From assembly GCA_902525735.1 (NCBI GenBank), contig CABZIF010000001.1, forward strand, positions 258,813 to 322,812: DNA of 64,000 nucleotides, read 5' to 3'. The position numbers were made by a program, and so were the translations under genes. This DNA is from an uncultured SAR86 cluster bacterium. Its GTDB lineage: Bacteria > Pseudomonadota > Gammaproteobacteria > Magnimaribacterales > AG-339-G14. The notes beneath the pieces were generated by a model. It was not told where the DNA came from and ran no database searches. It was given only the letters and a program-made list of their open reading frames with translations. Positions 1 to 64,000 of this stretch are shown here, one piece after another (positions within the stretch are counted from its first letter, which is position 1; the number at the start of each line of letters is the position of its first letter).

Positions 1-392
1 CCAGCAAGACAAGAGATAATGATTTATTATGCATTGTTGAATCAACTTCAGATTTATTCTCAATCGAAGAAACGAGAGAATTTTCAGGAAAATATTTTGT
101 GTTAAATGGCTTGCTGTCTCCAATTGAAAATATAGGGCCTGATGATTTAAGAATTTCTAAATTAATTGAGATCTGCGAAGAAAGAAATGTAAAGGAAGTT
201 ATAATTGCTTTAAATTCTACATTGGAAGGTGAAGCAACTAGTTATTATTTATTGGATAAATTAGAAAAAACTGATATTAAAATTTCAAAACTCGCTCAAG
301 GAGTCCCCGCAGGAGGAGACTTGAATTATGTCGATAATAACACTCTGAAACAAGCCTTTTCTTGGAGAAGAGAATTAGAAAAAAATAAATAA
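1..392 (+). CDS. recR: Recombination protein RecR, 5'-truncated by window edge
   Basis: Frame 3 is open from the window edge. The track ORF 99..392 covers only the part after an internal GTG. The C-terminal Toprim-like sequence '[21 protein letters not shown]...[14 protein letters not shown]' is typical of RecR. Confidence 0.88.
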
Positions 393-397
393 TTTAT

Positions 398-970
398 ATG
401 GCTATAAAATCAGATAAATGGATAAAAGAAATGTGTAAGGAAAATCAAATGATTTCTCCTTTCGAAGAGTCTCAAATAAAGTTAGACAAAGAAGCAGACA
501 GAAAATTGATATCATTCGGTTTATCCAGTTATGGTTATGATGTTAGATGCTCAAGAAAATTTAAAATTTTTACTAATATCAACTCTGCTACGGTAGATCC
601 AAAAAATTTTGACTCAGATAGTTTTGTTGATTTTGAAGGTGATGAATGTATCATTCCGCCTAACTCTTTTGCACTAGCTAGCACAATAGAATTTTTTAAA
701 ATTCCTAGAAATGTTTTAACTATTTGTCTTGGCAAATCTACATATGCACGGTGTGGAATCATAGTAAATGTTACGCCTCTAGAGCCTGAATGGGAGGGCC
801 ACGTAACTCTGGAGTTTTCTAATACGACTAGCTTGCCTGCAAAAATTTATGCCGAAGAAGGTGTTGCACAAATGTTATTTTTTCAGTCAGATGAAGAATG
901 TGAAGTAAGTTACAAAGATAGAGGTGGAAAATATCAGGGTCAAGAAGGAGTTACTCTTCCAAAAGCTTAG
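398..970 (+). CDS. dcd: dCTP deaminase
   Basis: 190 aa. Motifs 'GYDVRC', '[10 protein letters not shown]' and '[14 protein letters not shown]' fit the dCTP deaminase/dUTPase fold at the expected length. Confidence 0.92.
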
Positions 971-1661
971 ATTGAAGATTCCAAGTTAAGTCTTGAGAAC
1001 CAAAATCTTGATAAATCTTATAGGTTGTATAATTTATTAGCGGATCAAACCAAAGAGTAAATCCTTTATCATCATCACGAATTTCACTAAATTTTATTTT
1101 ATTCGCATCTGTACCTTGGTCAGTATCTATGCTGTTTTTTATTTGAAATATTTTTTCTTTGATTTTTCCTTTATCTAAATAATTGAATTTAATATCTAAT
1201 GGCAATTCTTTGTTCGTTAGTGATAATTTAGATTGGATTTGCAGAGTTAGATTATCGAAGAATCTGCAATCAGAATAATTTTCGCAGTTAAAAGGTATCG
1301 TTCCCTTTTCTTTGTTGTATTCATAAGCGATTTCATTTTTATCATAATTAACTATAAAAGATTGTTTTTCTCTTCTAAATCCTCCAAAAGCTCTAGTTTT
1401 TCTAAAAGCATTCAATAGAAAAACTTTATTATCGTCAATTCTAAAGGTAGCTTCCTGTGTAACTTGAAAGATGGAATGTTCTATTTTTGAAGACATCTTC
1501 CATACATTGTTTTCAATATTTTCTAATGATTCTTCAGCAGAATTTTTTCCTGAATTGTAAAAAGTAGAATATTCTTGCAAGTTGAATGCACTTAAATTGT
1601 AAGAAGTAACGAGAAGAAAACTAAAAAATAATTTCTTTACTTTTTTGATCCGACTTTCCAT
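951..1661 (-). CDS. Hypothetical exported protein
   Basis: 236-aa ORF with a signal-like N-terminus '[18 protein letters not shown]'. I recognise no family. It overlaps the dcd 3' end by 20 nt and the purN 3' end by 41 nt. Confidence 0.55.
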
Positions 1662-2265
1662 TTATTAAAATATTTTCTTTACCTAAGACTATTTTCTTTG
1701 TCGCTATTAGACTACAAATCTGAGGTAAAAGTTTGTGTTCAATTTCATGCGTCTTAGCTAATAATGAATCGTAATTATCATAATCTTCAACCTTAAATTT
1801 TGAAAATCCTATTATTTTGCCAGTATCTAGACCTTCATCCACCATGTGAACGGTCGCTCCATGAAATTTATCTTTATTTTCTAGAACTTTCTCATGTGTA
1901 TTTAATCCTGGGTATTTGGGTAAAAGCGAAGGATGTAAATTAATGATTTTATTTTCATATGTTTTTATAAATTCACTACCCAAAATTCTCATAAAACCGG
2001 CAAGAACGATTAAATCAAAATCTATTTTTTTTAAATTGTTACTCAAAGATGAATCAAATTCCTGCCTGTTTTTAAAGTTTTTGTGATCCAAAGTTAGAGT
2101 AGGAATATTGTTTTGCAAAGCTCTTTTTAAAGCATAGACATTTGGATTATTGGAAAATACTAGCTCTATCTCATATGGACAGTTTAAATTTTTACTTACA
2201 TCTATTAAAGCTTGTAAGTTAGAACCATTTCCCGAAACAAAGACAGCTATCTTAAATTTCTTCAT
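1621..2265 (-). CDS. purN: Phosphoribosylglycinamide formyltransferase
   Basis: 214 aa. Motifs 'FVSGNGSNLQALID', 'LIVLAGFMRIL' and 'NLHPSLLPKYPGLNTH'. It lies directly downstream of purM. Confidence 0.92.
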   Translation of the reverse strand: MKKFKIAVFVSGNGSNLQALIDVSKNLNCPYEIELVFSNNPNVYALKRALQNNIPTLTLDHKNFKNRQEFDSSLSNNLKKIDFDLIVLAGFMRILGSEFIKTYENKIINLHPSLLPKYPGLNTHEKVLENKDKFHGATVHMVDEGLDTGKIIGFSKFKVEDYDNYDSLLAKTHEIEHKLLPQICSLIATKKIVLGKENILINGKSDQKSKEIIF

Positions 2266-2274
2266 TTTTAAAAT

Positions 2275-3318
2275 TCAATTAATATTTACTAAAGAATTTC
2301 CTTTTTTTAAATTAGAGCAAGTTCCAATAATTTTATAACCGATTCTTAATTTAATAAGTATTTTTTTCGTTTTTTCTAATTCATTTTCACTAATTACGAT
2401 GACCATGCCATTACCGCAATTAAATGTATTTAACATTTCCTCATCAGACAAATTAGATGCTTCTTGTATAAGTAAAAACAATTTTTTATTGAAATTAAAT
2501 AATGAATTCTTGAAAAGATTAATTTCAATTCTTTCGGGGATTACTCTTTTCAAATTACCAATAAGTCCTCCACCAGTAATATGAGCTATTGCTTTTAAAT
2601 TTATATTTTTTTGTAATTCAAGAATCTCTTTTACATATATTTTTGTTGGATGAAGTAACATTTCACCTAAATTTTTACTTCCAATTTTTGTTTTTAAATT
2701 TAATTTTTTTCTTTTTATTAATTCCCTTATTAGAGAAAAACCATTCGAATGAAGCCCTGAGGACTTTAGCGAAATTAGTAAATCACCATTTTTTAATTTG
2801 TTTTTTCTCAAAATATTTTTTTTCTCAACAACTCCAACGCTAAATCCAGCAAGATCATATTTTTCTTTAGGGAATGCATTAGGATGCTCAGCAGTTTCTC
2901 CACCTATTAAAGAACAGTTTGCAATTTCACATCCCTTAGCTATGCCTTTGATTATTTCTTTGGCCTTCAATAAATTAATTTTTTCTGTTACTAGATAATC
3001 TAGAAAAAATAGAGGCTCTGCACCACAGGTAATAAGATCGTTTACACACATAGCAACCAAATCTTCACCAATTGTAGAATGATTTTTCATGAGTTCTGCT
3101 ATTTCAATTTTAGTTCCTACTCCATCAGTAGCACTAACAATCAATGGGTCTTTATATCTCTTCGGTATTGAGGTAATTGCTGAAAATCCACCAATACCCT
3201 CCATGATTTCTTGTCTGTTAGTCTTTTTAGCAAAAGGTTTGATTAGATTAATTAAGGCATCACCTTTTTTAATATCAACACCAGAAGTTTTATAAGATAT
3301 TTTATTTTTTTTGGACAA
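2275..3318 (-). CDS. purM: Phosphoribosylformylglycinamidine cyclo-ligase (AIR synthetase)
   Basis: 347 aa. Motifs 'GIGGFSA', 'VSATDGVGTK', 'GGETAEHP' and 'AHITGGGL'. Confidence 0.95.
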   Translation of the reverse strand: MSKKNKISYKTSGVDIKKGDALINLIKPFAKKTNRQEIMEGIGGFSAITSIPKRYKDPLIVSATDGVGTKIEIAELMKNHSTIGEDLVAMCVNDLITCGAEPLFFLDYLVTEKINLLKAKEIIKGIAKGCEIANCSLIGGETAEHPNAFPKEKYDLAGFSVGVVEKKNILRKNKLKNGDLLISLKSSGLHSNGFSLIRELIKRKKLNLKTKIGSKNLGEMLLHPTKIYVKEILELQKNINLKAIAHITGGGLIGNLKRVIPERIEINLFKNSLFNFNKKLFLLIQEASNLSDEEMLNTFNCGNGMVIVISENELEKTKKILIKLRIGYKIIGTCSNLKKGNSLVNIN

Positions 3319-3380
3319 GATAAACCTATTGACGGAATTTAAAGAAAATTATCTGAATAATATTATAATTCAATATCAGT

Positions 3381-4376
3381 ATGAAACCGTTAATAAAAAA
3401 TCTTTATCTATTTATTTTTCTGAGTCTTTTTTCAACTTATATTTTAAGTTCTTTTCCAAATGAACATGTAATTATTCTGGATGATGAAAAATCAAATACA
3501 AATAATTCTCTTAGAAAGGCTATAGATATATCTTCCATCAGAATTTTAGGGAGTAAAAGCGAATTCGACCAGCAAAGAAATTTAATAAGAAATTTACTTC
3601 CTCAAACTTATGTAAAGTCTTATGAATTTGTCAATCCAAATAAGATAAAAATCATAGTAAATGCAAAACTTTTAAGAAAAAAGTTTTTAGACAGTAATCT
3701 TTCAATTTCTCTTGAAGAAAGATCTTCTATAGCTGCTTGGATTTTATGCAAAACAGACCTAAATTCTAAAAATGAATATGATTTGTTAAATAATAAATGC
3801 AAAGAATTTAAAAAGGAATTATTAAAATTTTCAAACGAACGAGATACAAAATTAATATTTCCAATCTTAGATTCAAATGACCTTAACTTTTTAAGTTTAG
3901 AACAAAAAGAAGAAAGGGCGAATAGCTCTTATATTAATAATAGATATTTAAGCGATGAATCTTTCTATTGTGAAATAACTTTAAAAGAAGAAAATTGCTA
4001 TAAGACATATTCTTCAAAAAGCAAAAAAATAGACTTCTCAAAGAAGTACACATCAAAAAGTATCTATGATCTAACTGCAGATTTTCTCCAGAAAAAGAAA
4101 AAAGTCTATCTCAACAAAAAAACTTTTAAACCCGTTTTTATTCGTATTTCAAATATAAAATCAATTGAAGAATACGATATAGTTTCCCAAGAGTTAGAAA
4201 ATATAATTTTTTTTGATGATCTTTCTCTTAATAAGCTTAATAACAATGATGTTATCTTTTCTTCTAATCTTTTAGGGAAGATAAGTGATATTGAAAAACT
4301 TTTTAAAAATAATTCATCGTTCAATATCAATTCTATTAACTATGAAGAGATTTTTTTAGAGTTTAATCCAATATAA
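3381..4376 (+). CDS. Hypothetical exported protein (possibly DUF2066-like, by position next to purM)
   Basis: 331-aa ORF with an N-terminal hydrophobic signal. It is divergent from purM, where pseudomonads carry a DUF2066 protein (remembered synteny only; no motif support). Confidence 0.5.
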   Translation: MKPLIKNLYLFIFLSLFSTYILSSFPNEHVIILDDEKSNTNNSLRKAIDISSIRILGSKSEFDQQRNLIRNLLPQTYVKSYEFVNPNKIKIIVNAKLLRKKFLDSNLSISLEERSSIAAWILCKTDLNSKNEYDLLNNKCKEFKKELLKFSNERDTKLIFPILDSNDLNFLSLEQKEERANSSYINNRYLSDESFYCEITLKEENCYKTYSSKSKKIDFSKKYTSKSIYDLTADFLQKKKKVYLNKKTFKPVFIRISNIKSIEEYDIVSQELENIIFFDDLSLNKLNNNDVIFSSNLLGKISDIEKLFKNNSSFNINSINYEEIFLEFNPI

Positions 4377-4377
4377 A

Positions 4378-4923
4378 ATGTTAAGAGTATTACCTAATTT
4401 ACTTACAATTTTCAGATTTTTCTTGGTTTATCCAATTGTCTTATTTATTCTTGATAATAATTTCTTGTGGGCGATTCTTTTATATATCTTGGCTGCAATT
4501 ACAGATTTTTTTGATGGATCAATAGCTAGGAAATATGATCTTGTAAGCGAATTTGGCAAAATCGCTGACCCAATTTCAGATAAAACATTGATATTAGGAG
4601 CCTTAATATCCTTATCTTTAATTGGAGAGATAGATTCAATCATGGCCTTTATAATTCTAGGAAGAGATGTTTTTGTTATTGTTGGTTTTATTTTAGCTTC
4701 TCTTTTAGTTAAAGATTATGAAGTTAGACCTCATTTTTCAGGAAAACTAAATGCACTATTTTTAATGGTCTACTTAGGGTTAATAATTATTAATGCCTCA
4801 GGATATTTTATATTGAAAGAAATAATTACTTTTCTAGAAATTCTTTTAATATTTACCATTATTTTAAGTATTTATAATTATCTAAAATATCCTGGAAGAG
4901 CAGTTTTTAAGCAAATTTTTTAA
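4378..4923 (+). CDS. pgsA: CDP-diacylglycerol--glycerol-3-phosphate 3-phosphatidyltransferase (CDP-alcohol phosphatidyltransferase family)
   Basis: 181 aa and multi-TM. It carries the CDP-alcohol transferase motif 'DFFDGSIARKYDLVSEFGKIADPISDK'. Confidence 0.8.
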   Translation: MLRVLPNLLTIFRFFLVYPIVLFILDNNFLWAILLYILAAITDFFDGSIARKYDLVSEFGKIADPISDKTLILGALISLSLIGEIDSIMAFIILGRDVFVIVGFILASLLVKDYEVRPHFSGKLNALFLMVYLGLIIINASGYFILKEIITFLEILLIFTIILSIYNYLKYPGRAVFKQIF

Positions 4924-4927
4924 ACTT

Positions 4928-5593
4928 ATGATTCAAACAACTCTTAATTTAAGTCTTAACTATAAAATTCATTTCGATGATATTAAAAGTTTGAGTTTTT
5001 GCGAAGAAGTAAGAAATAAATCGAATGACTTTTTATCATCTGATAATCATTGTTTAATTTTTAAGGGAGATGAGCTTATAAATTCCTATATTTTTCAGGC
5101 TTTATACAATAATTTAGAAAAAAATTATAAATGCATATTTATTTCTATGAGAGATAATAAAAGTAGAGTCTTAAAAGATTTAGATAGTTTTAGTCATATT
5201 TTCATTGATTCATTTAATGAATGTTTTGAAAATAAAATTTCTGAAATTGATTTGTTCAATCTCTACAATTCATCAAAAATTAATAATTCTAGATTAATAC
5301 TGAGAGAAAATTCATTAATTCAGAAAAATATTCTTTTACCTGATTTAAAATCTAGAATAAATTCAAATATAGAGCTAGTGATACCTAGATTAACTGATAA
5401 AGATAAGAAACATATAATAGAAATTGAATTAATAAAAAGAGGATTATCTATTAAAGAAAAAAACTTAGATTTTATTATGAATCATAGTTCAAGAAATCTA
5501 GAAACATTACAAATACTAGTAAACAAACTCGACAAACTTACTATGGAAAGAAAACAAAACATTTCTATTCCTCTTATAAAAGAGCTTATTTAA
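4928..5593 (+). CDS. hda: DnaA-regulatory-inactivator (Hda)-like protein
   Basis: 221 aa. Size and position (near purMN and pgsA) match gammaproteobacterial hda. The C-terminal 'HIIEIELIKRGLSIKEKNLDFIMNHSSRNLETL' resembles the DnaA/Hda AAA+ lid. The Walker A is degenerate, so the call is tentative. Confidence 0.5.
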   Translation: MIQTTLNLSLNYKIHFDDIKSLSFCEEVRNKSNDFLSSDNHCLIFKGDELINSYIFQALYNNLEKNYKCIFISMRDNKSRVLKDLDSFSHIFIDSFNECFENKISEIDLFNLYNSSKINNSRLILRENSLIQKNILLPDLKSRINSNIELVIPRLTDKDKKHIIEIELIKRGLSIKEKNLDFIMNHSSRNLETLQILVNKLDKLTMERKQNISIPLIKELI

Positions 5594-7352
5594 TTGAACA
5601 ACTTATGCAGTCTAATCTTAAATCTATTATATTTTTTTCCAAAAAATAGAATTCTTCAAATAAAAAATCTTTCAAACTTAATTCCTTAGAAAAAAGGTTT
5701 AAGATGGATTTAAAATTAAAAATATTACTTCTTACAAAATCTAAAAAAGTTTGTTCAAAATTTAAATATTCAACTTCAATTTCTTCATTTCCGATTATTT
5801 CTTTTAATCGATTTAATGCTTCTGATTGAGTTCCTAATTTGTCAACAAGCCCATTGTTTAATGCTTGTGTTCCAGTCCATATTTTCCCATTTGAAATTTC
5901 TTTAACTGATTCTGTATCAATTTTCCTGCCGTCAGAAACAAGTTCAATAAAATCTAGATAAGCTCTATCTACATAATTTTGAATATAATTCTTTAAATTT
6001 GAATCTGGATTTGAAATAAGAGAAGGATTAAATTTTGTTGTGCTTATTCCGTCGTATTCAATACCATAACTTGACAAAGCATCTTCGATTGAAGGTAGTA
6101 AAGCGAAAACACCTATTGAACCTGTCACAGACAGAGGGGTAGCCCAAATCTCATTAGCATTTGCAGATATCCAATAACCTCCAGAGGCAGCTACATCTGA
6201 AATTGACACAATAAAAGGTATTTCCAGTTTTTTTAAATTAAGAAGTTCTTGCCTGATGACTTCAGAGGCAAAGCCACTACCACCGGGAGAATTCACTCTC
6301 AAAAGTAAACCTTTTATTTCAGGATCATTAGAAATTTCTCTAATTTTTCTTGCAAAGAATTCACTAGCAATTTGATTTTCTTGGAAAGAACCATCTATTA
6401 TTTCTCCATATGCATTGAGTATTACAATTTTCTCGCTTATTGATTCAGAAGATTTTTTTGACTGATAGTAGGACTCAAGGCTTAGAATTTTTGGATTGGC
6501 GTTTTCATTGTTTTGATCGAGATTGTTCAAATCTGAAAAATAATTGCGCAGTTCAACTCTATTTAATATTTTATCAACCAGTCCATACTTTTTTGCTTTT
6601 TCAGCAGCAGTTAAATTTATATCTAAGTTATTAAAATTATTTATAAAATAATTAATTTCGATATTTAGATTTTTTCTATTTTTATTTATCTCCAAAAGCC
6701 AGTTATTCCAAAGATCGGTTAAAAAAACTTTTGACTGTTTTTTGTCTTCGATTGACATTTCAGAGTTAGTAAAAATTTCAGTAGCTGATTTGTAGTCTCC
6801 AGCAACAAAAGTATTCACATTTATTTTGTTATTAATTAAAAATTCCTTTAAATAGATTTGATACTTCTTAAATCCTTCCAAATAAACCACACCAAAAGGA
6901 TTCAGTATTATTTCGTTAGCATATGAGGCTAACAAATATTGCGATTGTGTTAAAAAATCTCCATAAGCAATGACTTTTTTTCCTTTTTCTTTAAGGAGAT
7001 TTATTGATTTACCAACTTCATAAGCCGAAACAGAAGAAATGTTAAGATAAGAAAGATCAATGAAAATAATTTCAACATCACTGTCTTCAGATGCAATTTC
7101 AAAAGCCTTAACAACTTCATATATCGTTAAGTTACTTTGAGGATTTAAATATGAGGAGTTTTTATCTGATATATCGCTAGTTTTAAGACTTAATATATGA
7201 CCTTTAACATCTACACTATCATCTGTAAGAAAAGGAAATATAAATAGACCTATGAGAAAGATTGTTAAAAAAATAACAAAAAAGAAATTTATAATTATTC
7301 TTCTTATGAAATCTAATCTGTCTAAAATTTTAGTGAACATTAAACGGATCAT
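5586..7352 (-). CDS. sppA: Signal peptide peptidase SppA (protease IV, two S49 domains)
   Basis: 588 aa with an N-terminal TM. S49 motifs 'NSPGGSGFASE' and 'DVAASGGYWIS', plus a second degenerate S49 repeat. Confidence 0.88.
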   Translation of the reverse strand: MIRLMFTKILDRLDFIRRIIINFFFVIFLTIFLIGLFIFPFLTDDSVDVKGHILSLKTSDISDKNSSYLNPQSNLTIYEVVKAFEIASEDSDVEIIFIDLSYLNISSVSAYEVGKSINLLKEKGKKVIAYGDFLTQSQYLLASYANEIILNPFGVVYLEGFKKYQIYLKEFLINNKINVNTFVAGDYKSATEIFTNSEMSIEDKKQSKVFLTDLWNNWLLEINKNRKNLNIEINYFINNFNNLDINLTAAEKAKKYGLVDKILNRVELRNYFSDLNNLDQNNENANPKILSLESYYQSKKSSESISEKIVILNAYGEIIDGSFQENQIASEFFARKIREISNDPEIKGLLLRVNSPGGSGFASEVIRQELLNLKKLEIPFIVSISDVAASGGYWISANANEIWATPLSVTGSIGVFALLPSIEDALSSYGIEYDGISTTKFNPSLISNPDSNLKNYIQNYVDRAYLDFIELVSDGRKIDTESVKEISNGKIWTGTQALNNGLVDKLGTQSEALNRLKEIIGNEEIEVEYLNFEQTFLDFVRSNIFNFKSILNLFSKELSLKDFLFEEFYFLEKNIIDLRLDCISCSIK

Positions 7353-7378
7353 ATCTGAAGTTAATAAAGTTTGAAATT

Positions 7379-7822
7379 ATGAAATTAAAAAAAATATCAG
7401 TTTATGCATTTATTTTCTTATTAGTTGGTTGCGCTAAACCTGATTTAATCACGAGCGATGATAAAAAAATTTTTTTAGATGATTTAAAAGGAAAATGGGT
7501 AGTCATCAATTATTGGGCAGATTGGTGCCCACCTTGTATAAAAGAAATTCCAGAATTGAATAAACTAAATGCTAAATATAGTAATGAATTAAATGTTTTC
7601 TTATTTAATTTTGATAGATTAGAGGGAGAGGAATTAGAAACTCAATTAAAAAAGATTAATGCTGAAGTTCCTTCACTAATAACCGATCCTCAAAATATTT
7701 ATAGCTACACGATTCCAGAATCTTTACCTGTTACTTTTGTTATTAATAAAAAAGGTGAATTAAGCAATATTCTTCAAGGCCCACAAACTCTTGAAGAAAT
7801 GGAAAAGGTCCTTAATCTTTAG
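7379..7822 (+). CDS. TlpA/thioredoxin-family thiol:disulfide oxidoreductase lipoprotein
   Basis: 147 aa. Lipobox 'LLVGC' and redox motif 'WADWCPPCIKEIPEL'. Confidence 0.8.
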   Translation: MKLKKISVYAFIFLLVGCAKPDLITSDDKKIFLDDLKGKWVVINYWADWCPPCIKEIPELNKLNAKYSNELNVFLFNFDRLEGEELETQLKKINAEVPSLITDPQNIYSYTIPESLPVTFVINKKGELSNILQGPQTLEEMEKVLNL

Positions 7823-8606
7823 TTAGAAAAAATTCTGGATTTAACTTTTCTCCTATGAAGATTACTTCAAAATGCAAATGTGGACCTGTTACTCTTCCAG
7901 TTGCGCCCATAAATCCAATTAATTCTCCTCTTTTAACCAGATCACCCTCATCGACAAGAATCTCTGCAAGATGTGAATAAGAAGTTTTAAAATCAAAACC
8001 ATGATCAATTAAAATATTTTTTCCTCTGTAAAAGAAATCTCTAGCTAAAATGATTAATCCTGATTCAGCAGCATAAATTGGAGTTCCATTTGAGGCTGCT
8101 ATATCTAATCCTAAGTGTGGATTTCTAGGAATATTATTTATAACGCGTTTTACTCCATATTCGCTTGAAATTATTCCAGAAGCAGGAGTGTGAAGAGGAA
8201 AATCTATATTTTCGGAATAAAATTTAGATAGAATCTTTTTCTTTAAAATTTTGGATTCAATTTTTATTCTTTTTAAATCTTCATTAGAAATATTATTAAA
8301 TTTCCTTTCTTTAATAACAATTTTTGATTCTCTAAACATCCTATTATTAAGTATGACTCCATCATTGATATAAATCGAACTGTCAGAAAAAAAAGAAATA
8401 GGTGAAATTATTTTTTTTACGGTTCCTTCGTAGCAAGAGATATTTTTTTTAAAAATATTCCTTTCTTTCTGAATAGAATTAAAAGTACTTTTAATTAATC
8501 CTCCTTTTTCCATAACAGAGGCAGGAAAATTACACTGAGGAGAATATGAAATCTTATTAGCGCAGCTAAGTAGACTGAGAAATAATATAAGTAAAACCTT
8601 AATCAA
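7812..8606 (-). CDS. M23 family metallopeptidase
   Basis: 264 aa with a signal peptide. Motifs 'HLGLDIAA' and 'GRVTGPHLHFEV'. Confidence 0.85.
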   Translation of the reverse strand: MIKVLLILFLSLLSCANKISYSPQCNFPASVMEKGGLIKSTFNSIQKERNIFKKNISCYEGTVKKIISPISFFSDSSIYINDGVILNNRMFRESKIVIKERKFNNISNEDLKRIKIESKILKKKILSKFYSENIDFPLHTPASGIISSEYGVKRVINNIPRNPHLGLDIAASNGTPIYAAESGLIILARDFFYRGKNILIDHGFDFKTSYSHLAEILVDEGDLVKRGELIGFMGATGRVTGPHLHFEVIFIGEKLNPEFFLTKD

Positions 8607-9954
8607 TTTTAGTGATCTTCGACTCTATTTCTGAATCGGCAACTACTGAAGAAATTATGTCTCCAATTTTTAAATTTTTTGAATCTCTGATTATTCTCTG
8701 TGATGATTTGATTTTAGTAATTGAATATCCTCGAGCTAATATTTCTAATGGACTGAGAGCTTCAAGCTCCTTAACTATTCCCTTAAAAGTCTCCTTTTTA
8801 ATATTCACCATATTTTTTGAGAGAACTTTTAAACTTTTTTCTAGCGTAGAAATTTGATTATTTCCAGTATTAATATAATTCTTAGGATTTAGTTTTTTAA
8901 TGGTTAGAACATTCCGTTCAATAAGATATTTTTTTTCAGTAACAAATGAGTTTAATAAATATTTTAGTTTATTACTTAATTCGTCAGTTCTTAAAGAATC
9001 TTCTTTTAATTTTGTTTGCGGATTGATTAAACTTTTTGAAGTCATTTCTAAAGAGTTGCCCAATATTAAAAGTTTAGAATTAAGCTCTTTTTTTAATTGG
9101 CTTTTATAAAAAGTAATTGAATCTATTATGTTCACAAAGAACTCACTTAAGATTTCTGCTGCCGACGAAGGAGTGGGCGCTCTCAAATCACTGACAAAAT
9201 CACAAATTGTAAAATCTGTTTCATGACCAATAGCACTAACCACAGGAATTTCGAATTCATGAATTTTCCTCGCAAGTTTTTCGGAATTGAAACTCCATAA
9301 GTCTTCTAAAGAACCTCCACCTCTTGCAATTACAACCACATCTATTTTTTCTGTTTTATGTAATTTAAGAATTTTTTCAAATGAATCAATGAGGTTAGTT
9401 TCTGATCCTTCGCCTTGGACTAGACTTGGTATTAAGTAAACTTTCATTAGGGGAGCTCTTCTTGAAAGTACATTTTTGATATCCTGAATAACAGCTCCAT
9501 TTGGAGAAGTTATAACAGCGATATTTTTAATTAATTTTGGAATTATTTTTTTGTGCTCTGCATCAAAAATACCTTCTTCTGTTAATCTTTTTTTTAAATC
9601 TTCAAAGTTCTTAAGCAAAACTCCTTCACCTGCATATTCAATTTGATCTACTTGAAATTGGTAAGATCCTCTAGCAACGTACATGGATACGTTTCCTTTA
9701 AGAATTAAGTTGTCACCATCTAAAGGCTTTTTATTTATTGAGCTATTTCTAAATTTAAACATTACGCATTGAATTTCAGAGTTTTTATCTTTAATTTTGA
9801 AATACCAATGGCCAGAATCATATGATCTGAAATTTGATACTTCTCCTGTTACCCAAACAGAAGAGAAATCATTTTCTAATAGTTTTTTTGCTGAGGTATT
9901 GAGTTCAGTAACAGAGATAATATTTGTATTTTTCTTTTGAACAAACTCTGACAT
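8599..9954 (-). CDS. xseA: Exodeoxyribonuclease VII large subunit
   Basis: 451 aa. OB-fold N-terminus 'VTGEVSNFRSYDSGHWYFKIKD', then 'IARGGGSLEDLWSFN'. Confidence 0.92.
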   Translation of the reverse strand: MSEFVQKKNTNIISVTELNTSAKKLLENDFSSVWVTGEVSNFRSYDSGHWYFKIKDKNSEIQCVMFKFRNSSINKKPLDGDNLILKGNVSMYVARGSYQFQVDQIEYAGEGVLLKNFEDLKKRLTEEGIFDAEHKKIIPKLIKNIAVITSPNGAVIQDIKNVLSRRAPLMKVYLIPSLVQGEGSETNLIDSFEKILKLHKTEKIDVVVIARGGGSLEDLWSFNSEKLARKIHEFEIPVVSAIGHETDFTICDFVSDLRAPTPSSAAEILSEFFVNIIDSITFYKSQLKKELNSKLLILGNSLEMTSKSLINPQTKLKEDSLRTDELSNKLKYLLNSFVTEKKYLIERNVLTIKKLNPKNYINTGNNQISTLEKSLKVLSKNMVNIKKETFKGIVKELEALSPLEILARGYSITKIKSSQRIIRDSKNLKIGDIISSVVADSEIESKITKID

Positions 9955-9984
9955 TAATGCAGTATAGCGAATCTATTTAAAAAT

Positions 9985-10878
9985 ATGACTACCAGAAAGT
10001 TAAATATTATTCCTATTACCTTAACCTGTATTGGAGGCTGTTTAATTGGCTTAGCTCCAATTTTTGTAAGGTTTAGTGAAATAGGACCTTCATTCACAGG
10101 TTTTTATAGGTTTTTATTTGCAACAATTTTAATTTTTTTCTATGGAATTTTTACAAATAAAATTAAAGTTTTAACCTTAAAAGAGTTATTAGTCATAAGT
10201 ATTCCAGGATTATGCTTTGGCACAGATATTGCTTTGTGGCACTCATCTATAGTTTTTACTTCAATTGCTCATGCAACATTATTTGTTAATACGGCTCCTC
10301 TTTATGTTTGCATACTTGGGTTTTTAATATTTAAGGATAAATTAAACAACCTTTTTTTAATTTCCTTATTAATTAGTTTGATGGGTGTTTATGTTTTAGT
10401 AAGTAACAACCCTAGTTTCAGTGGATTATATTTTTCTTTTGGTGATTTGTTAGCTTTATTAGCTGCATTTTTTTATGCAGGTTATTTATTATCTGTAAAT
10501 AAGCTTTCAAACAGATTCAACACATTTAATTTAATATTTTATTCTTCACTTTTTGCGTGCATTCCTTTCGGAATAGCATCACTTTATGAGCTGGATAATC
10601 CAATTCCTTATTCAGTATTTGGTTGGTTTAATTTCTTAGGCCAAGCCATTTTTGTTCAGATTTTAGGACAAGGATTAGTGATCTATGGTTTATCAAAAAT
10701 TAGACCGCAACTTTCATCATTATTACTATTGTTTCAACCTATTACAGCAACTATTCTGGGAGCTTATTTTTTTTCAGAGATATTATTATTTGGACAACTC
10801 ATAGGTGTTATTATTCTGTTAATTGGTATTTACTTTGCCGGTTTGAGTGAGAGATTGAGAGAGATTAATGAAAAGTGA
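9985..10878 (+). CDS. EamA/DMT-family transporter
   Basis: 297 aa with about 10 hydrophobic helices in two repeated halves, typical of EamA. Confidence 0.78.
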   Translation: MTTRKLNIIPITLTCIGGCLIGLAPIFVRFSEIGPSFTGFYRFLFATILIFFYGIFTNKIKVLTLKELLVISIPGLCFGTDIALWHSSIVFTSIAHATLFVNTAPLYVCILGFLIFKDKLNNLFLISLLISLMGVYVLVSNNPSFSGLYFSFGDLLALLAAFFYAGYLLSVNKLSNRFNTFNLIFYSSLFACIPFGIASLYELDNPIPYSVFGWFNFLGQAIFVQILGQGLVIYGLSKIRPQLSSLLLLFQPITATILGAYFFSEILLFGQLIGVIILLIGIYFAGLSERLREINEK

Positions 10879-12640
10879 TTCAATAAGAATAGCAAATTGC
10901 AGTGGATTTTATGGAGATAAATTATCTGTTGCTAGAGATATGATTGAAGGGGGCCCTATTGATGTTTTAACTGGTGATTATTTAGCAGAACTAACGATGA
11001 CCATTCTATATAATCAAAGGCTTAAAAGGGGAGAACAACATGGCTATGTGGGGACTTTTTTAAAACAATTTAGAGATATAGCAAAATTAGCTCAAGAAAA
11101 AAATATAAAAATTGTCACAAATGCAGGGGGCCTAAACCCTTCATCTATGGCTGAATCGGTTAAAGAAATTATTGACGAATTGAGTTTAGATTTGAAAGTA
11201 GCTCACATTGAGGGCGATGATTTAATGCCAAGAATCGATGAACTATATCAAGGCGGCGAAAATTTAACGAACATTGATAAATCATTAGATTTACAAAAAT
11301 ATGAAAAAAAACCAATTACTGCCAATGCCTATCTAGGGGCATGGGGAATAAAAGAAGCTTTAGATAAAGGAGCAGATGTAGTTATCTGTCCAAGAGTTAC
11401 AGATGCTGCTGTCGTCATAGGTCCAGCAGCGTGGAAATATAATTGGTCACGTGATCAATATGATGAACTTGCTGGAGCTCTTGCTGCAGGGCATATAATT
11501 GAATGTGGAGCTCAAGCTACCGGAGGTAATTATTCTTTTTTTCAAGAGGTTCCTACCTTTGATAATATCGGATATCCAATTGCAGAGATATATGAAGATG
11601 GTAGTTTTGTAATCACAAAACATGAAAATACTGGCGGACTAGTTTCAGTAGGTACAGTTACAGCTCAGTTACTTTATGAGATAGGTTCACCGGCTTATTT
11701 AAATCCAGACGTGATTAGTCATTTTGACACTTTAGAAATTACTCAAGAATCAAAAGATAGAGTTTTAGTTACCAATAATAGAGGAAGTAGTCCTACCAAA
11801 ACTCATAAAGTTTGCATTAACTTAGTAGGAGGTTTTAGAAATGGGGTTGAATTGCTTCTTACAGGTTTAGACATCGAAGAGAAATCTAAATTAATAGTTG
11901 ACCAAATATTTAAATCTGTTGGTGGCCAAGATCAATTTGATAAAGTTGATATTCAATTACACAGAACTGATAAAGAAAATCCAATTTCAAATGAGGAAGC
12001 TCAAGCTTTTTTAAGAATAGATGTGATGTCTTCAAATCCAGATCTTGTTGGAAGGTTGTTTAATGCAAAAATTGTTGAATTAGCATTAGCAAATTTTCCT
12101 GGATGGACTGGAAGAAGTGGAGTCGTGCCTAACGGAGCTTATATTGAATATTGGCCTGCATTAGTAGACAGTAAATTCATAAAAGAGCACATACATGTTG
12201 ATGGAAAGATCATAGATGTTATTCCAACCAGTCAGTTAAATCTTGAAGAAAAATATTACCAAAAAATTCCATATGAAAATCCAAAAATTAGTATCGATAA
12301 TTTAAAGGAAGATTACTTTGGAAAGATTTTTGGAACAAGATCTGGCGATAAAGGGGGCTGCGCAAACTTAGGGGTATGGGCTAAATCGCAAGAGGCATAT
12401 TCTTTTTTATTTGATTTTTTAACTGTAAAAAAACTTAAAGAACTTTTACCAGATTTGGAGAGATTTGAGATAGATAGATTTGAATTACCTAATATTTATT
12501 CCTTAAATTTTTATGTTCACGACATTCTTCAAGATGGTGTATCTTCATCAACTAGAATGGATGGACAAGCAAAATCATTGGGAGAATACTTAAGAGCAAA
12601 AAAGATAAATTTCCCTGAACAATTATTAAAACAAATATGA
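10868..12640 (+). CDS. AtuA-like (DUF1446, acyclic terpene utilisation family) protein
   Basis: 590 aa. The N-terminus 'IRIANCSGFYGDKLSVARDMIEGGPIDVLTGDYLAELTM' matches the remembered AtuA/DUF1446 signature. The length also fits. Confidence 0.72.
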   Translation: MKSDSIRIANCSGFYGDKLSVARDMIEGGPIDVLTGDYLAELTMTILYNQRLKRGEQHGYVGTFLKQFRDIAKLAQEKNIKIVTNAGGLNPSSMAESVKEIIDELSLDLKVAHIEGDDLMPRIDELYQGGENLTNIDKSLDLQKYEKKPITANAYLGAWGIKEALDKGADVVICPRVTDAAVVIGPAAWKYNWSRDQYDELAGALAAGHIIECGAQATGGNYSFFQEVPTFDNIGYPIAEIYEDGSFVITKHENTGGLVSVGTVTAQLLYEIGSPAYLNPDVISHFDTLEITQESKDRVLVTNNRGSSPTKTHKVCINLVGGFRNGVELLLTGLDIEEKSKLIVDQIFKSVGGQDQFDKVDIQLHRTDKENPISNEEAQAFLRIDVMSSNPDLVGRLFNAKIVELALANFPGWTGRSGVVPNGAYIEYWPALVDSKFIKEHIHVDGKIIDVIPTSQLNLEEKYYQKIPYENPKISIDNLKEDYFGKIFGTRSGDKGGCANLGVWAKSQEAYSFLFDFLTVKKLKELLPDLERFEIDRFELPNIYSLNFYVHDILQDGVSSSTRMDGQAKSLGEYLRAKKINFPEQLLKQI

Positions 12641-13428
12641 GTCAAGAAAAGCTATCTCTGAAGGGTTTGAATTTTCAAGCAACTAAAATTGAAGAGAATA
12701 AAAATATATTAACAATTACCTTGAACCGTCCTGAGAAGAAAAATGCTCTGAACAATGTCATGGTAAATGAAATTTGTTTTGCATTGGCATATGCAAAACA
12801 AGAAAGATCAGTCAGAGTAATAATTATTGCAGCAGAGGGAGATATTTTTTGTGCAGGTGCGGACCTAAGAAGAGAGGAATCTGAATCAAACGTCCCTAAA
12901 ATAGAAGGAGCTGACGATATAAGTTTAATGTTAAGACATTTATACAAGCCTGTAATTTGTAAAATTCAGGGCTCTGTCCTAGCAGGAGCGTTATTGATGG
13001 TAACCAATTCAACTCATGCTATTGCAATCAAAGAAGCAAAGTTTTCAGCACCAGAGATTCTAAGAGGACTTTGGCCTCACATGGTGATGGCTGGATTGTT
13101 TAGAGTAATGCCTAAGAGAGCTGGCTTGGATTTTATAATGAGAGGTCAGCCAATCGATGCATCTAAAGCCAAAGAGTGGGGCTTGATAAATGATTTTGTT
13201 GAAAAAGAACAATTAGATGAGCATGTAAAAAATCTATCGGAAGAATTATCTAATCTAGCCCCCGGTACAATGCAATTTGGTTTAGAAGCATATGAAAAAC
13301 AAGATGCAATGGCTTTTGATGAAGCATTACCATTTTTGCAAAAACAGATAGCTAAAACTTTTGAAGGGCCAGATGCCAAAGAAGGAATAGCTGCATTTTT
13401 AGAAAAAAGAAAACCAAATTGGGATTAA
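12637..13428 (+). CDS. Enoyl-CoA hydratase/isomerase family protein
   Basis: 263 aa. Crotonase motifs 'LNRPEKKNALN' and 'FCAGADL'. Its start overlaps the stop of the AtuA-like gene. Confidence 0.85.
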   Translation: MSQEKLSLKGLNFQATKIEENKNILTITLNRPEKKNALNNVMVNEICFALAYAKQERSVRVIIIAAEGDIFCAGADLRREESESNVPKIEGADDISLMLRHLYKPVICKIQGSVLAGALLMVTNSTHAIAIKEAKFSAPEILRGLWPHMVMAGLFRVMPKRAGLDFIMRGQPIDASKAKEWGLINDFVEKEQLDEHVKNLSEELSNLAPGTMQFGLEAYEKQDAMAFDEALPFLQKQIAKTFEGPDAKEGIAAFLEKRKPNWD

Positions 13429-13432
13429 TTCA

Positions 13433-14449
13433 ATGTCATATACAAAACCAAATTTAAAAACCAAACATTATGAAAATTTGTTCAATTCTTTACCTTCATT
13501 AGAGGGAAAAACCATCGCGATTACAGGCACTACTTCTGGAACCGGATATGTTGCTGCGAATGCATGTGGAAAACTTGGTGCAAAGGTTTTACTTCTAAAT
13601 AGACAATCTGAAAGATCTGTAAAATCGTATGAAAGTCTTAAGGCGAATACCCCAAATGGAGATTTTATAAGGATAGAATGTGATCTACAAAATTTTAATT
13701 CAGTTAAAGAATCTACTAAAAATATTGAAGAATCTGCAATAGATGGATTAGATGTTCTTTGTAATAATGCTGGAGTAATGGCACTAGAAGATATTGCAAC
13801 CATAGATGGATATGATGTACAAATGCAAACCAATCACCTTTCTCATTTTTTATTAGTAAAACTTTTATTTCCTTTATTAAAAAAAGCAGAATCTTTGAGA
13901 GGGGAAGCAAGAATAATTAACCATTCAAGTATTGCGAGAAAACAACCATCAAAGATTTTAAAATCTGAATATTTACAAAAAAATGGTGGGAATTTAGGTG
14001 GTAATGGCACAAGCATATTGGGAGGAGCTAGGTGGTTAAGATATAACCAAACCAAGCTCGCAAATGCTGCTTTTACAGCTGCTTTGCATCATAAATTAAG
14101 TGCTACAAATCTTAATATAAAGGCAATTGTTGCTCATCCAGGATTAGCTGAAACTGATCTTCAAACTACAACAGTTAAAGATGGTGGCATGGGAAAATGG
14201 ATCACTCGACAAATGATGAAGTTAGGACAATCAAGAGAAGACGGAGCTCTTGGAATTCTTAAATCTATTGCCGATTCATCTATCAATTCTGGAGACTTTG
14301 TTGGCCCTGGTATGGGCGGAATGTTTTCGGCCATAAAAGGAGAGGCAAAAGCTTATCCTCTTGAAAGTTTTTATGACAATGAAGAAGTAAGAAATCTTTT
14401 ATGGTCTAAAAGTTGCCAAGCTATTGGTCAAGAATTTTCTATTAAATAA
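13433..14449 (+). CDS. Short-chain dehydrogenase/reductase (SDR)
   Basis: 338 aa. Motifs 'ITGTTSGTGY', 'NNAGV' and 'YNQTKLAN' (YxxxK). Confidence 0.8.
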   Translation: MSYTKPNLKTKHYENLFNSLPSLEGKTIAITGTTSGTGYVAANACGKLGAKVLLLNRQSERSVKSYESLKANTPNGDFIRIECDLQNFNSVKESTKNIEESAIDGLDVLCNNAGVMALEDIATIDGYDVQMQTNHLSHFLLVKLLFPLLKKAESLRGEARIINHSSIARKQPSKILKSEYLQKNGGNLGGNGTSILGGARWLRYNQTKLANAAFTAALHHKLSATNLNIKAIVAHPGLAETDLQTTTVKDGGMGKWITRQMMKLGQSREDGALGILKSIADSSINSGDFVGPGMGGMFSAIKGEAKAYPLESFYDNEEVRNLLWSKSCQAIGQEFSIK

Positions 14450-15594
14450 TGAAAGTATTAGCTTTAGGTGGAAGCGGAGGAATGGGTAGATTTTCTTCCT
14501 TTGCCATTTCTAATTATCCTAATATTTCAAAAGTGACTATTGCTGATTTAAATGAGGCCAATGCAAAAGAATTTTCGAATCATTTTGATGATAGGTTCGC
14601 TGGAATTGGACTAGATGTAACTGATAAAGAACACCTTGAGAAAGTAATGTCGGACCATGATATTGTTTTGAATACAACCGGGCCATTTTTTAAATTTGGC
14701 TTACCTATTCTAAAGTCAGCAATAAAATGTAAATGTCATTATTTTGATATTTGTGATGATTGGGAACCAACAGAGGAGATGCTTAAATTAAACGATGAAG
14801 CTTTAAAAAATGATATTACTGCTATTGTCGGCTTAGGCGCTAGTCCGGGAATTAGCAATTTGCTGGGTCTAAAAGCTATGAATGAGCTTGATGAAGCTGA
14901 ATCGATAATAACTGGTTGGGACGTGAGTAGTGCAAAACCTGAAGATGAGTCTTCTCAAAAGGGAATCAACGCAGCAATGGAACATGGTTTACAACAAATA
15001 TCTGGTGAAATTAAAGTTTACAAAGATAAAAAATATAAACTAACCAAGCCACTGGAGAAAATTAAAATTCATTACCCTGGTCGCGGTAATTATGATGCTT
15101 TTACTTTTGGTCATCCAGAGGCAATTACTTTTCCTCATCATTTTAATGATTTAAAAGAATCGGTTAATGCTTGTCATGGGAGTAAACAGAGTAATATTTA
15201 TATTATTAAAATCTTAAGATGGCTTCTCGATAAAAAATTAATTAGTTTTAAACAAGGAGCTTCTTTGTTGGAATGGTTGGAAAGAAAAATTGGTACTCCA
15301 AGTATTGAAAAGCAGATTGAGGGATTACCGTCAATTTATGGTTTAGCTAGAGGACTTAAAGACAATAAAAATGCATCAGTTGCTGTTACCTTGTCAGAAG
15401 AAGAGCTTTCAAACTCATGGGGGATGGGAGCAATTACCGGATTTCCTCTCGCTTTTGGATTAAAACTTTTATTGGAAAACAAGATTAACAAAAAAGGGGT
15501 ATTTGCGCCGGAAGGTGGAGCTATAAATCCCGATGATTTTTTTTCTTTGCTAACAGATCATCCACTTTCTGTATCTAGATCTTGGGAGACTTAA
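14449..15594 (+). CDS. Saccharopine-dehydrogenase-like NAD(P)-binding protein
   Basis: 381 aa. N-terminal Rossmann motif 'KVLALGGSGGMGRF'. The overall pattern resembles the Sacchrp_dh family. Confidence 0.65.
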   Translation: MKVLALGGSGGMGRFSSFAISNYPNISKVTIADLNEANAKEFSNHFDDRFAGIGLDVTDKEHLEKVMSDHDIVLNTTGPFFKFGLPILKSAIKCKCHYFDICDDWEPTEEMLKLNDEALKNDITAIVGLGASPGISNLLGLKAMNELDEAESIITGWDVSSAKPEDESSQKGINAAMEHGLQQISGEIKVYKDKKYKLTKPLEKIKIHYPGRGNYDAFTFGHPEAITFPHHFNDLKESVNACHGSKQSNIYIIKILRWLLDKKLISFKQGASLLEWLERKIGTPSIEKQIEGLPSIYGLARGLKDNKNASVAVTLSEEELSNSWGMGAITGFPLAFGLKLLLENKINKKGVFAPEGGAINPDDFFSLLTDHPLSVSRSWET

Positions 15595-17510
15595 TCAAGG
15601 ACAACTAAAGTCTGTCCATTTTCAACTTGATCATTTTCTTTAATCAATACTTCTTTAATCTTTCCATTATCAGGCGCCAAAACCTTATGTTCCATTTTCA
15701 TTGCTTCTAGTATTACTAAAGTATCGCCTTTTTTTATATTTGATCCTTTCTTAATCTTTATTTCTACAACCTTTCCCGGCATGGGCGCAGTAAGCCCACC
15801 TTTTATTGCTTCTTCCTGAGTAATATTGAATTTCGGCAAAATTTTAAATAACAAATTTCCTTTATGTGTTTGAATGAGAAGCAAATCATCGTCCGTGGTA
15901 ATTTTAGATCGATATCTAACATTAGATATTTCCACATCAATAAAATCTTCATACCAATCAAACACTCTAATAATTTCGTTTTCTGCGCTAACAAAATTTC
16001 CATTTTTTAATGACTTATATTTCACCCTGTACTCTTGATCTTCAAGCGATAATTTGACTTCTTGGTAGGGGAGTCTTGCATTATTCCAACCAGATTGAAT
16101 ATTCTGTAAAACCATCGCTTCACTTCTGTTTTTGCCTTGCATCCACATAGCACCAACTTTTGCGAAATTAAAAATTTCTTCTTCTGTTAAATCAACTTCA
16201 AAATTTAAATTAACTCTCTCAACAAAATCAGTAGTTGTATCTCCCTCTAAATATTCTTTAGATCTTAAAATTGAGATTAAATAATCTCTATTTGTTTTCA
16301 TTCCACCAAAGTGACTATTTTCCAGTGCAAGAGCTAGTTTGTTGGCTGCTTCCAACCTAGTTTCTCCAAAAGAAATTACTTTTGCTAACATAGGATCAAA
16401 ATTAGCAGTTATATTTGAACCGCCTTCAATTCCGACATCCCAACGAACTAATGGATCATCACTTGGCTCAAAGGCTATCATTTTACCTGTCACTGGAAGG
16501 AAATCATTTCCAGGATCCTCAGCATAAAGTCTTACTTCTATTGACGAGCCATAAAAATCTATGTCTGCTTGTTCGTAACCTAATTCTTCTCCAGATGCTA
16601 TTCTTAATTGTTCTTTCACCAAATCTATTCCGGTGACTTCTTCAGTAACAGGGTGTTCAACTTGTAGTCTTGTATTTACTTCTAAAAACCAAAATTCTTT
16701 TGTTTTTTCATCAACCAAAAACTCTACCGTTCCGGCTGATTCGTATTTGAGTTTCGAAGCTAGCTTTATTGCTGCTTCTCCCATCTTTTCACGCATTTCT
16801 TCATCAACCATTGGAGAGGGAGATTCTTCTACAATTTTTTGATGACGTCTTTGAATGGAACATTCTCTTTCACCAAGGTGGACAATATTTCCAAATGCAT
16901 CTCCTAATACTTGTATTTCTATATGTCTCGATCTTTTAATGTATCTTTCTAGAAATACTCTTTTATCACCAAAACCACCCTCAGCTTCTCTTTCTGCAGC
17001 TTTGATAGACTCTTTTAAGTCCTTGGCTTTTTCGACGATACGCATTCCTTTCCCGCCACCTCCGGCAGCAGCTTTCACAAGTATTGGATAGCCAATGGAA
17101 TTAGCTTTTTTTGGATCTGAAGTCATTGGTAAAGTAGGGACGTTAGCTTTTATTGCAATTTCTTTTGCAGTTAATTTATCTCCCATTTTTTTTATGGCAT
17201 TTGAAGAAGGACCAACCCATTTAATATTTAATTTTTTAACTTGATTAGCAAAAGCTGCATTTTCAGATAAAAAACCATAGCCAGGGTGAATTGCGTCTGA
17301 ATTTGATTTAAGAGCTATATCTAAAATTTCTTTTGAATTCAAATAAGAATCAGAAAGTTTAAAGGCTTGATCAGCTTCTCTAACATATGGTGTGTCTTTA
17401 TCAGCCTCTGTATAGATTGCAACACAACTTATGCCCATATCATGTGCACTTGAAATAATCCTACTAGCGATTTCTCCTCTGTTGGCAATAAGGAGTTTTT
17501 TGATTGTCAT
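15591..17510 (-). CDS. Biotin-dependent acyl-CoA carboxylase alpha subunit (biotin carboxylase + BCCP; methylcrotonyl-/geranyl-CoA carboxylase type)
   Basis: 639 aa. Motifs 'KLLIANRGEIA' and 'AAAGGGGKGMR', plus the C-terminal biotinyl site 'LEAMKMEHKV'. Confidence 0.9.
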   Translation of the reverse strand: MTIKKLLIANRGEIASRIISSAHDMGISCVAIYTEADKDTPYVREADQAFKLSDSYLNSKEILDIALKSNSDAIHPGYGFLSENAAFANQVKKLNIKWVGPSSNAIKKMGDKLTAKEIAIKANVPTLPMTSDPKKANSIGYPILVKAAAGGGGKGMRIVEKAKDLKESIKAAEREAEGGFGDKRVFLERYIKRSRHIEIQVLGDAFGNIVHLGERECSIQRRHQKIVEESPSPMVDEEMREKMGEAAIKLASKLKYESAGTVEFLVDEKTKEFWFLEVNTRLQVEHPVTEEVTGIDLVKEQLRIASGEELGYEQADIDFYGSSIEVRLYAEDPGNDFLPVTGKMIAFEPSDDPLVRWDVGIEGGSNITANFDPMLAKVISFGETRLEAANKLALALENSHFGGMKTNRDYLISILRSKEYLEGDTTTDFVERVNLNFEVDLTEEEIFNFAKVGAMWMQGKNRSEAMVLQNIQSGWNNARLPYQEVKLSLEDQEYRVKYKSLKNGNFVSAENEIIRVFDWYEDFIDVEISNVRYRSKITTDDDLLLIQTHKGNLLFKILPKFNITQEEAIKGGLTAPMPGKVVEIKIKKGSNIKKGDTLVILEAMKMEHKVLAPDNGKIKEVLIKENDQVENGQTLVVLD

Positions 17511-19138
17511 AATCTAAATACTCCAAAACCCTCTGAGCCTTTTACTTCATTATTATTAACTATCGAAAGACACATCCCTAAAATATTTCTGGTGTCTCTA
17601 GGATCTATTATCCCATCGTCACTCAAAACACTTGTTGCTTTCAGGGCAACCGATGCTTTGTCATGACCAATCTGCTGATTTTTTACAATCTCAGCATCAG
17701 CTTTTTCATCAAATTTAATTCCTTTTCTCGCTGCTTGTCCTCTTCTAACTATAGACATTACTCCTGCAATTACTTCTCCGCCCATGACAGCAATTTTTGC
17801 AGTGGGCCATAAAAATGTAAAAGAATTGCCAAACTCTCTTCCTGACATAGCATAGGTGCCAGCTCCGTAAGAATTTCCAATAATGACAGTTAAATGCGGT
17901 ACATTTGAATTTGAAACAGCATTAAGCATTTGGGCTCCTTTTTTAATGGATCCATCTTGCTCATAGTCTTTTCCAACCATGAATCCTGTTATGTTTTGCA
18001 AAAATACAAGTGGTATATTTCTTTTATTACACAACTGAATAAAGTGTGCTGCTTTTTGAGAAGCATCTGGAAATAACATTCCATTATTTCCTAAAATTCC
18101 AACTGGATAACCATGAATTGAAATGAACCCGCAAATTAATGTTGGGCCAAAAAGGGGTTTAAATTCTTCAAATTGTGATCCGTCAGCTATTCGACCTATT
18201 ATTTCTCTTATATCAAATGGAGTTTTTAAATTAGGCTCAACTATACCAAGTAAATCTTCTTGGTCATAAAGCGGTGGTTTTATAGAAAATCTCGGCTCAT
18301 TACCTTCTTTAACCCAATTTAAATGAGACATTACTTCTCTTGCAATTCGAATCCCATCCAAATCATCATCAGCCAGATATTCAGCTAGTCCAGATTTTTC
18401 GGCATGCATTTTTGCTCCACCTATATCTTCTCTGCTTGATATTTCACCGGTGGCCATTTGGACTAAAGGTGGTCCAGCTAAAGCAACATCTGCTTGATCC
18501 TTTACAAAAATATTATAGTCTGACATACCTGGTTGATAGGCACCTCCAGCTGTAGCAGTTCCAAACGTTACCGTTACAGTAGGTATATTTAATTTTGAAA
18601 GTTCAGTTATTTCATAAAATTGTCTTCCAGATTCAGCAAAGTGCCCCATTGCTCCTGCTGACATTGCTCCTCTTGGTCTTAAATCTCCCCCAGCGGATTC
18701 AACAAATTGGATAAATGGAATTCTGCAGTCTCTGGCAATGGCCATAGACCTCATCCATTTCTTTACAGAGTAATAATGCATTGCTCCAGCTAATACAGTT
18801 GGATCGTTTGCAAAAATAATACATTCAATTCCAGAACAAACACCGATGCCAGCTACTGCTCCACCGCCAACTGGATAATCAGATTTGTATCCTGCAAGAC
18901 CACTTATTTCTAAAAAGGGACTATCAGGATCTAAAAAATTAAAGATTCTTTCTCTGACTGGAAGTTTGCCCCTAGCAGCCAATCTTTTTTGGTGATCTGG
19001 TCCTCCTCCAGCTTCAGCTTCATCTAAAAGAGTATCAATTTCTTCCAACATTCCGAGCATTGACTCTTTATTTTTTTTGAACTCTTCGGATGTAGTTTGT
19101 AATTTAGATTTATATATCTGAGATTCTAATTTATGCAT
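17507..19138 (-). CDS. Acyl-CoA carboxylase carboxyltransferase (beta) subunit
   Basis: 543 aa. Carboxyl-transferase domain with 'GKLPVRERIFNFLDPDSPFLEIS' and 'GGAYQPGMSD'. Its stop overlaps the start of the alpha subunit gene. Confidence 0.9.
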   Translation of the reverse strand: MHKLESQIYKSKLQTTSEEFKKNKESMLGMLEEIDTLLDEAEAGGGPDHQKRLAARGKLPVRERIFNFLDPDSPFLEISGLAGYKSDYPVGGGAVAGIGVCSGIECIIFANDPTVLAGAMHYYSVKKWMRSMAIARDCRIPFIQFVESAGGDLRPRGAMSAGAMGHFAESGRQFYEITELSKLNIPTVTVTFGTATAGGAYQPGMSDYNIFVKDQADVALAGPPLVQMATGEISSREDIGGAKMHAEKSGLAEYLADDDLDGIRIAREVMSHLNWVKEGNEPRFSIKPPLYDQEDLLGIVEPNLKTPFDIREIIGRIADGSQFEEFKPLFGPTLICGFISIHGYPVGILGNNGMLFPDASQKAAHFIQLCNKRNIPLVFLQNITGFMVGKDYEQDGSIKKGAQMLNAVSNSNVPHLTVIIGNSYGAGTYAMSGREFGNSFTFLWPTAKIAVMGGEVIAGVMSIVRRGQAARKGIKFDEKADAEIVKNQQIGHDKASVALKATSVLSDDGIIDPRDTRNILGMCLSIVNNNEVKGSEGFGVFRL

Positions 19139-19231
19139 TCTTCTCCTAAAACGGATAAAAAATATGCCTGATTTTTATAGATATGTCCATTTTGATTTTG
19201 TCTTGTGTATGTATAATGTTTTCAATATTTT

Positions 19232-19307
19232 GGGCGATTAACTCAATTGGTAGAGTGCCACCTTTACACGGTGGAAGTTACAGGTTCAAGTCCTGTATCG
19301 CCCACCA
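19232..19307 (+). tRNA. tRNA-Val (anticodon TAC)
   Basis: Hand-folded cloverleaf. Acceptor GGGCGAT/ATCGCCC, anticodon arm CCACC-TTTACAC-GGTGG, T-loop GGTTCAAGTCC, encoded CCA. Confidence 0.9.
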
Positions 19308-19394
19308 TAATTCCTCAAAAGCTTTCCTGGAAGTCATTAAATAAAGAAATAATTTAAATTTTCTTCTTTCACCTATGTATAATCTCAATTTTTG

Positions 19395-19473
19395 CGGACC
19401 GGTAGTTCAGTTCTGGTTAGAACGCCGCCCTGTCACGGCGGAGGTCGCGGGTTCGAGCCCCGTCCGGTCCGCC
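19395..19473 (+). tRNA. tRNA-Asp (anticodon GTC)
   Basis: Acceptor GGACCGG/CCGGTCC, anticodon arm CCGCC-CTGTCAC-GGCGG, T arm GCGGG-TTCGAGC-CCCGT, CCA encoded. It is closely similar to E. coli tRNA-Asp. Confidence 0.9.
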
Positions 19474-19486
19474 ACTTTTATTAAAA

Positions 19487-19813
19487 ATGTTAATTACAGT
19501 TTTAAAAGCAAAGATTCACCGAGTACCTGTAACCCATACAGAAATAGACTATGAAGGATCCTGTGCAATTGATCTTGATTATCTAGAACAAACTGGAATA
19601 AAGCCAAACGAACAAATACACATTTACAATTTAAATAATGGGGAAAGATTGATTACTTACGCATTCGAAGCTAAGAGAGGCTCTAAAACAATCTCTATGA
19701 ACGGAGCAGCGGCTTTAAAGGCCTCAGTTGGCGATCTTGTAATTATTGCAGCATATGGTCAAATTGATGAAAATGAAAAATACAAACCAAAAATATTAAA
19801 AATAAATTCTTAG
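19487..19813 (+). CDS. panD: Aspartate 1-decarboxylase
   Basis: 108 aa. '[25 protein letters not shown]' contains the Gly-Ser self-processing site. 'ISMNGAAA' is also present. Confidence 0.93.
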
Positions 19814-19824
19814 GGAGAGTAGCA

Positions 19825-20628
19825 ATGAAATTAGATGAAATTTTTTCAGTAAAAGGCAAAGTAGCATTTGTAACAGGCGGATCAAGAGGTATTGGGGAGA
19901 TGATAGCTTCAGCTTATTTAGCCAATGGTGCAAAAGTATATATTTCCGCACGAAAAGCAGATGCGTGTGATGCAAAAGCAATAGAACTTTCAAAAAAGTA
20001 TTCAGCAGAATGCATTTCTATTCCCGGCGACGGTTCAACAATGGAAGGAATAGAGAAGCTAGTTGAGGAGCTTACAGCTTATGAATCAAAACTTGATATT
20101 TTGGTAAATAATGCCGGAGCCTCATGGGGTGAACCCATCGATGAGTTTGCTGAAAAAGGCTGGGACAAAGTAATGAATATCAATGTGAAAGGTCTTTTTT
20201 ATATGACACAAAAGTGTTTACCTTTATTAAGGCCTGCAGGAACTAGAGAAAATCCAGCTAGAGTTATTAACATTGGTTCCATTGATGGAATTGGCACTCC
20301 GGTATACGAAAGTTACGTCTATAGTTCTTCAAAAGCTGCCGTGCATCACTTAACAAGAGTTTTGGGAGCTAGACTAGTTAAAGAAAATATACTTGTAAAT
20401 GCAATTGCTCCTGGAGCGTTTCCAAGCAACATGCTTGGTTCGGCAGTTGGGCATGATTACAGTTATATTGAAAAAACTAATCCCGTAAAAAGAATTGGAA
20501 CTGCTGAAGATATAGGCGGGTTAGCGCTTTATCTTTCATCTAGAGCAGGCTGTTATACAGTAGGGGAAACCATAACTTGTGATGGCGGGGCCGTTTGTGC
20601 ATCAGGTCACGCATTAATAACCGAATAA
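19825..20628 (+). CDS. Short-chain dehydrogenase/reductase (SDR)
   Basis: 267 aa. Motifs 'FVTGGSRGIG', 'NNAG' and 'YSSSKAA'. Confidence 0.85.
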   Translation: MKLDEIFSVKGKVAFVTGGSRGIGEMIASAYLANGAKVYISARKADACDAKAIELSKKYSAECISIPGDGSTMEGIEKLVEELTAYESKLDILVNNAGASWGEPIDEFAEKGWDKVMNINVKGLFYMTQKCLPLLRPAGTRENPARVINIGSIDGIGTPVYESYVYSSSKAAVHHLTRVLGARLVKENILVNAIAPGAFPSNMLGSAVGHDYSYIEKTNPVKRIGTAEDIGGLALYLSSRAGCYTVGETITCDGGAVCASGHALITE

Positions 20629-20634
20629 AAAAAA

Positions 20635-20654
20635 CCCCGCCTAAGCGGGGTTTT
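20635..20654. terminator. Bidirectional Rho-independent terminator
   Basis: CCCCGC-CTAA-GCGGGG hairpin, preceded by an A-run and followed by TTTT. It sits between convergent genes. Confidence 0.8.
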
Positions 20655-20895
20655 AAAAATAGGCATCTCAGCTATATTTTTCTAATAACGGTCGAAACGG
20701 TTATTAGTCGGAATAAGGGTAAACCCTTGTCAGATGGTAACCCCTGAAATTCCTGATAAATTGTTAATATTAATTTTTGATCACCTCCTGCACAGGGAAA
20801 ATTGAAAAAATGCTAATTTTAGAGACCCTGATGTTAATTCTAAAATAGCGACACTTATAGAAATTTTACTCTTACTTTCATTAACTAACAATTGC

Positions 20896-22335
20896 TTAAA
20901 TTAGATTTGGAATAAGAAAATAAGAGATTATAAAAACATACAAAATACTTGAGACATTTATGAATATTCCAGCATTCACCATCTTTTGAATTGGTATTAA
21001 ATTTGACGCATAGACTATTGAGTTTGGAGGAGTAGCAACAGGTAACATAAACGCACAACTTGCTGAAATAGTTAATGGCAAAATAAGCAGAAGGGGATTT
21101 ATACCCATATTTAATCCTACACTTGCTACGACGGGCAAAAATGTAATTGTAGTTGTTAAGTTACTTGTTAACTCTGTAAGCAAGACAACCATGACAATTA
21201 CTGTTAATAAAATTATCCAAAAATAAGTTTCAGATGGAATTAAAGATGCTAACCACAAAGCCAATCCTGAATCATTTACGACATATGCCAGAGCCATACC
21301 TCCACCAAATAAAAAAATTAGACCCCAAGGAAAGCCGCTTTGCACGTCATCCCAAATGAGGAGTTTATTTTTTTTATTGCTTTCATTTATAAAAAAAAGC
21401 GAGACAGCTCCAGTGATAGCAATTACTGAATCATCCAATAGTGATAGGCCTGGCAAGTTATCAATCAGTTGTCTAAATATCCAAAAAAAGGCAGTAATTA
21501 AGAAAACCATTATCACTTTTTTTTCTTCGTTTGACATTGGACCAAGTTCTTTTAGCATTGAATTCAGTTTTTCTTTTGATTCTTGAGTAGCAGAGAAATT
21601 TACCGGAAAAATTATGCGAGTTAGAAATATCCAAATTAACGGCCCTAGACCTAATGTGATTGGTAATCCGATTGATATCCAATTTGCGAAACCAATATCA
21701 TAATCGTAATTATTACTAGCAAATTGAATTAACACACCATTTGGCGAAGTGCCAATTGGCGTAGCAATTCCACCAACAGAGGCCGCATAGGCTATTCCCA
21801 AAAGCAAACAGAGTTGAAAATTAAATTTTTGATTATCACTAACATCATTCACTGTATCACTTATAACTTTTATTACTGATATCCCAACAGGCAGTAGCAT
21901 GATTGCAGTAGAAGTATTCATTACCCACATACTCAAAACAGCACTAGCCACCATAAAAGAAGCCACAATACCCCGTGAGTTTAGACCACTAAATTTAAGA
22001 ATATTTAAAGCAACTCTTTTGTGAAGATTCCATTTTTGAATGGCAAGAGCAATTATAAATCCACCTGCAAAAAGAAATTGAACCTTGTTCATGTACTCTC
22101 GACTAATTACGGCTATTTCTTCTACACTAAGTAGTGGAAATAGAATTAACGGCATTAATGCAGTTACCTGAAGTGGAATTGCTTCAAAAGCCCACCAAAT
22201 GCCCATTAATAAAAATACCGCAGCTGTAACTCTTCCCTCAGAAGATAAGCCCTCTGGATTAGGCAAATACAAAACTAGCAAAAAAGAAATAATTCCCAAC
22301 CAAAACCCAATTGTTTTTAAATCTATAGATTGCAT
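20896..22335 (-). CDS. DASS/SLC13-family Na+-coupled anion (sulfate/dicarboxylate) symporter
   Basis: 479 aa and polytopic. Internal repeat with 'GTSPNG' and 'ATPPNS' hairpin motifs characteristic of the DASS family. Confidence 0.8.
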   Translation of the reverse strand: MQSIDLKTIGFWLGIISFLLVLYLPNPEGLSSEGRVTAAVFLLMGIWWAFEAIPLQVTALMPLILFPLLSVEEIAVISREYMNKVQFLFAGGFIIALAIQKWNLHKRVALNILKFSGLNSRGIVASFMVASAVLSMWVMNTSTAIMLLPVGISVIKVISDTVNDVSDNQKFNFQLCLLLGIAYAASVGGIATPIGTSPNGVLIQFASNNYDYDIGFANWISIGLPITLGLGPLIWIFLTRIIFPVNFSATQESKEKLNSMLKELGPMSNEEKKVIMVFLITAFFWIFRQLIDNLPGLSLLDDSVIAITGAVSLFFINESNKKNKLLIWDDVQSGFPWGLIFLFGGGMALAYVVNDSGLALWLASLIPSETYFWIILLTVIVMVVLLTELTSNLTTTITFLPVVASVGLNMGINPLLLILPLTISASCAFMLPVATPPNSIVYASNLIPIQKMVNAGIFINVSSILYVFIISYFLIPNLI

Positions 22336-22397
22336 TTTATGTATAAAAGAAAAATTAAATAATATCAGCTAAAATACTAAATTAAATTAAATAATTT

Positions 22398-23270
22398 ATG
22401 ACTAAGTATGTGCTTTCTTTAGATGGGGGGGGAGTTCGGGGTTTAGCATCGGCTAATTTTTTAAGAAAATTAGAATTTGAAATGCACAAACCGCTATTGG
22501 AAAAGTTTGATTTAGTTTGTGGTTCTTCTACAGGAGGAATTTTAGCCATAGCTCTATCAGTTTTAAAATTGAATGGATCTCGTCTAGTAAATATTTATTC
22601 CTCAAGAAATCTAAAAAGAATTTTTAGCACTTCAATGCCAAGGGTTATAGGCCCTAAATATGGAGGAAGAAGAAAAAATAATGTGCTTAGAGAATATTTT
22701 GGCTCTTTGACACTAGCCGAAGCTGAAACCCCGGCAATCGCTGTTTCGTATGATCTAAAAAATAGATCGACTCGACTTTTTAAAACTTTCGTCGATAAAG
22801 ACTTGGAGGCTTGGAAAGTCGCATCTGCTACCTCAGCTGCTCCAACCTTTTTTCCTGCCATAAAAATTGATGATAATTGGTATATAGATGGTTCAATTTC
22901 ATCAAATAATCCAGTCTTAATAGCTTATGCTGAAGCAAAAAAACTATGGCCTGAAGAAAATATAAAAATATTAAGTATCGGTACTGGTTACGATGATAAA
23001 CCATATAAAGGAAGGAAAACCAAAAATTGGGGCATATTTTCATGGTTAAGAGGAGGCATTATTCAAGTACTAATGGAATCAAACAGCGAACATTTAATTG
23101 CCGAATCATTATTCAAAGATAATTATTTAAGGATCAACTCCAAATTGGATTCCGTAGACTCAGAAATAGATAATTCCTCAGATCATAATTTAGAGGAATG
23201 TTTAAAAATGGGAGATCAGTGGTGGGATCAATTTGGGCTTGAAACTTTAGATTTTTTAATAACAAATTAA
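22398..23270 (+). CDS. Patatin-like phospholipase
   Basis: 290 aa. Oxyanion 'LDGGGVRG', nucleophile elbow 'GSSTGG' and catalytic Asp context 'YIDGSISSNNP'. Confidence 0.88.
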   Translation: MTKYVLSLDGGGVRGLASANFLRKLEFEMHKPLLEKFDLVCGSSTGGILAIALSVLKLNGSRLVNIYSSRNLKRIFSTSMPRVIGPKYGGRRKNNVLREYFGSLTLAEAETPAIAVSYDLKNRSTRLFKTFVDKDLEAWKVASATSAAPTFFPAIKIDDNWYIDGSISSNNPVLIAYAEAKKLWPEENIKILSIGTGYDDKPYKGRKTKNWGIFSWLRGGIIQVLMESNSEHLIAESLFKDNYLRINSKLDSVDSEIDNSSDHNLEECLKMGDQWWDQFGLETLDFLITN

Positions 23271-23272
23271 CC

Positions 23273-24277
23273 ATGAAAGAATTTTCAGTTATTGGAGCAG
23301 GATCTTGGGGCACAGTTTTATCCAATTTGTTAGCTTTGAATGGCTACAAAGTAAAAATTTGGACAAAAAATAATTCTATTTATGAAGAAATACAAACAGC
23401 AAATAAAAATTCTAAGTATTTGCCAAATTTACATCTTTCAGAAAATGTATCTCCAACTTTAGACTTAGAAGAGTGTTTTGGTGAAGAAAAGACTGTAATT
23501 ATAGCAATCCCCTCAGATGGCATAAAAATAATTTCTAAAGAAATAAAAAACTTTCACCATGCTTCCAATCGATACATTCTTGCTTCAAAAGGAATTGATT
23601 TGAAAACTTTTGAGACTATGTCTGAAACTTTATCAAAAGAGGCAAATATAGAGTCAAATAAAATTTTAGTATTATCAGGGCCAAATCTGGCAGAAGAGGT
23701 CTCAGAAAATTTTTCTACAGCCTCAGTTCTGGCTGGAGAGGATTTGGAAGAAGCAAAAATTCTTTCAAATTTCTTTAATAACAAAACTTTTAAAATCTTT
23801 TTAAGCTCAGATAAAAAAGGAGTTGAACTAGCTGGAGCATTGAAAAATATTTATGCTATTTCAGCTGGTCTTTCCGACGGACTTGGTAGTAAATCAAACA
23901 CTAAAGCAATGCTTTTAACTAGGAGCCTTTCTGAAATGACAGAACTATTCATTAAATTAAATGCTAATCCAGCAACCCTTCTTGGTTTAGCTGGTGTGGG
24001 AGATTTATTTGCAACTTCAAGCTCTTCTAAAAGTAGAAATTATTCTTTAGGTTATCATTTAGGAAAAAACATGTCTCCAAAAGAGGCTTTGTCTAAAATA
24101 GGACAGGTTGTTGAAGGCGTAAATACTCTTAAAACTGTATTCAATAAAAAAAATGAATTAAATTTAACAATGCCTATTGTTGATATTTTATACCAAATTG
24201 TTTTTTCTGAGATGGATCCAAAAGATTGCTTTGCTAATATTTTTCTTGAGAGTAATAATATAGATAGTAAATTCTAA
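23273..24277 (+). CDS. gpsA: NAD(P)H-dependent glycerol-3-phosphate dehydrogenase
   Basis: 334 aa. Motifs 'VIGAGSWGT', 'SGPNLAEEV' and 'GALKNIYAI'. Confidence 0.92.
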   Translation: MKEFSVIGAGSWGTVLSNLLALNGYKVKIWTKNNSIYEEIQTANKNSKYLPNLHLSENVSPTLDLEECFGEEKTVIIAIPSDGIKIISKEIKNFHHASNRYILASKGIDLKTFETMSETLSKEANIESNKILVLSGPNLAEEVSENFSTASVLAGEDLEEAKILSNFFNNKTFKIFLSSDKKGVELAGALKNIYAISAGLSDGLGSKSNTKAMLLTRSLSEMTELFIKLNANPATLLGLAGVGDLFATSSSSKSRNYSLGYHLGKNMSPKEALSKIGQVVEGVNTLKTVFNKKNELNLTMPIVDILYQIVFSEMDPKDCFANIFLESNNIDSKF

Positions 24278-24280
24278 AAT

Positions 24281-24604
24281 ATGACGAAAGACCAAGAAAA
24301 AAGTACCGAAAATTTATCGATTGATACAGCAGTTTTAACTGAGAATATTAAGGAACCATCTATTTGGGTTAATTTCTTTTTAAAGGTTGTCTATTTGGTT
24401 TTTCTAAACTTTATCGTTCCCTTTTTAGGTTTCATTACTTTACTACAATTGTTATTTAGTATTGGTTCAAAAAAACCTAATGAAAATCTTGTTTCCTTTT
24501 CAAAAAAAATTAGTAGTTATATTTATCAAATCATCAACTTTATAACTTATAGTTCTGACCAAAGACCGTGGCCATTTAATTCATTTCCAGAATCGTCAGA
24601 TTAA
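24281..24604 (+). CDS. Small membrane protein, DUF4389-like
   Basis: 107 aa with one or two TM segments. The C-terminal 'YIYQIINFITYSSDQRPWPFNSFP' resembles the remembered DUF4389 tail. Confidence 0.55.
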   Translation: MTKDQEKSTENLSIDTAVLTENIKEPSIWVNFFLKVVYLVFLNFIVPFLGFITLLQLLFSIGSKKPNENLVSFSKKISSYIYQIINFITYSSDQRPWPFNSFPESSD

Positions 24605-24676
24605 TTGAAATCACCATACTTTAAACATATAATCCTATCTCTTTAATACTTTTAAATATAAAAATAAGATTCTGTT

Positions 24677-25249
24677 ATGACTAAACCCACAGAAGAAGAA
24701 GCATTAAAAGCTGTTAAGACCCTTCTTGCCTATGCTGGTGACGATCCGGAAAGAGAAGGTTTGTTAGATACTCCAAAAAGAGTGGTAAAAGCTTATAAAG
24801 AGTGGTTCTCTGGGTATGATGCCGATGCTGAAAAAGTTCTTTCAAAAACTTTTGAACAAGTTGAAGGATATGATGAAATGGTTATTGTTAAAGGAATAAA
24901 AGTTGAATCTCACTGCGAACACCATATGGCTCCGATTTTAGGAGTTGCTCATGTAGGTTATATACCAAATGAGAGAGTATTGGGTATAAGTAAATTGGCA
25001 AGAGTAGTAGATATTTATGGTAAAAGATTTCAAACTCAAGAAACGATGACTGCTCAAATTGCTGACTCTATAAATGATGTATTACAACCAAAAGGCGTTG
25101 GCGTAATTATAGATGCTGCGCATCAATGCATGACTACAAGAGGAATACATAAAACAGGAACCAGCACTGTAACAAGTAGAATGTTGGGAGATTTCAGAGA
25201 TATTGCTACAAGAACAGAATTTCTCAACTTGATCAATTCAGAAAATTAG
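24677..25249 (+). CDS. folE: GTP cyclohydrolase I
   Basis: 190 aa. Motifs '[11 protein letters not shown]' and 'RFQTQE'. Confidence 0.93.
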
Positions 25250-25251
25250 TT

Positions 25252-25848
25252 TTGAGTAAAATACCTTTACTGAAACCATTAATAGTAGCTACAAAGTCAG
25301 AGATAAGAAAAAAAATTTTACATAACTCAAACTTACATTTTACTTATGTTTCTTCAAATGTTGATGAAGAAAAAATAAAAAAAAATTATTATTTCGATAA
25401 TTTTTATGACCTAGCTATAAAATTGGCTTCGGAAAAATCACTTAATGTTTCAAAAAAATTTAAAAATACTTACGTGCTGGGAGTAGATCAAGTATGCGAG
25501 TTCGAAGAAAAAGTTCTAAGCAAGCCCGGTAACATAAATAATTGTAAAAAAACCTTAAAAATGCTTTCAGGAAATACTCATTATCAAAACTGCGGTATGG
25601 CAGTTTCTTATAATGAAGAGATCATTTGGACTTCTTACGATGTGGCTAAATTGACAATGAAAGTTTTAACAGACGATAACATCGATAACTATATTAAATT
25701 AGATCAGCCTTTTGAATGTTGCGGCGGCTATAAGTACGAATTAAATGGAAAGAATTTATTTTCTCAAGTTGAAGGGTCAATTTATACAATTCAAGGATTA
25801 GATATTGATTCTTTATTGATGTATTTAAGACAAAAAAAATTTATTTGA
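25252..25848 (+). CDS. maf: Maf-like nucleoside-triphosphate pyrophosphatase
   Basis: 198 aa with a non-ATG (TTG) start. Maf-like pattern 'GVDQV' and a C-terminal 'GGYKYE...G' region. Confidence 0.7.
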   Translation: MSKIPLLKPLIVATKSEIRKKILHNSNLHFTYVSSNVDEEKIKKNYYFDNFYDLAIKLASEKSLNVSKKFKNTYVLGVDQVCEFEEKVLSKPGNINNCKKTLKMLSGNTHYQNCGMAVSYNEEIIWTSYDVAKLTMKVLTDDNIDNYIKLDQPFECCGGYKYELNGKNLFSQVEGSIYTIQGLDIDSLLMYLRQKKFI

Positions 25849-25882
25849 GATTTCTTTCAAAAATGAGTACTGTTTAAGATGT

Positions 25883-26785
25883 ATGAAAAATTTTCAAGAT
25901 AAAGTCGCTGTTATAACTGGATCTGGCTCAGGAATGGGAAGAGAACTCGCTATTGAGTTAGCTCAAGCTGGAGCCAATATTGCTTTGGTTGAATGGAATG
26001 AAGAGACATTAAACGAAACAGCTGAATTACTGAAGTCATACAATGTCGGTGTGTCAAAACACATAGTTGATGTAAGTGATAAAGAAGCAATTTATGCGTT
26101 GCCTAATCAAGTTATAGAAGAGCATGGTTCTGTAGACATGGTGTTCAATAATGCCGGCGTTGCTTTGTCTTCAACAATCGAGGAATCAACAGATGAAGAT
26201 TGGGATTGGGGCTTGGGAATTCTTTTACATGGAGTTATTAACGGAACAAGAGCTTTTTTACCCCATCTTAAAGAAAGACCTGAAGCTGCAATCGTTAATA
26301 CTTCTTCGATTTTTGGTCTATTGAGCGTACCTACTCAATCTATTTACCATGTTGGTAAATATGGAGTGAGAGCTTTTACTGAGAGTTTAGCTCTAGAAAT
26401 GAAAATGGAAAATTCACCCGTCGAAGTTTATTCAGTCCATCCTGGCCATATTGGAACCAATATAGCTAACATTGCTGCTGAAAAAGGAAAAATGGAATTT
26501 GACGCAGAAGCAATGGAGAAAAGGCCAAATATTTTCGGACCAAAAGCTAAATCTATTGAAGAAGTTGGTCAATTATTCAAAAGCAACGCACCTGTAAATG
26601 CCAATACTGCTGCAAAGATTATCCTCAATAATATTAAAAAGAAAAACAAAAGGATATTGGTTGGCGCTGATGCCCATTGGTACGATCGAATTCAAAGGCT
26701 TTTCCCAAAAAAGTATATTTACTTTTTGCCTTTTGTTTCGCTAATTAGAGGGTGGTTTCCCAAAGACAAACCTTTAGATAGATAG
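25883..26785 (+). CDS. Short-chain dehydrogenase/reductase (SDR)
   Basis: 300 aa. Motifs 'ITGSGSGMGR', 'NNAGV' and 'YHVGKYG'. Confidence 0.85.
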   Translation: MKNFQDKVAVITGSGSGMGRELAIELAQAGANIALVEWNEETLNETAELLKSYNVGVSKHIVDVSDKEAIYALPNQVIEEHGSVDMVFNNAGVALSSTIEESTDEDWDWGLGILLHGVINGTRAFLPHLKERPEAAIVNTSSIFGLLSVPTQSIYHVGKYGVRAFTESLALEMKMENSPVEVYSVHPGHIGTNIANIAAEKGKMEFDAEAMEKRPNIFGPKAKSIEEVGQLFKSNAPVNANTAAKIILNNIKKKNKRILVGADAHWYDRIQRLFPKKYIYFLPFVSLIRGWFPKDKPLDR

Positions 26786-26786
26786 T

Positions 26787-28439
26787 TTATAAACCGATAT
26801 CTTTATAATTAGATATAGATATTTTATCTTTTGTAATTTTTAGATCTTCTGATGGATCAAGAATTTCTTCATTGAAACGGTAAATAAGATCATATTTTCC
26901 ATTAATGCTTTCTTCGAGATAAATAGCTCTCTTTTCTTCAGTCGCAGCAAGTTTTGTTTCATAATTTTTTAAATCTTTTTTATTTATTTTCGATTTAATA
27001 AAACTCGGGCTCACTACACCGCAAGATCCATTGTTCCCGCCAAAACCTTTGGCATTTAAATAGATTGCGTCTATTTTTTTTACATCAACTTCTTTAGATT
27101 TTAAGCAAAAATCTAAATTATCAGATAACACATCATCTGCTAGTTTTTTTGTTGTGTTTATCCCAGGAATCAAACCATGATTCCATATTCCTATGGCTGT
27201 CATTAATTCGTCTCCAGCTGCAGGTCCCATGGTATGACCCAACATGCCTTTTAGAGCTGTAACCTTCCAATTTTTTAATTCAAAACCTTCAGCAACTCTA
27301 TTTAAAACATCAGACTCAGTGCTGCGATTTTGAAAGGTGCCTGTTCCATGCGCAATAACAACACTATCTTGGATAGAACACCCTAGTTTTAACGTATTGG
27401 AAATAGATTGAGCCATAGTTACATAATTGCCAATTCCAGGAGAACTAATCGATTTTTTGAATCCATCTGCATTTATTGCAACATCTGTAAAACCACCAAG
27501 TATCTTGAGTCCGTTTGTTATGGCAAATTCTAAAGTAGTTACAGCAACAAATTGAGCAGCTTCTCCTAGAATCATTCCGGCATTATCCCCAAAGGGTCGA
27601 CAAGCATTTTGATAAATCACTTCTTTGGAATTTTCATCTTTATTTCTGATCTGCATTTCTAAAATCTTTTTGTCATCTGCAATTCCTGTCGTAGCTAAAA
27701 AACCATCTGTTATTTCGGGATTAATAGGCGCTTCTGCGGATCCTACAATTGAGAAATCTAGTTCTTCATTTTTTATTCCCTTTAGAGCCAAATCCAAGTT
27801 ATATAGAAAAGTTGCACAAGCGCCTGCTACAGTACCTGTTTTCCCTAAAGAGCCTAATACGTATGCATTTATGAAATCTGCAGACATGCCAATCAAAGAC
27901 ATTGATAAGTGTTTTGAACTTGCTCTCTTTCCAATTTTCCTTGATTGCAAAAGTCCTCCCATTCCATCATAGTCTAATTGTCCTATTGCAGGACCTGAAA
28001 ATACGCCTATTTTTTTTGGATCCAACATTGGTTTTAATTCAGTATCCCAATCTTTACCAAGATTCTTTAAACAATCAGTAACACCAAAAATAGTCATTTG
28101 AATTCCTTTTGGATGTTGTCTCGAGTTATACATCTTTGAAAGATTAATACCTTCAGGAAGTTGACCTGCTGCATTAACATTCATGATATCTTTCATGAGC
28201 AATTCAGGATCGAAAAGATCTGAATTTATCTTTCTTACTAATGTTTTTTTTAAAATATCTTTTTCTGATGAAATTTCAGAGTTTGTTAAAGAATTTAAGT
28301 CTTTTAATAATAATTCTTTAGATCGTGTATCAAGGCTATCTAATACAAGTCGTTTGTATGAAAAATCAAAAGATGACCTTCCAGCTGAGTTTATTCCCCC
28401 AACACTACATATCACAGGAAATCTCTTAAAATCTTGCAT
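26787..28439 (-). CDS. Beta-ketoacyl-ACP synthase, long FabY-like form
   Basis: 550 aa. N-terminal 'VGGINSAGRSS', then KAS motifs 'GACATFLYN' (active Cys), 'AHGTGT', 'GHTMGPAAG' and 'NAKGFGGNN'. It is longer than FabB/FabF and resembles the P. aeruginosa FabY class (from memory). Confidence 0.75.
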   Translation of the reverse strand: MQDFKRFPVICSVGGINSAGRSSFDFSYKRLVLDSLDTRSKELLLKDLNSLTNSEISSEKDILKKTLVRKINSDLFDPELLMKDIMNVNAAGQLPEGINLSKMYNSRQHPKGIQMTIFGVTDCLKNLGKDWDTELKPMLDPKKIGVFSGPAIGQLDYDGMGGLLQSRKIGKRASSKHLSMSLIGMSADFINAYVLGSLGKTGTVAGACATFLYNLDLALKGIKNEELDFSIVGSAEAPINPEITDGFLATTGIADDKKILEMQIRNKDENSKEVIYQNACRPFGDNAGMILGEAAQFVAVTTLEFAITNGLKILGGFTDVAINADGFKKSISSPGIGNYVTMAQSISNTLKLGCSIQDSVVIAHGTGTFQNRSTESDVLNRVAEGFELKNWKVTALKGMLGHTMGPAAGDELMTAIGIWNHGLIPGINTTKKLADDVLSDNLDFCLKSKEVDVKKIDAIYLNAKGFGGNNGSCGVVSPSFIKSKINKKDLKNYETKLAATEEKRAIYLEESINGKYDLIYRFNEEILDPSEDLKITKDKISISNYKDIGL

Positions 28440-28497
28440 GTAATTTTTTTTTAAATTAACTTATAAACCTAATATTACATTATTTAAAGGAGAGGAC

Positions 28498-30039
28498 ATG
28501 CATCCAGGAATAAATGGACCTAAATATAAAGATAAACCAGCCGTTATTATGGCGGCTAGTGGAGACATAATAACTCACCAAGAGTTGAATGAATTATCTA
28601 ATCAAGGCGCCCAATTATTTAGATCTTTAGGTTTGAAACCTGGAGATAGTCTAGCTTTTATGATGGAAAATCATAAATTATTTTTTCCAATTGCATTTGC
28701 AGCTTATCGAAGCGGTCTAAAATATACAGCTATAAGTTGGAGACTGCAGGCTAGCGAAGTTGAATATATTGTTAAAGATTGCGGTGCTAAAGTTTTTATT
28801 ACAAGCAAGTTTCTTGAAGAATCTGCAAAGTCTTTAGCCAACTCTTTAGATGGAGTTTACAAATACATGCTTGATGGAATTACAGATGATTTTAAATCCT
28901 ATGAAAAAGAAATAGATAACATGCCAGTGACACCTATAGGGGATGAGTGTCAAGGAGCTGCAATGTTATATTCGTCTGGAACAACTGGAAAGCCAAAAGG
29001 CGTTAGTCGTGAAGTAAATTTAAGTCCTCTACCTTATAAAGCAGATGAAGATGATTTAGGTCTTACTCGAGTCGTTCAAGGATTGTATTCTGCTGATGAA
29101 GATTCGATTTATTTATCACCAGCTCCTTTATATCACTCAGCACCAATGGGCTTCAATACAGGATTTCTAGCTTTAGGAGCAACAAGCATCATTTTAGAGA
29201 AGTTTGATCCAGAAGCCGCGCTAGCCGCTATCGAAAAATATAAAATTACTCATAGCCAATGGGTCCCAACGATGTTTATAAGATTTCTAAAGAGCGACCA
29301 TGAGATCTTAAATAGGTACGATTTATCATCACATCGAATAGCTATTCATGCCGCTGCACCATGTCCAGTAGAAGTGAAAGAAAAAATGATAGATTGGTGG
29401 GGTCCAATTATCCACGAATACTATGCAGGCACAGAATTTAATGGATTTGTGGCATGTAATTCTGAACAATGGCTTTCTCACAAAGGAACAGTTGGGCAGT
29501 CGTTGCTGGGTCCAATACATATTTTAGATGACGATCAAAATGAAGTGCCTTTGGGAGACGAGGGAACAATTTATTTTGAAGGCCCTACTGCTAATGGTTT
29601 TTCTTATCATAATGACAAGGAAAAAACTAAAGGAGCTACCTCGAAACAAGGTTATACAACGCTAGGAGACATAGGATATTTAGATGAAGAGGGTTTTCTT
29701 TATTTAACAGATAGGAAGGCTTTTATGATAATTTCTGGAGGGGTTAATATTTATCCAAAAGAGACTGAGGATACATTAATTATGCATCCTAAAGTTGCTG
29801 ATGTTGCAGTATTCGGAGTTCCAAATGAAGAAATGGGTGAAGAAGTAAAAGCGGTAGTTCAGCCTGAAGACACGAGTCTTGCAGGAGATGATTTAGAAGC
29901 GGAACTTATGGCATATTGTCGAGAACATATTTCTCATGTGAAATGCCCAAAATCAATAGATTTTAGAGAAGAATTGCCTAGACACCCAACTGGGAAGCTT
30001 TATAAAAGACTTTTAAAAGATGAATACTGGAAAAGTTAA
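28498..30039 (+). CDS. Acyl-CoA synthetase / AMP-dependent ligase
   Basis: 513 aa. Motifs '[12 protein letters not shown]', '[17 protein letters not shown]' and 'PTGKLYKR'. Confidence 0.9.
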
Positions 30040-30881
30040 TTTAGGCTCAATTGATTTTCACAACTTTCCAAAGTCTGCATTATTAAGGTATTAATGGTCA
30101 TTGGTCCAACACCACCTGGAACAGGAGTGTAAGCAGATGATCTTGAAATGACACCCTCAAGATCAATATCGCCACATTTTTCAGGATGATATCCGGCATC
30201 AATAACAACAGACTCGTCTTTTATCCATTCTGATTTTATAAATTTAGGGATTCCAACAGCTCCAACCACAATATCGGCTTTAGAAATTATTGAGGGTAAA
30301 TCTTCTGTTTTTGAGTGACAAATTGTTACGGTTGCATTTGCATTGAGAAGCATCATTGCCATCGGCTTACCAAGAATCGGACTTCTTCCTACCACAACAG
30401 CGTGCTTGCCACTTAATGGTATTTTATAGTGTTTTAGTAGTCTCATAATTCCATAAGGAGTACATGAACCATAAGCTTTTTCTAACATTGTCATTTTGCC
30501 AAAACCTAAACTCGTAACACCATCAACGTCTTTGTTTATTTTAATTGCATCAAAACATAATCGTTCATCAATTTGAGAAGGAGTTGGATGTTGTAGAAGA
30601 ATTCCTGACACTTCTTCGTTGTCATTCAAATTATTGATTGTTTTTAATAAATCACTAGTAGAAGTTTCTTGGGGTAACTCAACCTTGATCGATTTCATAC
30701 CAATTCTTTCGCAGGCATTTCCTTTCATTTTTACATAAGTCTCAGATGCAGGGTCATTTCCAACTAAAATTGTTGCTAAAACAGGGATGATTCCAGATTT
30801 ATTCTTTATTAAAGAAACTCTTTTTTTAAAATCTTCTTCAGCCTGGAACGCTAAATCTTTTCCATTTAGTATAATTGTCAT
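30036..30881 (-). CDS. folD: Bifunctional methylenetetrahydrofolate dehydrogenase/cyclohydrolase
   Basis: 281 aa. Motifs '[12 protein letters not shown]' and '[11 protein letters not shown]'. Confidence 0.94.
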
Positions 30882-30923
30882 TTGTTGTTATGATACCACC
30901 GCTTCATTATTAGAATATAGTTT

Positions 30924-31000
30924 CGGAGTGTAGCGCAGCCTGGTAGCGCGCCTGCTTTGGGAGCAGGATGTCGGGGGTTCGAATCCCTCCACTCCGACCA
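30924..31000 (+). tRNA. tRNA-Pro (anticodon TGG)
   Basis: Acceptor CGGAGTG/CACTCCG, anticodon arm CCTGC-TTTGGGA-GCAGG, T-loop GGTTCGAATCC, CCA encoded. Confidence 0.9.
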
Positions 31001-31058
31001 CACTTTAAGATTAAAGAAAAAATTGATAAGGTGGTTTATACCAAGTGGGGGAGCAATA

Positions 31059-31126
31059 CTCTCGGTTGCTCAACTTGGAAGAGCATTTCTCTAAAGTTAC
31101 GGGTTCGATGCCCCGGCCGAGAGACC
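31059..31126 (+). pseudogene. tRNA-like sequence that cannot form a canonical cloverleaf (degenerate or truncated tRNA)
   Basis: It has a perfect 7-bp acceptor pairing CTCTCGG/CCGAGAG, a good D arm GCTC-AACTTGGAA-GAGC and a T-loop-like GGTTCGATGCC. The body is only about 66 nt. It has no pairable anticodon stem, and as I read it the T stem forms only 3 bp. Confidence 0.45.
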
Positions 31127-31182
31127 TTAATAGTTAATTACAAGACTAATCTTTTCCTTTTAGATAGAATACTCTTCTGTTT

Positions 31183-31259
31183 CTCCTGGTAGCTCAGCTG
31201 GATAGAGCATCTGCCTTCTAAGCAGAGGGTCGCAGGTTCGAATCCTGCCCAGGAGGCCA
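31183..31259 (+). tRNA. tRNA-Arg (anticodon TCT)
   Basis: Acceptor CTCCTGG/CCAGGAG, D arm GCTC-AGCTGGATA-GAGC, anticodon arm TCTGC-CTTCTAA-GCAGA, T arm GCAGG-TTCGAAT-CCTGC, CCA encoded. Confidence 0.88.
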
Positions 31260-31264
31260 TTAAT

Positions 31265-31341
31265 GGTGGGCGTAGCTCAGTTGGTAGAGCACTGGTTTGT
31301 GGTACCGGTTGTCGTGGGTTCAAGCCCCATCGTCCACCCCA
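31265..31341 (+). tRNA. tRNA-His (anticodon GTG)
   Basis: Extra 5' G (G-1), acceptor GTGGGCG/CGTCCAC, anticodon arm CTGGT-TTGTGGT-ACCGG, CCA encoded. It is near-identical in layout to E. coli hisR. Confidence 0.9.
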
Positions 31342-31356
31342 TTAAAGGAAATTATT

Positions 31357-32652
31357 ATGTTTGGATTGAATAAGAAAAAAACTGAAAACAAGTTATCTTT
31401 AAAACTAGAAAGTAAATTATTACGAGATCAATTTAATAAAAAAATTCTTCAACAACAAAGAGATTCAAATTTAAAAGGATATAGAAAAGGAAAAGCTCCT
31501 AAGGAAGTTATTGAACAATATTATGGTGATCAAATTACTGCACAAATAATTTATGAAGAAATGGCAAATACTTTCTATAAGAAAATATCTGAAGAAAAAA
31601 TATCTGTCGTAGGACAGCCAGCTTTAAATCCATCATCGATGGATATAAAAAAAGATATAAAATTTGATGCTATCTTTGAAGTTTATCCAGAATTTTCTTT
31701 AAAAAAATTTTCTGCAATTAAATATAAAAAACCTATCGCAACTCTTGAAAATTCAGATTTAGATAAATCTATCCTAGAAATGAGAAAAAGATTTGGAAAC
31801 CTAGAAAAAGTAGAAGAGGCTGTGACTAAAGGTTTGTATGCAAAAATAGACTTTGAAGGGTACTTGAATGACGAATTATTTGATGGCGGTGCAGCGAAAG
31901 ATTATCTTATAGAAATTGGTTCTAACAATATGATTCCGGGTTTTGAAGAGGGTTTAATAGGCTTAAAGGCAAACGAAGAAACGGAATTAAATTTGTCATT
32001 TCCAGATGACTATCACGCTGACGACCTAAAAGGGAAAAAAGTAAAGTTTAATGTAAAAATAAATGAAGTTCTTCAAACTTTATTGCCTGAACTAAATAAA
32101 GATTTTTTTACAAAAATAGGTATTGATGCTGAAACTGAAGAAGAATTTAAAATTGACCTCAAAGGAAAGTTAGAAAAAGATCTTGAAGTTTCATTAAAAA
32201 GAAAAGTTAAAGAGAGAATTTTTGATTCTTTAGAGAAGCTCAATCCTATTGAAATCCCCTCAGCAATGGTTATCGCTGAGTCTGAAAATTTAAGAAAAGC
32301 TGCTGTACAACAAATGGGAATGGATGTGTCCAAAATCAAAGATGAGGAATTTCCCTTAGAAAATTTTATGGAAAATGCGACAAAAAGAGTCAGATTGGGA
32401 GTAATTTTAAATAAAATAATAGAAGACAATGATTTAAAATCAGATGCAGAAGTAGTAAAAAGTCTTATCGATGAAAGATCATCTGGCTTTAAAGATCCCG
32501 AACAGTACAGAAATTGGATTTATGGTAACGAAGAGCAATTGAAAAATATCGAATCTTTGGCTCTCGAGGAACAAGTTACAGAACTTTTAATTAATCAATC
32601 AAAGTCGGAAGATGAAAATCTAAGTTTTGAAGAAGTTATGACAATGAGTTAA
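31357..32652 (+). CDS. tig: Trigger factor
   Basis: The track ORF (31297..) runs back through tRNA-His. The plausible start is the ATG at 31357, after the RBS AAAGGAA. FKBP-type middle domain 'MIPGFEEGLIGLKANEE'. Synteny tig-clpP-clpX-lon. Confidence 0.9.
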   Translation: MFGLNKKKTENKLSLKLESKLLRDQFNKKILQQQRDSNLKGYRKGKAPKEVIEQYYGDQITAQIIYEEMANTFYKKISEEKISVVGQPALNPSSMDIKKDIKFDAIFEVYPEFSLKKFSAIKYKKPIATLENSDLDKSILEMRKRFGNLEKVEEAVTKGLYAKIDFEGYLNDELFDGGAAKDYLIEIGSNNMIPGFEEGLIGLKANEETELNLSFPDDYHADDLKGKKVKFNVKINEVLQTLLPELNKDFFTKIGIDAETEEEFKIDLKGKLEKDLEVSLKRKVKERIFDSLEKLNPIEIPSAMVIAESENLRKAAVQQMGMDVSKIKDEEFPLENFMENATKRVRLGVILNKIIEDNDLKSDAEVVKSLIDERSSGFKDPEQYRNWIYGNEEQLKNIESLALEEQVTELLINQSKSEDENLSFEEVMTMS

Positions 32653-32661
32653 ATTAACTAA

Positions 32662-33267
32662 ATGACAAATGAAGTAATCAATCAACTTGTTCCTATGGTT
32701 GTTGAACAAACACCAAGAGGAGAGAGAGCTTTCGACATATATTCAAGACTCCTAAAAGAAAGAGTTATCTTTATTACAGGAGCTGTTGAAGATCATATGG
32801 CCAACCTTATAGTTGCTCAACTTTTGTTTTTAGAAGCTGATAATCCGGATAAAGATATTAACTTGTATATTAATTCTCCTGGTGGTTCAGTGACTGCTGG
32901 CATGTCTATCTACGATACAATGTCTTACATTAAGCCCGATATTAGTACTTTATGTATTGGCCAAGCTTCAAGTATGGGTGCAGTCTTATTAACAGGCGGT
33001 ACAAAAGGCAAAAGATTTGCTTTGCCTAATTCAAGAATAATGATTCATCAACCGTTAGGTGGTTTCCAGGGTCAGGCAAGTGATATAGAAATTCATGCAA
33101 AAGAGGTCTTAAAGATTAGAACTAAACTGAATGAAGTTTTGTCTAAACATTCTGGTCAAAAAATCGAAACCATTGAAACAGATACTGAAAGAGATAATTT
33201 TATGTCAGGGGAAGAAGCCTGTGAATATGGTCTTATCGATAAAGTTATTTCAAAAAGAGAAAAATAA
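32662..33267 (+). CDS. clpP: ATP-dependent Clp protease proteolytic subunit
   Basis: 201 aa. Motifs '[11 protein letters not shown]', 'GQASSMGA' (Ser) and 'IMIHQPLGG' (His). Confidence 0.96.
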
Positions 33268-34532
33268 TGAGTGACGAAATAGAGAATAAAGACAAACAAT
33301 TGTTTTGTTCCTTTTGCGGAAAAAACCAATCTGAAGTAAAAAAACTTATTGCAGGTCCTTCAGTTTATATTTGTGACGAATGTGTTTCATTGTGTAACGA
33401 TATTATTAAAGAAGACCTTTCTGAAAAAGACAGTGAAGAGTCAGAAAAAAAACTTCCAATCCCTGTCGAAATTAAATCAATTTTAGACGAGTACGTTATT
33501 GGTCAAGACCAAGCCAAAAAGATTTTATCCGTAGCTGTTTATAATCATTACAAAAGATTGAAAGATACTAGTAAAAAAGATGATGTTGAGTTAGGAAAAA
33601 GTAATATTCTTCTTCTCGGTCCGACCGGAAGCGGTAAAACATTGTTAGCTCAGACTTTAGCAAGACTTCTTGATGTTCCTTTTACTATCGCTGATGCTAC
33701 AACTTTGACAGAAGCAGGTTATGTAGGAGAGGATGTTGAAAATATAATTCAAAAACTTCTTCAAAATTGTGATTACGACGTTGATAAGGCTCAATTGGGT
33801 ATTGTGTATGTAGATGAAATCGATAAAATTGCTAGAAAATCAGACAACCCATCTATAACAAGAGACGTCTCAGGAGAAGGTGTTCAACAGGCACTTTTAA
33901 AACTTATTGAAGGCACTACAGCTTCTGTGCCTCCACAAGGAGGACGAAAGCATCCTCAACAAGAGTTTCTTCAAGTAGACACTTCTAATATTTTATTTAT
34001 TTGTGGTGGAGCTTTTTCTGGATTAGAAGAAATAATTAGAAATCGCTCAGAAGACAAAGGTATGGGATTTGAAGCTTCGGTTGTTAAGAAATTAGAATCA
34101 AGAAATATTGCTGAAACAATAAAAAAAGTAAAACCTGAAGACTTAATAAAGTACGGACTTATTCCAGAATTCATCGGACGTCTTCCTGTAACAGCATCTC
34201 TCGATGAATTAGACGAAGATGCATTGGTAACTATATTAACAACTCCTAAAAATTCACTGGTAAAACAGTTTAAGAAATTATTTGAAATGGAATCTGTTGA
34301 GCTGGATTTTAGTGATGATGCTTTAAAAGAAATAGCTAAAAAAGCTATTGAAATGAAAACTGGAGCTAGAGGGCTGAGATCTATTTTGGAAAATGTACTA
34401 CTTGACAGTATGTATCAAGTTCCGTCTGAATCCGATCTTGAAAAAATTGTTGTCGAGGCATCATCTATTAAAGAAGAATCAAAACCTTTAATGGTTTATA
34501 GAACTGATATAAATAAGAAAGAATCTAGTTAA
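33267..34532 (+). CDS. clpX: ATP-dependent Clp protease ATP-binding subunit ClpX
   Basis: 421 aa. Zinc finger 'CSFCGK...CDEC', Walker A 'GPTGSGKT' and 'IVYVDEIDK'. Confidence 0.96.
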
Positions 34533-34579
34533 GACTTGAAATTATATTTTTTGACCTTAACTAGAAAAAGAGGTTAATT

Positions 34580-36964
34580 ATGCTTTTACCATTAGTACCA
34601 TTAAGAGACGTAGTAATATTTCCTGGAGTAGTTACTCCACTTTTTGTTGGAAGAGACAAATCAATTAATGCTTTGCAAAAAGCAATGTCAGACGATAAGT
34701 CTGTCATGCTTGTCGCACAAAAAAATCCGAATGATGAAGATCCTAGTTTAAATGATCTCTACAGAATAGGAACTGTATCAACCATTTTACAGCTAATTAA
34801 ACTTCCAGACGGAACTTATAAAGTTTTAGTTGAAGGTATTAAAAGAGCTTCAATTGTTAATGCAAAAAATAAAAAAGATTACACTGAATCGGAAGTTGAC
34901 GTGCTTGATAATTCAGAAATGGATTCTGACTTACAAAGAAGCTATTTGAATACTCTCCAATCACAGTTTAAAGACTTATCTAAAACTTCAGCCAAAATTA
35001 GACCTGAAATTATTAGCCAAGTTAGATCCATAGAAAAATTAGATAAACTAATAGATACCCTCGTTGGGCATCTATCATTATCTATAGACGATAGACAAAA
35101 ATTACTCGAAGAGGCTGTTTTAGAAGAACGTTCTAAATTATTGGTTAATTTACTTGAAAACCAACTCGATCTTACACAAATGGAAAAGAAAATTAGAGAT
35201 CGAGTAAAAAAACAGATGGAAAAAAGTCAAAAAGAATATTATTTGAGCGAACAAATGAAAGCTCTTAAAAAAGAAATGGGTGAGGGCGATGATTCCGATG
35301 ATGAGGTAGAAGTTTTAGAGAAGAAGATTGCCGATTCCGGCATGTCAAAAGAGGCGTTAGAAAAAGTAAATACTGAATTGAATAAATTTAAAATGATGCC
35401 ACCCATGTCTGCTGAAGCATCCGTTGTAAGAGGTTACATTGATTGGATGGTTAGCATACCTTGGAAAAAGAAATCTAAAGTCCAGAAAAATATTCAAAAA
35501 GCTAGCGAAGTTCTTGAGAAAGATCATCATGGACTAGAAGAAGTAAAAGAAAGAATTTTAGAATTTTTAGCTGTTCAAAAAAGAGTTTCAAAAATAAAAG
35601 GCCCGGTACTTTGCTTAGTAGGTCCCCCAGGAGTAGGAAAGACTTCACTTGGTGAGTCTATAGCAAGAGCCACAGGGAGAGAATTTACTAGAGTTTCTCT
35701 TGGTGGTGTTAGGGACGAAGCAGAAATAAGAGGTCACAGAAGAACCTATATCGGATCTATGCCAGGAAAAATTTTACAAAAAATGTCGAAAACTGGTGTT
35801 AAAAATCCATTATTTTTACTAGACGAGATCGATAAGATGGGCGCTGATTATAGAGGAGACCCTTCTTCTGCTTTATTAGAAGTTTTAGATCCTGAACAAA
35901 ATCATACTTTTAACGATCATTTTCTTGAAGTTGATTATGATTTATCCGATGTAATGTTTGTATGTACTGCTAATTCTTTAGATATTCCTGGTCCACTTCT
36001 AGATAGGATGGAAATTATCAGACTTCCCGGTTATACAGAAGACGAGAAACTAAGTATTGCTAAAAATTACTTGGTTCCAAAACAACTGAAAAATAACGGA
36101 CTTAAAGAAAATGAAATTAAATTTGAGGATTCTGGTTTATTAGATGCAATTAGATATTTCACTAGAGAAGCTGGTGTAAGAGCACTTGAAAGAGAAATAG
36201 CTAAAATTTGTAGAAAAACAATTAAAAAAATTGCTGATTTAAAAAAGAAAACTATTCAAAAAGTTAATGCTAAAAACTTAGAAGACTATTTAGGAGTTAA
36301 AAAATTTGATTTTGGGGAAGCGAAGGAAAAAGATAAAATAGGTCAGGTTACGGGTCTTGCTTGGACTCAAGTTGGTGGTGAGTTATTGACTATAGAAGCA
36401 GCAGCATTCAAAGGGAAAGGAAGAATAATTAAAACCGGAAGGCTTGGTGATGTTATGCAAGAGTCTATTCAGGCTGCGGTATCCGTTATTCGATCAAGAG
36501 CAGAAGGCCTGGGTATTAATCCTGAGTTTTCTGATTTAAACGATATTCACATTCATGTTCCAGAAGGAGCTACGCCAAAAGACGGACCAAGTGCTGGGGC
36601 AGCCATGACAACAGCTGTTGCGTCTGTCTTATCTAATATACCTGTAAGAGCTGATGTAGCAATGACAGGAGAAATAACTTTAAGAGGTGAAGTACTCAAA
36701 ATTGGCGGCCTCAAAGAAAAACTCCTTGCTGCCAGGAGAGGCGGAATTAAAACAGTTCTTATACCAGAAGATAATTTAGGTGATTTGAGAGAAATACCAG
36801 ATAAGATTAAAGACAATTTAGATATAAAGCCAGTACGATGGATCGATGAAGTTTTTAAAATTGTTCTTACAGAGGTTCCTAAGCCTTGGACAGAAGATAA
36901 AGGTAAAGATTCTAAGTCTTTAAAGAAGTCTAAAAATACTAAAAATAAGCTTGAAACCCATTAA
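34580..36964 (+). CDS. lon: Lon protease
   Basis: 794 aa. Walker A 'GPPGVGKTS' and catalytic Ser 'PKDGPSAGAAM'. Confidence 0.96.
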   Translation: MLLPLVPLRDVVIFPGVVTPLFVGRDKSINALQKAMSDDKSVMLVAQKNPNDEDPSLNDLYRIGTVSTILQLIKLPDGTYKVLVEGIKRASIVNAKNKKDYTESEVDVLDNSEMDSDLQRSYLNTLQSQFKDLSKTSAKIRPEIISQVRSIEKLDKLIDTLVGHLSLSIDDRQKLLEEAVLEERSKLLVNLLENQLDLTQMEKKIRDRVKKQMEKSQKEYYLSEQMKALKKEMGEGDDSDDEVEVLEKKIADSGMSKEALEKVNTELNKFKMMPPMSAEASVVRGYIDWMVSIPWKKKSKVQKNIQKASEVLEKDHHGLEEVKERILEFLAVQKRVSKIKGPVLCLVGPPGVGKTSLGESIARATGREFTRVSLGGVRDEAEIRGHRRTYIGSMPGKILQKMSKTGVKNPLFLLDEIDKMGADYRGDPSSALLEVLDPEQNHTFNDHFLEVDYDLSDVMFVCTANSLDIPGPLLDRMEIIRLPGYTEDEKLSIAKNYLVPKQLKNNGLKENEIKFEDSGLLDAIRYFTREAGVRALEREIAKICRKTIKKIADLKKKTIQKVNAKNLEDYLGVKKFDFGEAKEKDKIGQVTGLAWTQVGGELLTIEAAAFKGKGRIIKTGRLGDVMQESIQAAVSVIRSRAEGLGINPEFSDLNDIHIHVPEGATPKDGPSAGAAMTTAVASVLSNIPVRADVAMTGEITLRGEVLKIGGLKEKLLAARRGGIKTVLIPEDNLGDLREIPDKIKDNLDIKPVRWIDEVFKIVLTEVPKPWTEDKGKDSKSLKKSKNTKNKLETH

Positions 36965-37078
36965 AATTGGTGTTTATAGAGATAAATTTTTCTTTGCATT
37001 CATTTAAAGTTAATATATAAAGGTATTTAAGTTTTTACATTATATGTAATATTTTTTAAATTTTTTTGGAGAGAGATT

Positions 37079-37348
37079 GTGAATAAAGCAGATTTAATAG
37101 ATTCAGTAGCAGATTCTACTGACATGTCTAAAGCCGAAGCAGGGAGAGCTTTGGACGCGGTACTTGATGGAATATCAGGAGCCCTAAGTAATGGTGATCA
37201 AGTTGCATTGGTTGGATTTGGAACTTTTTTAGTTCGTGAAAGAGCTGCGAGAATGGGAAGAAATCCTCAAACCGGCGCCTCAATCCAAATTGCTGCCTCT
37301 AAGGGTGTAGGATTTAAACCAGGTAAAGCTCTTAAAGAAAGTCTATAA
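37079..37348 (+). CDS. hupB: DNA-binding protein HU-beta
   Basis: 89 aa with a GTG start. '[21 protein letters not shown]' is the HU/IHF arm. Confidence 0.93.
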
Positions 37349-37361
37349 ATCTCTTGAGAAT

Positions 37362-37393
37362 AAAAAACGCGTCTTTCATGGCGCGTTTTTTTT
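37362..37393 (+). terminator. Rho-independent terminator after hupB
   Basis: AAAAAACGCG...CGCGTTTTTTTT inverted repeat: a GC core of about 4-5 bp, A/T extensions, a 10-nt loop and a long T-run. Confidence 0.6.
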
Positions 37394-37402
37394 AAAAAAA
37401 TT

Positions 37403-39187
37403 ATGTCAGCATTATCAAGTATTAGAAATGGATTAACCTCTTCGGGATCTTCAATAATAGTAGGAATTATTATTTTTGGATTGGTAGCTACGTTTGGAGG
37501 ATTTTTAGGAGAAGGGAGCGTTCTATCAAATAATAGTATTTTGACTGTAAACGGCAAATCAATAAGTCAAGGTGAATTTGCAATTGAATTTAGCAGAATC
37601 GAAGAACAATTATCCCAAGGAGATCAAGATTTATCCAATGATGTAATTGAAAGCATTGTTAAAGAAAGTATTATTTTAAAAGAATTATATTCTCAGTCTG
37701 CGGTTAAAGCAGGACTTAATATGGATGATAAAAAATTAAATAATCTTATTAGGAACGACTCCTCTTTTTACAATGTTGATTCATTTGACATAGATCTGTT
37801 TAGGGGTTTTTTGTCTAGACTTGGAATGACACCAGACTCTTTCAAAGAATACGTAAAATCCAAATATATAGCAGTCGATCTTCAAACTATTTTGAGTAAA
37901 GATATTAATTTCAGCAATGATTATATTAGACAATTTATTGAAGCCAACAATCAGACAAGAGATATAACATTTGCAAAAGTTTTATTAGCTGAAGAAGCTT
38001 TGAAAGAAAATATTACTGAAGAAGAAGTTTCTCAGTATTATGAAAATAATAAGTTTTTATATATCTCACCTTTAAAAATTTCATATAAATTGCTAAATGT
38101 AAATCAAGATTTATTTAACGATTTAGTATCTGTTACTGAAGAAGAAATAGAAAAGGAAAAAGAAGCTGTTTTAAATAACTTTGTGCCTCAAAAAAGAATT
38201 AGTCATATTGAAATAACTTACGATACAAGCGATAGAGAAGAAAAGTTAGATTTAGCTCAGAATATTTTATTAAATTTAAAAAATAATTCGTTAAATTTTG
38301 AAACCGCAGTATCAGAATACACAACAGATTTGAGTACTAAAAACAATAAAGGAGATCTAGGATTCACTGATGGTAGTATCTTTCCAGATGAATTTGAAAA
38401 TGAAATAATAAAATTGGAACTAAATCAGATATCAAGTGTAATTGATTTATCGACATCCTTTCATATCCTCAAAATTACAGAAAAAACTGATTCATCTTTT
38501 TCTAGAAAAGATATCATTGAAAGAATTACATTCGTTAAGACGGCTGAAAAACTTGATGATGTTTTAAATTATTTAGACGAAAATATATTTATTACCGACA
38601 TCGAAACCCTAGCCGAAGAATTTAGCTTGTCATATAAAAATATTAATGGTGAATCTGAAGACGAATTTTTTATTAAATTTGATAGTTTGGATTTTGACGA
38701 AATTGAAGAAGGCATTTTGTTGGGACCTTTGGAATCCGATGAAGGGTACAATATCGTTCAAATAGACAAAATAATTGATCAAGGATTCAAGTCACTTGAT
38801 CAAGTAAATGAAGAAATAGAAAAAGATCTTAAAACTTCAAAAGCATCCGAAAAAACAAACTCTTTAGTAGAAAATTTAAAAAATAAACTGATCAATGAGG
38901 ATGCAGATTTTACAAAATATTCTGAAATCAAAAGAAATAATTTTTTATTACCTTCAGAAGTTTCTCAAAAACTTTTTTCTTTTGAAATAAAAGAAAATGA
39001 GATATTTTCAACAATACTCGATAACGGCGATGCTTACGTTGTTAAGCTAGACAAAATAAATGAAAACAAAGGGGTAATTTCGTCTGAAGATCTAAATCAG
39101 GGTAAAGATTATCTGACGGCGGTTTATAAAGACATTATCAGAGAGTCTTTTATTAACGAGTTAAGAAAGAGCTCATCGATTAATTAA
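37403..39187 (+). CDS. ppiD: Periplasmic chaperone PpiD (parvulin-like PPIase domain protein)
   Basis: 594 aa with an N-terminal TM anchor '[17 protein letters not shown]'. Parvulin-like region 'RISHIEI...GDLGF'. Conserved position after hupB. Confidence 0.78.
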
Positions 39188-39974
39188 TTTCTGTTAAATC
39201 TCCCATCGCAGTAATATTGAAACCTGCATCAACATAGAGAATTTCCCCTGTAATACCGCTTGCTAAATCAGAACATAAAAATGCTCCTGCATTTCCGACT
39301 TCTGAAATAGATATATTCCTTTTTAATGGGGCTCTTTCGGCATTATAAGTTAACATTTTCTTGAAACTTTTTACTCCAGACGCAGCTAAGGTTTTTACTG
39401 GCCCAGCGGATATCGCATTAACTCTAATACCTTGAGGACCTAAACTATTTGCTAAATATCTAGTGGTGGATTCTAGAGCAGCTTTTGCTACTCCCATGAC
39501 ATTATAGTTAGGCAAGGTTCGTTCAGCCCCCAAATAAGACAAAGTTAATAAGGAAGCGTTTCTACCTGTCATTAAGGAATTACTGGCTTTAGCTAATGCG
39601 GTAAAACTATACACACTAATATCGTGAGCTATTTTAAATCCTTCTCTAGTGGCTGCCTCAATAAAATCTCCATCTAATTCATTTGCGGGAGCAAAACCTA
39701 CCGCATGGACTATACCGTCTAAATATCCCCATTTATTTTTTATCACATCCATCATATTAGATATTGATTCGTCACTTGACACATCACATTCAATGTAAGT
39801 TTCACAGTCCCAAGTATTTCCAAGTTTCACAACTTTATCTTTAAGCCTTTCAGATTGATAAGAAAGAATTAATTCTGCACCCTGATTATGCATAGATTCA
39901 GCTATACCAGATGCAATTGAAAATTTATTGGCCACTCCAACTATTAATATTTTTTTTCCTTCTAAGAAACCCAT
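39180..39974 (-). CDS. fabI: Enoyl-ACP reductase (NADH) FabI
   Basis: The likely start is '[13 protein letters not shown]' (as in E. coli FabI), 5 codons inside the track ORF. Motifs '[12 protein letters not shown]' and '[12 protein letters not shown]'. Confidence 0.92.
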
Positions 39975-40016
39975 AATTAATTTTAGCATGATAAAATTTT
40001 CATTATTTCCTTTGTT

Positions 40017-42800
40017 ATGTCTCTAATTAGAAATTCTTTTATAGTTCTTATAATTTTTCTCAATTCATTGACTATCTATACTCAAGTTTCACAAGAGGAA
40101 ATTATCGTCACAGGTTCTTTTATAAAAGAAATTCAAGCTTCTAATCCCATTTTCACATCGTCAATAGACGATATAAATAAAAGAGGCACATTCAGAATTG
40201 AAGATTATTTATCTTCATTACCTATAGTAAATCCTGGAAATTCTGCTCTTCATTCTAATTTTTCGACTGGAACTTCTTCAGTGAGCATAAGAGGGCTTGG
40301 CGGTGACAGATCTCTTGTATTAATTGATGGCAAAAGGTTGCCTTCAGGAACACCATTAGATGGAAATGCAACCCAAGATCTGAATCAAGTTCCATTTGCT
40401 TTGATTAAAAAAGTCGAAATCTTGACTGGTGGTAAGTCAACTATTTATGGATCGGATGCAACAGGCGGAGTAATTAATTTTATTTTGGATAAAAAATACA
40501 GTGGAACGAAGATATCTATTCATCAAGGAGCATATCAACATAATAATAATTCTTATTTAAGAAATATAAATAACAATGCTAAAAGTTTTGTTTTTGATGG
40601 CATAAATTCCAATTATTCCATTATTTTTGGAAGTGATTTGAGTGATAACTCGCATTTGTTAGGATTCATAGATTATAGAAACGTTGAGTCTATTAGATGG
40701 GATGACCGAGACATAGGCGTTTGTGCCTTTAGGGGAAACGCTTCGTGCAGATTAAGTTCTGCAACTTTTATGGCAAGAGTTCAAAATGGTTCATCGGGGG
40801 GTTATGTTTCTGAGGATGGTTTTTCTTCAACTAGCACAGGATTCAATTTTGGAGCAGCTAATTTTCTACAAAGACCTGATAAAAAAATGAATACGGGATT
40901 CGTATTTAATTCTTCTTTATTCGATGATGCGAATTTAACTTTGAGTTTTTTTAATTTAGCTCAAGAAAGCAATGCGCAAATTGGAGCCCCTTTGCTATTT
41001 AGACAAAAAATAAATCTTCCCTGTACCAATCCATTTTTATCTTCAGCACAATTCTCTAGCATTGGCTGCGTCACTAGCGCAGATAATATAAATGCCACCG
41101 TAAGCAAAAGATTCGTAGAAAACTCTTTAAATAGATCCCAATTTTTTAAAACTTCGGCAAATAGAGGCGTGATAGATTTAAGAGGGAAGATAGATGCGGA
41201 TTGGAATTTTGGAATTTATTTTCAAAATTCACATACTTCGCTTAGGTATAAATATTTAAATGATATTTCTTTAAGTAAAGTTAAGAATGCTCTTAATATA
41301 AATTCAGCTGGAAATTGTATTTCAAATGACGCAGGTTGTGTCCCTTTAAATTTATTTACAACAAACAATAACATAGCTCTTAATGCTTCGAATGGTATAA
41401 CACAAAATGCCTTGGATTATGTGCATTTAGATTTATCAATATATGGGGAACTATCAGAAAAAACATTTGCATTTAATTTTGACAGAGAAATTAAACTAAA
41501 GAATCAATCAATTAATTATTTTTATATTTTAGTTGGCGGAGAACGAAGAGAAAATAAACTAATTAAACTTCCAGATGATAATTTTCTAAACGAGGATGGA
41601 GCTGGTCAACAAACTCAACACCAAAGAATGTTTGGAAAAGTTAGTGTAAATGAAGCGTATATGCAACTTGGATTAAAGTTAAAAAATAATTTTAATTTTG
41701 ATAGTAGCTTTAGATATTCTGACTATTCTTTTGGAAAAAATGCTTTTACTTATGATTTCGGATTTCAATATCCAATTTCTGAAATCTTTTCTTTAAAAGC
41801 ATCTCATCAAAAATCGATTAGAATTGCCGATATTCAAGAACTTTTTGAACCAGAAGAAACTGAGCTTGTTTATGCTTCTGATCCTTGTGCAGGTTCATCT
41901 CCAGAATTTAGTTCATCACAATGTTTACTTACCGGTCTTCCACTCAATTTATATCAACAAGTTGATGATACTTCAGCCCAGCTATATACAAGAAGCTCAG
42001 GAAATTTAAACTTAGATCCTGAAGAATCTTTATCAAACTCAATTAGTTTAATTATGGAAACTCAACTTTCTAAATTAGAAATAGACTATTATCAAATAAA
42101 TATGGAAGATCAAATTTCTCAATTAAACATCACTTCCGTTATAAATAATTGTGTAGAGAGTCAATCCATTTCAAGTTATTGGTGCGGGTTTATTAATAGA
42201 GCGAATGATGGAACTCTATCAACAAGTGGAAGTTTTGTTTCAACGCCTTTATTCAATCTTTCTGAATTTAATACTAGCGGGATAGATTTAAAATTTACTT
42301 ATTTGCTTAATACTAGTTTTGGTGATTTATTTTTTAATAATTTTACAAACATTTTGTTAAATAAAGATTTCAAGCAAGATATCTCTAGTGATCAGATAAA
42401 CTGTAAGAGTCTTTACAGGCTAGGTGAAGAAGACGGACTTTGTTATCAACCGTCTCCAAAAATTCAAAACGTTTTTAATTTATCTTTAGCCAAAAGAGTT
42501 TTTAATAATCCCTCTCAGCTAGGATTAACATATAGATATATTGACAATGTGGACGACTCTCAAAAAATTGGTACAGCTCTTAATATTCCTTTTGATAGTT
42601 ACAGTTATTTTGATTTAAATTTTGTAACAAACCTAGATAAGGATTTAGATATCCTTTTTGGAATTAACAATATTTTTGACGAAGATCCACCTGTCAATGG
42701 TTACATAGGTTACGTGCCTGGAAATGCCAATACCTTTCCGGCATTTTATGATGCGTTAGGAAGATTTATATATTTCAAAATTTCTAAAGAATTAAATTAA
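40017..42800 (+). CDS. TonB-dependent outer-membrane receptor
   Basis: 927 aa with a signal peptide. Plug motifs '[21 protein letters not shown]' and '[23 protein letters not shown]'. Beta-barrel-like C-terminus. Confidence 0.88.
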
Positions 42801-42802
42801 AA

Positions 42803-43720
42803 ATGAATTTATGTTTAATCGATATCGGCGGAACTAATATTCGTTATTCTTTTTTTTGTAATAATAAAAAGCTTTCTATTAAAAAAAAAGAGATATCTTC
42901 TTCTAAATCTTTTTATCAAATATTAAATGAAATACTCAAGGAAAAAGAAACAATCATTACCGATTTAGTTATTTCAGCAGCTGGTCCTAAATTTAACAAC
43001 ATCATTACGATGACAAATCAAAAGTTTGTAATTGATGCTAAAAAAATAAAAAAGAAATTTAATCTACAAAATTGTTTTGTGCTCAATGATCTAGAAGCAG
43101 CAGGGTATTATTTAAATAAAATCAAATCAAATAATAAAAAAATTATTAAAAGAGGATATAAGTTTAATAATAATCAGATTTTAGTATGTCCTGGAACAGG
43201 TTTAGGACTTAGCCTAATAATAAATAATCAAAAAATTCTGTCTTCTGAGATTGGCAATTCAAAGTTTTTAAAGTCGGAGTTTTTGAAGATAGACAAAAGA
43301 TTATCAAAATTTAAATTTTCTAAAATAGAAGATTTCCTATCAGGACCTGGAATATCGAACTTGTATGAAGTTATTAATCAAAAAAAATTATCAACATCAG
43401 AAATATTTTTTCAACTTTCAAATAATAATAAAAAGGCTTTGTATGTTGTGAACATTTTTCTACAAATGTTCACAAAATTTTTAGCAGAAATATCTCTTAC
43501 GTTTCTTCCTGGAAACGGAATTTTTTTATCAGGCAGTTTAATCAGAGAATTAGAGACTTATATTGATAAAAAAAAATTCAAGGACGATTTTTTAAAACAA
43601 GTTAATCAATCTCATAGAAAGCTTTTAAATTCGATAAGCATAAATGTGATTATTAAAGAGCACTTATCAATTTTTGGATGTAAAGAATTTTTTAATTTAA
43701 TTCAGAAAGATTTAAGCTAA
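42803..43720 (+). CDS. glk: Glucokinase
   Basis: 305 aa. 'LIDIGGTNIRYS' ATP-binding N-terminus and 'CPGTGLG'. It lies directly downstream of the TonB-dependent receptor. Confidence 0.72.
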   Translation: MNLCLIDIGGTNIRYSFFCNNKKLSIKKKEISSSKSFYQILNEILKEKETIITDLVISAAGPKFNNIITMTNQKFVIDAKKIKKKFNLQNCFVLNDLEAAGYYLNKIKSNNKKIIKRGYKFNNNQILVCPGTGLGLSLIINNQKILSSEIGNSKFLKSEFLKIDKRLSKFKFSKIEDFLSGPGISNLYEVINQKKLSTSEIFFQLSNNNKKALYVVNIFLQMFTKFLAEISLTFLPGNGIFLSGSLIRELETYIDKKKFKDDFLKQVNQSHRKLLNSISINVIIKEHLSIFGCKEFFNLIQKDLS

Positions 43721-45104
43721 GAACATCTCCTGGATAGATTAAGCTTGCATCTTCAATTTCATTCCATTTTAAAATCCAATCTTTATCTATTCCAAACTTG
43801 ATTGCTATTTTGCTTATTGTGTCTCCAGTTTTTACTGGGTAGGAAACATCATTAAAATTAGCTTTTACTATTTTTTTTGGCTTAAGATATTTCGGATATA
43901 TTAATATTTTTGTCCCAGTTATAAGAAAGTTAGAAGGATTTAAACCGTTCCATATCGACAAGTCTCTTATCGTCACATTAAATTTTTTGGCAATAGACCA
44001 AAGATTATCTCCTGACTTAACGTAATAAATATCAGGTCTGTTTAAATAATCTTTTATCCAGCTTGGACCTCGAGGCACAAATAGCTCTTCATTCTCATAG
44101 ATTAGATCATCATCTAATCCATTTATCTCTTTTAAGAGTTCATAATCAATCATGTAAGATTCTGAAATAGATGAAAGGGTATCCCCTGATTGCACAAGGT
44201 ATTTGTCCCATTGAACTAATTCTGAAGGGTCGATATCTTTTAAAACTATTTGAAATCTATCAGCAATTCCTACTGGTAGTAATATTCTAAAAGGTCCACT
44301 TGGATCGGTAGCCCATTGATTGAAACCAGGATTAAGCTCATAAATTACTTCTAACTTTAAACCTGATAAATTTGCAATTTGCATCAAATCAACTTGAGAT
44401 GGCAATTTAACAATTCTGAAGTATGGCCTATTGGCTAAGTAGGGCAATTCAATATTAGATAACTTTGGATTTCTTATTACTTCTGATAGAGCTAAAATTT
44501 TAGGAACATAAGCTTTAGTTTCTTTTGGTAGATTGAGCGACCAAAAATCAGTAGGAAGTCCTTTTGCTTTATTTTTTTTAATCTCTTTCCTGACCCTTGA
44601 AGGGCCAGCATTGTAAGCTGCAATTGCTATCAACCAATCATCATGTTCTTGATGTAACTTTACTAAAAAATTATATGCAGCATCTGTAGATGCCACAATA
44701 TCTCTTCTAGCGTCGTACCACCAATTTTTTTTAAGCCCGTTTTCTATAGCAGTCGATGGAATGAATTGCCATATTCCAGAAGCTCCAGTAGAGGATTGCG
44801 CATAAGGATCAAATTGACTTTCTATGAATGGAATTAAACTTAATTCAACTGGAAGACCTCTTTTTAAAGCCTCTGATACCGTATAAAAAAGATACCTCTG
44901 ACCATTTTTTGACAAACGATTTATTAAATATTGATGAGAATCATATTTTTTAAGAGCTTCAATAATTTGAGGTTTGGTATTGTCATAATTTAAATTGCTA
45001 TTTGCTCTTATTTCTTCCCAAAGACTTTGTCCATTTCTTCCATTTTGTGAAGAAATATTTAAAGAAATCATAAGAACAAAGAAAGGTATTAATAATTTTT
45101 TCAT
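43692..45104 (-). CDS. mltD: Membrane-bound lytic murein transglycosylase D (SLT domain + LysM repeats)
   Basis: 470 aa. SLT motif 'ESQFDPYAQSSTGASGIWQFIPSTA', three LysM-like repeats ('YLVQSGDTLSSIS', 'YYVKSGDNLWSIA', 'YPVKTGDTISKIA'). It is adjacent to gloB, as in E. coli. Confidence 0.85.
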   Translation of the reverse strand: MKKLLIPFFVLMISLNISSQNGRNGQSLWEEIRANSNLNYDNTKPQIIEALKKYDSHQYLINRLSKNGQRYLFYTVSEALKRGLPVELSLIPFIESQFDPYAQSSTGASGIWQFIPSTAIENGLKKNWWYDARRDIVASTDAAYNFLVKLHQEHDDWLIAIAAYNAGPSRVRKEIKKNKAKGLPTDFWSLNLPKETKAYVPKILALSEVIRNPKLSNIELPYLANRPYFRIVKLPSQVDLMQIANLSGLKLEVIYELNPGFNQWATDPSGPFRILLPVGIADRFQIVLKDIDPSELVQWDKYLVQSGDTLSSISESYMIDYELLKEINGLDDDLIYENEELFVPRGPSWIKDYLNRPDIYYVKSGDNLWSIAKKFNVTIRDLSIWNGLNPSNFLITGTKILIYPKYLKPKKIVKANFNDVSYPVKTGDTISKIAIKFGIDKDWILKWNEIEDASLIYPGDVLSLNLSELN

Positions 45105-45107
45105 TAT

Positions 45108-45893
45108 TCAAAAAGAATCTTTCATTGATCTTACAGCAGCCAAGCTTTCAATAGGGTTTGATATTTTTTTGTTAATAAACTTTTCTGATTTATGAAGAAT
45201 TTCTGGATTATCTAATAAGAAAAAGGGATTAATTTTTTTTTCTAAGCCAATGTTTGAAGGCAAAGTTATTTCAGACTTAGACCTAAGCTTGGTAACTTTT
45301 TTTGAATAGTCGATCAGATCGACGTTATTAGGATTAATCTCTAAAGCAAATTTTAAATTACTTTCTGTATATTCATGCGCACAAAATACCAACGTTTCAT
45401 CCGGAAGCATTTTAAATTTATTTAAAGAGTCGTACATATTGTCTGGTGTACCTTCAAATAATCTTCCACAACCCCCCGAAAACAAAGTATCACCGCAAAA
45501 TAATAAAGAATCTTCTGAATCTGAATGAAAATATGCTATGTGATCCAGAGTATGCCCTGGAGTTTCAAAAATTTTAAAATTGAGATCAAGTACATTTATC
45601 TCATCATTTTCTGCGAGATCATGAGTAATTCCGTCAATATGACCGCCTTTTGGCCCATAGACAGAACAATCATAATATTTCGCTAAACTTACAAGCCCAC
45701 CCGTATGATCAAAATGATGATGAGTAATTAAGATACTATCTAATTCAAGATCGTTATTATTCAAAAAACTAAAAACAGGATCAGAATCGCCAGGATCAAT
45801 CACAATACAAGAGTTTCCATATACAATTGCCCATATATAATTATCAGTAAATGCAGGAATTGGATGAACTTTCAGCATAGATAATTTTAACAT
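45108..45893 (-). CDS. gloB: Hydroxyacylglutathione hydrolase (glyoxalase II)
   Basis: 261 aa. Motifs 'IPAFTDNYIW' and 'THHHFDHTGG'. The start could be the second Met (MLKVHPIP). Confidence 0.9.
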   Translation of the reverse strand: MLKLSMLKVHPIPAFTDNYIWAIVYGNSCIVIDPGDSDPVFSFLNNNDLELDSILITHHHFDHTGGLVSLAKYYDCSVYGPKGGHIDGITHDLAENDEINVLDLNFKIFETPGHTLDHIAYFHSDSEDSLLFCGDTLFSGGCGRLFEGTPDNMYDSLNKFKMLPDETLVFCAHEYTESNLKFALEINPNNVDLIDYSKKVTKLRSKSEITLPSNIGLEKKINPFFLLDNPEILHKSEKFINKKISNPIESLAAVRSMKDSF

Positions 45894-45924
45894 TTGAGGT
45901 TCTTAAAGATAAGTTTTTTAATTT

Positions 45925-46356
45925 ATGGAAAGGATAAAAATATATACAGACGGAGCATGCAGAGGTAATCCTGGAAGAGGAGGATGGGGAGTTTTTATTA
46001 TAAATGGCCAAGAAAGTAAAAAAATATTTGGAGGAAAAATAGAAACAACTAATAATGAAATGGAACTCACGGCTGCAATTAAAGGCTTAGAGTCTTTCAA
46101 TTCACCTACAAAATTGGATCTATATACAGATTCAAAATATGTTATGGATGGAATCAACGATTGGATTCATAATTGGAAAAAAAATGGATGGAAAACTGCT
46201 AATAAAAAACCTGTAAAACGATCTAACTTGTGGATGGAATTAGATAAATTAAATAGCCTTCATGATGTTAAATGGTATTGGGTAAAAGGGCATAGTGGTG
46301 ATATAGGAAATGAAATGGCTGATGAATTAGCCAATCAAGGTATTGATTCTTTATAA
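45925..46356 (+). CDS. rnhA: Ribonuclease HI
   Basis: 143 aa. Motifs 'IYTDGACRGNPGRGGWG', 'TNNEMELTA' and 'VKGHSG'. Confidence 0.95.
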   Translation: MERIKIYTDGACRGNPGRGGWGVFIINGQESKKIFGGKIETTNNEMELTAAIKGLESFNSPTKLDLYTDSKYVMDGINDWIHNWKKNGWKTANKKPVKRSNLWMELDKLNSLHDVKWYWVKGHSGDIGNEMADELANQGIDSL

Positions 46357-46358
46357 AA

Positions 46359-47033
46359 ATGAGACAGGTAATTTTAGATACAGAAACAACAGGATTAGAC
46401 CTTCAATCAGGGAATAGAATAATAGAAATTGGTTGCGTTGAAATCATTGACAGAAAATTTACCGGAAGAGAATTCCATACTTTTCTAAATCCTGAACGGG
46501 CTGTGGAACCAGGTGCTTTTAAAGTGCATGGGCGTTCAAATGATTTTCTCTCTGACAAACCAATCTTTAAAGATATTTACGAGGATTTTCTTTCCTTTAT
46601 CAAAGGCGCAGAGTTGCTTATTCACAACGCAGATTTTGATATTAGTTTTTTAAACAATGAACTTAAATTATCAAATCTAGAGATTACGCTTGAAGATTAT
46701 GCTTTTAACGTTGTTGATACGCTGAGTATGGCTAGACAATTACATCCTGGCCAACGAAATAGCTTAGATGTTCTAACTGACAGATATAATATCAAAGGCT
46801 ACGATCGAAGCTATCATGGAGCTCTCCTAGATTCAAAAATACTAGGAGAAGTTTATTTATCTATGACTGGTGGTCAGACAAAACTGGATTTCAATGAAGC
46901 CATAGAAAAAAAAGAATTATCTTTAAAAGAAAATTTTATTAATAATTCAGTTTCACTTGCAAAAGTTTCGGTTTCAGCCGAAGAAGAAAAAAATCATCAA
47001 GAATATTTAGATAAAATAAAAATAGAAAATTGA
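46359..47033 (+). CDS. dnaQ: DNA polymerase III epsilon subunit (proofreading exonuclease)
   Basis: 224 aa. Exo motifs 'ILDTETTGL', 'HNADFDISFL' and 'HGALLDSKILGEVY'. Confidence 0.93.
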   Translation: MRQVILDTETTGLDLQSGNRIIEIGCVEIIDRKFTGREFHTFLNPERAVEPGAFKVHGRSNDFLSDKPIFKDIYEDFLSFIKGAELLIHNADFDISFLNNELKLSNLEITLEDYAFNVVDTLSMARQLHPGQRNSLDVLTDRYNIKGYDRSYHGALLDSKILGEVYLSMTGGQTKLDFNEAIEKKELSLKENFINNSVSLAKVSVSAEEEKNHQEYLDKIKIEN

Positions 47034-48406
47034 AACAAGAAATAACAAGGTTTGCACCAAGCCCAACCGGACACTTACATTTGGGTGGCGCAAGAACAGC
47101 TTTATTTTCATGGTTATTTGCTAAAAAAAATAAAGGCAAATTTTTATTAAGATTTGAGGACACTGATAAAGAAAGGTCTAAAAAAGAATATGAACAATCA
47201 ATTATTTCTAGTTTGGCTTGGCTTGGTATAAAGCCTGATGAAAATCCTATTTTTCAAAGTAAGAATATTGAATTACATCGCACAACAGCGCTAAGCCTTC
47301 TCGAATCAGGAAATGCTTATTCATGTGATTGTTCGCCCGAGCAATTAAACGAGATGAGAAAAAAGCAAATAGAACAAAAAATGCAACCAAGATACGATGG
47401 TCTCAACAGAGATAAAAATCTTCCGCATAAAGATGGAAATGTCATTAGATTTAAAATGCCTATTCAAGGAAAAACTTCCTTTCAAGATAAAATTTTAGGA
47501 ACTATTTCTGTTAATAATAAAGAATTAGATGACTTTATTATTCTTAGAGGAGATGGAAGTCCAACTTATAATTTTTCTGCGGCAATCGATGATCAAGAAA
47601 TGAAAATAACAACTGTTATTAGAGGAGATGACCATATCACGAACACTCTGAAACAAATTAATATATTTAAATCTTTAGAACAGCCCATTCCAAATTATGC
47701 TCATTTACCTATGGTGTTATCAAATACAGGAAAAAGACTTTCAAAAAGAGATGGAGCTGTAGATCTTTTGGAATATAAAAAATTAGGATATTTAAAGGAA
47801 GCCTTAATAAATTATTTAGTTAAATTAGGTTGGACATATTCAAATCAAGAAATTTTTTCTAAAGAAGAATTATTGAGCTTGTTTACATTGGAGGCAGTAA
47901 ATTCTTCACCCGCAAAATTTTCTGAAGAATTAATAACTTTTTACAACAATCACTATATCAATTCAATACAAGTAGAGGATCTTTATCAGTTGATTATTAA
48001 AGAGTGCGACGTTCCTTATGAAATTGACTCTAATATTCACTACTTAGAAATCTTGAATCTTATAAGAGAAGGCTCCAAAACTTTATTAGATCTAATTAAT
48101 CAAATGCAGTTTTTTTACGAAGTTCCACAATACGAAGAAAGACATAAAGAATCTGTTCAGGCAAACATTGAAGTAATTTCTGTCTTTAAAGAAAACATTA
48201 ATGCGCTCGATTTTAGTGATTTAAAAATTTTGGAAAATAATCTAAAAGAATTTTTATCTTCGAACGATTTAAAATTTCCTCAACTAGGCAAACCCTTAAG
48301 ATTAATTTTAGCTGGAAGAGAAAATGCTCCATCTATTTCTCAATTATTATTTTTCTTAGGCTATGAAGAATCGTTAAACAGAATTAACTTATTTCTAACC
48401 AAATAA
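47030..48406 (+). CDS. gltX: Glutamate--tRNA ligase
   Basis: 458 aa with a TTG start. Motifs '[18 protein letters not shown]' (HIGH) and 'RLSKRDG' (KMSKS). Confidence 0.93.
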
Positions 48407-48419
48407 CGGTAAACTACCT

Positions 48420-48605
48420 TTGATGATTGATAAAAAACTTTTAGATATTTTGGTCTGTCCTGTTTCAAAAGACAATCTCATTCAGATTGGCGACGAGCTG
48501 ATCTCCAAGAAAGGAATGCTAGCCTTTCCTGTAAGAGACGGTATACCAGTCATGCTTGAAAACGAAGCAAGAAAACTTAAACCCGAAGATATTAAAGATC
48601 TCTAG
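48420..48605 (+). CDS. Trm112/YcaR-family small protein
   Basis: About 60 aa. '[14 protein letters not shown]...[11 protein letters not shown]'. The start is probably the ATG at 48423. Confidence 0.8.
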
Positions 48606-49894
48606 TCTTCTGTTTGCGCTAAATCTCTCTTTCCTTGAGCACTCGCCATACTTGCATGATTTAGAATATTCCTTCCCATAGAAGAAGACTGCTTTAAAGA
48701 AAATTCTCTATATATTTTAGCTCTAGCGTGATGCATTTGATCGTTATTATTATCTGCATGAAAAGCAGTTTCGATTAATTGAGCTGCAACTTTTGTATTG
48801 CCTTTATCAAGGTATTCCAAAGCTTTTAAAATAATATTATCTATACCGCTTGAAAGCTCGACCCAAGCCAAAGCTTCTTCTTTTCTGGGGGCTGGAAGAA
48901 GTCTATCGTATTCCCCATCCCACCATCCTCCGTATCTTCTCCAAATCATTCTTATTAAAAACTGAGGGTCATCGTAGATTGGCGTTAACCAAGGTAACTC
49001 CATTAAATCATTTGGAATCTCAACTTCATGTAAAACCTGATTGAGACTTTTGCCTTGATTCATAAGTTTTAAAGTTTGATCTTCAATAGTTCTTAGAAAT
49101 TTTGAGGTTGTTTCTAAAGCTTTTTTAATTCTTTTTTTACCTAGAATAGGAAAACCATGACCAGGTAAAAAAATCTCACAGTCTAATTTCAGCATCTCAT
49201 CTAGGGCATCTGCCCAATCAGAAATATATCTTTGTACTTTTTGTGGATTTCCTCCATTCGGCACAGCCCAAATAAAAAGATCACCTGGTGCAATTAACTT
49301 TTCTTCTGGAACATGTATCCATGTGTGGTCATCTGTTTCTCCTCGAGCATGATAAAGATTGAATGTTAAATCTCCACATTTAAAAGATATATTATGTTTG
49401 TAAGTTACATCTGGAAATCTATATTCGGTGGGCCATTTAAAATGTTCAACATCAATTGCAAATTGACGCCTATTGATGGCAGTATTCCAATCATTAGTTT
49501 TAATATATCTATTAAAATGATCAGGCATTAATTCATGACCATAAACAATTGGTTTTGAGATACCCATTTTTTTATTTTCTTCATCAAAGTGTTTTACCGC
49601 AAATATATGATCAACATGATGATGAGTAAAAATAGCTGCCTTTACCGAAGTATCTGGACGCCACTTTTTAATTTCAGCATAAGTTGTCTCTATATCAAGT
49701 TGACTACCTGCATCAATCATTACTAAACCATCTCCAGTATCTAAAGTGTAATGACCAGCTATACCTTTTATACCTAGGATATTATTTTTAATTTCGGTCG
49801 AGCCAGAATAAAACATGTGGACAGGATGATGTTCAAATTGAAGATCAATTTCGCCATTCCAAGCCAATTCTGCAAGTTCAAGTAAATCTTTCAT
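48602..49894 (-). CDS. MBL-fold hydrolase, alkyl/aryl-sulfatase-like (no SCP2 tail)
   Basis: 430 aa. Metallo-beta-lactamase motif '[10 protein letters not shown]', followed by a helical region resembling the alkyl-sulfatase dimerisation domain. Confidence 0.7.
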
Positions 49895-49964
49895 TTCTTC
49901 TCCATTTCAATTCCTTTTAATTCTAATCCATATTTGATTAGAATGATTCTAGAGAGGGGGATAT

Positions 49965-51089
49965 ATGAGTACAATTAAACCTTTAGATGGAATAAAAGTT
50001 ATTGAAATTTCAACTATTATTACTGCGTCTTTATCAGCGATGATGCTTTCCGATCAAGGAGCTGAGGTAATAAAAATTGAACAAACTGGATTTGGAGATC
50101 CTTTAAGATACTTAGGCACTCAAAAAGGAGGGATTTCAGCTATCTTTGCGAATACAAACAGAGGGAAAAAATCTGTTGAGTTAGATTTAAAAACTGAATC
50201 TGATCTAGAACGAGCAAAAAAATTGATTAGTGAGGCCGACGTACTTATTAATAATTTTAGACCTGGCGTTATGGATTCGCTTGGACTTGGAAAAGACGAT
50301 TGTAAAACCTTAAATAAAAATTTAATTTATGTGGCAATAACAGGTTTTGGTAAAGAGGGTCTTTATGCCAATGCACCAGCTTATGATCACGTAGTTCAGG
50401 CAATGTCAGGTTCAACTGCTATTCAAGCTGACGAAGATAAACCTAAATATATAAAAACTTTATTATGCGATAAAATCACTGCCTATACCGCTACTCAGTC
50501 TATATGTTCAGCTTTGTTGAAAAGAGAAAGAACTGGTGAGGCGGCATGTATTGATCTTTCAATGCTTGATTCAGCAATGTTTTTCTTTTGGCCAGACGGC
50601 ATGATGAATCAAACCCTTCTGGACGAAGATGTAGAAATATTGGCACCTTTGACGTCAAGTTACACTATGTACGAATGCAAGGACGGCGCAATATCTATTG
50701 CAGCTTTATTGGATAAACATTGGCATGGTATTTTTAGAGCAATAGATAAACCTGAACTTGTTGAAGATTCAAAATTTAGTAATACGGCTGAAAGAAGTAA
50801 AAATGTTCATGAGTTGTATGAATACCTTACTCTATTCAAAAACTATACAGTGGATGATATGTTTAAGAGATTATCTGAGAACGATGTGCCATGTTCAAAA
50901 AACTTAACTTTAGAAGAAGTTATTACCAATCCGCAAGTTACAGACAACAAACTTGTTAAGGAAAAAGAAACAACACATCAAGGCAAGCTGCGAATGATAA
51001 GATATCCTGCATTATTCGATGATGAAAAATACATTAACGATAAACCTGCGCCAAAACTTGGCGAAGATAATGAAATCTTATTAAAATAA
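49965..51089 (+). CDS. Family III CoA-transferase (CaiB/BaiF)
   Basis: 374 aa. 'IKVIEISTIITASLSAMMLSDQGAEVIKIE' and 'NNFRPGVMDSLGLG'. Confidence 0.85.
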   Translation: MSTIKPLDGIKVIEISTIITASLSAMMLSDQGAEVIKIEQTGFGDPLRYLGTQKGGISAIFANTNRGKKSVELDLKTESDLERAKKLISEADVLINNFRPGVMDSLGLGKDDCKTLNKNLIYVAITGFGKEGLYANAPAYDHVVQAMSGSTAIQADEDKPKYIKTLLCDKITAYTATQSICSALLKRERTGEAACIDLSMLDSAMFFFWPDGMMNQTLLDEDVEILAPLTSSYTMYECKDGAISIAALLDKHWHGIFRAIDKPELVEDSKFSNTAERSKNVHELYEYLTLFKNYTVDDMFKRLSENDVPCSKNLTLEEVITNPQVTDNKLVKEKETTHQGKLRMIRYPALFDDEKYINDKPAPKLGEDNEILLK

Positions 51090-51093
51090 AATT

Positions 51094-51924
51094 ATGAAAA
51101 TCAAAGTTCCAAATAATAAAGCTCAACTTGGCGTAGTAATAAGTGATCTAAATTTGAGTGGAGAGTTCTCAGATGATCTAATAGCAGAGATTAGAAAATC
51201 ATGGACTGACTATGGAGTTGCAATTTTTCCAGATCAAAAACTTACGCATGAAAATTTTGAAAAGTTTTCTTTGTTATTTGGTAATTTTGGTGATGATCCA
51301 TATTTAAAGTCTCTCGATGATAGACCCAATATTGTTGAAGTAAAAAGGGCAGCTAATGAAAAAGCTCCTCCTTTTGGGGGTTCTTGGCATTCTGATTGGT
51401 CCTTTCAAAAGACTCCTCCTTCTGCCACTTTACTGCATTCAAAAATAGTACCACCGCAAGGTGGAGACACATTGTTCGCAAATACCCAGTTAGCTTATGA
51501 AGAATTAGATCAAGAAACTAAGGATAAAATTGAAAATTTGGAAGTAATCCATAGTGCAGGCTTACCTTACGCAGACGATGGATTTTATGCAACAGAAAAA
51601 GTGGAGAGGGCAATGGATATATTGCCATCAAAAAAAGCGAAAGAAACCCAATTACATCCCCTAGTAAAAACTCATGCAGAAACAAAGAGAAAATGTCTAT
51701 TTATAAACCCAGTTTATACAGTAGCCATTAACAATTTCTCAGAAGAGGAATCCTTTTTATTATTATCTTCTCTTTATGAGCATATGACTCAAGAAAAATA
51801 TGTTTATCGCCATAAATGGTCAAAAGATATGCTTTTAATGTGGGATAACAGAACTGTTGTTCACGCTGCTGACGGAGGTTATGACGGTTATGAAAGGTTA
51901 ATGCACAGAATAACAGTTAATTAA
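51094..51924 (+). CDS. TauD/TfdA-family Fe(II)/2-oxoglutarate dioxygenase
   Basis: 276 aa. 'WHSDWSF' (HxD), 'GGDTLFAN' and 'WDNRTVVH'. Confidence 0.85.
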   Translation: MKIKVPNNKAQLGVVISDLNLSGEFSDDLIAEIRKSWTDYGVAIFPDQKLTHENFEKFSLLFGNFGDDPYLKSLDDRPNIVEVKRAANEKAPPFGGSWHSDWSFQKTPPSATLLHSKIVPPQGGDTLFANTQLAYEELDQETKDKIENLEVIHSAGLPYADDGFYATEKVERAMDILPSKKAKETQLHPLVKTHAETKRKCLFINPVYTVAINNFSEEESFLLLSSLYEHMTQEKYVYRHKWSKDMLLMWDNRTVVHAADGGYDGYERLMHRITVN

Positions 51925-52359
51925 CTACAATTCCGAAAGATATTTATCTAATCTATCTTTATTAGTTACAAAGGAGTTTTTCAGTTGATTGGCTTGAGCT
52001 CTAACTTTTTCCAAATTATTTGAATTGCCTACTTGAATCACTCCGATCATAGCCATCATTAAATGAGGCGTACACTGGTAAACATAAACACCTTCTGTAT
52101 TAAGTGTAACGCTTATATCCTGACTCATTGCACCCATCCAAGTGTCACCGCCTTCAGGAATCATATTGCCTATCGATTCAGAATTATGGGCCATATCGAC
52201 AGATTTAAAGTGAACAGTGTCACCCTTTGATATTTTTAGGACAGGAGGGTCAAAAACCATCACACCGCTTGGTCCTTGGTTTAGCATTCTTACTTCATAA
52301 TCAGCAGAAAAATAGAAGTTGGAAAAAATAAACAAAAATAAATAACTTAAAAATTTCAT
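51925..52359 (-). CDS. Pseudoazurin-type blue copper protein
   Basis: 144 aa with a signal peptide. Cu ligand context 'YVYQCTPHLMMAMIGVIQV' (C-x-P-H-x3-M) and an upstream His. Confidence 0.85.
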   Translation of the reverse strand: MKFLSYLFLFIFSNFYFSADYEVRMLNQGPSGVMVFDPPVLKISKGDTVHFKSVDMAHNSESIGNMIPEGGDTWMGAMSQDISVTLNTEGVYVYQCTPHLMMAMIGVIQVGNSNNLEKVRAQANQLKNSFVTNKDRLDKYLSEL

Positions 52360-52525
52360 TAAAGAATTTTACATTTTTAAAATACTCAAATCTTAAAAAA
52401 TGAATAAATTATCTTTAAAGTTCTATCCAAATAACAAACTTAAATGATCTACAAATAAAGAATTTATCATTTAAAAGAAAATATGATTGAATTACATAAA
52501 TTCATTAGCAAAAAGGAGAGTAAAT

Positions 52526-52933
52526 ATGAATTTCTTAAAAGTAGTAACATTAATTTTGGTAACTTTTTCAGTAAGTAGTGCTTTTTCACAAAATGTGGGA
52601 TCGACAACAGTTCCAGCAGAGGCTTGGTTTTGTGAAATTAAAGAAGGCTATACGATGGACGATATTAGAGAAGTTTCAAAAGGTGTAGAAGCGTTTTCAA
52701 AAAAAACAGGTATGAAGGGATCACAATTTATATTTACAACTTTTATGGGAGAAATGAATCCTAATGCTTTTGTTTTAATGACAGTTTGGCCAAATTTTGA
52801 AATGATGGGACAAGGTTTTCAAAATTTTTTCACCGAAGGAACAGGTGATGATACTTTTGCAAAGTGGAATGAGTCTACAAACTGCATGCAGAGAAATCTT
52901 TTAACGGTAGAAAATACTTGGACTATAGAATAA
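52526..52933 (+). CDS. Hypothetical secreted protein
   Basis: Start moved to 'MNFLKVVTLILVTFSVSSAFSQ', directly after the RBS AAAGGAG. No recognisable family. Confidence 0.6.
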   Translation: MNFLKVVTLILVTFSVSSAFSQNVGSTTVPAEAWFCEIKEGYTMDDIREVSKGVEAFSKKTGMKGSQFIFTTFMGEMNPNAFVLMTVWPNFEMMGQGFQNFFTEGTGDDTFAKWNESTNCMQRNLLTVENTWTIE

Positions 52934-52951
52934 TTTTAAAAGGAGAAAAAA

Positions 52952-54130
52952 ATGGGTAATGCTTATATTGTTGGAGCGGTAAGGACTCCGGGTGGAAAAA
53001 AAGATGGAAAGCTTAAAAACTGGCATCCTTCAGATTTGGGAGCTTTAGTTTTAGATGAGCTAGTCGAAAGAACTGGCGCGAAAGGAGAAATGATTGATGA
53101 TGTAATTTTTGGTTGTGTTAGTCAATCAGGAGCGCAAGCAGGCAATGTCGCTAGAAATGCTGTGTTAAGTTCAAAACTTCCAGAATCAGTGCCAGGAACT
53201 TCTGTGGATAGACAGTGTGGTTCTTCGCAACAAGCAATTCATTTTGCTGCCCAAGCTGTGATGTCTGAAACACAAGATATTGTTATTGCTGGTGGTGTAG
53301 AAGTTATGAGTCAAGTTCCTATTGGCTCTAATATTATTGATAGTTTTAAAGAAGGACATGGCCAGCCATTTAACGGCAAAGGCATGATGGAAAGATATCC
53401 TGGAGTGCAATTCAGTCAGTTCGCAGGTGCCGAGATGATGGCAAAAAGATGGAACTTCTCACGCGAAGATTTAGATGCTTTTGCATTTGCAAGTCATTCG
53501 AAAGCTATAAATGCAACCGAAGCTGGTTACTTTGATAAAGAGATAGTCCCAGTAGAAGGAGATTTGCCCTCTGGTGAAAAGGAAATGGTTTCTATAGATG
53601 AAGGTATTAGATTTGATGCTTCTTTAGAAAGTTTATCAGGACTTAAAACTTTATCCGATGATGGTGTTTTAACTGCAGGTAGTTCAAGTCAAATTTGTGA
53701 TGGTGCGGCAGCAATAATGATTGTCAATGATTCTGGTTTAGAGAAATTAGGACTTAAACCAAGAGCAAAAATTATTTCATTGGCGCTTGCTGGAGATGAC
53801 CCAGTTATTATGCTGACTGGTCCAATTCCAGCATCTAAGACTGTGTTAGAAAAAGCTGACCTTTCGATAAATGATATTGATATTTATGAAGTAAACGAAG
53901 CATTTGCGCCAGTACCTTTAGCTTGGGCGCATGAGCTTAAAGCTGATAAAGAAAAACTTAATGTCAATGGCGGAGCAATGGCTTTAGGACATCCATTAGG
54001 TGGCACAGGAGCCAAGTTAATGACTACTTTGTTACATGAGTTAGAAAGAAGAGAGGGTAAGTATGGTCTCCAAGCTATCTGTGAAGGTGGCGGAACAGCT
54101 AATGCAATGATTATAGAAAGATTGAATTAA
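52952..54130 (+). CDS. Acetyl-CoA C-acyltransferase (thiolase)
   Basis: 392 aa. Motifs 'VDRQCGSSQQAI' (Cys), 'NGGAMALGHPLGGTG' and 'CEGGGTANA'. Confidence 0.93.
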   Translation: MGNAYIVGAVRTPGGKKDGKLKNWHPSDLGALVLDELVERTGAKGEMIDDVIFGCVSQSGAQAGNVARNAVLSSKLPESVPGTSVDRQCGSSQQAIHFAAQAVMSETQDIVIAGGVEVMSQVPIGSNIIDSFKEGHGQPFNGKGMMERYPGVQFSQFAGAEMMAKRWNFSREDLDAFAFASHSKAINATEAGYFDKEIVPVEGDLPSGEKEMVSIDEGIRFDASLESLSGLKTLSDDGVLTAGSSSQICDGAAAIMIVNDSGLEKLGLKPRAKIISLALAGDDPVIMLTGPIPASKTVLEKADLSINDIDIYEVNEAFAPVPLAWAHELKADKEKLNVNGGAMALGHPLGGTGAKLMTTLLHELERREGKYGLQAICEGGGTANAMIIERLN

Positions 54131-54304
54131 ATGGAAAACAAACACTGGTGGGAAAAAATACCAGATGGTGGTGTTTATGAAGATGCTAATTCTGGCATAT
54201 ACTTTTTTAAAGAAGATGGAAAATTAAAAACATCTTATGAATTCCATATCGGCGCAGGCGGAGATCCAGAAGTATTTCAAGCCTGGAGTAAGGCAAAGAG
54301 CTGA
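54131..54304 (+). CDS. Small hypothetical protein (57 aa), not in ORF track
   Basis: The ATG follows the thiolase stop with no gap. Hand translation gives MENKHWWEKIPDGGVYEDANSGIYFFKEDGKLKTSYEFHIGAGGDPEVFQAWSKAKS*. An uninterrupted 57-codon frame is notable in AT-rich DNA. Confidence 0.45.
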   Translation: MENKHWWEKIPDGGVYEDANSGIYFFKEDGKLKTSYEFHIGAGGDPEVFQAWSKAKS

Positions 54305-54309
54305 TTTTA

Positions 54310-54382
<73 letters not shown>

Positions 54383-54389
54383 CAAGATT

Positions 54390-54548
54390 TTAATAAACTA
54401 AAAATATTATTAACAACAGTGCAGAGATTAAAGATGCAGGGAATAAATACTTTAAAGTTTTAAAATTTAGTTCATCATCATTTTTAAATAAATTTATAAA
54501 AAGAGCTATCAGAATTGTGCCACCAACAAAATAAACTAATGCAGTCAT
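54390..54548 (-). CDS. Small two-TM hypothetical protein (52 aa), not in ORF track
   Basis: Hand translation gives MTALVYFVGGTILIALFINLFKNDDELNFKTLKYLFPASLISALLLIIFLVY*. It starts 8 nt after the stop of the 490-aa gene and ends 8 nt from tRNA-Ala. It has two clear hydrophobic helices. Confidence 0.4.
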   Translation of the reverse strand: MTALVYFVGGTILIALFINLFKNDDELNFKTLKYLFPASLISALLLIIFLVY

Positions 54549-54556
54549 TGGTTTTC

Positions 54557-56029
54557 TTATGCTTGAGTAAGCATCTTGGCTCTTTCTGATAATGCTGTAG
54601 CTTTATTAGAAAGCGAAGAAAGTAATGCCGTTTTATCATTGAGCTCTTTTTCTATTTTTTCTTCAACTATAATGGCCTCTTCTTCTTTTTCACTTATAGC
54701 ATCGAATTTGTCTTGAAAATCTGATAATTCAATAATATCTATATTTAATTCTCCTTTCTCAAATTGTTTGTTTAAAGCATTAATTGATTCCTTTAAATGT
54801 TCTTCTAAGATTGTTGAAAAAGTTTTATGTATAGCTAATTCATTAAGAAGCTTTTCTCTAAGAAGATTTTCTTTTTTTTGTTTTCTAAACAATAAGTAAA
54901 TCCCCAAAGATAAAAATGGTAGACCCAGAGCTAATAATGAGCGATCTTCAAGTCCCGTAATTACCCAACCTCCTCCAAAAAAGATTGCTAAGCCATTGCC
55001 CCAACCTAAACCTGTTATTTTACCGGGCACATTCTTATTTAATTTAGCCAAGGTGTCTTCTTTGTAAGCAAAATTAATTAACTCAAATTTATTTTTTTTT
55101 GAGTTAAAATGAATATCTGCATGTTTACCGTTAAATAAATTTTCAATAAAACTTTTATCCTTGTAGCTTGAAATTAATTTTGAACTGTAAGCTTCTTCGA
55201 CTTTTATTTGCTTAAAGCCAGTTTGTTCATTAATCATTTGTCTTGCAAATTCATCTTGATATTTTAATTTTTCATAAAGTTTTTTATTCTCCCAGCTAGT
55301 ACCAATTTTTTTTTCTTCATCAGATAAACTTTCTGCAATTTCTTCAATTTTTTTAATTAGTTCTTTTTGAGTTTTAATTTTAAATTCTGCATAAATCATA
55401 TCTGAAACTTCTTTCTCTCTTTTGGATTCATTTCTCTTTGTTTCTAAGTCCTTTTTAGATTCTTCTAATTTATCGAAAAGTTCTTTTAAAGGAATGTTGG
55501 AACTTACTTTTTCATAAAAAGAATTAGCGCTCTTAGATTTAATCTCATCGAAAGACGTTCTCAAAGGAGGAAAAATTTCCGATTGTTTTTTTTCATACTT
55601 TTCTTTATCAATTTGAATACTTTTAGTTATTTCACTTGCTTTATCAAACTGAGATTTGATATCAGGAATTGCTGTATCTTTTAAATATTCTATGTCTGCC
55701 AAACAAAGTTCACATTCTTTTAGTAAAGCGTTTTTTTCATAATACAGAGCTTCTTTTTCGCGAGTGCCAATAGATTTTTCACCAGAACAATCTTCGCACA
55801 TCCAAACTGTTCTATAGGTTGTGTGTGTTCTCTTTCGAGAAGTTAAAACAGATCTTTTTAAAGCTTTTTGAGAAGTTTCAAAACCAAGAATTGAGCCAAT
55901 TACTTCTTTTCCTCCAACAGTATTTCGTGACGTCGCTTTAATAGCCTTTTTGGCCCTAACCATAAAATTAGCAGGGGCTTGGGCGCCACATATGTTGCAA
56001 GTAGTTAATCTAAACTTCTTTTTTGCCAT
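54557..56029 (-). CDS. Hypothetical zinc-ribbon / coiled-coil / TM-hairpin protein
   Basis: 490 aa. CxxC dyads at C11/C14 and C78/C81 (plus C106/C109). Long Lys/Glu-rich heptad-like regions. Gly-rich hydrophobic hairpin 'ITGLGWGNGLAIFFGGGWVITGL-EDR-SLLALGLPFLSLGIYLLF' (about aa 338-382), followed by a C-terminal coiled coil. I recognise no family. Confidence 0.7.
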   Translation of the reverse strand: MAKKKFRLTTCNICGAQAPANFMVRAKKAIKATSRNTVGGKEVIGSILGFETSQKALKRSVLTSRKRTHTTYRTVWMCEDCSGEKSIGTREKEALYYEKNALLKECELCLADIEYLKDTAIPDIKSQFDKASEITKSIQIDKEKYEKKQSEIFPPLRTSFDEIKSKSANSFYEKVSSNIPLKELFDKLEESKKDLETKRNESKREKEVSDMIYAEFKIKTQKELIKKIEEIAESLSDEEKKIGTSWENKKLYEKLKYQDEFARQMINEQTGFKQIKVEEAYSSKLISSYKDKSFIENLFNGKHADIHFNSKKNKFELINFAYKEDTLAKLNKNVPGKITGLGWGNGLAIFFGGGWVITGLEDRSLLALGLPFLSLGIYLLFRKQKKENLLREKLLNELAIHKTFSTILEEHLKESINALNKQFEKGELNIDIIELSDFQDKFDAISEKEEEAIIVEEKIEKELNDKTALLSSLSNKATALSERAKMLTQA

Positions 56030-56067
56030 CAGAACTTATATTATAGAAAGAAAATTTATTAATCAAA

Positions 56068-58227
56068 ATGACTGGAATAGTTGATGAGGCTCTAAAACAA
56101 GATGGGGATGATTCATTAAATATAGGAAACTATATTAAAGCCTTATTAAGTTTTATTGAAAATACCGCAACACCGATGACTATCGGTATTCAAGGAGAAT
56201 GGGGCAGTGGAAAAACTTCATTGCTTAATCAAATTTGGAATGGCCTTGAAAAAAGAGACTCTGAAAACCAAGACGTAAGATATAAGCAAATATGGATAAA
56301 TGCTTGGGAACATTCTTTACTGTGTTCACCAGAAGAGTGTTTGATAAAGATAATCAATGAAATAATTTCTGAACTTGTAGCTGCAGATACTCAAAAAACA
56401 AAAGCTGAAAAATTAACCAGTGGCATTAATAAATTAGCAAAAGGTGCAGCAAGAATTGGTGGGGCCGTCGCACTTGGAATGGCAGGAAAAGATATTGCTG
56501 ATGATATATTTGATCAACATGAAAACTCAATTAAGCAGTTACGACAAGATTTAAAAAAACTTACAAATGAAATTAAAGGGCTTGAAACCAATCCCTTTGA
56601 TAAATTTATAATCTACGTTGACGATCTGGATAGAATTGACCCACCTGATGCAGTAAGAATATTAGAATTATTAAAAAATATATTCAATCTGGAAGATTGT
56701 ATATTTTTATTGGCCATTGACTATCAAGTAGTAGTAAAAGGTCTTGAAGCGAAATTTGGAAAACAAACGCCTGAAAATGAATGGGAGTTTCGAGCCTATT
56801 TCGATAAAATTATTCAACTTCCTTTTAAAATGCCGATGTCAAATTACGACATAGGAAATTATGTACTTGAATTACTATCGACCATCGATTTTTATTCAGG
56901 CGATGAAGAATTGGATGAAGAATTAATTAAAAACTTTGTAGAGCTTTCTATTACAGGGAACCCTAGATCTATAAAAAGATTAATAAATTCCTTGTCTCTG
57001 ATTAAACTTTTTAATTCATTATCTGACGATTTAGACTCAAATTTTTTAAAAGATAAAAATGGCGCGACCATAATGTTTGCAATGGTCTGTTTACAAACTG
57101 CGCATCCAGATATTTATGATTTGCTTTCTCAAAATCCTGATTTTCAAAAATGGGATGATGAATTAGCCTATAAAGTTACTCAAGGAAAAGAAAAACTAGA
57201 AGAAAATTATGAATTGAATTACAACCAAGCCACTAAACAAGGTGAAGATTTTGATGAAGAATGGGAAAAAATACTTTTTAAAGTTTGTTATTTGAATCCA
57301 AGATCACGTGCTAAGGCAACAAATATATCTAGATTTTTAACTATTTTAATCGATGAATTCAAAGCAGAAAAAAATTCTGAGGAGTTAACAAATCTAATTT
57401 CTAATGCTCTTGGACAATCAGCTATTACAAGCGTGACAACAACTGAAAATCCAAATATAAGACCTGCTAAAGGTTCTTATAAACCTTTTTATAATGAAGG
57501 TTTTGATGACTGGCTTGACCGTAAAATAGAAGATATTTCTATTAGAGCCAAGAAATCTAAAGAAGAATTTTCTATACCGGTTGAAGTCTTTGAGAAACTA
57601 AAATCTTTTGTCGATATTTTAAAAAATGATTTTGGAGCGTGCGATGCTAATGAAAATCCAGATAACGATCTGACATTGCATTACTCTGGAAACTTGACAT
57701 TAAAATACAAAGGAAAAAAGACTTTTAGTTTTTGGGTTGGAACGTCTAATCCAGAAAATAAAAAACGATCTAGAAAAGGTGTTGCTGGAGGAGATTTAAA
57801 TGACCCTCAAAGCTGGGTAATGAGTTCTGAAATAAGTAAACATCCTAAATTTGAAAATAAGCCTCTATTCATAGAAGAGTTAAATATTAAATTTAATCAA
57901 TACAAGCCAGGATATAGAGTGAAAAGTATAAATCCAAGAGAAATAGTCTTACCTGGCGCAGGTGCGCCAGACATTGCTCATATGGGAGTTATTTCAATTT
58001 TAGATTATCCTCATGATTATTTTAAGTTTTTAGTTGAGACTAGTATAGATGCTAGAAAAAATCATAAAGACGAGTTGTTTAATAGGTCTAAAATGAAAGA
58101 AATTGAGGATATTTTTTTTAAGGCTGATGAAGATTCAGCTGAATTTAAAAAGGCGCATGATTTCATTCAAAATTGGAATGCAGATGAAAATGTTTTTACT
58201 ATTAAGGATTATAAAAAAGGGGTATAG
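56068..58227 (+). CDS. KAP-family P-loop NTPase with uncharacterised C-terminal half
   Basis: 719 aa. Walker A 'GIQGEWGSGKTSLLN', then the KAP-typical 'INAWEHS' and Walker B 'FIIYVDDLDRIDP'. No convincing TM insertion in the P-loop domain. About 270 C-terminal residues have no recognisable motif. Confidence 0.82.
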   Translation: MTGIVDEALKQDGDDSLNIGNYIKALLSFIENTATPMTIGIQGEWGSGKTSLLNQIWNGLEKRDSENQDVRYKQIWINAWEHSLLCSPEECLIKIINEIISELVAADTQKTKAEKLTSGINKLAKGAARIGGAVALGMAGKDIADDIFDQHENSIKQLRQDLKKLTNEIKGLETNPFDKFIIYVDDLDRIDPPDAVRILELLKNIFNLEDCIFLLAIDYQVVVKGLEAKFGKQTPENEWEFRAYFDKIIQLPFKMPMSNYDIGNYVLELLSTIDFYSGDEELDEELIKNFVELSITGNPRSIKRLINSLSLIKLFNSLSDDLDSNFLKDKNGATIMFAMVCLQTAHPDIYDLLSQNPDFQKWDDELAYKVTQGKEKLEENYELNYNQATKQGEDFDEEWEKILFKVCYLNPRSRAKATNISRFLTILIDEFKAEKNSEELTNLISNALGQSAITSVTTTENPNIRPAKGSYKPFYNEGFDDWLDRKIEDISIRAKKSKEEFSIPVEVFEKLKSFVDILKNDFGACDANENPDNDLTLHYSGNLTLKYKGKKTFSFWVGTSNPENKKRSRKGVAGGDLNDPQSWVMSSEISKHPKFENKPLFIEELNIKFNQYKPGYRVKSINPREIVLPGAGAPDIAHMGVISILDYPHDYFKFLVETSIDARKNHKDELFNRSKMKEIEDIFFKADEDSAEFKKAHDFIQNWNADENVFTIKDYKKGV

Positions 58228-58290
58228 CTCATTTGGATGAACACTTGCAAACTACGCAAGAAGTTCAAGGTTCGACCCTGCTTAACTCCA
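58219..58290 (+). pseudogene. Degenerate copy of tRNA-Ala (non-foldable)
   Basis: GGGGTATAGCTCATTTGGATGAACACTTGCAAACTACGCAAGAAGTTCAAGGTTCGACCCTGCTTAACTCCA aligns end-to-end with tRNA-Ala at 54310. The GGGG/TATAGCTCA, the anticodon stem CTTGC/GCAAG, GGTTC and CTCCA are all identical. The anticodon loop is AAACTAC (no U33) and the T and acceptor stems are broken. It overlaps the KAP stop codon. Confidence 0.6.
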
Positions 58291-58354
58291 TATGTTTATT
58301 GTAAAAGCCTTATTTTTTTTATAAATAAGTAGTCGTTAATACAAAAAAATTGAT

Positions 58355-60121
58355 ATGAATGATCAGTTAACAATAACCTTAATTTTGTTTGTTCTTTTAT
58401 TTTTCTTTGTATGGGGAAGATGGAGATATGACGCAATAGCTTTAATATTTCTGTCTTTATTTGTTTTATTTGGGTTTATTGAACCAAATGATGCTTTTTC
58501 TGGATTTGCTCATCCTGCAGTTGTAACTGTCGCATTGGTTTTATTGATTAGTAAAGGTTTAGAAAAATCAGGATTTATTCTAATTATTGAAAATAAAATT
58601 CAAAAAATTGCTCAAAATCAAACTCAATTTATGATTGTTTTAACTCTTCTGGCTGCGGTGCTTTCATCGTTTATGAACAATATTGGCGCAATGGCTATGC
58701 TTCTTCCTATTACTTTGGGAATTTGTCAAAAAATGGCTTGGAATCCATCTAGGTTTTTGATGCCATTAGCCTTTGCTTCCATTTTAGGTGGAATGAATAC
58801 TAAAATTGGGACACCTCCAAACATAATCATCTCTGAATTTAGAAGTGAATATGCAGATCAATCTTTTAGTTTCTTCGATTTTTCTTTTATTGGATTGCCT
58901 TTAACTATTTTTGGAATTATTTTTATTTCATTTTTAGGATGGAGATTAATTGCTTTAAGACCAGTTAATTCCTTAGATAATCCATTAATTAAAATTGATG
59001 ATTATCTAACTGAAATGACTATCAAACCAAATAGTCCACTCATCGATATGAGGGCTCAAGATTTTAGAAGTAAACTAGATACAGATACAGCTGTAATTGG
59101 TCAGATAGACTCAACCGAAAAAAAAGTTGAGTTGCATGGAAATTTTAAACTCTACGAGGGACAAATCCTTATTCTAAAAATAAACCCTTCTTCTCTTGCA
59201 GACTTGCAACAAGAATATGGATTAGACGTAGATTCAGAAAACGAATTAACAAAAATAAAAGATTTAGGCAGTATCGAAGCAATAATTACACCAAAATCTA
59301 GACTTATCGGAAGAAAAAATAGTTATTTTAAAAGGCTTGTTGGCGGTGGTTTCTCTTTACTAGGTTTATGGAGAAGGGGATTAAAATATAGATTTAGATT
59401 GGCAAATGAAAAATTCAGATCAGGTGATGTTTTGTTGATAGCAAATAGAGGTAATAAAGATTCTATTGCGGAAAGATTGGAGCTGGCTGGATTGTTGCCT
59501 TTATGGCAAAGAGATTTTGATATTGTTAGAGATTCCTCAAAAGTATTATTTGCTTTTCTAGTATTTATTTTTTCTCTATTTCTGATTATTTTTAATTTTC
59601 TTCCAATTTTAGTGGCATTTTTATTGTGCGTAATTGCTTTTGTAGGTGGAAGGTTGTTAACAGGAGAAAGCGTTTATAGGCACATAGACTGGCCAGTTGT
59701 CACATTACTAGCTGCGATGATTCCAATAGGTAATACACTCACTGAGTATGAAATTACATCTGATTTTGCTTTGTTCCTCGCTAGCTATTCTCAATCTTTA
59801 GATTTTGTTTGGATGATAATTATAATCATGATTATAACAATGCTTCTTTCAGACGTTATTAATAACGCTGCTACAGCTGTAATAATGGGCCCGTTAGCTG
59901 CTTCATTAGCAGTTCAAATTAATCAGCCTGTAGAACCCTTTTTAATGGCAGTTGCAATTGGTGCAAGTTGTGCTTTTCTGTCTCCAATTGGGCATCAATG
60001 CAACACTCTAGTCATGGGACCGGGAAATTATAAATTCGGAGATTATTGGAAAATGGGGCTTCCCTTGGAGATATTAATTATTTTTGTAAGTGTTCCGTTA
60101 ATTGTTTTTTACTGGACTTGA
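58355..60121 (+). CDS. SLC13/DASS-family permease with central TrkA-C (RCK_C)-like domains
   Basis: 588 aa. Polytopic N- and C-terminal halves with 'GTPPN' and 'SPIGHQCN' hairpin motifs. They are separated by a soluble region of about 180 aa resembling two TrkA-C domains. Confidence 0.78.
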   Translation: MNDQLTITLILFVLLFFFVWGRWRYDAIALIFLSLFVLFGFIEPNDAFSGFAHPAVVTVALVLLISKGLEKSGFILIIENKIQKIAQNQTQFMIVLTLLAAVLSSFMNNIGAMAMLLPITLGICQKMAWNPSRFLMPLAFASILGGMNTKIGTPPNIIISEFRSEYADQSFSFFDFSFIGLPLTIFGIIFISFLGWRLIALRPVNSLDNPLIKIDDYLTEMTIKPNSPLIDMRAQDFRSKLDTDTAVIGQIDSTEKKVELHGNFKLYEGQILILKINPSSLADLQQEYGLDVDSENELTKIKDLGSIEAIITPKSRLIGRKNSYFKRLVGGGFSLLGLWRRGLKYRFRLANEKFRSGDVLLIANRGNKDSIAERLELAGLLPLWQRDFDIVRDSSKVLFAFLVFIFSLFLIIFNFLPILVAFLLCVIAFVGGRLLTGESVYRHIDWPVVTLLAAMIPIGNTLTEYEITSDFALFLASYSQSLDFVWMIIIIMIITMLLSDVINNAATAVIMGPLAASLAVQINQPVEPFLMAVAIGASCAFLSPIGHQCNTLVMGPGNYKFGDYWKMGLPLEILIIFVSVPLIVFYWT

Positions 60122-60257
60122 AGAGCATTTCTTGAATTCATTGTCTTCCTAAAGGAGTTAGCTTAATTGACATCTCTATTGACTCATCAGCTTCCAATTC
60201 ATCAAGCTTCTGTGAAAGTCAGGATTTCTATGCTCTGTAGCCTTTGGTGACGCTTAG

Positions 60258-60584
60258 TTATCTGGTCAAAATCTCCATTGCTTTTTTATCGTCTACTACA
60301 GGGACTATTGCAGACTCGCAGACTTCGTTCCATCCATTAGCGAATTCAATTACAAGAGTTGGATCATCAGCCTCAACTATAACTATCCCGTCGCCAGTCG
60401 TAAGGTCATGATACCTAGCAAGCTTTTTAGAGCCCTCTAGGAATTGACCATCAAGCTCATCTAACGTCATGGTAGAAAAAATTTTATATGCCTCTTGATT
60501 GCATTTGAAATCAATCATATAGACAGCCGCATGTGAGATATTACAAAACATTAACATAACCCCTAAAACAAAGTATTTTTTCAT
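60258..60584 (-). CDS. Small secreted protein, DUF3303-like
   Basis: 108 aa with a signal peptide. 'IVIVEADDPTLVIEFANGWNEVCESAIVPVVDDKKA' resembles the remembered DUF3303 C-terminal pattern. Confidence 0.5.
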   Translation of the reverse strand: MKKYFVLGVMLMFCNISHAAVYMIDFKCNQEAYKIFSTMTLDELDGQFLEGSKKLARYHDLTTGDGIVIVEADDPTLVIEFANGWNEVCESAIVPVVDDKKAMEILTR

Positions 60585-60749
60585 TTTATGTCTCCAATAG
60601 ATTTAATAATTTATTATATTAAATTATTATCAATCCACCGTCACTTCTAACTCTTTTTTATTTTTTTCTTTGTTACTTTCTTATTCATTTTTTGGGTTCA
60701 ACAAGAATTTATGCAATGAAATTTAATTTTTTTAATTAATGAATAATTA

Positions 60750-61358
60750 TTATTTTAAGCTTTCAACGAATTTTTTAACTTTTTTCATGTGTTTATCAAA
60801 TTCTTTATCGCTCATATTAGGTAATATAGAAAAAAATCTTAAATATTTAGTTTTTAAACCGCCTAATTGAAATACAGTTTTTTTTAATCTTCTATAAGGA
60901 ATATTCTTAAAGAATGAAAAATTAAAATAACTTATTTTTGGTCCTCCATATGTGATCGAAACAATTCCTAACTTGTTTTTCATCGCTCCAGCAACGGGAT
61001 AGCCATAATTTTTAAAGAATTTACTGTTAGGTAATATAGATTTATAGGTGAAGAACCAAGTGGGATGCAGCACCCAATCTATCCAATTTTCTACAATCAC
61101 ATTCATCCTTAGATTATGACAAGCCCCCATTAAAAACATTACATCTGAATTTTCTAGTCTTTTTCTATACTCCAAAACCAATTTTGGGGGAGGATTAATA
61201 TCGCTTCTGTAAAATGGCAATTGTTCTTCCTCTTCAAAAAGATTTATTAGATCTATTTCGTGACCTAATCTTTTTGCTTCTTTTATAAAAGTATCACGTA
61301 TAGCCGAATTGAATGAACTTACGGTATTATAGTGGCCAAAAATCAAGCAAATCTTCAT
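60750..61358 (-). CDS. Flavodoxin-like-fold NAD(P)H (quinone) oxidoreductase family protein
   Basis: 202 aa. 'MKICLIFGHYNTVSSFNSAIRD...' N-terminus typical of the Flavodoxin_2/NQO-like family. Confidence 0.7.
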   Translation of the reverse strand: MKICLIFGHYNTVSSFNSAIRDTFIKEAKRLGHEIDLINLFEEEEQLPFYRSDINPPPKLVLEYRKRLENSDVMFLMGACHNLRMNVIVENWIDWVLHPTWFFTYKSILPNSKFFKNYGYPVAGAMKNKLGIVSITYGGPKISYFNFSFFKNIPYRRLKKTVFQLGGLKTKYLRFFSILPNMSDKEFDKHMKKVKKFVESLK

Positions 61359-61380
61359 ATATTTTCACAAAATAAAAAAT

Positions 61381-61399
61381 AATAGATTAACTCATTATC
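61381..61399. promoter_or_regulatory. Weak candidate Fur box upstream of DoxX-hmuTUV
   Basis: AATAGATTAACTCATTATC matches 12 of 19 positions of the GATAATGATAATCATTATC consensus (the 3' half is perfect). It lies about 80 nt upstream of the operon start. AT-rich background makes this weak. Confidence 0.25.
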
Positions 61400-61479
61400 C
61401 TTTTACTAAGCTAATAACCTTTACTAATCTTATAAGACAACTGCACAAACTTTTTTATATTATTTCAATTGAGAGATAT

Positions 61480-61896
61480 ATGAAAATACCAAAATTGCCA
61501 GCTCCACTAGCAACCTTTTTGTTAAGAATACCCTTATCTGTATTATTTTTTCAACAAGGGCTAAGCAAATTTCCTGTGAATGAAGCTACAGCAGAAGCAT
61601 TTGGCTTGCCTTTTATTGTGTGGTGGTTTGTTGCCTATGGTGAAGTTGGATCGGCAATAGGACTGATTTTAGGAGGAATCGTAGGTATTATTTTTACAAA
61701 AGGACTTGTCAGTGAACTTGCAGACCTTTTGACACGTTTTAGCGGAATTACGATGACGTGTGTTATCACAGGGATAATTTGGCTAATGATGCCAAATAGT
61801 CTTTTTGACGTAATTACCAAAGATTACTTGCATGTAAGTTTATATGTTGGGGGACTTTATTTTGCACTTAGGGGGAATTCAAAATATGGTTTTTAA
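61480..61896 (+). CDS. DoxX-family membrane protein
   Basis: 138 aa with 4 TM. 'FFQQGLSKF' DoxX-like N-terminus. Confidence 0.65.
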   Translation: MKIPKLPAPLATFLLRIPLSVLFFQQGLSKFPVNEATAEAFGLPFIVWWFVAYGEVGSAIGLILGGIVGIIFTKGLVSELADLLTRFSGITMTCVITGIIWLMMPNSLFDVITKDYLHVSLYVGGLYFALRGNSKYGF

Positions 61897-62740
61897 AAAA
61901 GCTGCATTCTTTTTGTTAATTGCAGCTAATTATTTACCTTCGGAATGTGACAAATCAAAAAATCCAAATAAGATAGTTATAGCTGGAGGATCGTTGACAG
62001 AAATTGTTTACGATTTAAAGGAAGAAGAAAAAATACTTGCTGTTGATGTAACCTCAAATTTTCCTCCAGAAGTCAAAGATTTCCCTTCAGTTGGTTATGT
62101 TAGAGCTCTCTCAACAGAAGGACTTCTATCTTTAGGACCAACTTTGATCTTAGGAGAGGAGGACATGGGCCCACCTTTAGTATTAGATCAGTTGAAAATT
62201 GTTGGAGTCGATATAAGAGTAATTAAAGATGATTTTTCATCTTCGAGTATATTGTCAAAAGTCGAATGTATTTCAGAAATCATAGGAGCCAAGAAAATAA
62301 ATACAAAACGTCTAATTAATAATTTGAAAGAAAAAATAAATGTGTTGGAAACAAATATAAAAAAAAATAATAGAGCTATGACCATTCTTTTGATTCTTGG
62401 CCTTCAAGGAACTTCACCTATTGCTGCGGGACACTCGACTTCTGGTCACGGATTTATCAACCTTCTTGGGGCTAAAAATATTATGGAAGACGTGGAGGGC
62501 TGGAAACCTATTAGTTCTGAATCAATTCTAATGAAAAATCCTGATATTATTCTTGTCACTAAAAGAGGTATTAGATCCTTCAAAAACGATGAAGCATTCA
62601 GCAATCATTCGTCAATTAAATTTACAAATGCAGCACAAAATAAAAATGTTTTCTCTTTAGATGGTATGTCTATGCTAGGTTTTGGTCCTAGAACCATAGA
62701 AACTGCAATTTTTGTAAGCGAAAATCTGATAAATCAATGA
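61886..62740 (+). CDS. hmuT: Haemin ABC transporter periplasmic binding protein
   Basis: Start moved to 'MVFKKAAFFLLIAAN' (signal peptide). 'KIVIAGGSLTEIVYDL' and 'ILAVDVTSNFP' fit class-8 binding proteins. It is followed by FecCD permease and ATPase genes. Confidence 0.8.
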   Translation: MVFKKAAFFLLIAANYLPSECDKSKNPNKIVIAGGSLTEIVYDLKEEEKILAVDVTSNFPPEVKDFPSVGYVRALSTEGLLSLGPTLILGEEDMGPPLVLDQLKIVGVDIRVIKDDFSSSSILSKVECISEIIGAKKINTKRLINNLKEKINVLETNIKKNNRAMTILLILGLQGTSPIAAGHSTSGHGFINLLGAKNIMEDVEGWKPISSESILMKNPDIILVTKRGIRSFKNDEAFSNHSSIKFTNAAQNKNVFSLDGMSMLGFGPRTIETAIFVSENLINQ

Positions 62741-63774
62741 ATGTTTTTCTATCATATTTCAATTTTTTAAATTATTTAAGTAAATTTCAAAAATTCATTT
62801 TTTATTTTTTAATAATTTTATTTTTTATTTTCTTTTTGGTTTCTATATCTCTCGGCAGCTTCAATTTTTTCTTATTTGATTTGCTTACATATCAACCTGA
62901 TTCTCTCAATAAGATTGTGCTTTATGAAATAAGAATTCCAAGAGTTTTATTAGCAGGATTTGTAGGAGCAAGTTTGGGAATTTCAGGTGCATCTCTTCAA
63001 GGTCTTTTTCGAAATCCGTTAGCAGATCCAGGATTGATAGGAGTTTCTGCTGGGGCAGCATTAGGTGCTGCATTAGTAATAGTATTAGGATCTAATTTCT
63101 TTTCAGAATATTTTTTTAATACTTTTGCCTTGCCTTTTTCTGCGATATCTGGGGCAGCTTTAGTTATCACATTGCTGTATTTTTTTACAAGAGGATTTGG
63201 TTATGAAGGAATTACTTATATGCTGCTGATTGGAATTGCTATAAATGCTCTTGCTTCTGTAGGTATCGGAATTCTTACATTTATTAGCTCTGATTCTGAA
63301 TTGAGAGGCCTTACTTTTTGGACAATGGGAAGCTTTGGTGGAGCATCGTGGCAAATAATTATGCCGGCTTTGGTTATAATAATTTTTACAATTTTATGGA
63401 TGATTCCGTCTGCAAGAAAATTGGATCTACTTCAATTGGGTGAACCCGAAGCCTATCGATTAGGTATCGATATACAAAAATTAAAGTTCAAAGTAATAAT
63501 TTCAAGCGCAATCATTGTAGGAGTTAGCGTAGCCTTGTCTGGAATGATTGGATTTGTTGGTCTAGTCGTTCCTCATCTTGTAAGACTTATTGGCGGTGTG
63601 AATCACAGCTACTTGTTGCCAGCTTCAGCTTTTTTTGGGGGCTCTTTGATGATGAGTGCAGATCTATTATCAAGAATTTTAATTTCACCCGCTGAGGTGC
63701 CAGTTGGTCTATTAACAAGTGCGTTAGGCGCTCCTTTCTTTTTATGGCTTATTTTTAATTCAAGAAAAATATGA
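62737..63774 (+). CDS. hmuU: Haemin ABC transporter permease (FecCD family)
   Basis: 345 aa. 'RIPRVLLAGFVGASLGISGASLQGLFRNPLADPGLIGVSAGA' is the FecCD signature. Confidence 0.88.
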   Translation: MNVFLSYFNFLNYLSKFQKFIFYFLIILFFIFFLVSISLGSFNFFLFDLLTYQPDSLNKIVLYEIRIPRVLLAGFVGASLGISGASLQGLFRNPLADPGLIGVSAGAALGAALVIVLGSNFFSEYFFNTFALPFSAISGAALVITLLYFFTRGFGYEGITYMLLIGIAINALASVGIGILTFISSDSELRGLTFWTMGSFGGASWQIIMPALVIIIFTILWMIPSARKLDLLQLGEPEAYRLGIDIQKLKFKVIISSAIIVGVSVALSGMIGFVGLVVPHLVRLIGGVNHSYLLPASAFFGGSLMMSADLLSRILISPAEVPVGLLTSALGAPFFLWLIFNSRKI

Positions 63775-64000
63775 GTATTAATATTTCTTCTCTCACTTAT
63801 GAAGTAGATAATAAAAAAATTCTCAATGAAATTTCACTAAAAATCGAGCTAGGAGAAATATTATGTGTCCTTGGGCCAAATGGATCAGGTAAATCAACTT
63901 TAGTAAATTTAATTTCAGGCAATTTCGAAGCAACGAAGGGAGATATATTTTTTGACAAAGTTGATCTAAAAAAAATTTCGATAGAGGACAGAGCTTTTAC
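63771..64000 (+). CDS. hmuV: Haemin ABC transporter ATP-binding protein, 3'-truncated by window edge
   Basis: ATGA start/stop overlap with the permease gene. Translation 'MSINISSLTYEVDNKKILNEISLKIELGEILCVLGPNGSGKSTL' contains a Walker A. Confidence 0.85.
   Translation, partial: MSINISSLTYEVDNKKILNEISLKIELGEILCVLGPNGSGKSTLVNLISGNFEATKGDIFFDKVDLKKISIEDRAF

Follow-up and report, generated by a model that had tools for sequence, protein, structure and literature searches.

The locus described here lies in a 64,000-nucleotide stretch of DNA (the window) from an uncultured SAR86 cluster bacterium. Between a tRNA-Ala gene and a permease gene, it contains two divergently oriented large genes, one coding for a KAP-family NTPase and the other for a membrane protein (referred to as the partner), as well as a small ORF and a decayed tRNA copy. 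The following features were identified (loci and contigs used for comparison bear L numbers):

54310..54383, plus strand: tRNA-Ala(GGC) (ARAGORN; Rfam tRNA, 65.3 bits); synteny breaks at its 3' end, on the left side of a strain-variable island
54390..54548, minus strand: S52, a 52-aa two-TM protein (ORF), directly following the partner gene in the same orientation
54557..56029, minus strand: partner protein, 490 aa (ORF, alignments, AF2)
56030..56067, no strand: divergent intergenic region of 38 bp between the partner and KAP start codons, with the conserved core TTATATTATA (seven-locus alignment)
56068..58227, plus strand: KAP-family P-loop NTPase, 719 aa (Pfam, PADLOC, AF2)
58219..58291, plus strand: decayed tRNA-like relic, closest to tRNA-Ala, overlapping the last three KAP codons (G, V, stop)
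58355..60121, plus strand: CitMHS/DASS-type permease with a TrkA_C domain (Pfam); island cargo, outside the module

The tRNA-Ala(GGC), its distal full-length but non-foldable copy, the plus-strand KAP P-loop NTPase, and the minus-strand zinc-ribbon/coiled-coil/TM-hairpin protein and two-TM ORF had all been proposed in the initial annotation of this DNA, and each of these assignments was borne out.

Pfam analysis revealed that residues 21–312 of the 719-aa protein match KAP_NTPase (PF07693; 126 bits against a cut-off of 20; E-value, 2e-36). The protein consists of an NTPase domain (residues 1–320), a helical domain (330–455), a linker, and a hypervariable alpha/beta C-terminal domain (479–719). 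The helical and alpha/beta domains have no match in Pfam, PDB or NCBIfam, and all of the PADLOC hits (PifA, 1.4e-33; PDC-S20, 6e-28; QatA, 6e-23) fall in the NTPase domain. The latter contains Walker A (GEWGSGKT) and Walker B (IYVDDLDR) motifs, of which GEWGSGKT and VDDLDR are invariant across 34 orthologues. In the same set, the engine (residues 1–470) is highly conserved and residues 480–719 are poorly conserved; the dN/dS ratio is 0.10 overall, 0.02 in the engine and 0.24 in the C-terminal domain. The best Foldseek match of the AF2 model (pLDDT 76.7) is RdrA of RADAR (8hr8; E-value, 1e-6), followed by ORC/Cdc6, NLR NB-ARC and BrxC. As reportedly described by Aravind et al. in 2004, classical prokaryotic KAP proteins carry two or four TM helices inserted in the NTPase domain. 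No TM segment, within this domain or outside it, is predicted in the 719-aa KAP (Kyte–Doolittle maximum of 1.51 per 19-residue window, the threshold being 1.6 over the same length), and the insert at residues 110–153 is short and of low confidence in the model. In-domain TM helices have also been described for the KAP-type defence protein Tmn (10.1101/2022.08.21.504612). The KAP protein of the window is a soluble, STAND-like NTPase with a conserved engine and a hypervariable C-terminal domain. In agreement with the conflict or defence contexts initially proposed for KAP NTPases, its orthologues elsewhere are found among restriction and defence genes, including a methyl-directed REase (1e-80), PD-T4-3 (7e-35), a Cas4-like nuclease and MTase/WYL/RmuC, and viral contig L080 harbors a KAP relative near an integrase.

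The partner starts with a CxxC...CxxC zinc ribbon with a conserved insert of ~40 residues (N-domain, residues 1–90). Next come a long helical/coiled-coil region and a beta-hairpin, then a TM hairpin (about residues 343–385) and a C-terminal coiled coil. It has no match in Pfam, PADLOC, NCBIfam or PHROG, its AF2 model (pLDDT 71.6) yields only generic coiled-coil structural matches, and neither the partner nor the small ORFs match any defence model of PADLOC. The partner is a previously undescribed protein. Its dN/dS ratio is 0.21–0.31 overall and 0–0.06 in the N-domain. Two hydrophobic segments were identified in S52 by hydropathy, and in nearly all loci the partner gene is followed by an S52 homologue, e.g., in L001 (98%) and in L009 (a 51-aa ORF with the conserved motif INLFKNDDELN). 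The partner and S52 genes form one operon that encodes a membrane-anchored zinc-ribbon/coiled-coil protein and a two-TM miniprotein.

Borders of the strain-variable island

Comparison with related strains revealed that collinearity of the window with L082, L083 and L086 ends at base 54383, i.e., at the tRNA 3' end, which is likewise the end of homology to L082, L086 and L087. Downstream of this breakpoint, L082, L083 and L086 have adh_short and DUF1295 genes, and the DASS gene is absent from the locus in all three. In the comparison of L001 with L082, which gives the same left breakpoint, the inserted block begins at the 3' end of the tRNA and ends with the stop codon of the DASS gene. The content of the locus varies between strains. 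The initial annotation had regarded both flanks as core genes, and the tRNA and its copy as the borders of a cassette. The border at the tRNA was placed correctly, as synteny breaks exactly at its 3' end; the permease, on the other hand, is island cargo, and the distal copy lies inside the block.

The relic aligns with tRNA-Ala over its full length, sharing 51/73 bases (global alignment score of 27 versus a window-wide background of -16 +/- 5). It is not called as a tRNA by ARAGORN, nor by Rfam even at E<=10, and no cloverleaf is present in its minimum-energy fold. An independent contig (L071) has the relic at the equivalent place, and, since the two copies are only 61/73 identical, the relic is drifting. 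It is tied to KAP allele A only, being absent from the sister haplotypes L001, L045 and L072, which have a small ORF and/or an Ion_trans gene at this position. The pseudo-tRNA is an internal junction of the island, linked to one KAP allele.

Similar to tRNA-associated genomic islands, the variable DNA begins at the tRNA 3' end and is followed by a tRNA-derived repeat. It differs from them in that the sole such repeat is the decayed, 70%-identical, full-length copy inside the island, with no exact att repeats and no recombinase ORF found, and in that its composition is near that of the host. The latter two features, no integrase and host-like composition, had been noted initially; the G–C content is just slightly low (28–33% vs. 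32–39% in the flanks).

Strain polymorphism and recurrence of the gene pair

At least four states of the tRNA-Ala locus were observed among strains. In one, the locus carries KAP allele A, and in another, allele D (59–63% identical) together with Ion_trans and a small ORF; in a third, Ion_trans is accompanied by a KAP stub of 51 codons, and more distant relatives lack the island altogether. At least four divergent KAP alleles are shuffled across lineages, their clades being incongruent both with lineage and with partner alleles, and from one strain to the next a KAP allele may be exchanged for another, truncated, deleted or replaced. The KAPs of L009 and L063, for example, are 94% identical and the partners only 61%, which indicates that the alleles of the two genes recombine freely and argues against tight co-adaptation of their variable regions.

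In an unbiased partner-centred sample, KAP is present in 10/28 scorable loci, and the partner is found without an intact KAP in the other 18. Between the partner and the S56 ORF, the KAP slot may be empty or occupied by an unrelated 695-aa membrane protein. The dN/dS ratio of the partner is 0.23 in comparisons involving KAP-less strains; thus, purifying selection also acts on the partner in strains with a deleted, truncated or replaced KAP, and the pair is not an obligate two-gene unit. Moreover, L016, L022 and L094 have a KAP orthologue without such a partner, and orthologues lacking it adjoin nucleases. An obligate sensor-effector unit of two genes was therefore rejected. What stands of the paired module proposed initially is the recurrent neighbourhood of the NTPase and the membrane protein.

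This neighbourhood was found outside the lineage of the window in two forms. The divergent pair recurs, 38–47 bp apart and with different outer flanks, in a second gammaproteobacterial lineage (L009–L015, L051, L054, L055, L057 and L063), where KAP is 62% and the partner 40% identical to those of the window. The 5' ends of both genes are conserved together with the 38–47-bp divergent spacer; a consensus promoter scan of this spacer gave matches no more frequently than in shuffled sequence. Both gammaproteobacterial loci have a nearby S57-like small ORF, so they may share one ancestral locus rather than result from independent transfers. In Flavobacteriales (L019–L021, L073 and L074), the orthologous KAP adjoins a distant partner homologue with the N-domain in common (BLASTP, 2e-13), two TM segments and a TerB C-terminus, and the gene order differs: the genes are in tandem, with or without Ion_trans between them.

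Relationship to known systems

In E. faecalis, fusions of a KAP NTPase to an unknown C-terminal region confer protection against phage, for which the Walker B motif is needed as well as the C-terminal region (PMC13552941, 2026). Compared by architecture, the KAP of the window resembles EF_KAP, a fusion of this type, in having a KAP NTPase at the N-terminus, with both Walker motifs (A and B) intact, and then a ~300–400-residue region without a recognisable domain, in the variation of the C-terminal region between homologues, and in its accessory/defence-type genomic context. However, EF_KAP is a single gene, the product of which has one N-terminal TM helix and one inside the NTPase domain, whereas the 719-aa KAP has no predicted TM segment and is encoded beside a separate membrane-anchored zinc-ribbon protein.

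Three named systems were rejected as identities. PifA (F plasmid, T7 exclusion) and the PADLOC candidate PDC-S20 share the KAP-type NTPase domain and a length of about 720 aa, but the match to the PifA profile is restricted to KAP residues 6–312 and positions 8–316 of 720, neither the helical nor the C-terminal domain is related to PifA, and a tblastn search of KAP against 72,556 plasmids gave coverage never above 57% and identity never above 32%. The likeness to QatA of QatABCD also lies in the KAP-type NTPase domain; the NCBIfam score (NF041923) is 95 bits versus an equivalog cut-off of 600, and no QatB, QatC or QatD is encoded nearby, the neighbours of KAP in the window being the partner, S52, the tRNA and the permease. 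In structure, the NTPase and helical domains are matched best by RdrA (about 520 aligned columns), and this match suggests that KAP may be a ring-forming switch. The similarity is nevertheless at the fold level only (TM-scores of about 0.3; identity of 11–15%), the C-terminal domain differs, and no RdrB adenosine deaminase gene is found in the region. Judged from sequence, the locus is probably a variation on an anti-phage module of known type rather than an entirely new system. Of the candidate undescribed module proposed initially, the KAP side has precedents in the PifA, PDC-S20 and QatA profiles and in the enterococcal proteins.

Possible function of the locus

There is, in our estimate, about an even chance that the locus is the tRNA-proximal portion of a strain-variable island with a membrane-associated conflict (probably anti-phage) module. 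In such a module, KAP would serve as both sensor and switch, its variable C-terminal domain recognising an invader cue, upon which the protein would oligomerise in an NTP-dependent manner, as in RdrA or STAND proteins. Lacking TM helices in the NTPase domain, KAP might be brought to the membrane in trans by docking on the near-invariant cytoplasmic zinc-ribbon domain of the partner. The output at the membrane, e.g., permeabilisation, depolarisation or exclusion, could proceed through the TM hairpin of the partner, the small TM proteins or, where present, the adjacent Ion_trans channel, and may amount to abortive infection via the membrane partner. As the partner persists without KAP, it would also have a KAP-independent role.

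It is also possible, albeit rather doubtful, that KAP is a self-sufficient single-gene defence of the EF_KAP, PifA or Tmn type, which repeatedly lands in a recombination hot spot beside the gene of a lineage-conserved membrane protein, the partner and S52 being functionally unrelated to it. The purifying selection on the partner in the 18 loci without intact KAP, the empty or otherwise filled slot, the nucleases beside partner-less KAP orthologues, the shuffling of alleles, and the documented single-gene KAP defences (PMC13552941) are all in line with this. It fits less well with the flavobacterial homologue, which has only the N-domain in common and again adjoins a KAP orthologue in another gene order, or with the joint conservation of both 5' ends and the spacer. 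In addition, the KAP of the window is without the TM helices typical of bacterial KAPs, which leaves room for a role of the membrane partner.

A function in membrane or ion homeostasis, in which the zinc-ribbon protein, an Ion_trans channel and KAP would regulate ion flux or envelope stress, seems improbable. It would parallel the channel scaffolding by eukaryotic Kidins220/ARMS and the stress links of TerB, the domain found at the C-terminus of flavobacterial partners; moreover, the next gene in the window encodes a permease, and in three separate contexts (L001/L045/L072, L019/L074 and L093) a partner homologue has an Ion_trans gene beside it. Nevertheless, relatedness among the three Ion_trans proteins is only distant, and the presence/absence and replacement of KAP alleles, the hypervariable C-terminal domain, the restriction and defence neighbours of KAP orthologues, and the N-domain homologues in lytic T4-like viral contigs all argue against this explanation. 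Equally improbable is a remnant of a tRNA-targeting mobile element or prophage with leftover cargo of no joint function and the pseudo-tRNA as an old attachment scar: the synteny break, the relic, the integrase near the KAP relative of L080, and a partner homologue of L093 on a low-GC islet directly after tRNA-Thr would fit, but no integrase or exact att repeats were found, the relic is full-length, diverged, internal and missing from sister haplotypes, the two large genes are both intact and evolve under purifying selection, and this explanation addresses origin, not function, and is compatible with a conflict module.

KAP NTPases have only just been shown to act against phages, and natural variation at the locus allows their mode of sensing and action to be dissected. 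The KAP here has lost the in-domain membrane helices and adjoins a separate anchor with a nearly invariant docking-type domain, and in field populations KAP alleles that are swapped, truncated or deleted all occur at a single locus. Very few defence systems have been characterised in the hosts, which are uncultured, AT-rich marine bacteria of high abundance.

The N-domain of the partner represents an unannotated family of 263 clusters, which is also found in small membrane proteins of T4-like viral contigs. This occurrence links the family to phage–host interplay and points to a host–phage interaction that can be tested. As an unlikely extension, the zinc-ribbon-with-insert domain might define an undescribed membrane-tethered family at the phage–host interface. 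Its long bacterial forms, with coiled-coil or TerB C-termini, would then be the stable core of small tRNA-associated islets that recruit interchangeable modules of the cytoplasm or membrane, the KAP alleles and voltage-gated-type channels. The T4-like phage versions would be mimics, docking on the same target and so blocking or subverting the host module. If true, the locus would exemplify a new mechanism of membrane-based immunity, along with the phage response that counters it. The phage versions of the N-domain are 110–125 aa in length and are encoded beside uvsX, uvsY and uvsW.

The tRNA-Ala locus and the extent of the island

All sequence features described for this region in the initial annotation, namely a tRNA gene, three ORFs and a tRNA copy that does not fold, were found by ARAGORN, Rfam, ORF and alignment analyses. 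Their positions in the window are as follows:

54310–54383, tRNA-Ala(GGC) (ARAGORN; Rfam, 65.3 bits)
54390–54548, minus strand, S52, a 52-aa ORF with two transmembrane (TM) segments, downstream of tRNA-Ala
54557–56029, minus strand, the partner, a 490-aa ORF (zinc ribbon, coiled coil, TM hairpin), downstream of tRNA-Ala
56068–58227, plus strand, KAP, a 719-aa ORF, separated from the partner ORF by 38 bp
58219–58291, pseudo-tRNA (end-to-end alignment with tRNA-Ala)

KAP matches PF07693 (126 bits, residues 21–312), and no matches to the partner or the 52-aa protein were found in Pfam, PADLOC, NCBIfam or PHROGs. As described previously, the locus lacks an integrase and is host-like in composition, its GC content being only slightly lower than that of the flanks. 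A consensus scan for promoters and terminators revealed no excess over shuffled sequence.

The locus had been interpreted as a cassette bounded by tRNA-Ala and its copy, with core genes on both sides, but comparison with relatives revealed that these borders are wrong. Collinearity of the window with four more distant relatives that have the same thiolase cluster (L082, L083, L086 and L087) spans 44501–54383 and ends at the 3' end of tRNA-Ala; past the tRNA, these relatives carry genes for a short-chain dehydrogenase and a DUF1295 protein, without S52, partner, KAP or DASS permease. This empty site was located via the thiolase cluster, not via a scan of the genome collection with the DASS permease, which yielded only relatives at no more than 42% identity. 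In the close relative L001 (92–93% nucleotide identity to the window), the block missing in L082 extends from the tRNA 3' end to the stop codon of the DASS permease gene, and collinearity is restored at the DUF1295 gene. Thus, the DASS permease is cargo of the island and not a core flank; the proposed comparison of thiolase–tRNA–DASS synteny among relatives bore out the variable presence of the cassette, but the DASS gene is missing from the empty site as well. Past 60122, even L001 is no longer collinear with the window; therefore, the variable region reaches beyond the 54383–58290 cassette, at least to the end of the window. The genes in this part (60123–64000) encode DUF3303, flavodoxin-like reductase, DoxX and periplasmic binding proteins.

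The pseudo-tRNA has 51 of 73 bases in common with tRNA-Ala, the nearest of the tRNAs of the window, ahead of five others; it scores 27 in global alignment, whereas the 73-nt windows of the entire 64-kb sequence give a background of −16 ± 5. The 5' end of this relic encodes the final three codons of KAP (G, V, stop). A functional tRNA or tRNA-like element was rejected as an explanation: the stems are broken, no cloverleaf is formed, and the copy is recognized neither by ARAGORN nor by Rfam, even at E ≤ 10. In L071, where KAP is 93% identical, a relic found at the matching position is identical to that of the window at 61 of 73 bases, and the 12 differences include no compensatory changes; hence, the pseudo-tRNA is drifting. 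It is missing from L001, L045 and L072, in which different DNA occupies that position. Rather than bounding the island, the pseudo-tRNA lies inside it and is linked to a single KAP allele.

Natural polymorphism and selection

A partner-centered scan of metagenome contigs yielded 32 loci, 28 of them scorable. KAP is present in 10 of the 28; the other 18 lack it, retain only a 51-codon stub, or carry a replacement. At least four states were observed for the window's own locus:

KAP allele A (window, L071, L049): KAP 93–94% identical to that of the window; pseudo-tRNA (observed in L071 and in the window)
KAP allele D (L072): KAP only 59–63% identical, followed by an ORF similar to the small ORF S56 and an Ion_trans gene
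KAP stub (L001–L006, L045, L047): KAP cut off just after Walker A, then Ion_trans
No island (L082-type relatives): adh_short and DUF1295 in its place

Clean absence of KAP is common in the other lineage, where S56 then lies directly against the partner gene (L053, L059, L062, L064–L066, L075). The KAP alleles form clades A to D, which cut across both lineages and are shuffled relative to the partner alleles, e.g., the KAPs of L009 and L063 are 94% identical, their partners only 61%. In L061, the slot between S56 and the partner is filled by an unrelated 695-aa membrane protein (138–2225, minus strand) that has several TM segments at its C-terminus and no match in Pfam. In the 670-kb long-read contig L007 (5700–8000), the KAP beside the partner is split up into a number of short ORFs, and the adjoining methylase and HATPase genes are fragmented likewise, which could reflect either pseudogenization or assembly frameshifts.

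In both genes, the 5' ends around the common spacer are very conserved, while the 3' parts evolve fast. Across loci, identity is 82–100% within the N-domain of the partner (its N-terminal zinc ribbon with an insert) and 40–60% outside it; among 34 KAP orthologues, residues 1–470 are highly conserved and residues 480–719 poorly. The dN/dS ratio of KAP is 0.10 overall, 0.02 in the NTPase domain and 0.24 in the C-terminal domain. For the partner, the values are 0.21–0.31 overall and 0–0.06 in the N-domain, and, given that these comparisons include pairs of KAP-bearing and KAP-less strains, the low ratios indicate that the partner is functional without KAP. Some partner alleles (P0011 and P0114; alignment A2, columns 201–234) have an internal 34-residue insertion, ATSRNTVSGKEVVGGKEIIGSLLGNEASQRALERA, which duplicates the conserved insert of the zinc-ribbon domain.

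The KAP NTPase and the partner family

The AF2 model of KAP (pLDDT 76.7) consists of a P-loop domain, a helical domain, a disordered linker and an alpha/beta C-terminal domain (residues 479–719), the latter modeled with confidence. A Foldseek search against PDB gave RADAR RdrA as the top hit (E-value, 1e-6), followed by ORC/Cdc6, NLR NB-ARC and BrxC, which points to a putative ring-forming switch NTPase. Classical bacterial KAPs have TM segments. None was predicted in the KAP of this locus, which thereby differs from Tmn. KAP is a member of the KAP superfamily, but it is not PifA, QatA or RdrA: the PADLOC profiles of PifA, PDC-S20 and QatA match the NTPase domain only, plasmid homologues cover at most 57% of the protein, and the NCBIfam equivalog score for QatA is 95 bits against a cut-off of 600. 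The neighbors of KAP orthologues include genes for a methyl-directed restriction enzyme (1e-80), PD-T4-3 (7e-35), a Cas4-like nuclease, and MTase/WYL/RmuC. A 585-aa KAP relative (41% identity over the engine) was also found in the IMG/VR contig L080, 2.6 kb from a tyrosine integrase (3221–4978 and 7618–8787, respectively).

The partner model (pLDDT 71.6) shows zinc-ribbon strands around a conserved, low-confidence insert (residues 32–70); next come long helices and a beta-hairpin, then a TM hairpin, and finally a C-terminal helix. The fold search gave no significant structural neighbor, only generic coiled coils (Rad50, MukB and alpha-pore-forming toxins; all E > 0.02), and no weight was given to the toxin resemblance. 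A word-indexed search with the N-domain alignment returned only 10 fragments; a family of 263 clusters, 171 of them with E ≤ 1e-10, emerged when 1.84 billion representative proteins were searched exhaustively with a profile. In nearly all cases, the domain is N-terminal; among the 131 listed representatives no shorter than 105 aa, a TM segment is predicted for 119, and the C-terminal parts vary (TerB, SPOR, LprI, SAM, PAN and peptidoglycan-binding domains). In L092, the stop codon of a TerB-type homologue of 536 aa is overlapped by a gene (1944–2342) that encodes another small CxxC protein with TM segments and runs off the contig end.

Short forms of 112–125 aa, comprising the domain and one TM segment, are encoded on T4-like viral contigs, with profile E-values of 1e-24 to 4e-20 at whole-library scale. 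They adjoin uvsY and uvsW in L077 (1649–2026) and L078 (1622–1969), and uvsX and gene 41 in the 146-kb contig L079 (5968–6306). The short forms match no PHROG family, and a tblastn search of 50,697 isolated phage genome records with the partner and the short forms gave zero matches. A low-GC islet without KAP was found in an unrelated genome (L093, GCA_049889535.1; 5564–9600), directly after tRNA-Thr(TGT). Its GC content is 27–39% versus 44–48% in the flanks. Besides a partner homologue of 393 aa, the islet contains an Ion_trans gene and small TM ORFs.

Recurrence of the pair and its interpretation

About 120 partner homologues, in two tiers of 78–99% and about 40% identity, and more than 4,000 KAP homologues were detected; full-length KAP orthologues (45–60% identity) occur in Gammaproteobacteria, Flavobacteriales, Marinimicrobia and Woeseiaceae. 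The search for co-occurrence suggested by the initial annotation showed that the pair recurs. Loci of the 40% tier (L009–L015 and others) have the layout of the window: a 474-aa partner, then a 51-aa S52 homologue, and a divergent KAP orthologue (56–76% identical) 47 bp from the partner, with S56, an extra 56-aa single-TM ORF, 3' of KAP. Their outer flanks are unlike those of the window (DsbB and PolA on one side; WYL, RmuC, methyltransferase and SNF2 helicase on the other). In Flavobacteriales, a 501-aa protein is encoded just upstream of the KAP orthologue (49–55% identical), on the same strand. Its N-terminal domain is that of the partner (BLASTP, 2e-13), and its C-terminal domain is TerB, which scores 27.8 bits and exceeds the gathering threshold; the protein also has two TM segments.

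A 57-aa ORF (S57; window 54131–54304, plus strand), which begins directly after the thiolase stop codon, is kept in every relative, even where the site is empty. Similar ORFs are located at 5319–5522 (minus strand) in L009 and 2946–3113 in L067, and the 67-aa homologue of the second lineage (motif GAGGDPEVF) lies about 1 kb from the module. As such an ORF is common to both gammaproteobacterial loci, these may share ancestry and may not be independent, in which case Flavobacteriales would provide the only clearly independent replicate of the pairing.

KAP shows several hallmarks of a defence gene, i.e., presence/absence and allele-replacement polymorphism, a hypervariable C-terminal domain with a conserved engine, and defence neighbors. 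KAP NTPases fused to unknown C-terminal regions have been shown experimentally to be antiphage (PMC13552941), and the KAP-type Tmn is consistent with a defence reading of the KAP described here (10.1101/2022.08.21.504612). The conflict module proposed earlier is plausible and has partial support, but its KAP side now belongs to a known kind of protein; the new elements are the partner family, its occurrence in T4-like phages, and the natural polymorphism, which is well resolved at this locus.

The most economical model would be that the KAP of this locus has lost its own TM helices and that the partner provides membrane anchoring in trans, with an output at the membrane level; we give this mechanism as a whole an even chance. 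Under the main rival explanation, the partner gene would be no more than a neighbor of a recombination hot spot. This would fit the observations that the partner persists without KAP, that KAP and partner alleles are freely shuffled, and that some KAP orthologues have no partner and instead adjoin a Cas4-like DUF2779 nuclease or other nuclease-like genes. On the other hand, adjacency of KAP to a protein with the partner's N-domain across phyla, as in Flavobacteriales, speaks against the hot spot and argues for a functional link.

Ion_trans genes, coding for voltage-gated-type channels, adjoin partner homologues in three separate contexts (L001 3640–4356; L072 258–971; L019 4839–5915; L093 8392–9168). 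The channel gene comes after the truncated KAP in one haplotype, and between the 501-aa protein and KAP in some of the Flavobacteriales contigs but not in others. These genes do not form one orthologous set, L001 and L019 being barely similar (E-value, 0.007) and L093 and L001 32% identical. Given that relatedness among the channels is only distant, their adjacency to partner homologues may be a coincidence or a loose functional link.

What the first reader, a model, noticed from the sequence alone, without database searches (positions are those of the whole stretch)
56068..58227. KAP NTPase lacking the usual membrane insert and carrying a ~270-aa unassigned C-terminal domain
Walker A 'GEWGSGKTS' (about aa 43-51), 'NAWEHS' and Walker B 'IIYVDDLDR' (about aa 181-189) identify the KAP clade. 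Classical KAP NTPases have TM helices inserted in the P-loop domain. Between Walker A and B here I see only a weakly hydrophobic 'AARIGGAVALGMAG', not a real TM pair. Residues from about 450 to 719 (e.g. 'PGAGAPDIAHMGVISILDYPHDYFKFLVETS') match nothing I recognise and could be an effector or sensor domain.
Basis: partly seen in the sequence, partly recalled or inferred. Interest (0 to 1): 0.6.

Follow-up and report, generated by a model that had tools for sequence, protein, structure and literature searches.

The report
Soluble KAP NTPase with private C-terminal domain
This is an intact, membrane-helix-free KAP-family ATPase from a marine SAR86-type bacterium. It carries a fast-evolving C-terminal domain of about 245 residues found only in this protein family, and it is a strain-variable gene that most likely belongs to the recently recognised class of KAP-plus-unknown-domain antiphage proteins.

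Summary
The "missing membrane insert" is not unusual: PifA, the founding bacterial KAP, also lacks TM helices. Residues 313-455 are a conserved helical extension. Residues 476-719 are a genuine extra alpha/beta domain (AF2 pLDDT 86) with no Pfam, PDB or viral-fold match. A profile search of 1.84 billion proteins finds it only as the C-terminus of KAP proteins. It diverges about 4x faster than the NTPase. The same ~462-aa core occurs across many phyla with at least 12 unrelated tails, including DUF4268. The gene is accessory: a ~92%-identical strain keeps only a Walker-A-broken 5' remnant. It is divergently paired with a conserved Zn-ribbon/coiled-coil/TM protein and flanked by tRNA-Ala. Sister clades form KAP-(Na-channel)-DUF2779 nuclease operons. 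The closest solved fold is RdrA of RADAR. Best reading (about 0.5): a soluble STAND-like conflict/defence switch, a new variant of the KAP-plus-unknown-domain class shown experimentally in 2026. Function is untested here.

The parts
56068..58227 (+). KAP-family NTPase gene, 719 aa, intact
   Evidence: ORF. Pfam KAP_NTPase E=2.3e-36. More than 4000 homologues, the top 120 all full length at 680-720 aa.
56128..57003 (+). KAP P-loop NTPase domain (aa 21-312)
   Evidence: Pfam alignment 21-312 to profile 3-289 of 293. Mean pairwise identity 0.77 across 121 family members.
56194..56220 (+). Walker A, GEWGSGKTS (aa 43-51)
   Evidence: Position. Invariant in the 28-sequence alignment.
56395..56580 (+). 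Helical hairpin between Walker A and B (aa 110-171), including the conserved Gly/Ala-rich segment 126-140. Not TM-grade.
   Evidence: Full-length AF2 model shows H110-147 and H155-171, with pLDDT <50 for aa 129-153. G126, R129, G137 and G140 are invariant. Hydropathy is below the TM threshold.
56608..56634 (+). Walker B, IIYVDDLDR (aa 181-189)
   Evidence: Position. Y183, D185, D186, L187, D188 and R189 are invariant.
57004..57432 (+). All-alpha extension of the KAP core (aa 313-455)
   Evidence: All-helical in the model with pLDDT mostly 80-90. BLASTP to the core reaches about aa 456-465 in all 87 loci from many phyla.
57433..57492 (+). Conserved but disordered linker (aa 456-475, ...SVTTTENPNIRPAKGSYKP)
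   Evidence: pLDDT <50 for aa 457-470. Sequence is conserved within the family.
57493..58224 (+). Family-private C-terminal alpha/beta domain (aa 476-719): two helices, a ~7-stranded sheet, a three-helix bundle
   Evidence: AF2 on alignment A1 gives pLDDT 86.2, pTM 0.85. No Pfam or PDB sequence hit. No Foldseek hit in PDB or BFVD, best E 0.07 and 0.1. The profile finds only 58 clusters among 1.84e9 representatives, always C-terminal in 636-711-aa proteins or in fragments. It diverges about 3.8x faster than the NTPase domain.
54557..56029 (-). Divergently transcribed conserved partner candidate, 490 aa: 4-Cys Zn-ribbon-like N-terminal domain, long coiled-coil-like region, TM hairpin (~aa 337-383), C-terminal helical region
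   Evidence: No Pfam, PADLOC or NCBIfam hit. KD maximum 1.71 at aa 363-382. Homologue in the same divergent position in L004/5/6, L008, L009 and L090. The family has 123 clusters. The N-terminal 88 aa are ~95% identical, with C11, C14, C78 and C81 invariant.
56030..56067 (.). 38-nt divergent intergenic spacer between the partner gene and KAP
   Evidence: Coordinates. The relative L004 has a 47-nt spacer. The promoter scan was uninformative.
54310..54383 (+). tRNA-Ala(GGC) flanking the two-gene module
   Evidence: ARAGORN. The same tRNA lies 5 nt after the KAP stop in SAR86 locus L009 and next to the partner gene in L093.
56216..58320 (.). Strain-variable segment: the KAP body from inside Walker A to 93 nt past the stop. 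In ~92%-identical contigs L093/L094 it is replaced by 0.8 kb carrying a NaChBac-type Ion_trans gene.
   Evidence: blastn boundaries. Gene maps. The L093 62-aa ORF is a KAP 5' remnant, 37/49 identical and broken in Walker A.

Best explanation
The gene encodes a soluble, catalytically competent KAP-family (STAND-like, ring-forming-type) NTPase. It is built from a conserved ~462-residue engine (P-loop domain plus helical domain), a flexible linker, and a fast-evolving lineage-restricted C-terminal alpha/beta domain. It is an accessory, strain-variable gene of an uncultured marine SAR86-type gammaproteobacterium. It most likely works as a nucleotide-dependent switch in a conflict or antiphage system. 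Inferred steps: the variable C-terminal domain provides specificity by binding a trigger or target. NTP binding and hydrolysis in the core then drive oligomerisation or a conformational change. The output is delivered through the C-terminal domain itself and/or through genes encoded alongside. In this clade that is the divergently transcribed Zn-ribbon/coiled-coil/TM protein. In sister clades it is a DUF2779 Cas4-like/3'-5' exonuclease and a NaChBac-type channel. Shown here: family membership, intact motifs, domain architecture, absence of TM segments, restriction and rapid divergence of the C-terminal domain, presence/absence polymorphism, and gene linkages. Inferred only: the defence role, which domain senses and which executes, and any physical interaction with the neighbour.
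For: The KAP domain and intact, invariant Walker A/B and NPRSIKRLIN motifs are present. Best defence-library similarities are PifA (1.4e-33), PDC-S20 (6e-28) and QatA (6e-23), all over the N-terminal part only. The closest solved fold is RdrA, the heptameric ATPase of the RADAR antiphage system (Foldseek E=7e-7, ~530 columns), followed by NB-ARC, ORC/Cdc6 and BrxC (PMC9994260 abstract). Experimental precedent exists: KAP NTPases fused to C-terminal regions of unknown function protect against phage and need both Walker B and the C-terminal region (PMC13552941). Accessory behaviour: contigs ~92% identical in DNA retain the neighbour and only a broken 5' KAP remnant, and there are truncated or absent KAP genes next to neighbour homologues in L090 and L088. 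A tRNA-Ala flanks the module. Relatives sit beside WYL-RmuC-methylase-helicase genes and beside nucleases: DUF2779/Cas4-like in 15 loci and a GIY-YIG in 11. There is a divergence gradient of 0.77/0.61/0.42 mean identity for NTPase/helical/C-terminal regions. The C-terminal domain diverges ~3.8x faster among close pairs. The same core carries at least 12 BLAST-unlinked tails, including DUF4268. The divergent pairing with the 490-aa neighbour is kept in two different chromosomal contexts.
Against: There is no functional test. No complete known defence system is matched: PADLOC and NCBIfam hits are partial, and QatA scores 95 bits against a cutoff of 600. Immediate flanks in the window are metabolic or transport genes, with no integrase, no att-like repeat of the tRNA 3' end and no relatives on viral contigs. 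In a sister SAR86 clade, KAP-DUF2779 occupies a stable syntenic position near MazG, SIS and UvrD in several genomes, which looks more core-like than island-like. The core is unusually conserved across phyla, at 38-50% identity over ~460 aa. The neighbour persists without KAP in L093/L094, and KAP occurs without the neighbour in most clades, so the pairing is not obligate. The recurrent channel is a common marine NaChBac-type gene that stands alone in SAR11.
Confidence: 0.5

Rival explanations
1. It is a DNA-maintenance or repair factor rather than immunity. The KAP NTPase loads or regulates the DUF2779 Cas4-like/3'-5' exonuclease in sister clades, and other nucleic-acid enzymes here, with the Lys-rich C-terminal domain binding nucleic acid.
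For: DUF2779 lies immediately downstream (5-49 nt, or overlapping via the channel gene) in nine SAR86 loci and within 10 kb in Alphaproteobacteria, Marinimicrobia, Bacteroidales and Flavobacterium. The sister-clade locus is syntenic next to MazG and UvrD. Another clade sits between PolA and RmuC. DUF2779 is widely distributed and quasi-essential in JCVI-syn3.0 (PMC13621843).
Against: The window has no DUF2779 gene in 64 kb. The gene is dispensable in a near-identical strain. Rapid C-terminal turnover and tail swapping are atypical for housekeeping repair factors. All characterised bacterial KAPs retrieved here are defence proteins.
Confidence: 0.15
2. It is a cytoplasmic regulator or assembly factor for membrane channels and transporters, a KAP that gets its membrane connection in trans. 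On this reading it is involved in ion homeostasis rather than defence.
For: Ion_trans genes occur in 21 of 87 KAP-anchored loci from several phyla. Of these, 20 of 21 are on the same strand (binomial p=2e-5) and 15 of 21 lie within 3 kb. L016 has an ATGA stop/start overlap, and L098/L099 have KAP->Ion_trans->DUF2779 operons. In the window and in a SAR116 locus the KAP gene is followed, on the same strand, by a 62.6%-identical SLC13/CitMHS permease. The conserved neighbour is a membrane protein.
Against: Many of the 21 loci are related Bacteroidales with a co-travelling MetA-like/Ion_trans/Peptidase_C15 trio, so there are few independent events. The channel occurs without KAP in SAR11. The permease stays in place when KAP is lost. 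No Ion_trans gene was found in the window.
Confidence: 0.15
3. It is a decaying selfish or orphan gene with no current function in this genome.
For: KAP genes near neighbour homologues are truncated (367 aa in L090), absent (L088) or reduced to a remnant (L093/L094).
Against: Here the ORF is intact with every catalytic and family-invariant residue. Hundreds of full-length relatives share 45-99% identity. The C-terminal domain folds confidently and keeps invariant residues W482, D526, Y539, K551 and G630.
Confidence: 0.05

Closest known systems
[quoted passage not shown]
   Same: An N-terminal KAP NTPase is followed by a C-terminal region of a few hundred residues with no known domain or structural match. 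That class is experimentally antiphage and requires both Walker B and the C-terminal region.
   Different: EF_KAP is modelled with two TM helices, one N-terminal and one inside the KAP domain, whereas this protein has none. The C-terminal domain here is a different family confined to marine KAPs. There is no serine recombinase nearby. No phenotype has been tested.
PifA (F-plasmid T7 exclusion protein; KAP family founder)
   Same: It is a TM-less bacterial KAP NTPase of about 720 aa (PMC13001434). It is also the best PADLOC hit (E=1.4e-33) over aa 6-312.
   Different: Only positions 8-316 of the 720-position PifA profile align, and the C-terminal ~400 positions do not. This gene is chromosomal in SAR86, not plasmid-borne.
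RdrA of the RADAR system (PDB 8hr8, 8hra, 8hrb, 8fnw)
   Same: It is the closest solved fold to the full-length model (Foldseek E=7e-7, prob 1.0, ~530 aligned columns). It is a ring-forming defence ATPase (PMC9994260 abstract).
   Different: TM-scores are low (0.31-0.37) and identity is 12-14%. There is no sequence-level hit to any PDB chain even with a family profile. No RdrB-like deaminase is adjacent. The C-terminal domain has no counterpart.
QatA of QatABCD, and the PADLOC candidate PDC-S20
   Same: They share the KAP-type NTPase domain: QatA E=4e-27 (NCBIfam), PDC-S20 E=6e-28 covering aa 15-387.
   Different: QatA scores 95 bits against an equivalog cutoff of 600, in three fragments. There are no QatB, QatC or QatD neighbours. 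The PDC-S20 profiles (446-464 positions) end before the C-terminal domain.
STAND/NLR-like antiviral ATPases (Avs, NACHT, NB-ARC)
   Same: The logic is the same: a P-loop NTPase, a helical domain and a variable C-terminal module. There are sub-threshold Pfam hits to NACHT, NB-ARC and nSTAND3/5, and Foldseek hits to NRC NB-ARC domains.
   Different: All these Pfam hits fall below their curated cutoffs. The C-terminal module is a compact alpha/beta domain, not a repeat array. No N-terminal effector domain is present.

Membership tests
KAP P-loop NTPase family (Pfam PF07693) | Match to the family profile above the curated threshold, over the whole domain | tested here: met
   126 bits against a cutoff of 20, E=2.3e-36, aa 21-312 on profile 3-289 of 293.
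KAP P-loop NTPase family (Pfam PF07693) | Intact Walker A (GxxGxGK[ST]) and Walker B (hhhhDD) | tested here: met
   GEWGSGKTS at 43-51 and IIYVDDLDR at 181-189. Both are invariant across 28 diverse relatives.
KAP P-loop NTPase family (Pfam PF07693) | Two or four TM helices associated with the NTPase domain. This is a feature of eukaryotic and some bacterial members and is not required for membership. | tested here: not met
   No KD-19 window reaches 1.6; the maximum is 1.51 at aa 205-223. The Walker A-B interval is modelled as a helical hairpin. PifA also lacks TM helices (PMC13001434). No dedicated TM predictor was run.
KAP P-loop NTPase family (Pfam PF07693) | NTP hydrolysis | not testable with these tools
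   Needs purified protein.
KAP NTPase + C-terminal region-of-unknown-function antiphage class (PMC13552941) | KAP NTPase domain followed by a sizeable C-terminal region lacking known domains or structural matches | tested here: met
KAP NTPase + C-terminal region-of-unknown-function antiphage class (PMC13552941) | Protection against phage that depends on Walker B and on the C-terminal region | not testable with these tools
   Requires plaque assays. The only evidence here is context: strain polymorphism and nuclease or defence-like neighbours in relatives.
KAP NTPase + C-terminal region-of-unknown-function antiphage class (PMC13552941) | Genetic linkage to a small serine recombinase, the bait used to discover that class | tested here: not met
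   The ORFs within 50-64 kb and the Pfam-labelled syntenic genes in L093/L094 include no recombinase.
PifA | Full-length similarity to the PifA profile | tested here: not met
   The PADLOC PifA hit covers profile positions 8-316 of 720 only.
QatABCD (QatA) | QatA equivalog score and QatB/C/D neighbours | tested here: not met
   NCBIfam QatA scores 95 bits against a cutoff of 600. The neighbours are a Zn-ribbon/TM protein and an SLC13 permease.
RADAR (RdrA/RdrB) | RdrA-type ATPase encoded with an RdrB adenosine deaminase | tested here: not met
   Only fold-level similarity to RdrA. There is no PADLOC RdrA hit at E<=1 and no deaminase neighbour.
DUF4268 / DUF5655 C-terminal modules | Profile match of the C-terminal domain to these Pfam families | tested here: not met
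   None of the 20 A1 members hit either family at E<=1. HHalign of A1 against the DUF4268-bearing tail clusters gives probability <1%. A single weak DUF5655 hit in L018 was not replicated in 9 related tails.

The most novel reading that the evidence does not exclude
The ~462-residue KAP core defines a widespread, undescribed modular conflict system. A soluble KAP NTPase with an exchangeable C-terminal sensor domain acts in trans on membrane proteins and/or on a DUF2779 Cas4-like nuclease. The membrane proteins are a voltage-gated-type NaChBac channel in sister clades and the ultra-conserved Zn-ribbon/coiled-coil/TM protein here. The membrane coupling that classical KAPs have in cis would thus be supplied by separate genes. 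This would be the first defence module characterised for the uncultured SAR86 lineage and the first to use a voltage-gated-type channel as a partner.
Probability: 0.15. Interest if true: 0.75.

Novelty: new variant of a known kind. Interest (0 to 1): 0.5.

Why it matters
SAR86 is one of the most abundant uncultured bacterial lineages of the surface ocean, and its immune repertoire is essentially uncharacterised. KAP NTPases were confirmed as antiphage proteins only recently, and their C-terminal regions remain mechanistic black boxes. This locus provides several usable leads. The first is a confidently folding C-terminal domain of ~245 residues with no detectable relative outside KAP proteins. 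The second is a natural presence/absence pair of near-identical strains. The third is a conserved candidate partner with an unusually constrained Zn-ribbon domain. The fourth is a cross-phylum view of one conserved KAP engine carrying at least a dozen interchangeable tails and recurrently linked to a DUF2779 nuclease and a sodium-channel-type gene. If the defence reading is right, it gives a tractable model for how KAP engines couple recognition to output. If it is wrong, the DUF2779 and channel linkages point to an unrecognised housekeeping role for a widespread NTPase.

Tried and rejected
1. PD-(D/E)xK reading of the C-terminal domain. The invariant residues are D526, Y539 and K551, but there is no acidic residue two positions before the Lys (the motif is KKKK[IT]) and no nuclease Pfam hit, so I rejected it.
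2. DUF5655 lead. One sub-threshold hit (L018 tail, 20 bits against a cutoff of 24) covered the FKFAGG hairpin. It was not reproduced in 9 related tails or in 20 A1 members, so I treat it as unconfirmed.
3. Relation to DUF4268 tails. HHalign probability was <1%.
4. Integrase-type island at the tRNA. There is no second copy of the tRNA 3' end within 3 mismatches and no integrase among nearby ORFs.
5. Phage-borne origin. No relatives were found on IMG/VR contigs with the patterns used. The only hit is a PHROG of unknown function (phrog_8614, E=1e-24).
6. Promoter and terminator scan of 54300-58450. Counts were at shuffle expectation and uninformative.
7. Sequence searches of the PDB with the single protein, the C-terminal profile and the full-length profile all found nothing.
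9. The original KAP paper (Aravind et al. 2004) is not held. Its content is cited only through PMC13001434 and PMC13552941. My recollection that RdrA is annotated as KAP-like could not be verified in PMC9994260 and is not used as evidence.
10. The first divergence table came from sequences pre-selected for C-terminal diversity and was biased. I replaced it with the unselected 121-sequence analysis.
Full report
OBSERVATION. The ORF is real and sits exactly where stated: 56068..58227 on the + strand, ATG start, 719 aa. All quoted motifs are at the quoted positions: Walker A GEWGSGKTS 43-51, NAWEHS 78-83, Walker B IIYVDDLDR 181-189, AARIGGAVALGMAG 127-140 and the PGAGAP...VETS stretch 629-659. 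Pfam places aa 21-312 on positions 3-289 of the 293-position KAP_NTPase profile at E=2.3e-36, 126 bits against a cutoff of 20. Other P-loop families (AAA_16, AAA_22, NACHT, NB-ARC, nSTAND) score only below their curated thresholds. In an alignment of 28 diverse relatives, the Walker A and B motifs and an NPRSIKRLIN motif (298-307) are invariant. The protein therefore looks catalytically competent.

TM QUESTION. No 19-residue Kyte-Doolittle window reaches the usual ~1.6 threshold. The maximum is 1.51 at aa 205-223, the buried strand after Walker B, and nothing between Walker A and B ranks among the top windows. The full-length AlphaFold model (pLDDT 76.4) shows the Walker A-B interval as a helical hairpin, H110-147 and H155-171, with low confidence at 129-153. 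Among 120 relatives, 18 marginally exceed 1.6 (maximum 1.68). The peak window, the one position recorded, starts at about aa 329, which is a helix of the helical domain and not in the P-loop insert. The premise that TM inserts are 'usual' does not hold for bacteria. PMC13001434 states that PifA, the founding bacterial member, shares the KAP fold but lacks TM helices. This protein also matches the Pfam consensus end to end without a large gap.

DOMAIN ANATOMY. The protein has four parts.
- aa 1-312: an N-terminal helix plus the KAP NTPase domain.
- aa 313-455: an all-helical region, with pLDDT mostly 80-90.
- aa 456-475: a sequence-conserved but disordered linker.
- aa 476-719: a separate alpha/beta domain.

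Modelled alone from a 20-sequence alignment (A1), the last domain is confident, with pLDDT 86.2 and pTM 0.85. It consists of two helices, a roughly seven-stranded sheet and a three-helix bundle.

FAMILY AND DISTRIBUTION. More than 4000 homologues exist, and the top 120 clusters are all 680-720 aa and align over 77-100% of the query, most over 97-100%. A scan of 185,579 species genomes gave 431 relatives. The best is an uncultured SAR86 genome at 71% identity over the full length, so the window most likely derives from a SAR86-type marine gammaproteobacterium. A core of ~462 residues is present in all 87 loci I held, at 38-82% identity. The taxa include SAR86, Woeseiaceae, Alphaproteobacteria, SAR116, Marinimicrobia, Campylobacterales, Chlorobium, Flavobacteriales and many Bacteroidales, with total lengths of 476-733 aa.

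The tails after the core fall into at least 12 BLAST-unlinked clusters. The SAR86 tail is homologous to tails of marine alpha, gamma, Flavobacteriaceae and Marinimicrobia KAPs (HHalign 98%, E~1e-13, 185 columns). It shows no relation to the Bacteroidales tails or to tails that match DUF4268. A lone weak DUF5655 hit did not replicate.

Within the family, mean pairwise identity falls from 0.77 (NTPase) to 0.61 (helical) to 0.42 (C-terminal) over 7260 unselected pairs. Among pairs that are 90-99.5% identical in the NTPase, the C-terminal domain has diverged about 3.8 times as much. The extreme examples of 96% against 50% come from a subset chosen for C-terminal diversity and are illustrative only.

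GENOMIC CONTEXT. There are five points.

(a) A 490-aa gene (54557..56029, - strand) lies 38 nt upstream, divergently oriented. It has no Pfam, PADLOC or NCBIfam hit. It has a TM-grade hairpin around aa 337-383 and belongs to a small family of 123 clusters. In that family the first 88 residues are ~95% identical while the rest is ~39% identical, with C11, C14, C78 and C81 invariant. All 117 long members have a TM-grade segment. A homologue occupies the same divergent position in every locus whose KAP core is >=74% identical (L004/5/6, L008, L009). This is true in two different chromosomal settings: thiolase/permease here and in L009, and PolA-DsbB/acid phosphatase-WYL-RmuC in L004/L090.

(b) tRNA-Ala(GGC) at 54310-54383 flanks the module, and the same tRNA follows the KAP stop by 5 nt in L009. 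There is no att-like repeat.

(c) Contigs L093/L094 are ~92% identical to the window from 46382 to 60122. Window 56216-58320 is replaced there by 0.8 kb carrying a 238-aa Ion_trans gene. Their 62-aa ORF is the KAP 5' end (37/49 identical) and breaks inside Walker A. KAP was therefore ancestral at this site and was lost in that strain. L090 has a 367-aa KAP fragment and L088 has only small ORFs next to neighbour homologues.

(d) In the next SAR86 clade (core 57-64% identical), the KAP gene is followed within 5-49 nt by a DUF2779 protein that also matches Cas4. The literature describes this as an uncharacterised fusion of a Cas4-like nuclease and a 3'-5' exonuclease. DUF2779 recurs within 10 kb in other phyla, for 15 dereplicated loci in total.

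(e) Ion_trans genes occur in 21 of 87 KAP-anchored loci, with 20 of 21 on the same strand (p=2e-5) and 15 of 21 within 3 kb. L016 has an ATGA stop/start overlap. Sampling from the channel side recovered KAP->Ion_trans->DUF2779 operons in L098/L099 and a KAP->DUF2779 pair beside the channel in L095. In SAR11 the channel stands alone. Many of the 21 loci are related Bacteroidales with a co-travelling gene trio, so there are few independent events. The window itself has neither DUF2779 nor Ion_trans. No relatives were found on viral contigs.

STRUCTURAL NEIGHBOURS OF THE CORE. The full-length model's best PDB match is RdrA, the heptameric ATPase of the RADAR antiphage system (E=7e-7, ~530 columns, TM 0.31-0.37). 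It is followed by NB-ARC domains of plant NRC receptors, ORC/Cdc6 and BrxC. Sequence profiles reach no solved structure.

MECHANISM. Established here: a soluble KAP engine with intact motifs, a flexible linker, a private fast-evolving C-terminal domain, accessory gene behaviour, and a conserved but non-obligate divergent partner. Inferred, at about 0.5: it is a nucleotide-driven switch in a conflict or antiphage system. The variable C-terminal domain would confer specificity, and output would go through that domain and/or co-encoded proteins.

The inference rests on four things:
- The defence roles of the bacterial KAPs discussed in the papers I read: PifA, EF_KAP and three gut-metagenome KAP proteins.
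- The RdrA-like fold.
- The strain polymorphism and decay.
- The nuclease-rich or defence-like neighbourhoods of relatives.

Rivals are a DNA-maintenance role with DUF2779 (0.15), a regulator of membrane channels or transporters (0.15), and a functionless decaying gene (0.05).

COMPARISON AND NOVELTY. It is a bona fide KAP family member. It is not PifA, because only 316 of 720 profile positions align. It is not QatA, which scores 95 bits against a cutoff of 600 and has no QatBCD partners. It is not RADAR, because no RdrB is present. It fits the architecture class of KAP NTPase plus a C-terminal region of unknown function, shown to be antiphage in PMC13552941. It differs from that class in being TM-less, in its C-terminal domain family, in its partner gene and in lacking a linked recombinase. 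I rate it a new variant of a known kind. Interest is moderate (0.5). The specific claim 'KAP without TM' is ordinary. The private domain, the natural knockout strain, the ultra-conserved partner domain and the cross-phylum KAP-DUF2779-channel linkage are useful, testable leads in an ecologically dominant uncultured lineage.

Noticed in passing
window 54557-56029 (- strand): The 490-aa neighbour has an N-terminal 88-residue domain that is ~95% identical across 117 clusters, while the rest of the protein is only ~39% identical. It has four invariant Cys (C11, C14, C78, C81) and is very basic. No Pfam, PADLOC or NCBIfam family matches. Such extreme constraint suggests binding to a highly conserved partner or nucleic acid.
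   Followed up: partly
L016:10001-14281; L098:2885-7194; L099:1018-5327: Sister SAR86 clades carry a tight KAP -> NaChBac-type Ion_trans (236-238 aa) -> DUF2779 (Cas4-like + 3'-5' exonuclease) operon with overlapping stop and start codons. In L001/L007 the same site has KAP -> DUF2779 -> a 156-aa gene without the channel.
   Followed up: partly
L025, L040, L041, L046-L086 (21 of 87 loci): Ion_trans (PF00520) genes, mostly ~570 aa with an unknown C-terminal half, recur on the same strand near this KAP core in Bacteroidales, Campylobacterales, Chlorobium and Chryseobacterium. They are often accompanied by a Peptidase_C15 gene and a MetA-pathway-like outer-membrane gene.
   Followed up: partly
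L026:2119-5834 vs window 56068-60121: In a SAR116 (alphaproteobacterial) contig, a KAP-core gene with a different, DUF4268-cluster tail is followed after 20 nt by an SLC13/CitMHS permease 62.6% identical to the permease downstream of KAP in the window. This is either block transfer or a recurrent adjacency.
   Followed up: no
window 54135-54308: A 174-nt stretch between the thiolase stop and tRNA-Ala contains a ~57-codon ORF (MENKHWWEKIPDGG...). It is absent from the otherwise ~92%-identical contigs L093/L094, where the thiolase gene abuts the tRNA.
   Followed up: no
window 2001-10000: GC content drops to 0.24-0.29, with a minimum of 0.237 at 4001-6000, against 0.30-0.37 over the rest of the window. 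This could be another variable or foreign segment.
   Followed up: no
L004:1-5013; L005:551-3673; L090:8828-12449: Relatives of the KAP/neighbour pair sit beside a WYL-WCX regulator, RmuC, a DNA methylase and SNF2 or PIF1-type helicases. Several of these genes are fragmented in L004 and L088, which looks like a decaying defence-island-like region in SAR86.
   Followed up: no
L001:12906-13712 and 10 further loci (L012, L018, L020, L023, L026, L027, L055, L064, L073, L086): A LEM-3-like GIY-YIG nuclease gene recurs within a few kb of the KAP core in SAR86, Alphaproteobacteria and Bacteroidales.
   Followed up: no

Follow-up and report, generated by a model that had tools for sequence, protein, structure and literature searches.

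Partial or complete copies of tRNA genes at the ends of genomic islands are a standard product of integration into tRNA genes, according to two accounts (PMC4383910; PMC9897764). In the Islander-type islands described there, the distal copy is non-working and is followed by the native flank, as at the locus reported here; unlike their att repeats, however, the relic at this locus is full length, ~28% diverged, apparently derived from another tRNA-Ala variant, unaccompanied by an integrase, and placed inside a composite island, between a KAP cassette and a transporter, instead of at the outer edge. A second class of closely related systems consists of hypervariable regions that are anchored at a tRNA and free of phage and integrase genes in streamlined marine bacteria, which an account of Pelagibacter describes (bioRxiv 10.64898/2026.04.03.716430) and which share with our locus an AT-rich marine background, one conserved tRNA, and strain-specific cargo lacking an integrase. 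That account treats islands as wholes, and in its accessible part none of the terms tRNA fragment, partial tRNA, tRNA remnant, and direct repeat appears, whereas here a tRNA copy and a terminator remnant mark an internal joint. The island in our window (the window being the whole 64,000-nucleotide stretch of DNA that was analyzed) also resembles the flexible islands of streamlined marine bacteria in that its cassettes exceed the core in identity between diverged lineages. Prochlorococcus and Alteromonas provide further cases of additive flexible genomic islands.

Ordinary bacterial tRNA pseudogenes offer a third comparison, since they resemble the relic in the loss of cloverleaf pairing, U33, and the anticodon, as well as in a composition-driven mutation spectrum and in being missed by tRNA finders. 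The relic differs from them in sitting exactly where a cassette ends and the terminator native to a tRNA hotspot follows, a position that points to a recombination event and not to the mere death of a gene in place. By the measures used for Islander-type islands, an intact tRNA (54310-54383, forward strand) and a same-orientation repeat (58219-58290, forward strand) lie at opposite ends of the cassette, and the gene content after the same tRNA differs among relatives; the repeat is not a near-identical 3' fragment, and no tyrosine or serine integrase gene was found inside the island.

Results

The features considered here are given in order of position, with related contigs and loci designated by L numbers.

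54310-54383, forward strand: functional tRNA-Ala(GGC), anchor of the flexible island (ARAGORN; Rfam tRNA, 65.3 bits)
54390-54548, reverse strand: 52-aa hydrophobic ORF, predicted membrane protein, left end of the KAP cassette (ORF list)
54557-56029, reverse strand: 490-aa cassette ORF, no Pfam or PADLOC family
56068-58227, forward strand: KAP-family P-loop NTPase, 719 aa, PifA/QatA/PDC-S20-like (Pfam, 2.3e-36; PADLOC)
58219-58290, forward strand: pseudo-tRNA-Ala(GGC), a full-length decayed copy with 19-21 substitutions, mostly GC->AT, and a 1-nt deletion
58299-58327, forward strand: remnant of native tRNA-Ala 3' flanking sequence (24/29 positions identical, ungapped, to the L056/L057 flank)
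58355-60121, forward strand: CitMHS/TrkA_C di/tricarboxylate-type transporter, second island block (Pfam; L032-35, L063-65)
60122-60150, forward strand: possible second, weaker terminator relic (AGAGCATTTCTTGAA...), matching the L052 flank better (score 17) than any other segment of the window

The sequence at 58219-58290 (GGGGTATAGCTCATTTGGATGAACACTTGCAAACTACGCAAGAAGTTCAAGGTTCGACCCTGCTTAACTCCA) descends from tRNA-Ala. Aligned with the functional tRNA-Ala(GGC) at 54310-54383, it is identical at 50/72 positions with a single 1-nt gap (51/73 in a second alignment), and its identity to tRNA-Ala(GGC) genes ranges over 50-53 of 72-73 positions (69-73%), with colinear similarity from tRNA position 1 to 73. 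Its local score against tRNA-Ala, 28, lies 18 sd above that of 5000 shuffles (mean 6.6, sd 1.2, max 14) and makes it the best non-self match to tRNA-Ala within the 64-kb window, where its GC content (46%) exceeds the overall value (32%). The score alone would establish only a tRNA-like character, because the tRNA-His at 31266-31341 in the window, a different isotype, reaches 27 against tRNA-Ala. The assignment to alanine follows from the GGGG...CTCCA acceptor with G3:U70 and discriminator A73, from an anticodon stem (CTTGC/GCAAG) the same as that of the resident tRNA-Ala, and from phage matches, in that the only near-full-length matches in a collection of 50,697 phage records were annotated tRNA-Ala genes, albeit at 70% identity and with weak support (E=3). 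Two exact-pattern scans of viral contigs and a blastn search of E. coli genomes yielded no match to the relic. Relaxed-threshold ARAGORN produces four further spurious calls in the window, as might be expected if the element were coding or intergenic sequence that looks like a tRNA by chance, but the excess over shuffles, the top rank within 64 kb, the alanine identity elements, the local GC excess, and a colinear terminator relic downstream effectively refute that explanation.

The anticodon loop of the relic, AAACTAC, carries A at position 33 and differs from the resident loop at 5/7 positions; its T stem, CAAGG/CTGCT, retains one G-C and one G-U pair and does not pair around a 7-nt loop; and five acceptor pairs are left. 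A preliminary description of this stretch had reported a full-length tRNA-Ala-derived element with these letters and this level of identity, the same anticodon stem and loop, an unpaired T stem, and five acceptor pairs, all of which are found in the sequence and its alignment.

The element is not a working tRNA. ARAGORN did not call it at default thresholds, and the Rfam tRNA model RF00005 (gathering threshold, 29 bits) gave no match to it at E<=10 in either a 6-kb or a 101-nt search, so the preliminary view of a decayed, non-functional copy held up against both ARAGORN and Infernal. When thresholds were lowered to 85% or below, ARAGORN did return it, with the implausible identity 'tRNA-Ser(act)' and together with four evident false positives elsewhere in the window. 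The canonical cloverleaf (7-bp acceptor, 5-bp T stem with 7-nt loop, U33) does not form, the T stem, U33, the anticodon, and two acceptor pairs having been lost, and the minimum free energy fold is a rod. Compared with the L056-type gene, 15/19 substitutions are GC->AT and 1 is AT->GC, and 17/20 of the changes fall at G/C sites; such a GC->AT excess (~15/19) is what neutral decay is expected to produce in a 32% GC genome. The age of the relic corresponds to ~0.3 substitutions per site.

The KAP NTPase is full length relative to its homologues and mosaic in composition, with segment identities that are P0004-like at the N-terminus and P0002-like in the C-terminal domain. Its ORF (56068-58227) does terminate within the relic, as had been described, at GGG GTA TAG, the TAG corresponding to tRNA positions 8-10, and its terminal residues, KKGV plus stop, are encoded by an A-run together with the pseudo-tRNA. 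Neither the KAP protein nor the transporter of the window is on record by exact look-up, and a profile scan of a viral contig collection revealed no KAP relatives.

A remnant of the native tRNA-Ala terminator follows the relic at 58299-58327. Beginning 8 nt after the pseudo-tRNA and colinear with it, this segment retains the T-run, ATAAATA, and, of the terminator stem, the 3' half; ~29 nt, made up of spacer and 5' stem, have been deleted before it. The flank that it matches is conserved after tRNA-Ala in L052, L056, L057, L058, and L061. It is the best match to that native flank in the whole window on both strands, and 0/3000 shuffles reached its score; scores of this size arise by chance about once per 20-100 kb, and its significance comes from adjacency and colinearity. 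No intrinsic terminator or notable promoter was predicted at the relic. The segment at 60122-60150 begins at the exact point where homology to L063-65 stops; its reading as a terminator is suggestive only, because a score of 17 also occurs by chance in other loci. Two further similarities were set aside. An inverted match of 11 nt that the 3' flank of the relic (TATGTTTATTG) shows to the native spacer (CAATAAACATA) was not significant (P about 0.07). Native post-terminator sequence also resembles the 3' flank of the functional tRNA (P 0.013-0.024), but the stretch concerned is AT-rich and falls within the 52-aa ORF, so the resemblance was taken as spurious.

At the other end of the cassette, the functional tRNA-Ala at 54310-54383 is 74/74 identical in the near-conspecific contigs L063-L065, has the T arm GTCGG-TTCAAGC-CCGAC, and does not encode CCA (CTCCACAA). 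No terminator was found 3' of this gene, and the native terminator flank is absent there. Instead, the stop codon of the 52-aa ORF lies 6 nt from the tRNA end. This ORF, which has no Pfam match, is conserved in L032 and L063-65, and a 62-nt stretch of it is 81% identical in L024/L025. A divergently transcribed 474-494-aa ORF stands beside the KAP gene in L024, L025, L032, and L063-65, among contigs reaching that far; at the DNA level, the 490-aa ORF of the window shares about 92% identity with its L032/L063 copies.

The relic marks the joint where the KAP cassette meets the transporter block. The KAP cassette is homologous to L022/L023 as far as ~58219, within about 5 nt of the first base of the relic, and homology to the relic-less L032-35 and L063-65 resumes at 58321. 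The cassette starts right after the intact tRNA-Ala and has the relic at its distal edge. In relatives at 72-82%, the transporter gene is at another locus, and a genome-contig scan with the transporter recovered only relatives at <=42% identity. The relic is restricted to one lineage. The only other contig that carries it is L021, where it is identical and which is 97.8% identical overall; elsewhere, neither the relic nor an intact second tRNA-Ala was found in roughly 20 related loci, and the related loci spanning the site have a single tRNA-Ala in 9/9 cases with no further remnants. The near-conspecific contigs possess the same KAP cassette and transporter with no pseudo-tRNA, and in KAP-cassette relatives a 79-aa ORF and an ion-channel gene lead into the transporter without a relic, so that the recombination scar proposed below would call for one or more additional replacements or deletions. 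In the other KAP cassettes examined, a 56-79-aa ORF comes next in place of the relic. Different gene sets follow the same tRNA-Ala in L052, L055, L056-57, L058, and L063-65, relatives with the same left flank likewise having unrelated genes after their single tRNA-Ala, and a DUF3303 segment is 92.7% identical between lineages that share only 71-78% identity in their core flanks. Domains of an integrase, transposase, or recombinase were not detected in any ORF at 52.4-63.8 kb, the genes called in related versions of the island include none either, and no donor with a KAP gene abutting tRNA-Ala was found.

The sequence of the relic is of a foreign type. Its T-loop, TTCGA(C/T)C, is that of other lineages, in contrast to the resident TTCAAGC, and the T-loop together with position 64 matches the TTCGATC-type tRNA-Ala(GGC) of those lineages. 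Under an AT-biased decay model, a TTCGATC-type, non-resident ancestor was favored by 6.3-8.5 lnL units, a preference drawn from about four informative sites. The dS between the window and L063 is 0.28-0.6, comparable to the age of the relic, and that between the window and the TTCGATC-type clade is ~2.5. Because the relic is far younger than the latter split, a native copy of its age should carry the resident TTCAAGC. As far as these sites and the decay model indicate, it is therefore improbable that the relic drifted from a copy of the tRNA at 54310, and the preliminary suggestion of a duplicate of that gene is not upheld.

Discussion

We regard it as probable that the resident tRNA-Ala recombined with an incoming tRNA-Ala copy in a tRNA-anchored flexible island and that the relic is the scar of this event. 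The host is an AT-rich marine bacterium and probably a gammaproteobacterium, the taxonomic hint being matches labelled 'Gammaproteobacteria bacterium' at 70-73% thiolase identity. We infer that the event was of the Campbell type, and likewise its order relative to other rearrangements. The incoming DNA would have contained the KAP cassette together with its own TTCGATC-type tRNA-Ala(GGC), and a single crossover with the resident gene would have occurred near the 3' tip of the gene. The upstream product would be the resident tRNA body, still on its native promoter side, with the cassette directly after it; the downstream product would be a second, full-length copy of the foreign type immediately 3' of the KAP gene, with the original tRNA terminator of the chromosome left behind it. 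Being redundant, the downstream copy would then have decayed under GC->AT pressure to the extent of ~0.3 substitutions/site, while a small deletion would have removed the 5' half of the terminator, and the KAP ORF would have come to run a few codons into the relic and stop at its TAG. The crossover may have been made by RecA or by a tyrosine integrase that worked in trans or was lost afterwards.

A tandem duplication, in which insertion of a KAP cassette separated two neighboring tRNA-Ala(GGC) genes and the downstream one decayed, would account for a relic running from tRNA position 1 to 73, for the native terminator after it, as is expected for the last gene of a pair, and for the lack of an integrase. 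This origin, which the preliminary description had raised, nevertheless appears unlikely: an intact second tRNA-Ala occurs in 0 of the ~20 related loci examined, nor does any hold a second relic; the T-loop and position 64 states would require AT->GC changes against the mutational bias, at the cost of the lnL units given above; and the relic is far younger than the split from the TTCGATC lineage. The same description had alternatively proposed an att-type duplication. The direct repeat, the cassette between its copies, and the variable island content fit that proposal, whereas a full-length copy of 69-73% identity and the missing integrase do not. In its classical form, the relic would be an attR, the displaced fragment of an element integrated at the tRNA-Ala whose integrase and most of whose genes were later lost. 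An intact tRNA at one end and a same-orientation tRNA-derived repeat at the other, native downstream flank after the distal copy, and content that varies among relatives agree with the standard pattern in the literature (PMC4383910, PMC9897764). In this orientation, however, the displaced fragment should comprise the 3' segment only, and the relic keeps the 5' acceptor strand and D arm (19/26 positions matching tRNA-Ala); neither the island of the window nor its related versions hold an integrase remnant; and classical repeats start out nearly identical, in contrast to an anticodon loop replaced at most of its positions. We consider this classical version decidedly unlikely, although it overlaps with the recombination scar that we favor, from which it differs mainly in the enzyme and in the amount of tRNA on the incoming DNA.

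Retention for a function, either as a 3' tRNA-like element of the KAP mRNA recognized by RNase P/Z or as an active recombination site, was also weighed, and it seems very unlikely. The anticodon stem is intact (P=0.034) while 5/7 loop positions are replaced (P=0.015), the rod fold is stable (-21.8 kcal/mol, z=-3.3), and the only other carrier contig has an identical relic. The stem statistic, however, is post hoc and rises to P=0.09 when any of the four stems is considered, so the 'selective retention' of this stem that had been remarked on is not significant, and identity to L021 is uninformative given how similar that contig is overall. Moreover, the relic is absent from the near-conspecific contigs and from all other KAP cassettes examined, its substitution spectrum is that of neutral decay, the acceptor and T stems needed by RNase P are damaged, and no recombinase gene is present. 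Anticodon stem-loops are reportedly crossover sites of tRNA-targeting integrases, a finding attributed to Williams in 2002. It is highly improbable, but the relic may be a candidate core site for a recombinase encoded elsewhere or, through its stable rod-shaped fold, a candidate processing or stability element at the 3' end of the KAP defense-gene mRNA; if the core-site reading were true, inverted arms around a new overlap would still be used for cassette exchange at the hotspot. An integron attC site, which is defined by an imperfect palindrome between R'' and R' core sequences (RYYYAAC ... GTTRRRY) and by an integron integrase in the vicinity, was considered and rejected: a single half-site-like heptamer, GCTTAAC, was seen by eye, with no GTTRRRY partner and no IntI-like gene.

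The relic is thus neither a new RNA nor a new mechanism, but a known kind of island-insertion scar, and its main value lies in annotation and genome history. In an uncultured marine lineage, it fixes the position of one joint within a composite island that lacks an integrase and lies at a tRNA-Ala hotspot, and it provides a rough molecular clock for the event, at about 0.3 neutral substitutions per site. An incoming tRNA-Ala copy of another lineage's type would be direct evidence that tRNA genes serve as a recombination handle between diverged genomes.

RESULTS

Sequence and ancestry of the relic

The elements discussed below lie in the window as follows:

54310-54383 (+): intact tRNA-Ala(GGC), the resident tRNA
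Between resident tRNA and relic (-): 52-aa hydrophobic ORF, predicted membrane protein
Between resident tRNA and relic (-): 490-aa ORF, no Pfam or PADLOC family
56068-58227 (+): KAP-family NTPase, 719 aa, resembling the PifA, QatA, and PDC-S20 models
58219-58290 (+): relic, GGGGTATAGCTCATTTGGATGAACACTTGCAAACTACGCAAGAAGTTCAAGGTTCGACCCTGCTTAACTCCA
58299-58327: terminator relic, 8 nt after the relic, with the 3' terminator half, T-run, and ATAAATA (24/29 identity, ungapped)
58355-60121 (+): CitMHS/TrkA_C di/tricarboxylate-type transporter gene

The relic aligned with the resident tRNA over its full length (50/72 identities, one 1-nt gap), and the matching blocks comprised the 5' GGGG, TATAGCTCA, GGTTC, and the 3' CTCCA. 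The anticodon stem (CTTGC/GCAAG) was that of the resident tRNA, the anticodon loop read AAACTAC with A at position 33, the T stem was unable to pair, and five acceptor pairs were left. The KAP ORF terminated within the relic (GGG GTA TAG), the TAG falling on tRNA positions 8-10. The blocks, stems, loop, and stop codon listed in the preliminary description were all borne out by the sequence. The GC content of the relic was 46%, against 32% for the window. The resemblance is not a matter of chance, because the relic scored 28 in local alignment with tRNA-Ala, compared with 6.6 ± 1.2 (maximum 14) for 5000 shuffles, and was the top non-self match to tRNA-Ala within the whole window. Since the tRNA-His of the window, a genuine tRNA of another isotype, scored nearly the same (27), the Ala ancestry of the relic rests on evidence other than the score. 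The relic kept the Ala identity marks G3:U70 and A73 and the identical anticodon stem, and its sole near-full-length matches among 50,697 phage records, weak ones at E=3, were annotated tRNA-Ala genes.

Under default settings, ARAGORN called six tRNAs in the window, the relic not among them. Only with thresholds lowered to 85% was it called, its acceptor shifted and its identity given as 'tRNA-Ser(act)', together with four further spurious calls. The Rfam tRNA model gave 65.3 bits for the resident tRNA-Ala and no match to the relic at E≤10 in either a 6-kb or a 101-nt search. Folded alone (-21.8 kcal/mol, z=-3.3), the relic strand took the shape of a rod, not of a cloverleaf. The relic is thus not a tRNA, in agreement with the initial reading of 58219-58290 as decayed and non-functional. 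Relative to the tRNA-Ala of L056 and L061, loci of a more distant clade, it carried 19 substitutions and one deletion; 15 changes were GC->AT and one was AT->GC, the spectrum expected of unconstrained sequence in this genome.

The selective retention of the anticodon stem had been considered odd. With 20/73 positions changed, an untouched anticodon stem was indeed mildly unusual (P=0.034), but the pattern was noticed post hoc, and the probability for any untouched stem was 0.09. Five changes among the seven anticodon-loop positions gave P=0.015, and a five-change run anywhere gave P=0.049. The kept stem and changed loop leave a small probability that the relic has a function or served as a recombination site; they do not establish either role.

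Downstream terminator sequence

At five related loci (L052, L056, L057, L058, L061), tRNA-Ala had a conserved 3' flank made up of a spacer plus a hairpin terminator, ...AATAAACATAAGGGTTTGAGAGCATTTCTTAAACCCTTATTTTT..., which the resident tRNA lacks because the KAP cassette (54390-58227) begins 6 nt past it. The segment at 58299-58327 was the top match to this flank on both strands of the window, and 0/3000 shuffles reached its score. Chance scores of 17-19 occurred in other loci about once per 20-100 kb, so it is the adjacency to the relic and the colinearity with it that give this match its weight. The arrangement is that of a tRNA-Ala copy with native downstream sequence behind it, from which about 29 nt have been deleted. 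Directly past the transporter stop, where homology to L063-L065 ends, window 60122-60150 (AGAGCATTTCTTGAA...) was the top window match to the L052 terminator loop and 3' stem and may be a second terminator relic at another island joint, at a score (17) that chance also reaches. The spacer and terminator (L052 8875-8936, L056 8590-8650; ATAAGGGTTTGAGAGCATTTCTTAAACCCTTATTTTT) were strongly conserved across lineages with saturated synonymous sites (dS about 2.5).

Foreign type and age of the relic

The T arm of the resident tRNA and its close relatives was GTCGG-TTCAA(G/A)C-CCGAC, and that of the more distant clade was (G/C)GCGG-TTCGATC-CCGC(C/G). The relic T arm was CAAGG-TTCGACC-CTGCT; the relic sided with the distant clade at positions 38, 57, and 64 and with L056 at position 49. 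Under an HKY model with window composition, the lnL was 6.3-8.5 units higher for an L056-type ancestor than for the resident gene, and the decay of the relic amounted to about 0.3 substitutions per site. Given that dS is 0.28-0.6 for the window against its relative L063 and about 2.5 for the window against the TTCGATC-type clade, the relic is far too young to predate the resident T-arm change. Its foreign T-arm type is best explained by import.

Variability of the island among relatives

The only other sequence with the relic was TARA contig L021, 97.8% identical overall and identical in the relic region. Seven further loci (L032-L035, L063-L065) carried the transporter at 93-97% identity. L063-L065 shared the left flank of the window and an identical tRNA-Ala (74/74); the L032-L035 contigs end short of this flank. 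The 52-aa and ~490-aa ORFs recurred in L032 and L063-L065, and KAP was full length in L034 and reduced to a remnant of 46-62 aa in L032, L033, and L063-L065. Between KAP and transporter, all seven carried a 238-aa ion-channel gene and none contained the relic; L033 and L034 retained a 79-aa ORF there, and homology to the window restarted at 58321. Relatives found via the left-flank thiolase had one tRNA-Ala(GGC) each, followed by wholly different genes per lineage, and a search of them for further tRNA remnants found none. The intact second tRNA-Ala proposed as part of a tandem pair was therefore absent from every one of these relatives.

A DUF3303 gene segment (window 60232-60653) points to a recent cassette exchange between diverged lineages, because it was 92.7% identical to L055 11273-11694, where it begins 25 nt past tRNA-Ala, whereas the core flanks were 71-78% identical. 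The 72-82% identical transporter of L066-L071 lay at another locus, in a conserved p450-DUF1295-transporter-DUF1508 neighbourhood, and within the tRNA-Ala island the gene occurred only in the window's close relatives. The transporter is therefore also part of the island here, and was relocated or re-acquired. No integrase or other recombinase was encoded between 52 and 64 kb of the window or in related island versions, and no KAP relatives were found in a viral contig collection.

A 57-aa ORF in the thiolase-tRNA-Ala interval (54131-54304) was present in the window and the distant clade (L055-L062). L052 and L063-L065, which are closer relatives, lack it and have the tRNA immediately after the thiolase. 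This distribution conflicts with overall similarity and is another sign of locus mosaicism. The 3' end of the resident tRNA directly adjoins the island junction. There (54378-54390), CCA is not encoded (CTCCACAAG); the corresponding sequence is CTCCACCA both in L032 and L063, whose tRNA-Ala genes are otherwise identical, and in more distant relatives.

The KAP cassette

Full-length KAP homologues were common in marine metagenomes. Related contigs repeatedly showed a divergent 474-494-aa ORF upstream of KAP and a 56-79-aa ORF directly downstream, and close relatives also carried the 52-aa hydrophobic ORF; the layout has the look of a defence cassette built on KAP and not described before. It was seen in the window (54390-58227), L022-L031, L034, and L063-L065, the upstream ORF belonging to no known family and the small downstream ORF being absent from the window. 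In L024/L025, it was surrounded by WYL, RmuC, SNF2-helicase, and DNA-methylase genes. None of the related cassettes contained a tRNA or tRNA-like sequence. DNA homology to L022/L023, the closest differently placed cassette, spanned the KAP gene and ended a few bases from 58219. Most KAP homologues in alignment A1 had their last residue opposite Y714 of the window protein, so the window protein is complete; its four extra C-terminal codons (KKGV) are read from an A-run and the relic before the TAG. The gene itself is a mosaic: residues 1-200 were 92-93% identical to homologue P0004, and the C-terminal domain (~250 residues) had 56-58% identity to homologue P0002 and just 15-26% to P0004, which suggests that a variable C-terminal domain was swapped. 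In near-conspecifics (L032 1701-1889, L033 35-175, L063 9006-9194), an internal deletion had cut KAP to its 46-62-aa remnant beside an intact ~490-aa ORF; part of the population is losing the cassette.

DISCUSSION

The relic is a tRNA-Ala pseudogene, the scar of recombination at a flexible island anchored on a tRNA gene. The preliminary observation was confirmed, and its interpretation held only in part. Import, recombination, and decay form the simplest account. Incoming DNA with its own tRNA-Ala(GGC) copy would have arrived and undergone a crossover with the resident tRNA-Ala near the 3' end of the gene, keeping the native tRNA body upstream and setting a foreign-type second copy downstream, before the native terminator; this redundant copy would then have decayed. 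Either RecA or an integrase supplied in trans would have made the crossover, and the ion-channel-type relatives imply at least one more replacement or deletion at some stage. The proposed account follows the established pattern for islands inserted at tRNA genes (PMC4383910; PMC9897764) and fits the tRNA-anchored hypervariable regions known in streamlined marine bacteria (bioRxiv 10.64898/2026.04.03.716430). Compared with such insertions, the relic is unusual in being a full-length copy, without an integrase, at an internal site of a composite island. It is a feature of a known sort, of use mainly in reconstructing how the island was assembled.
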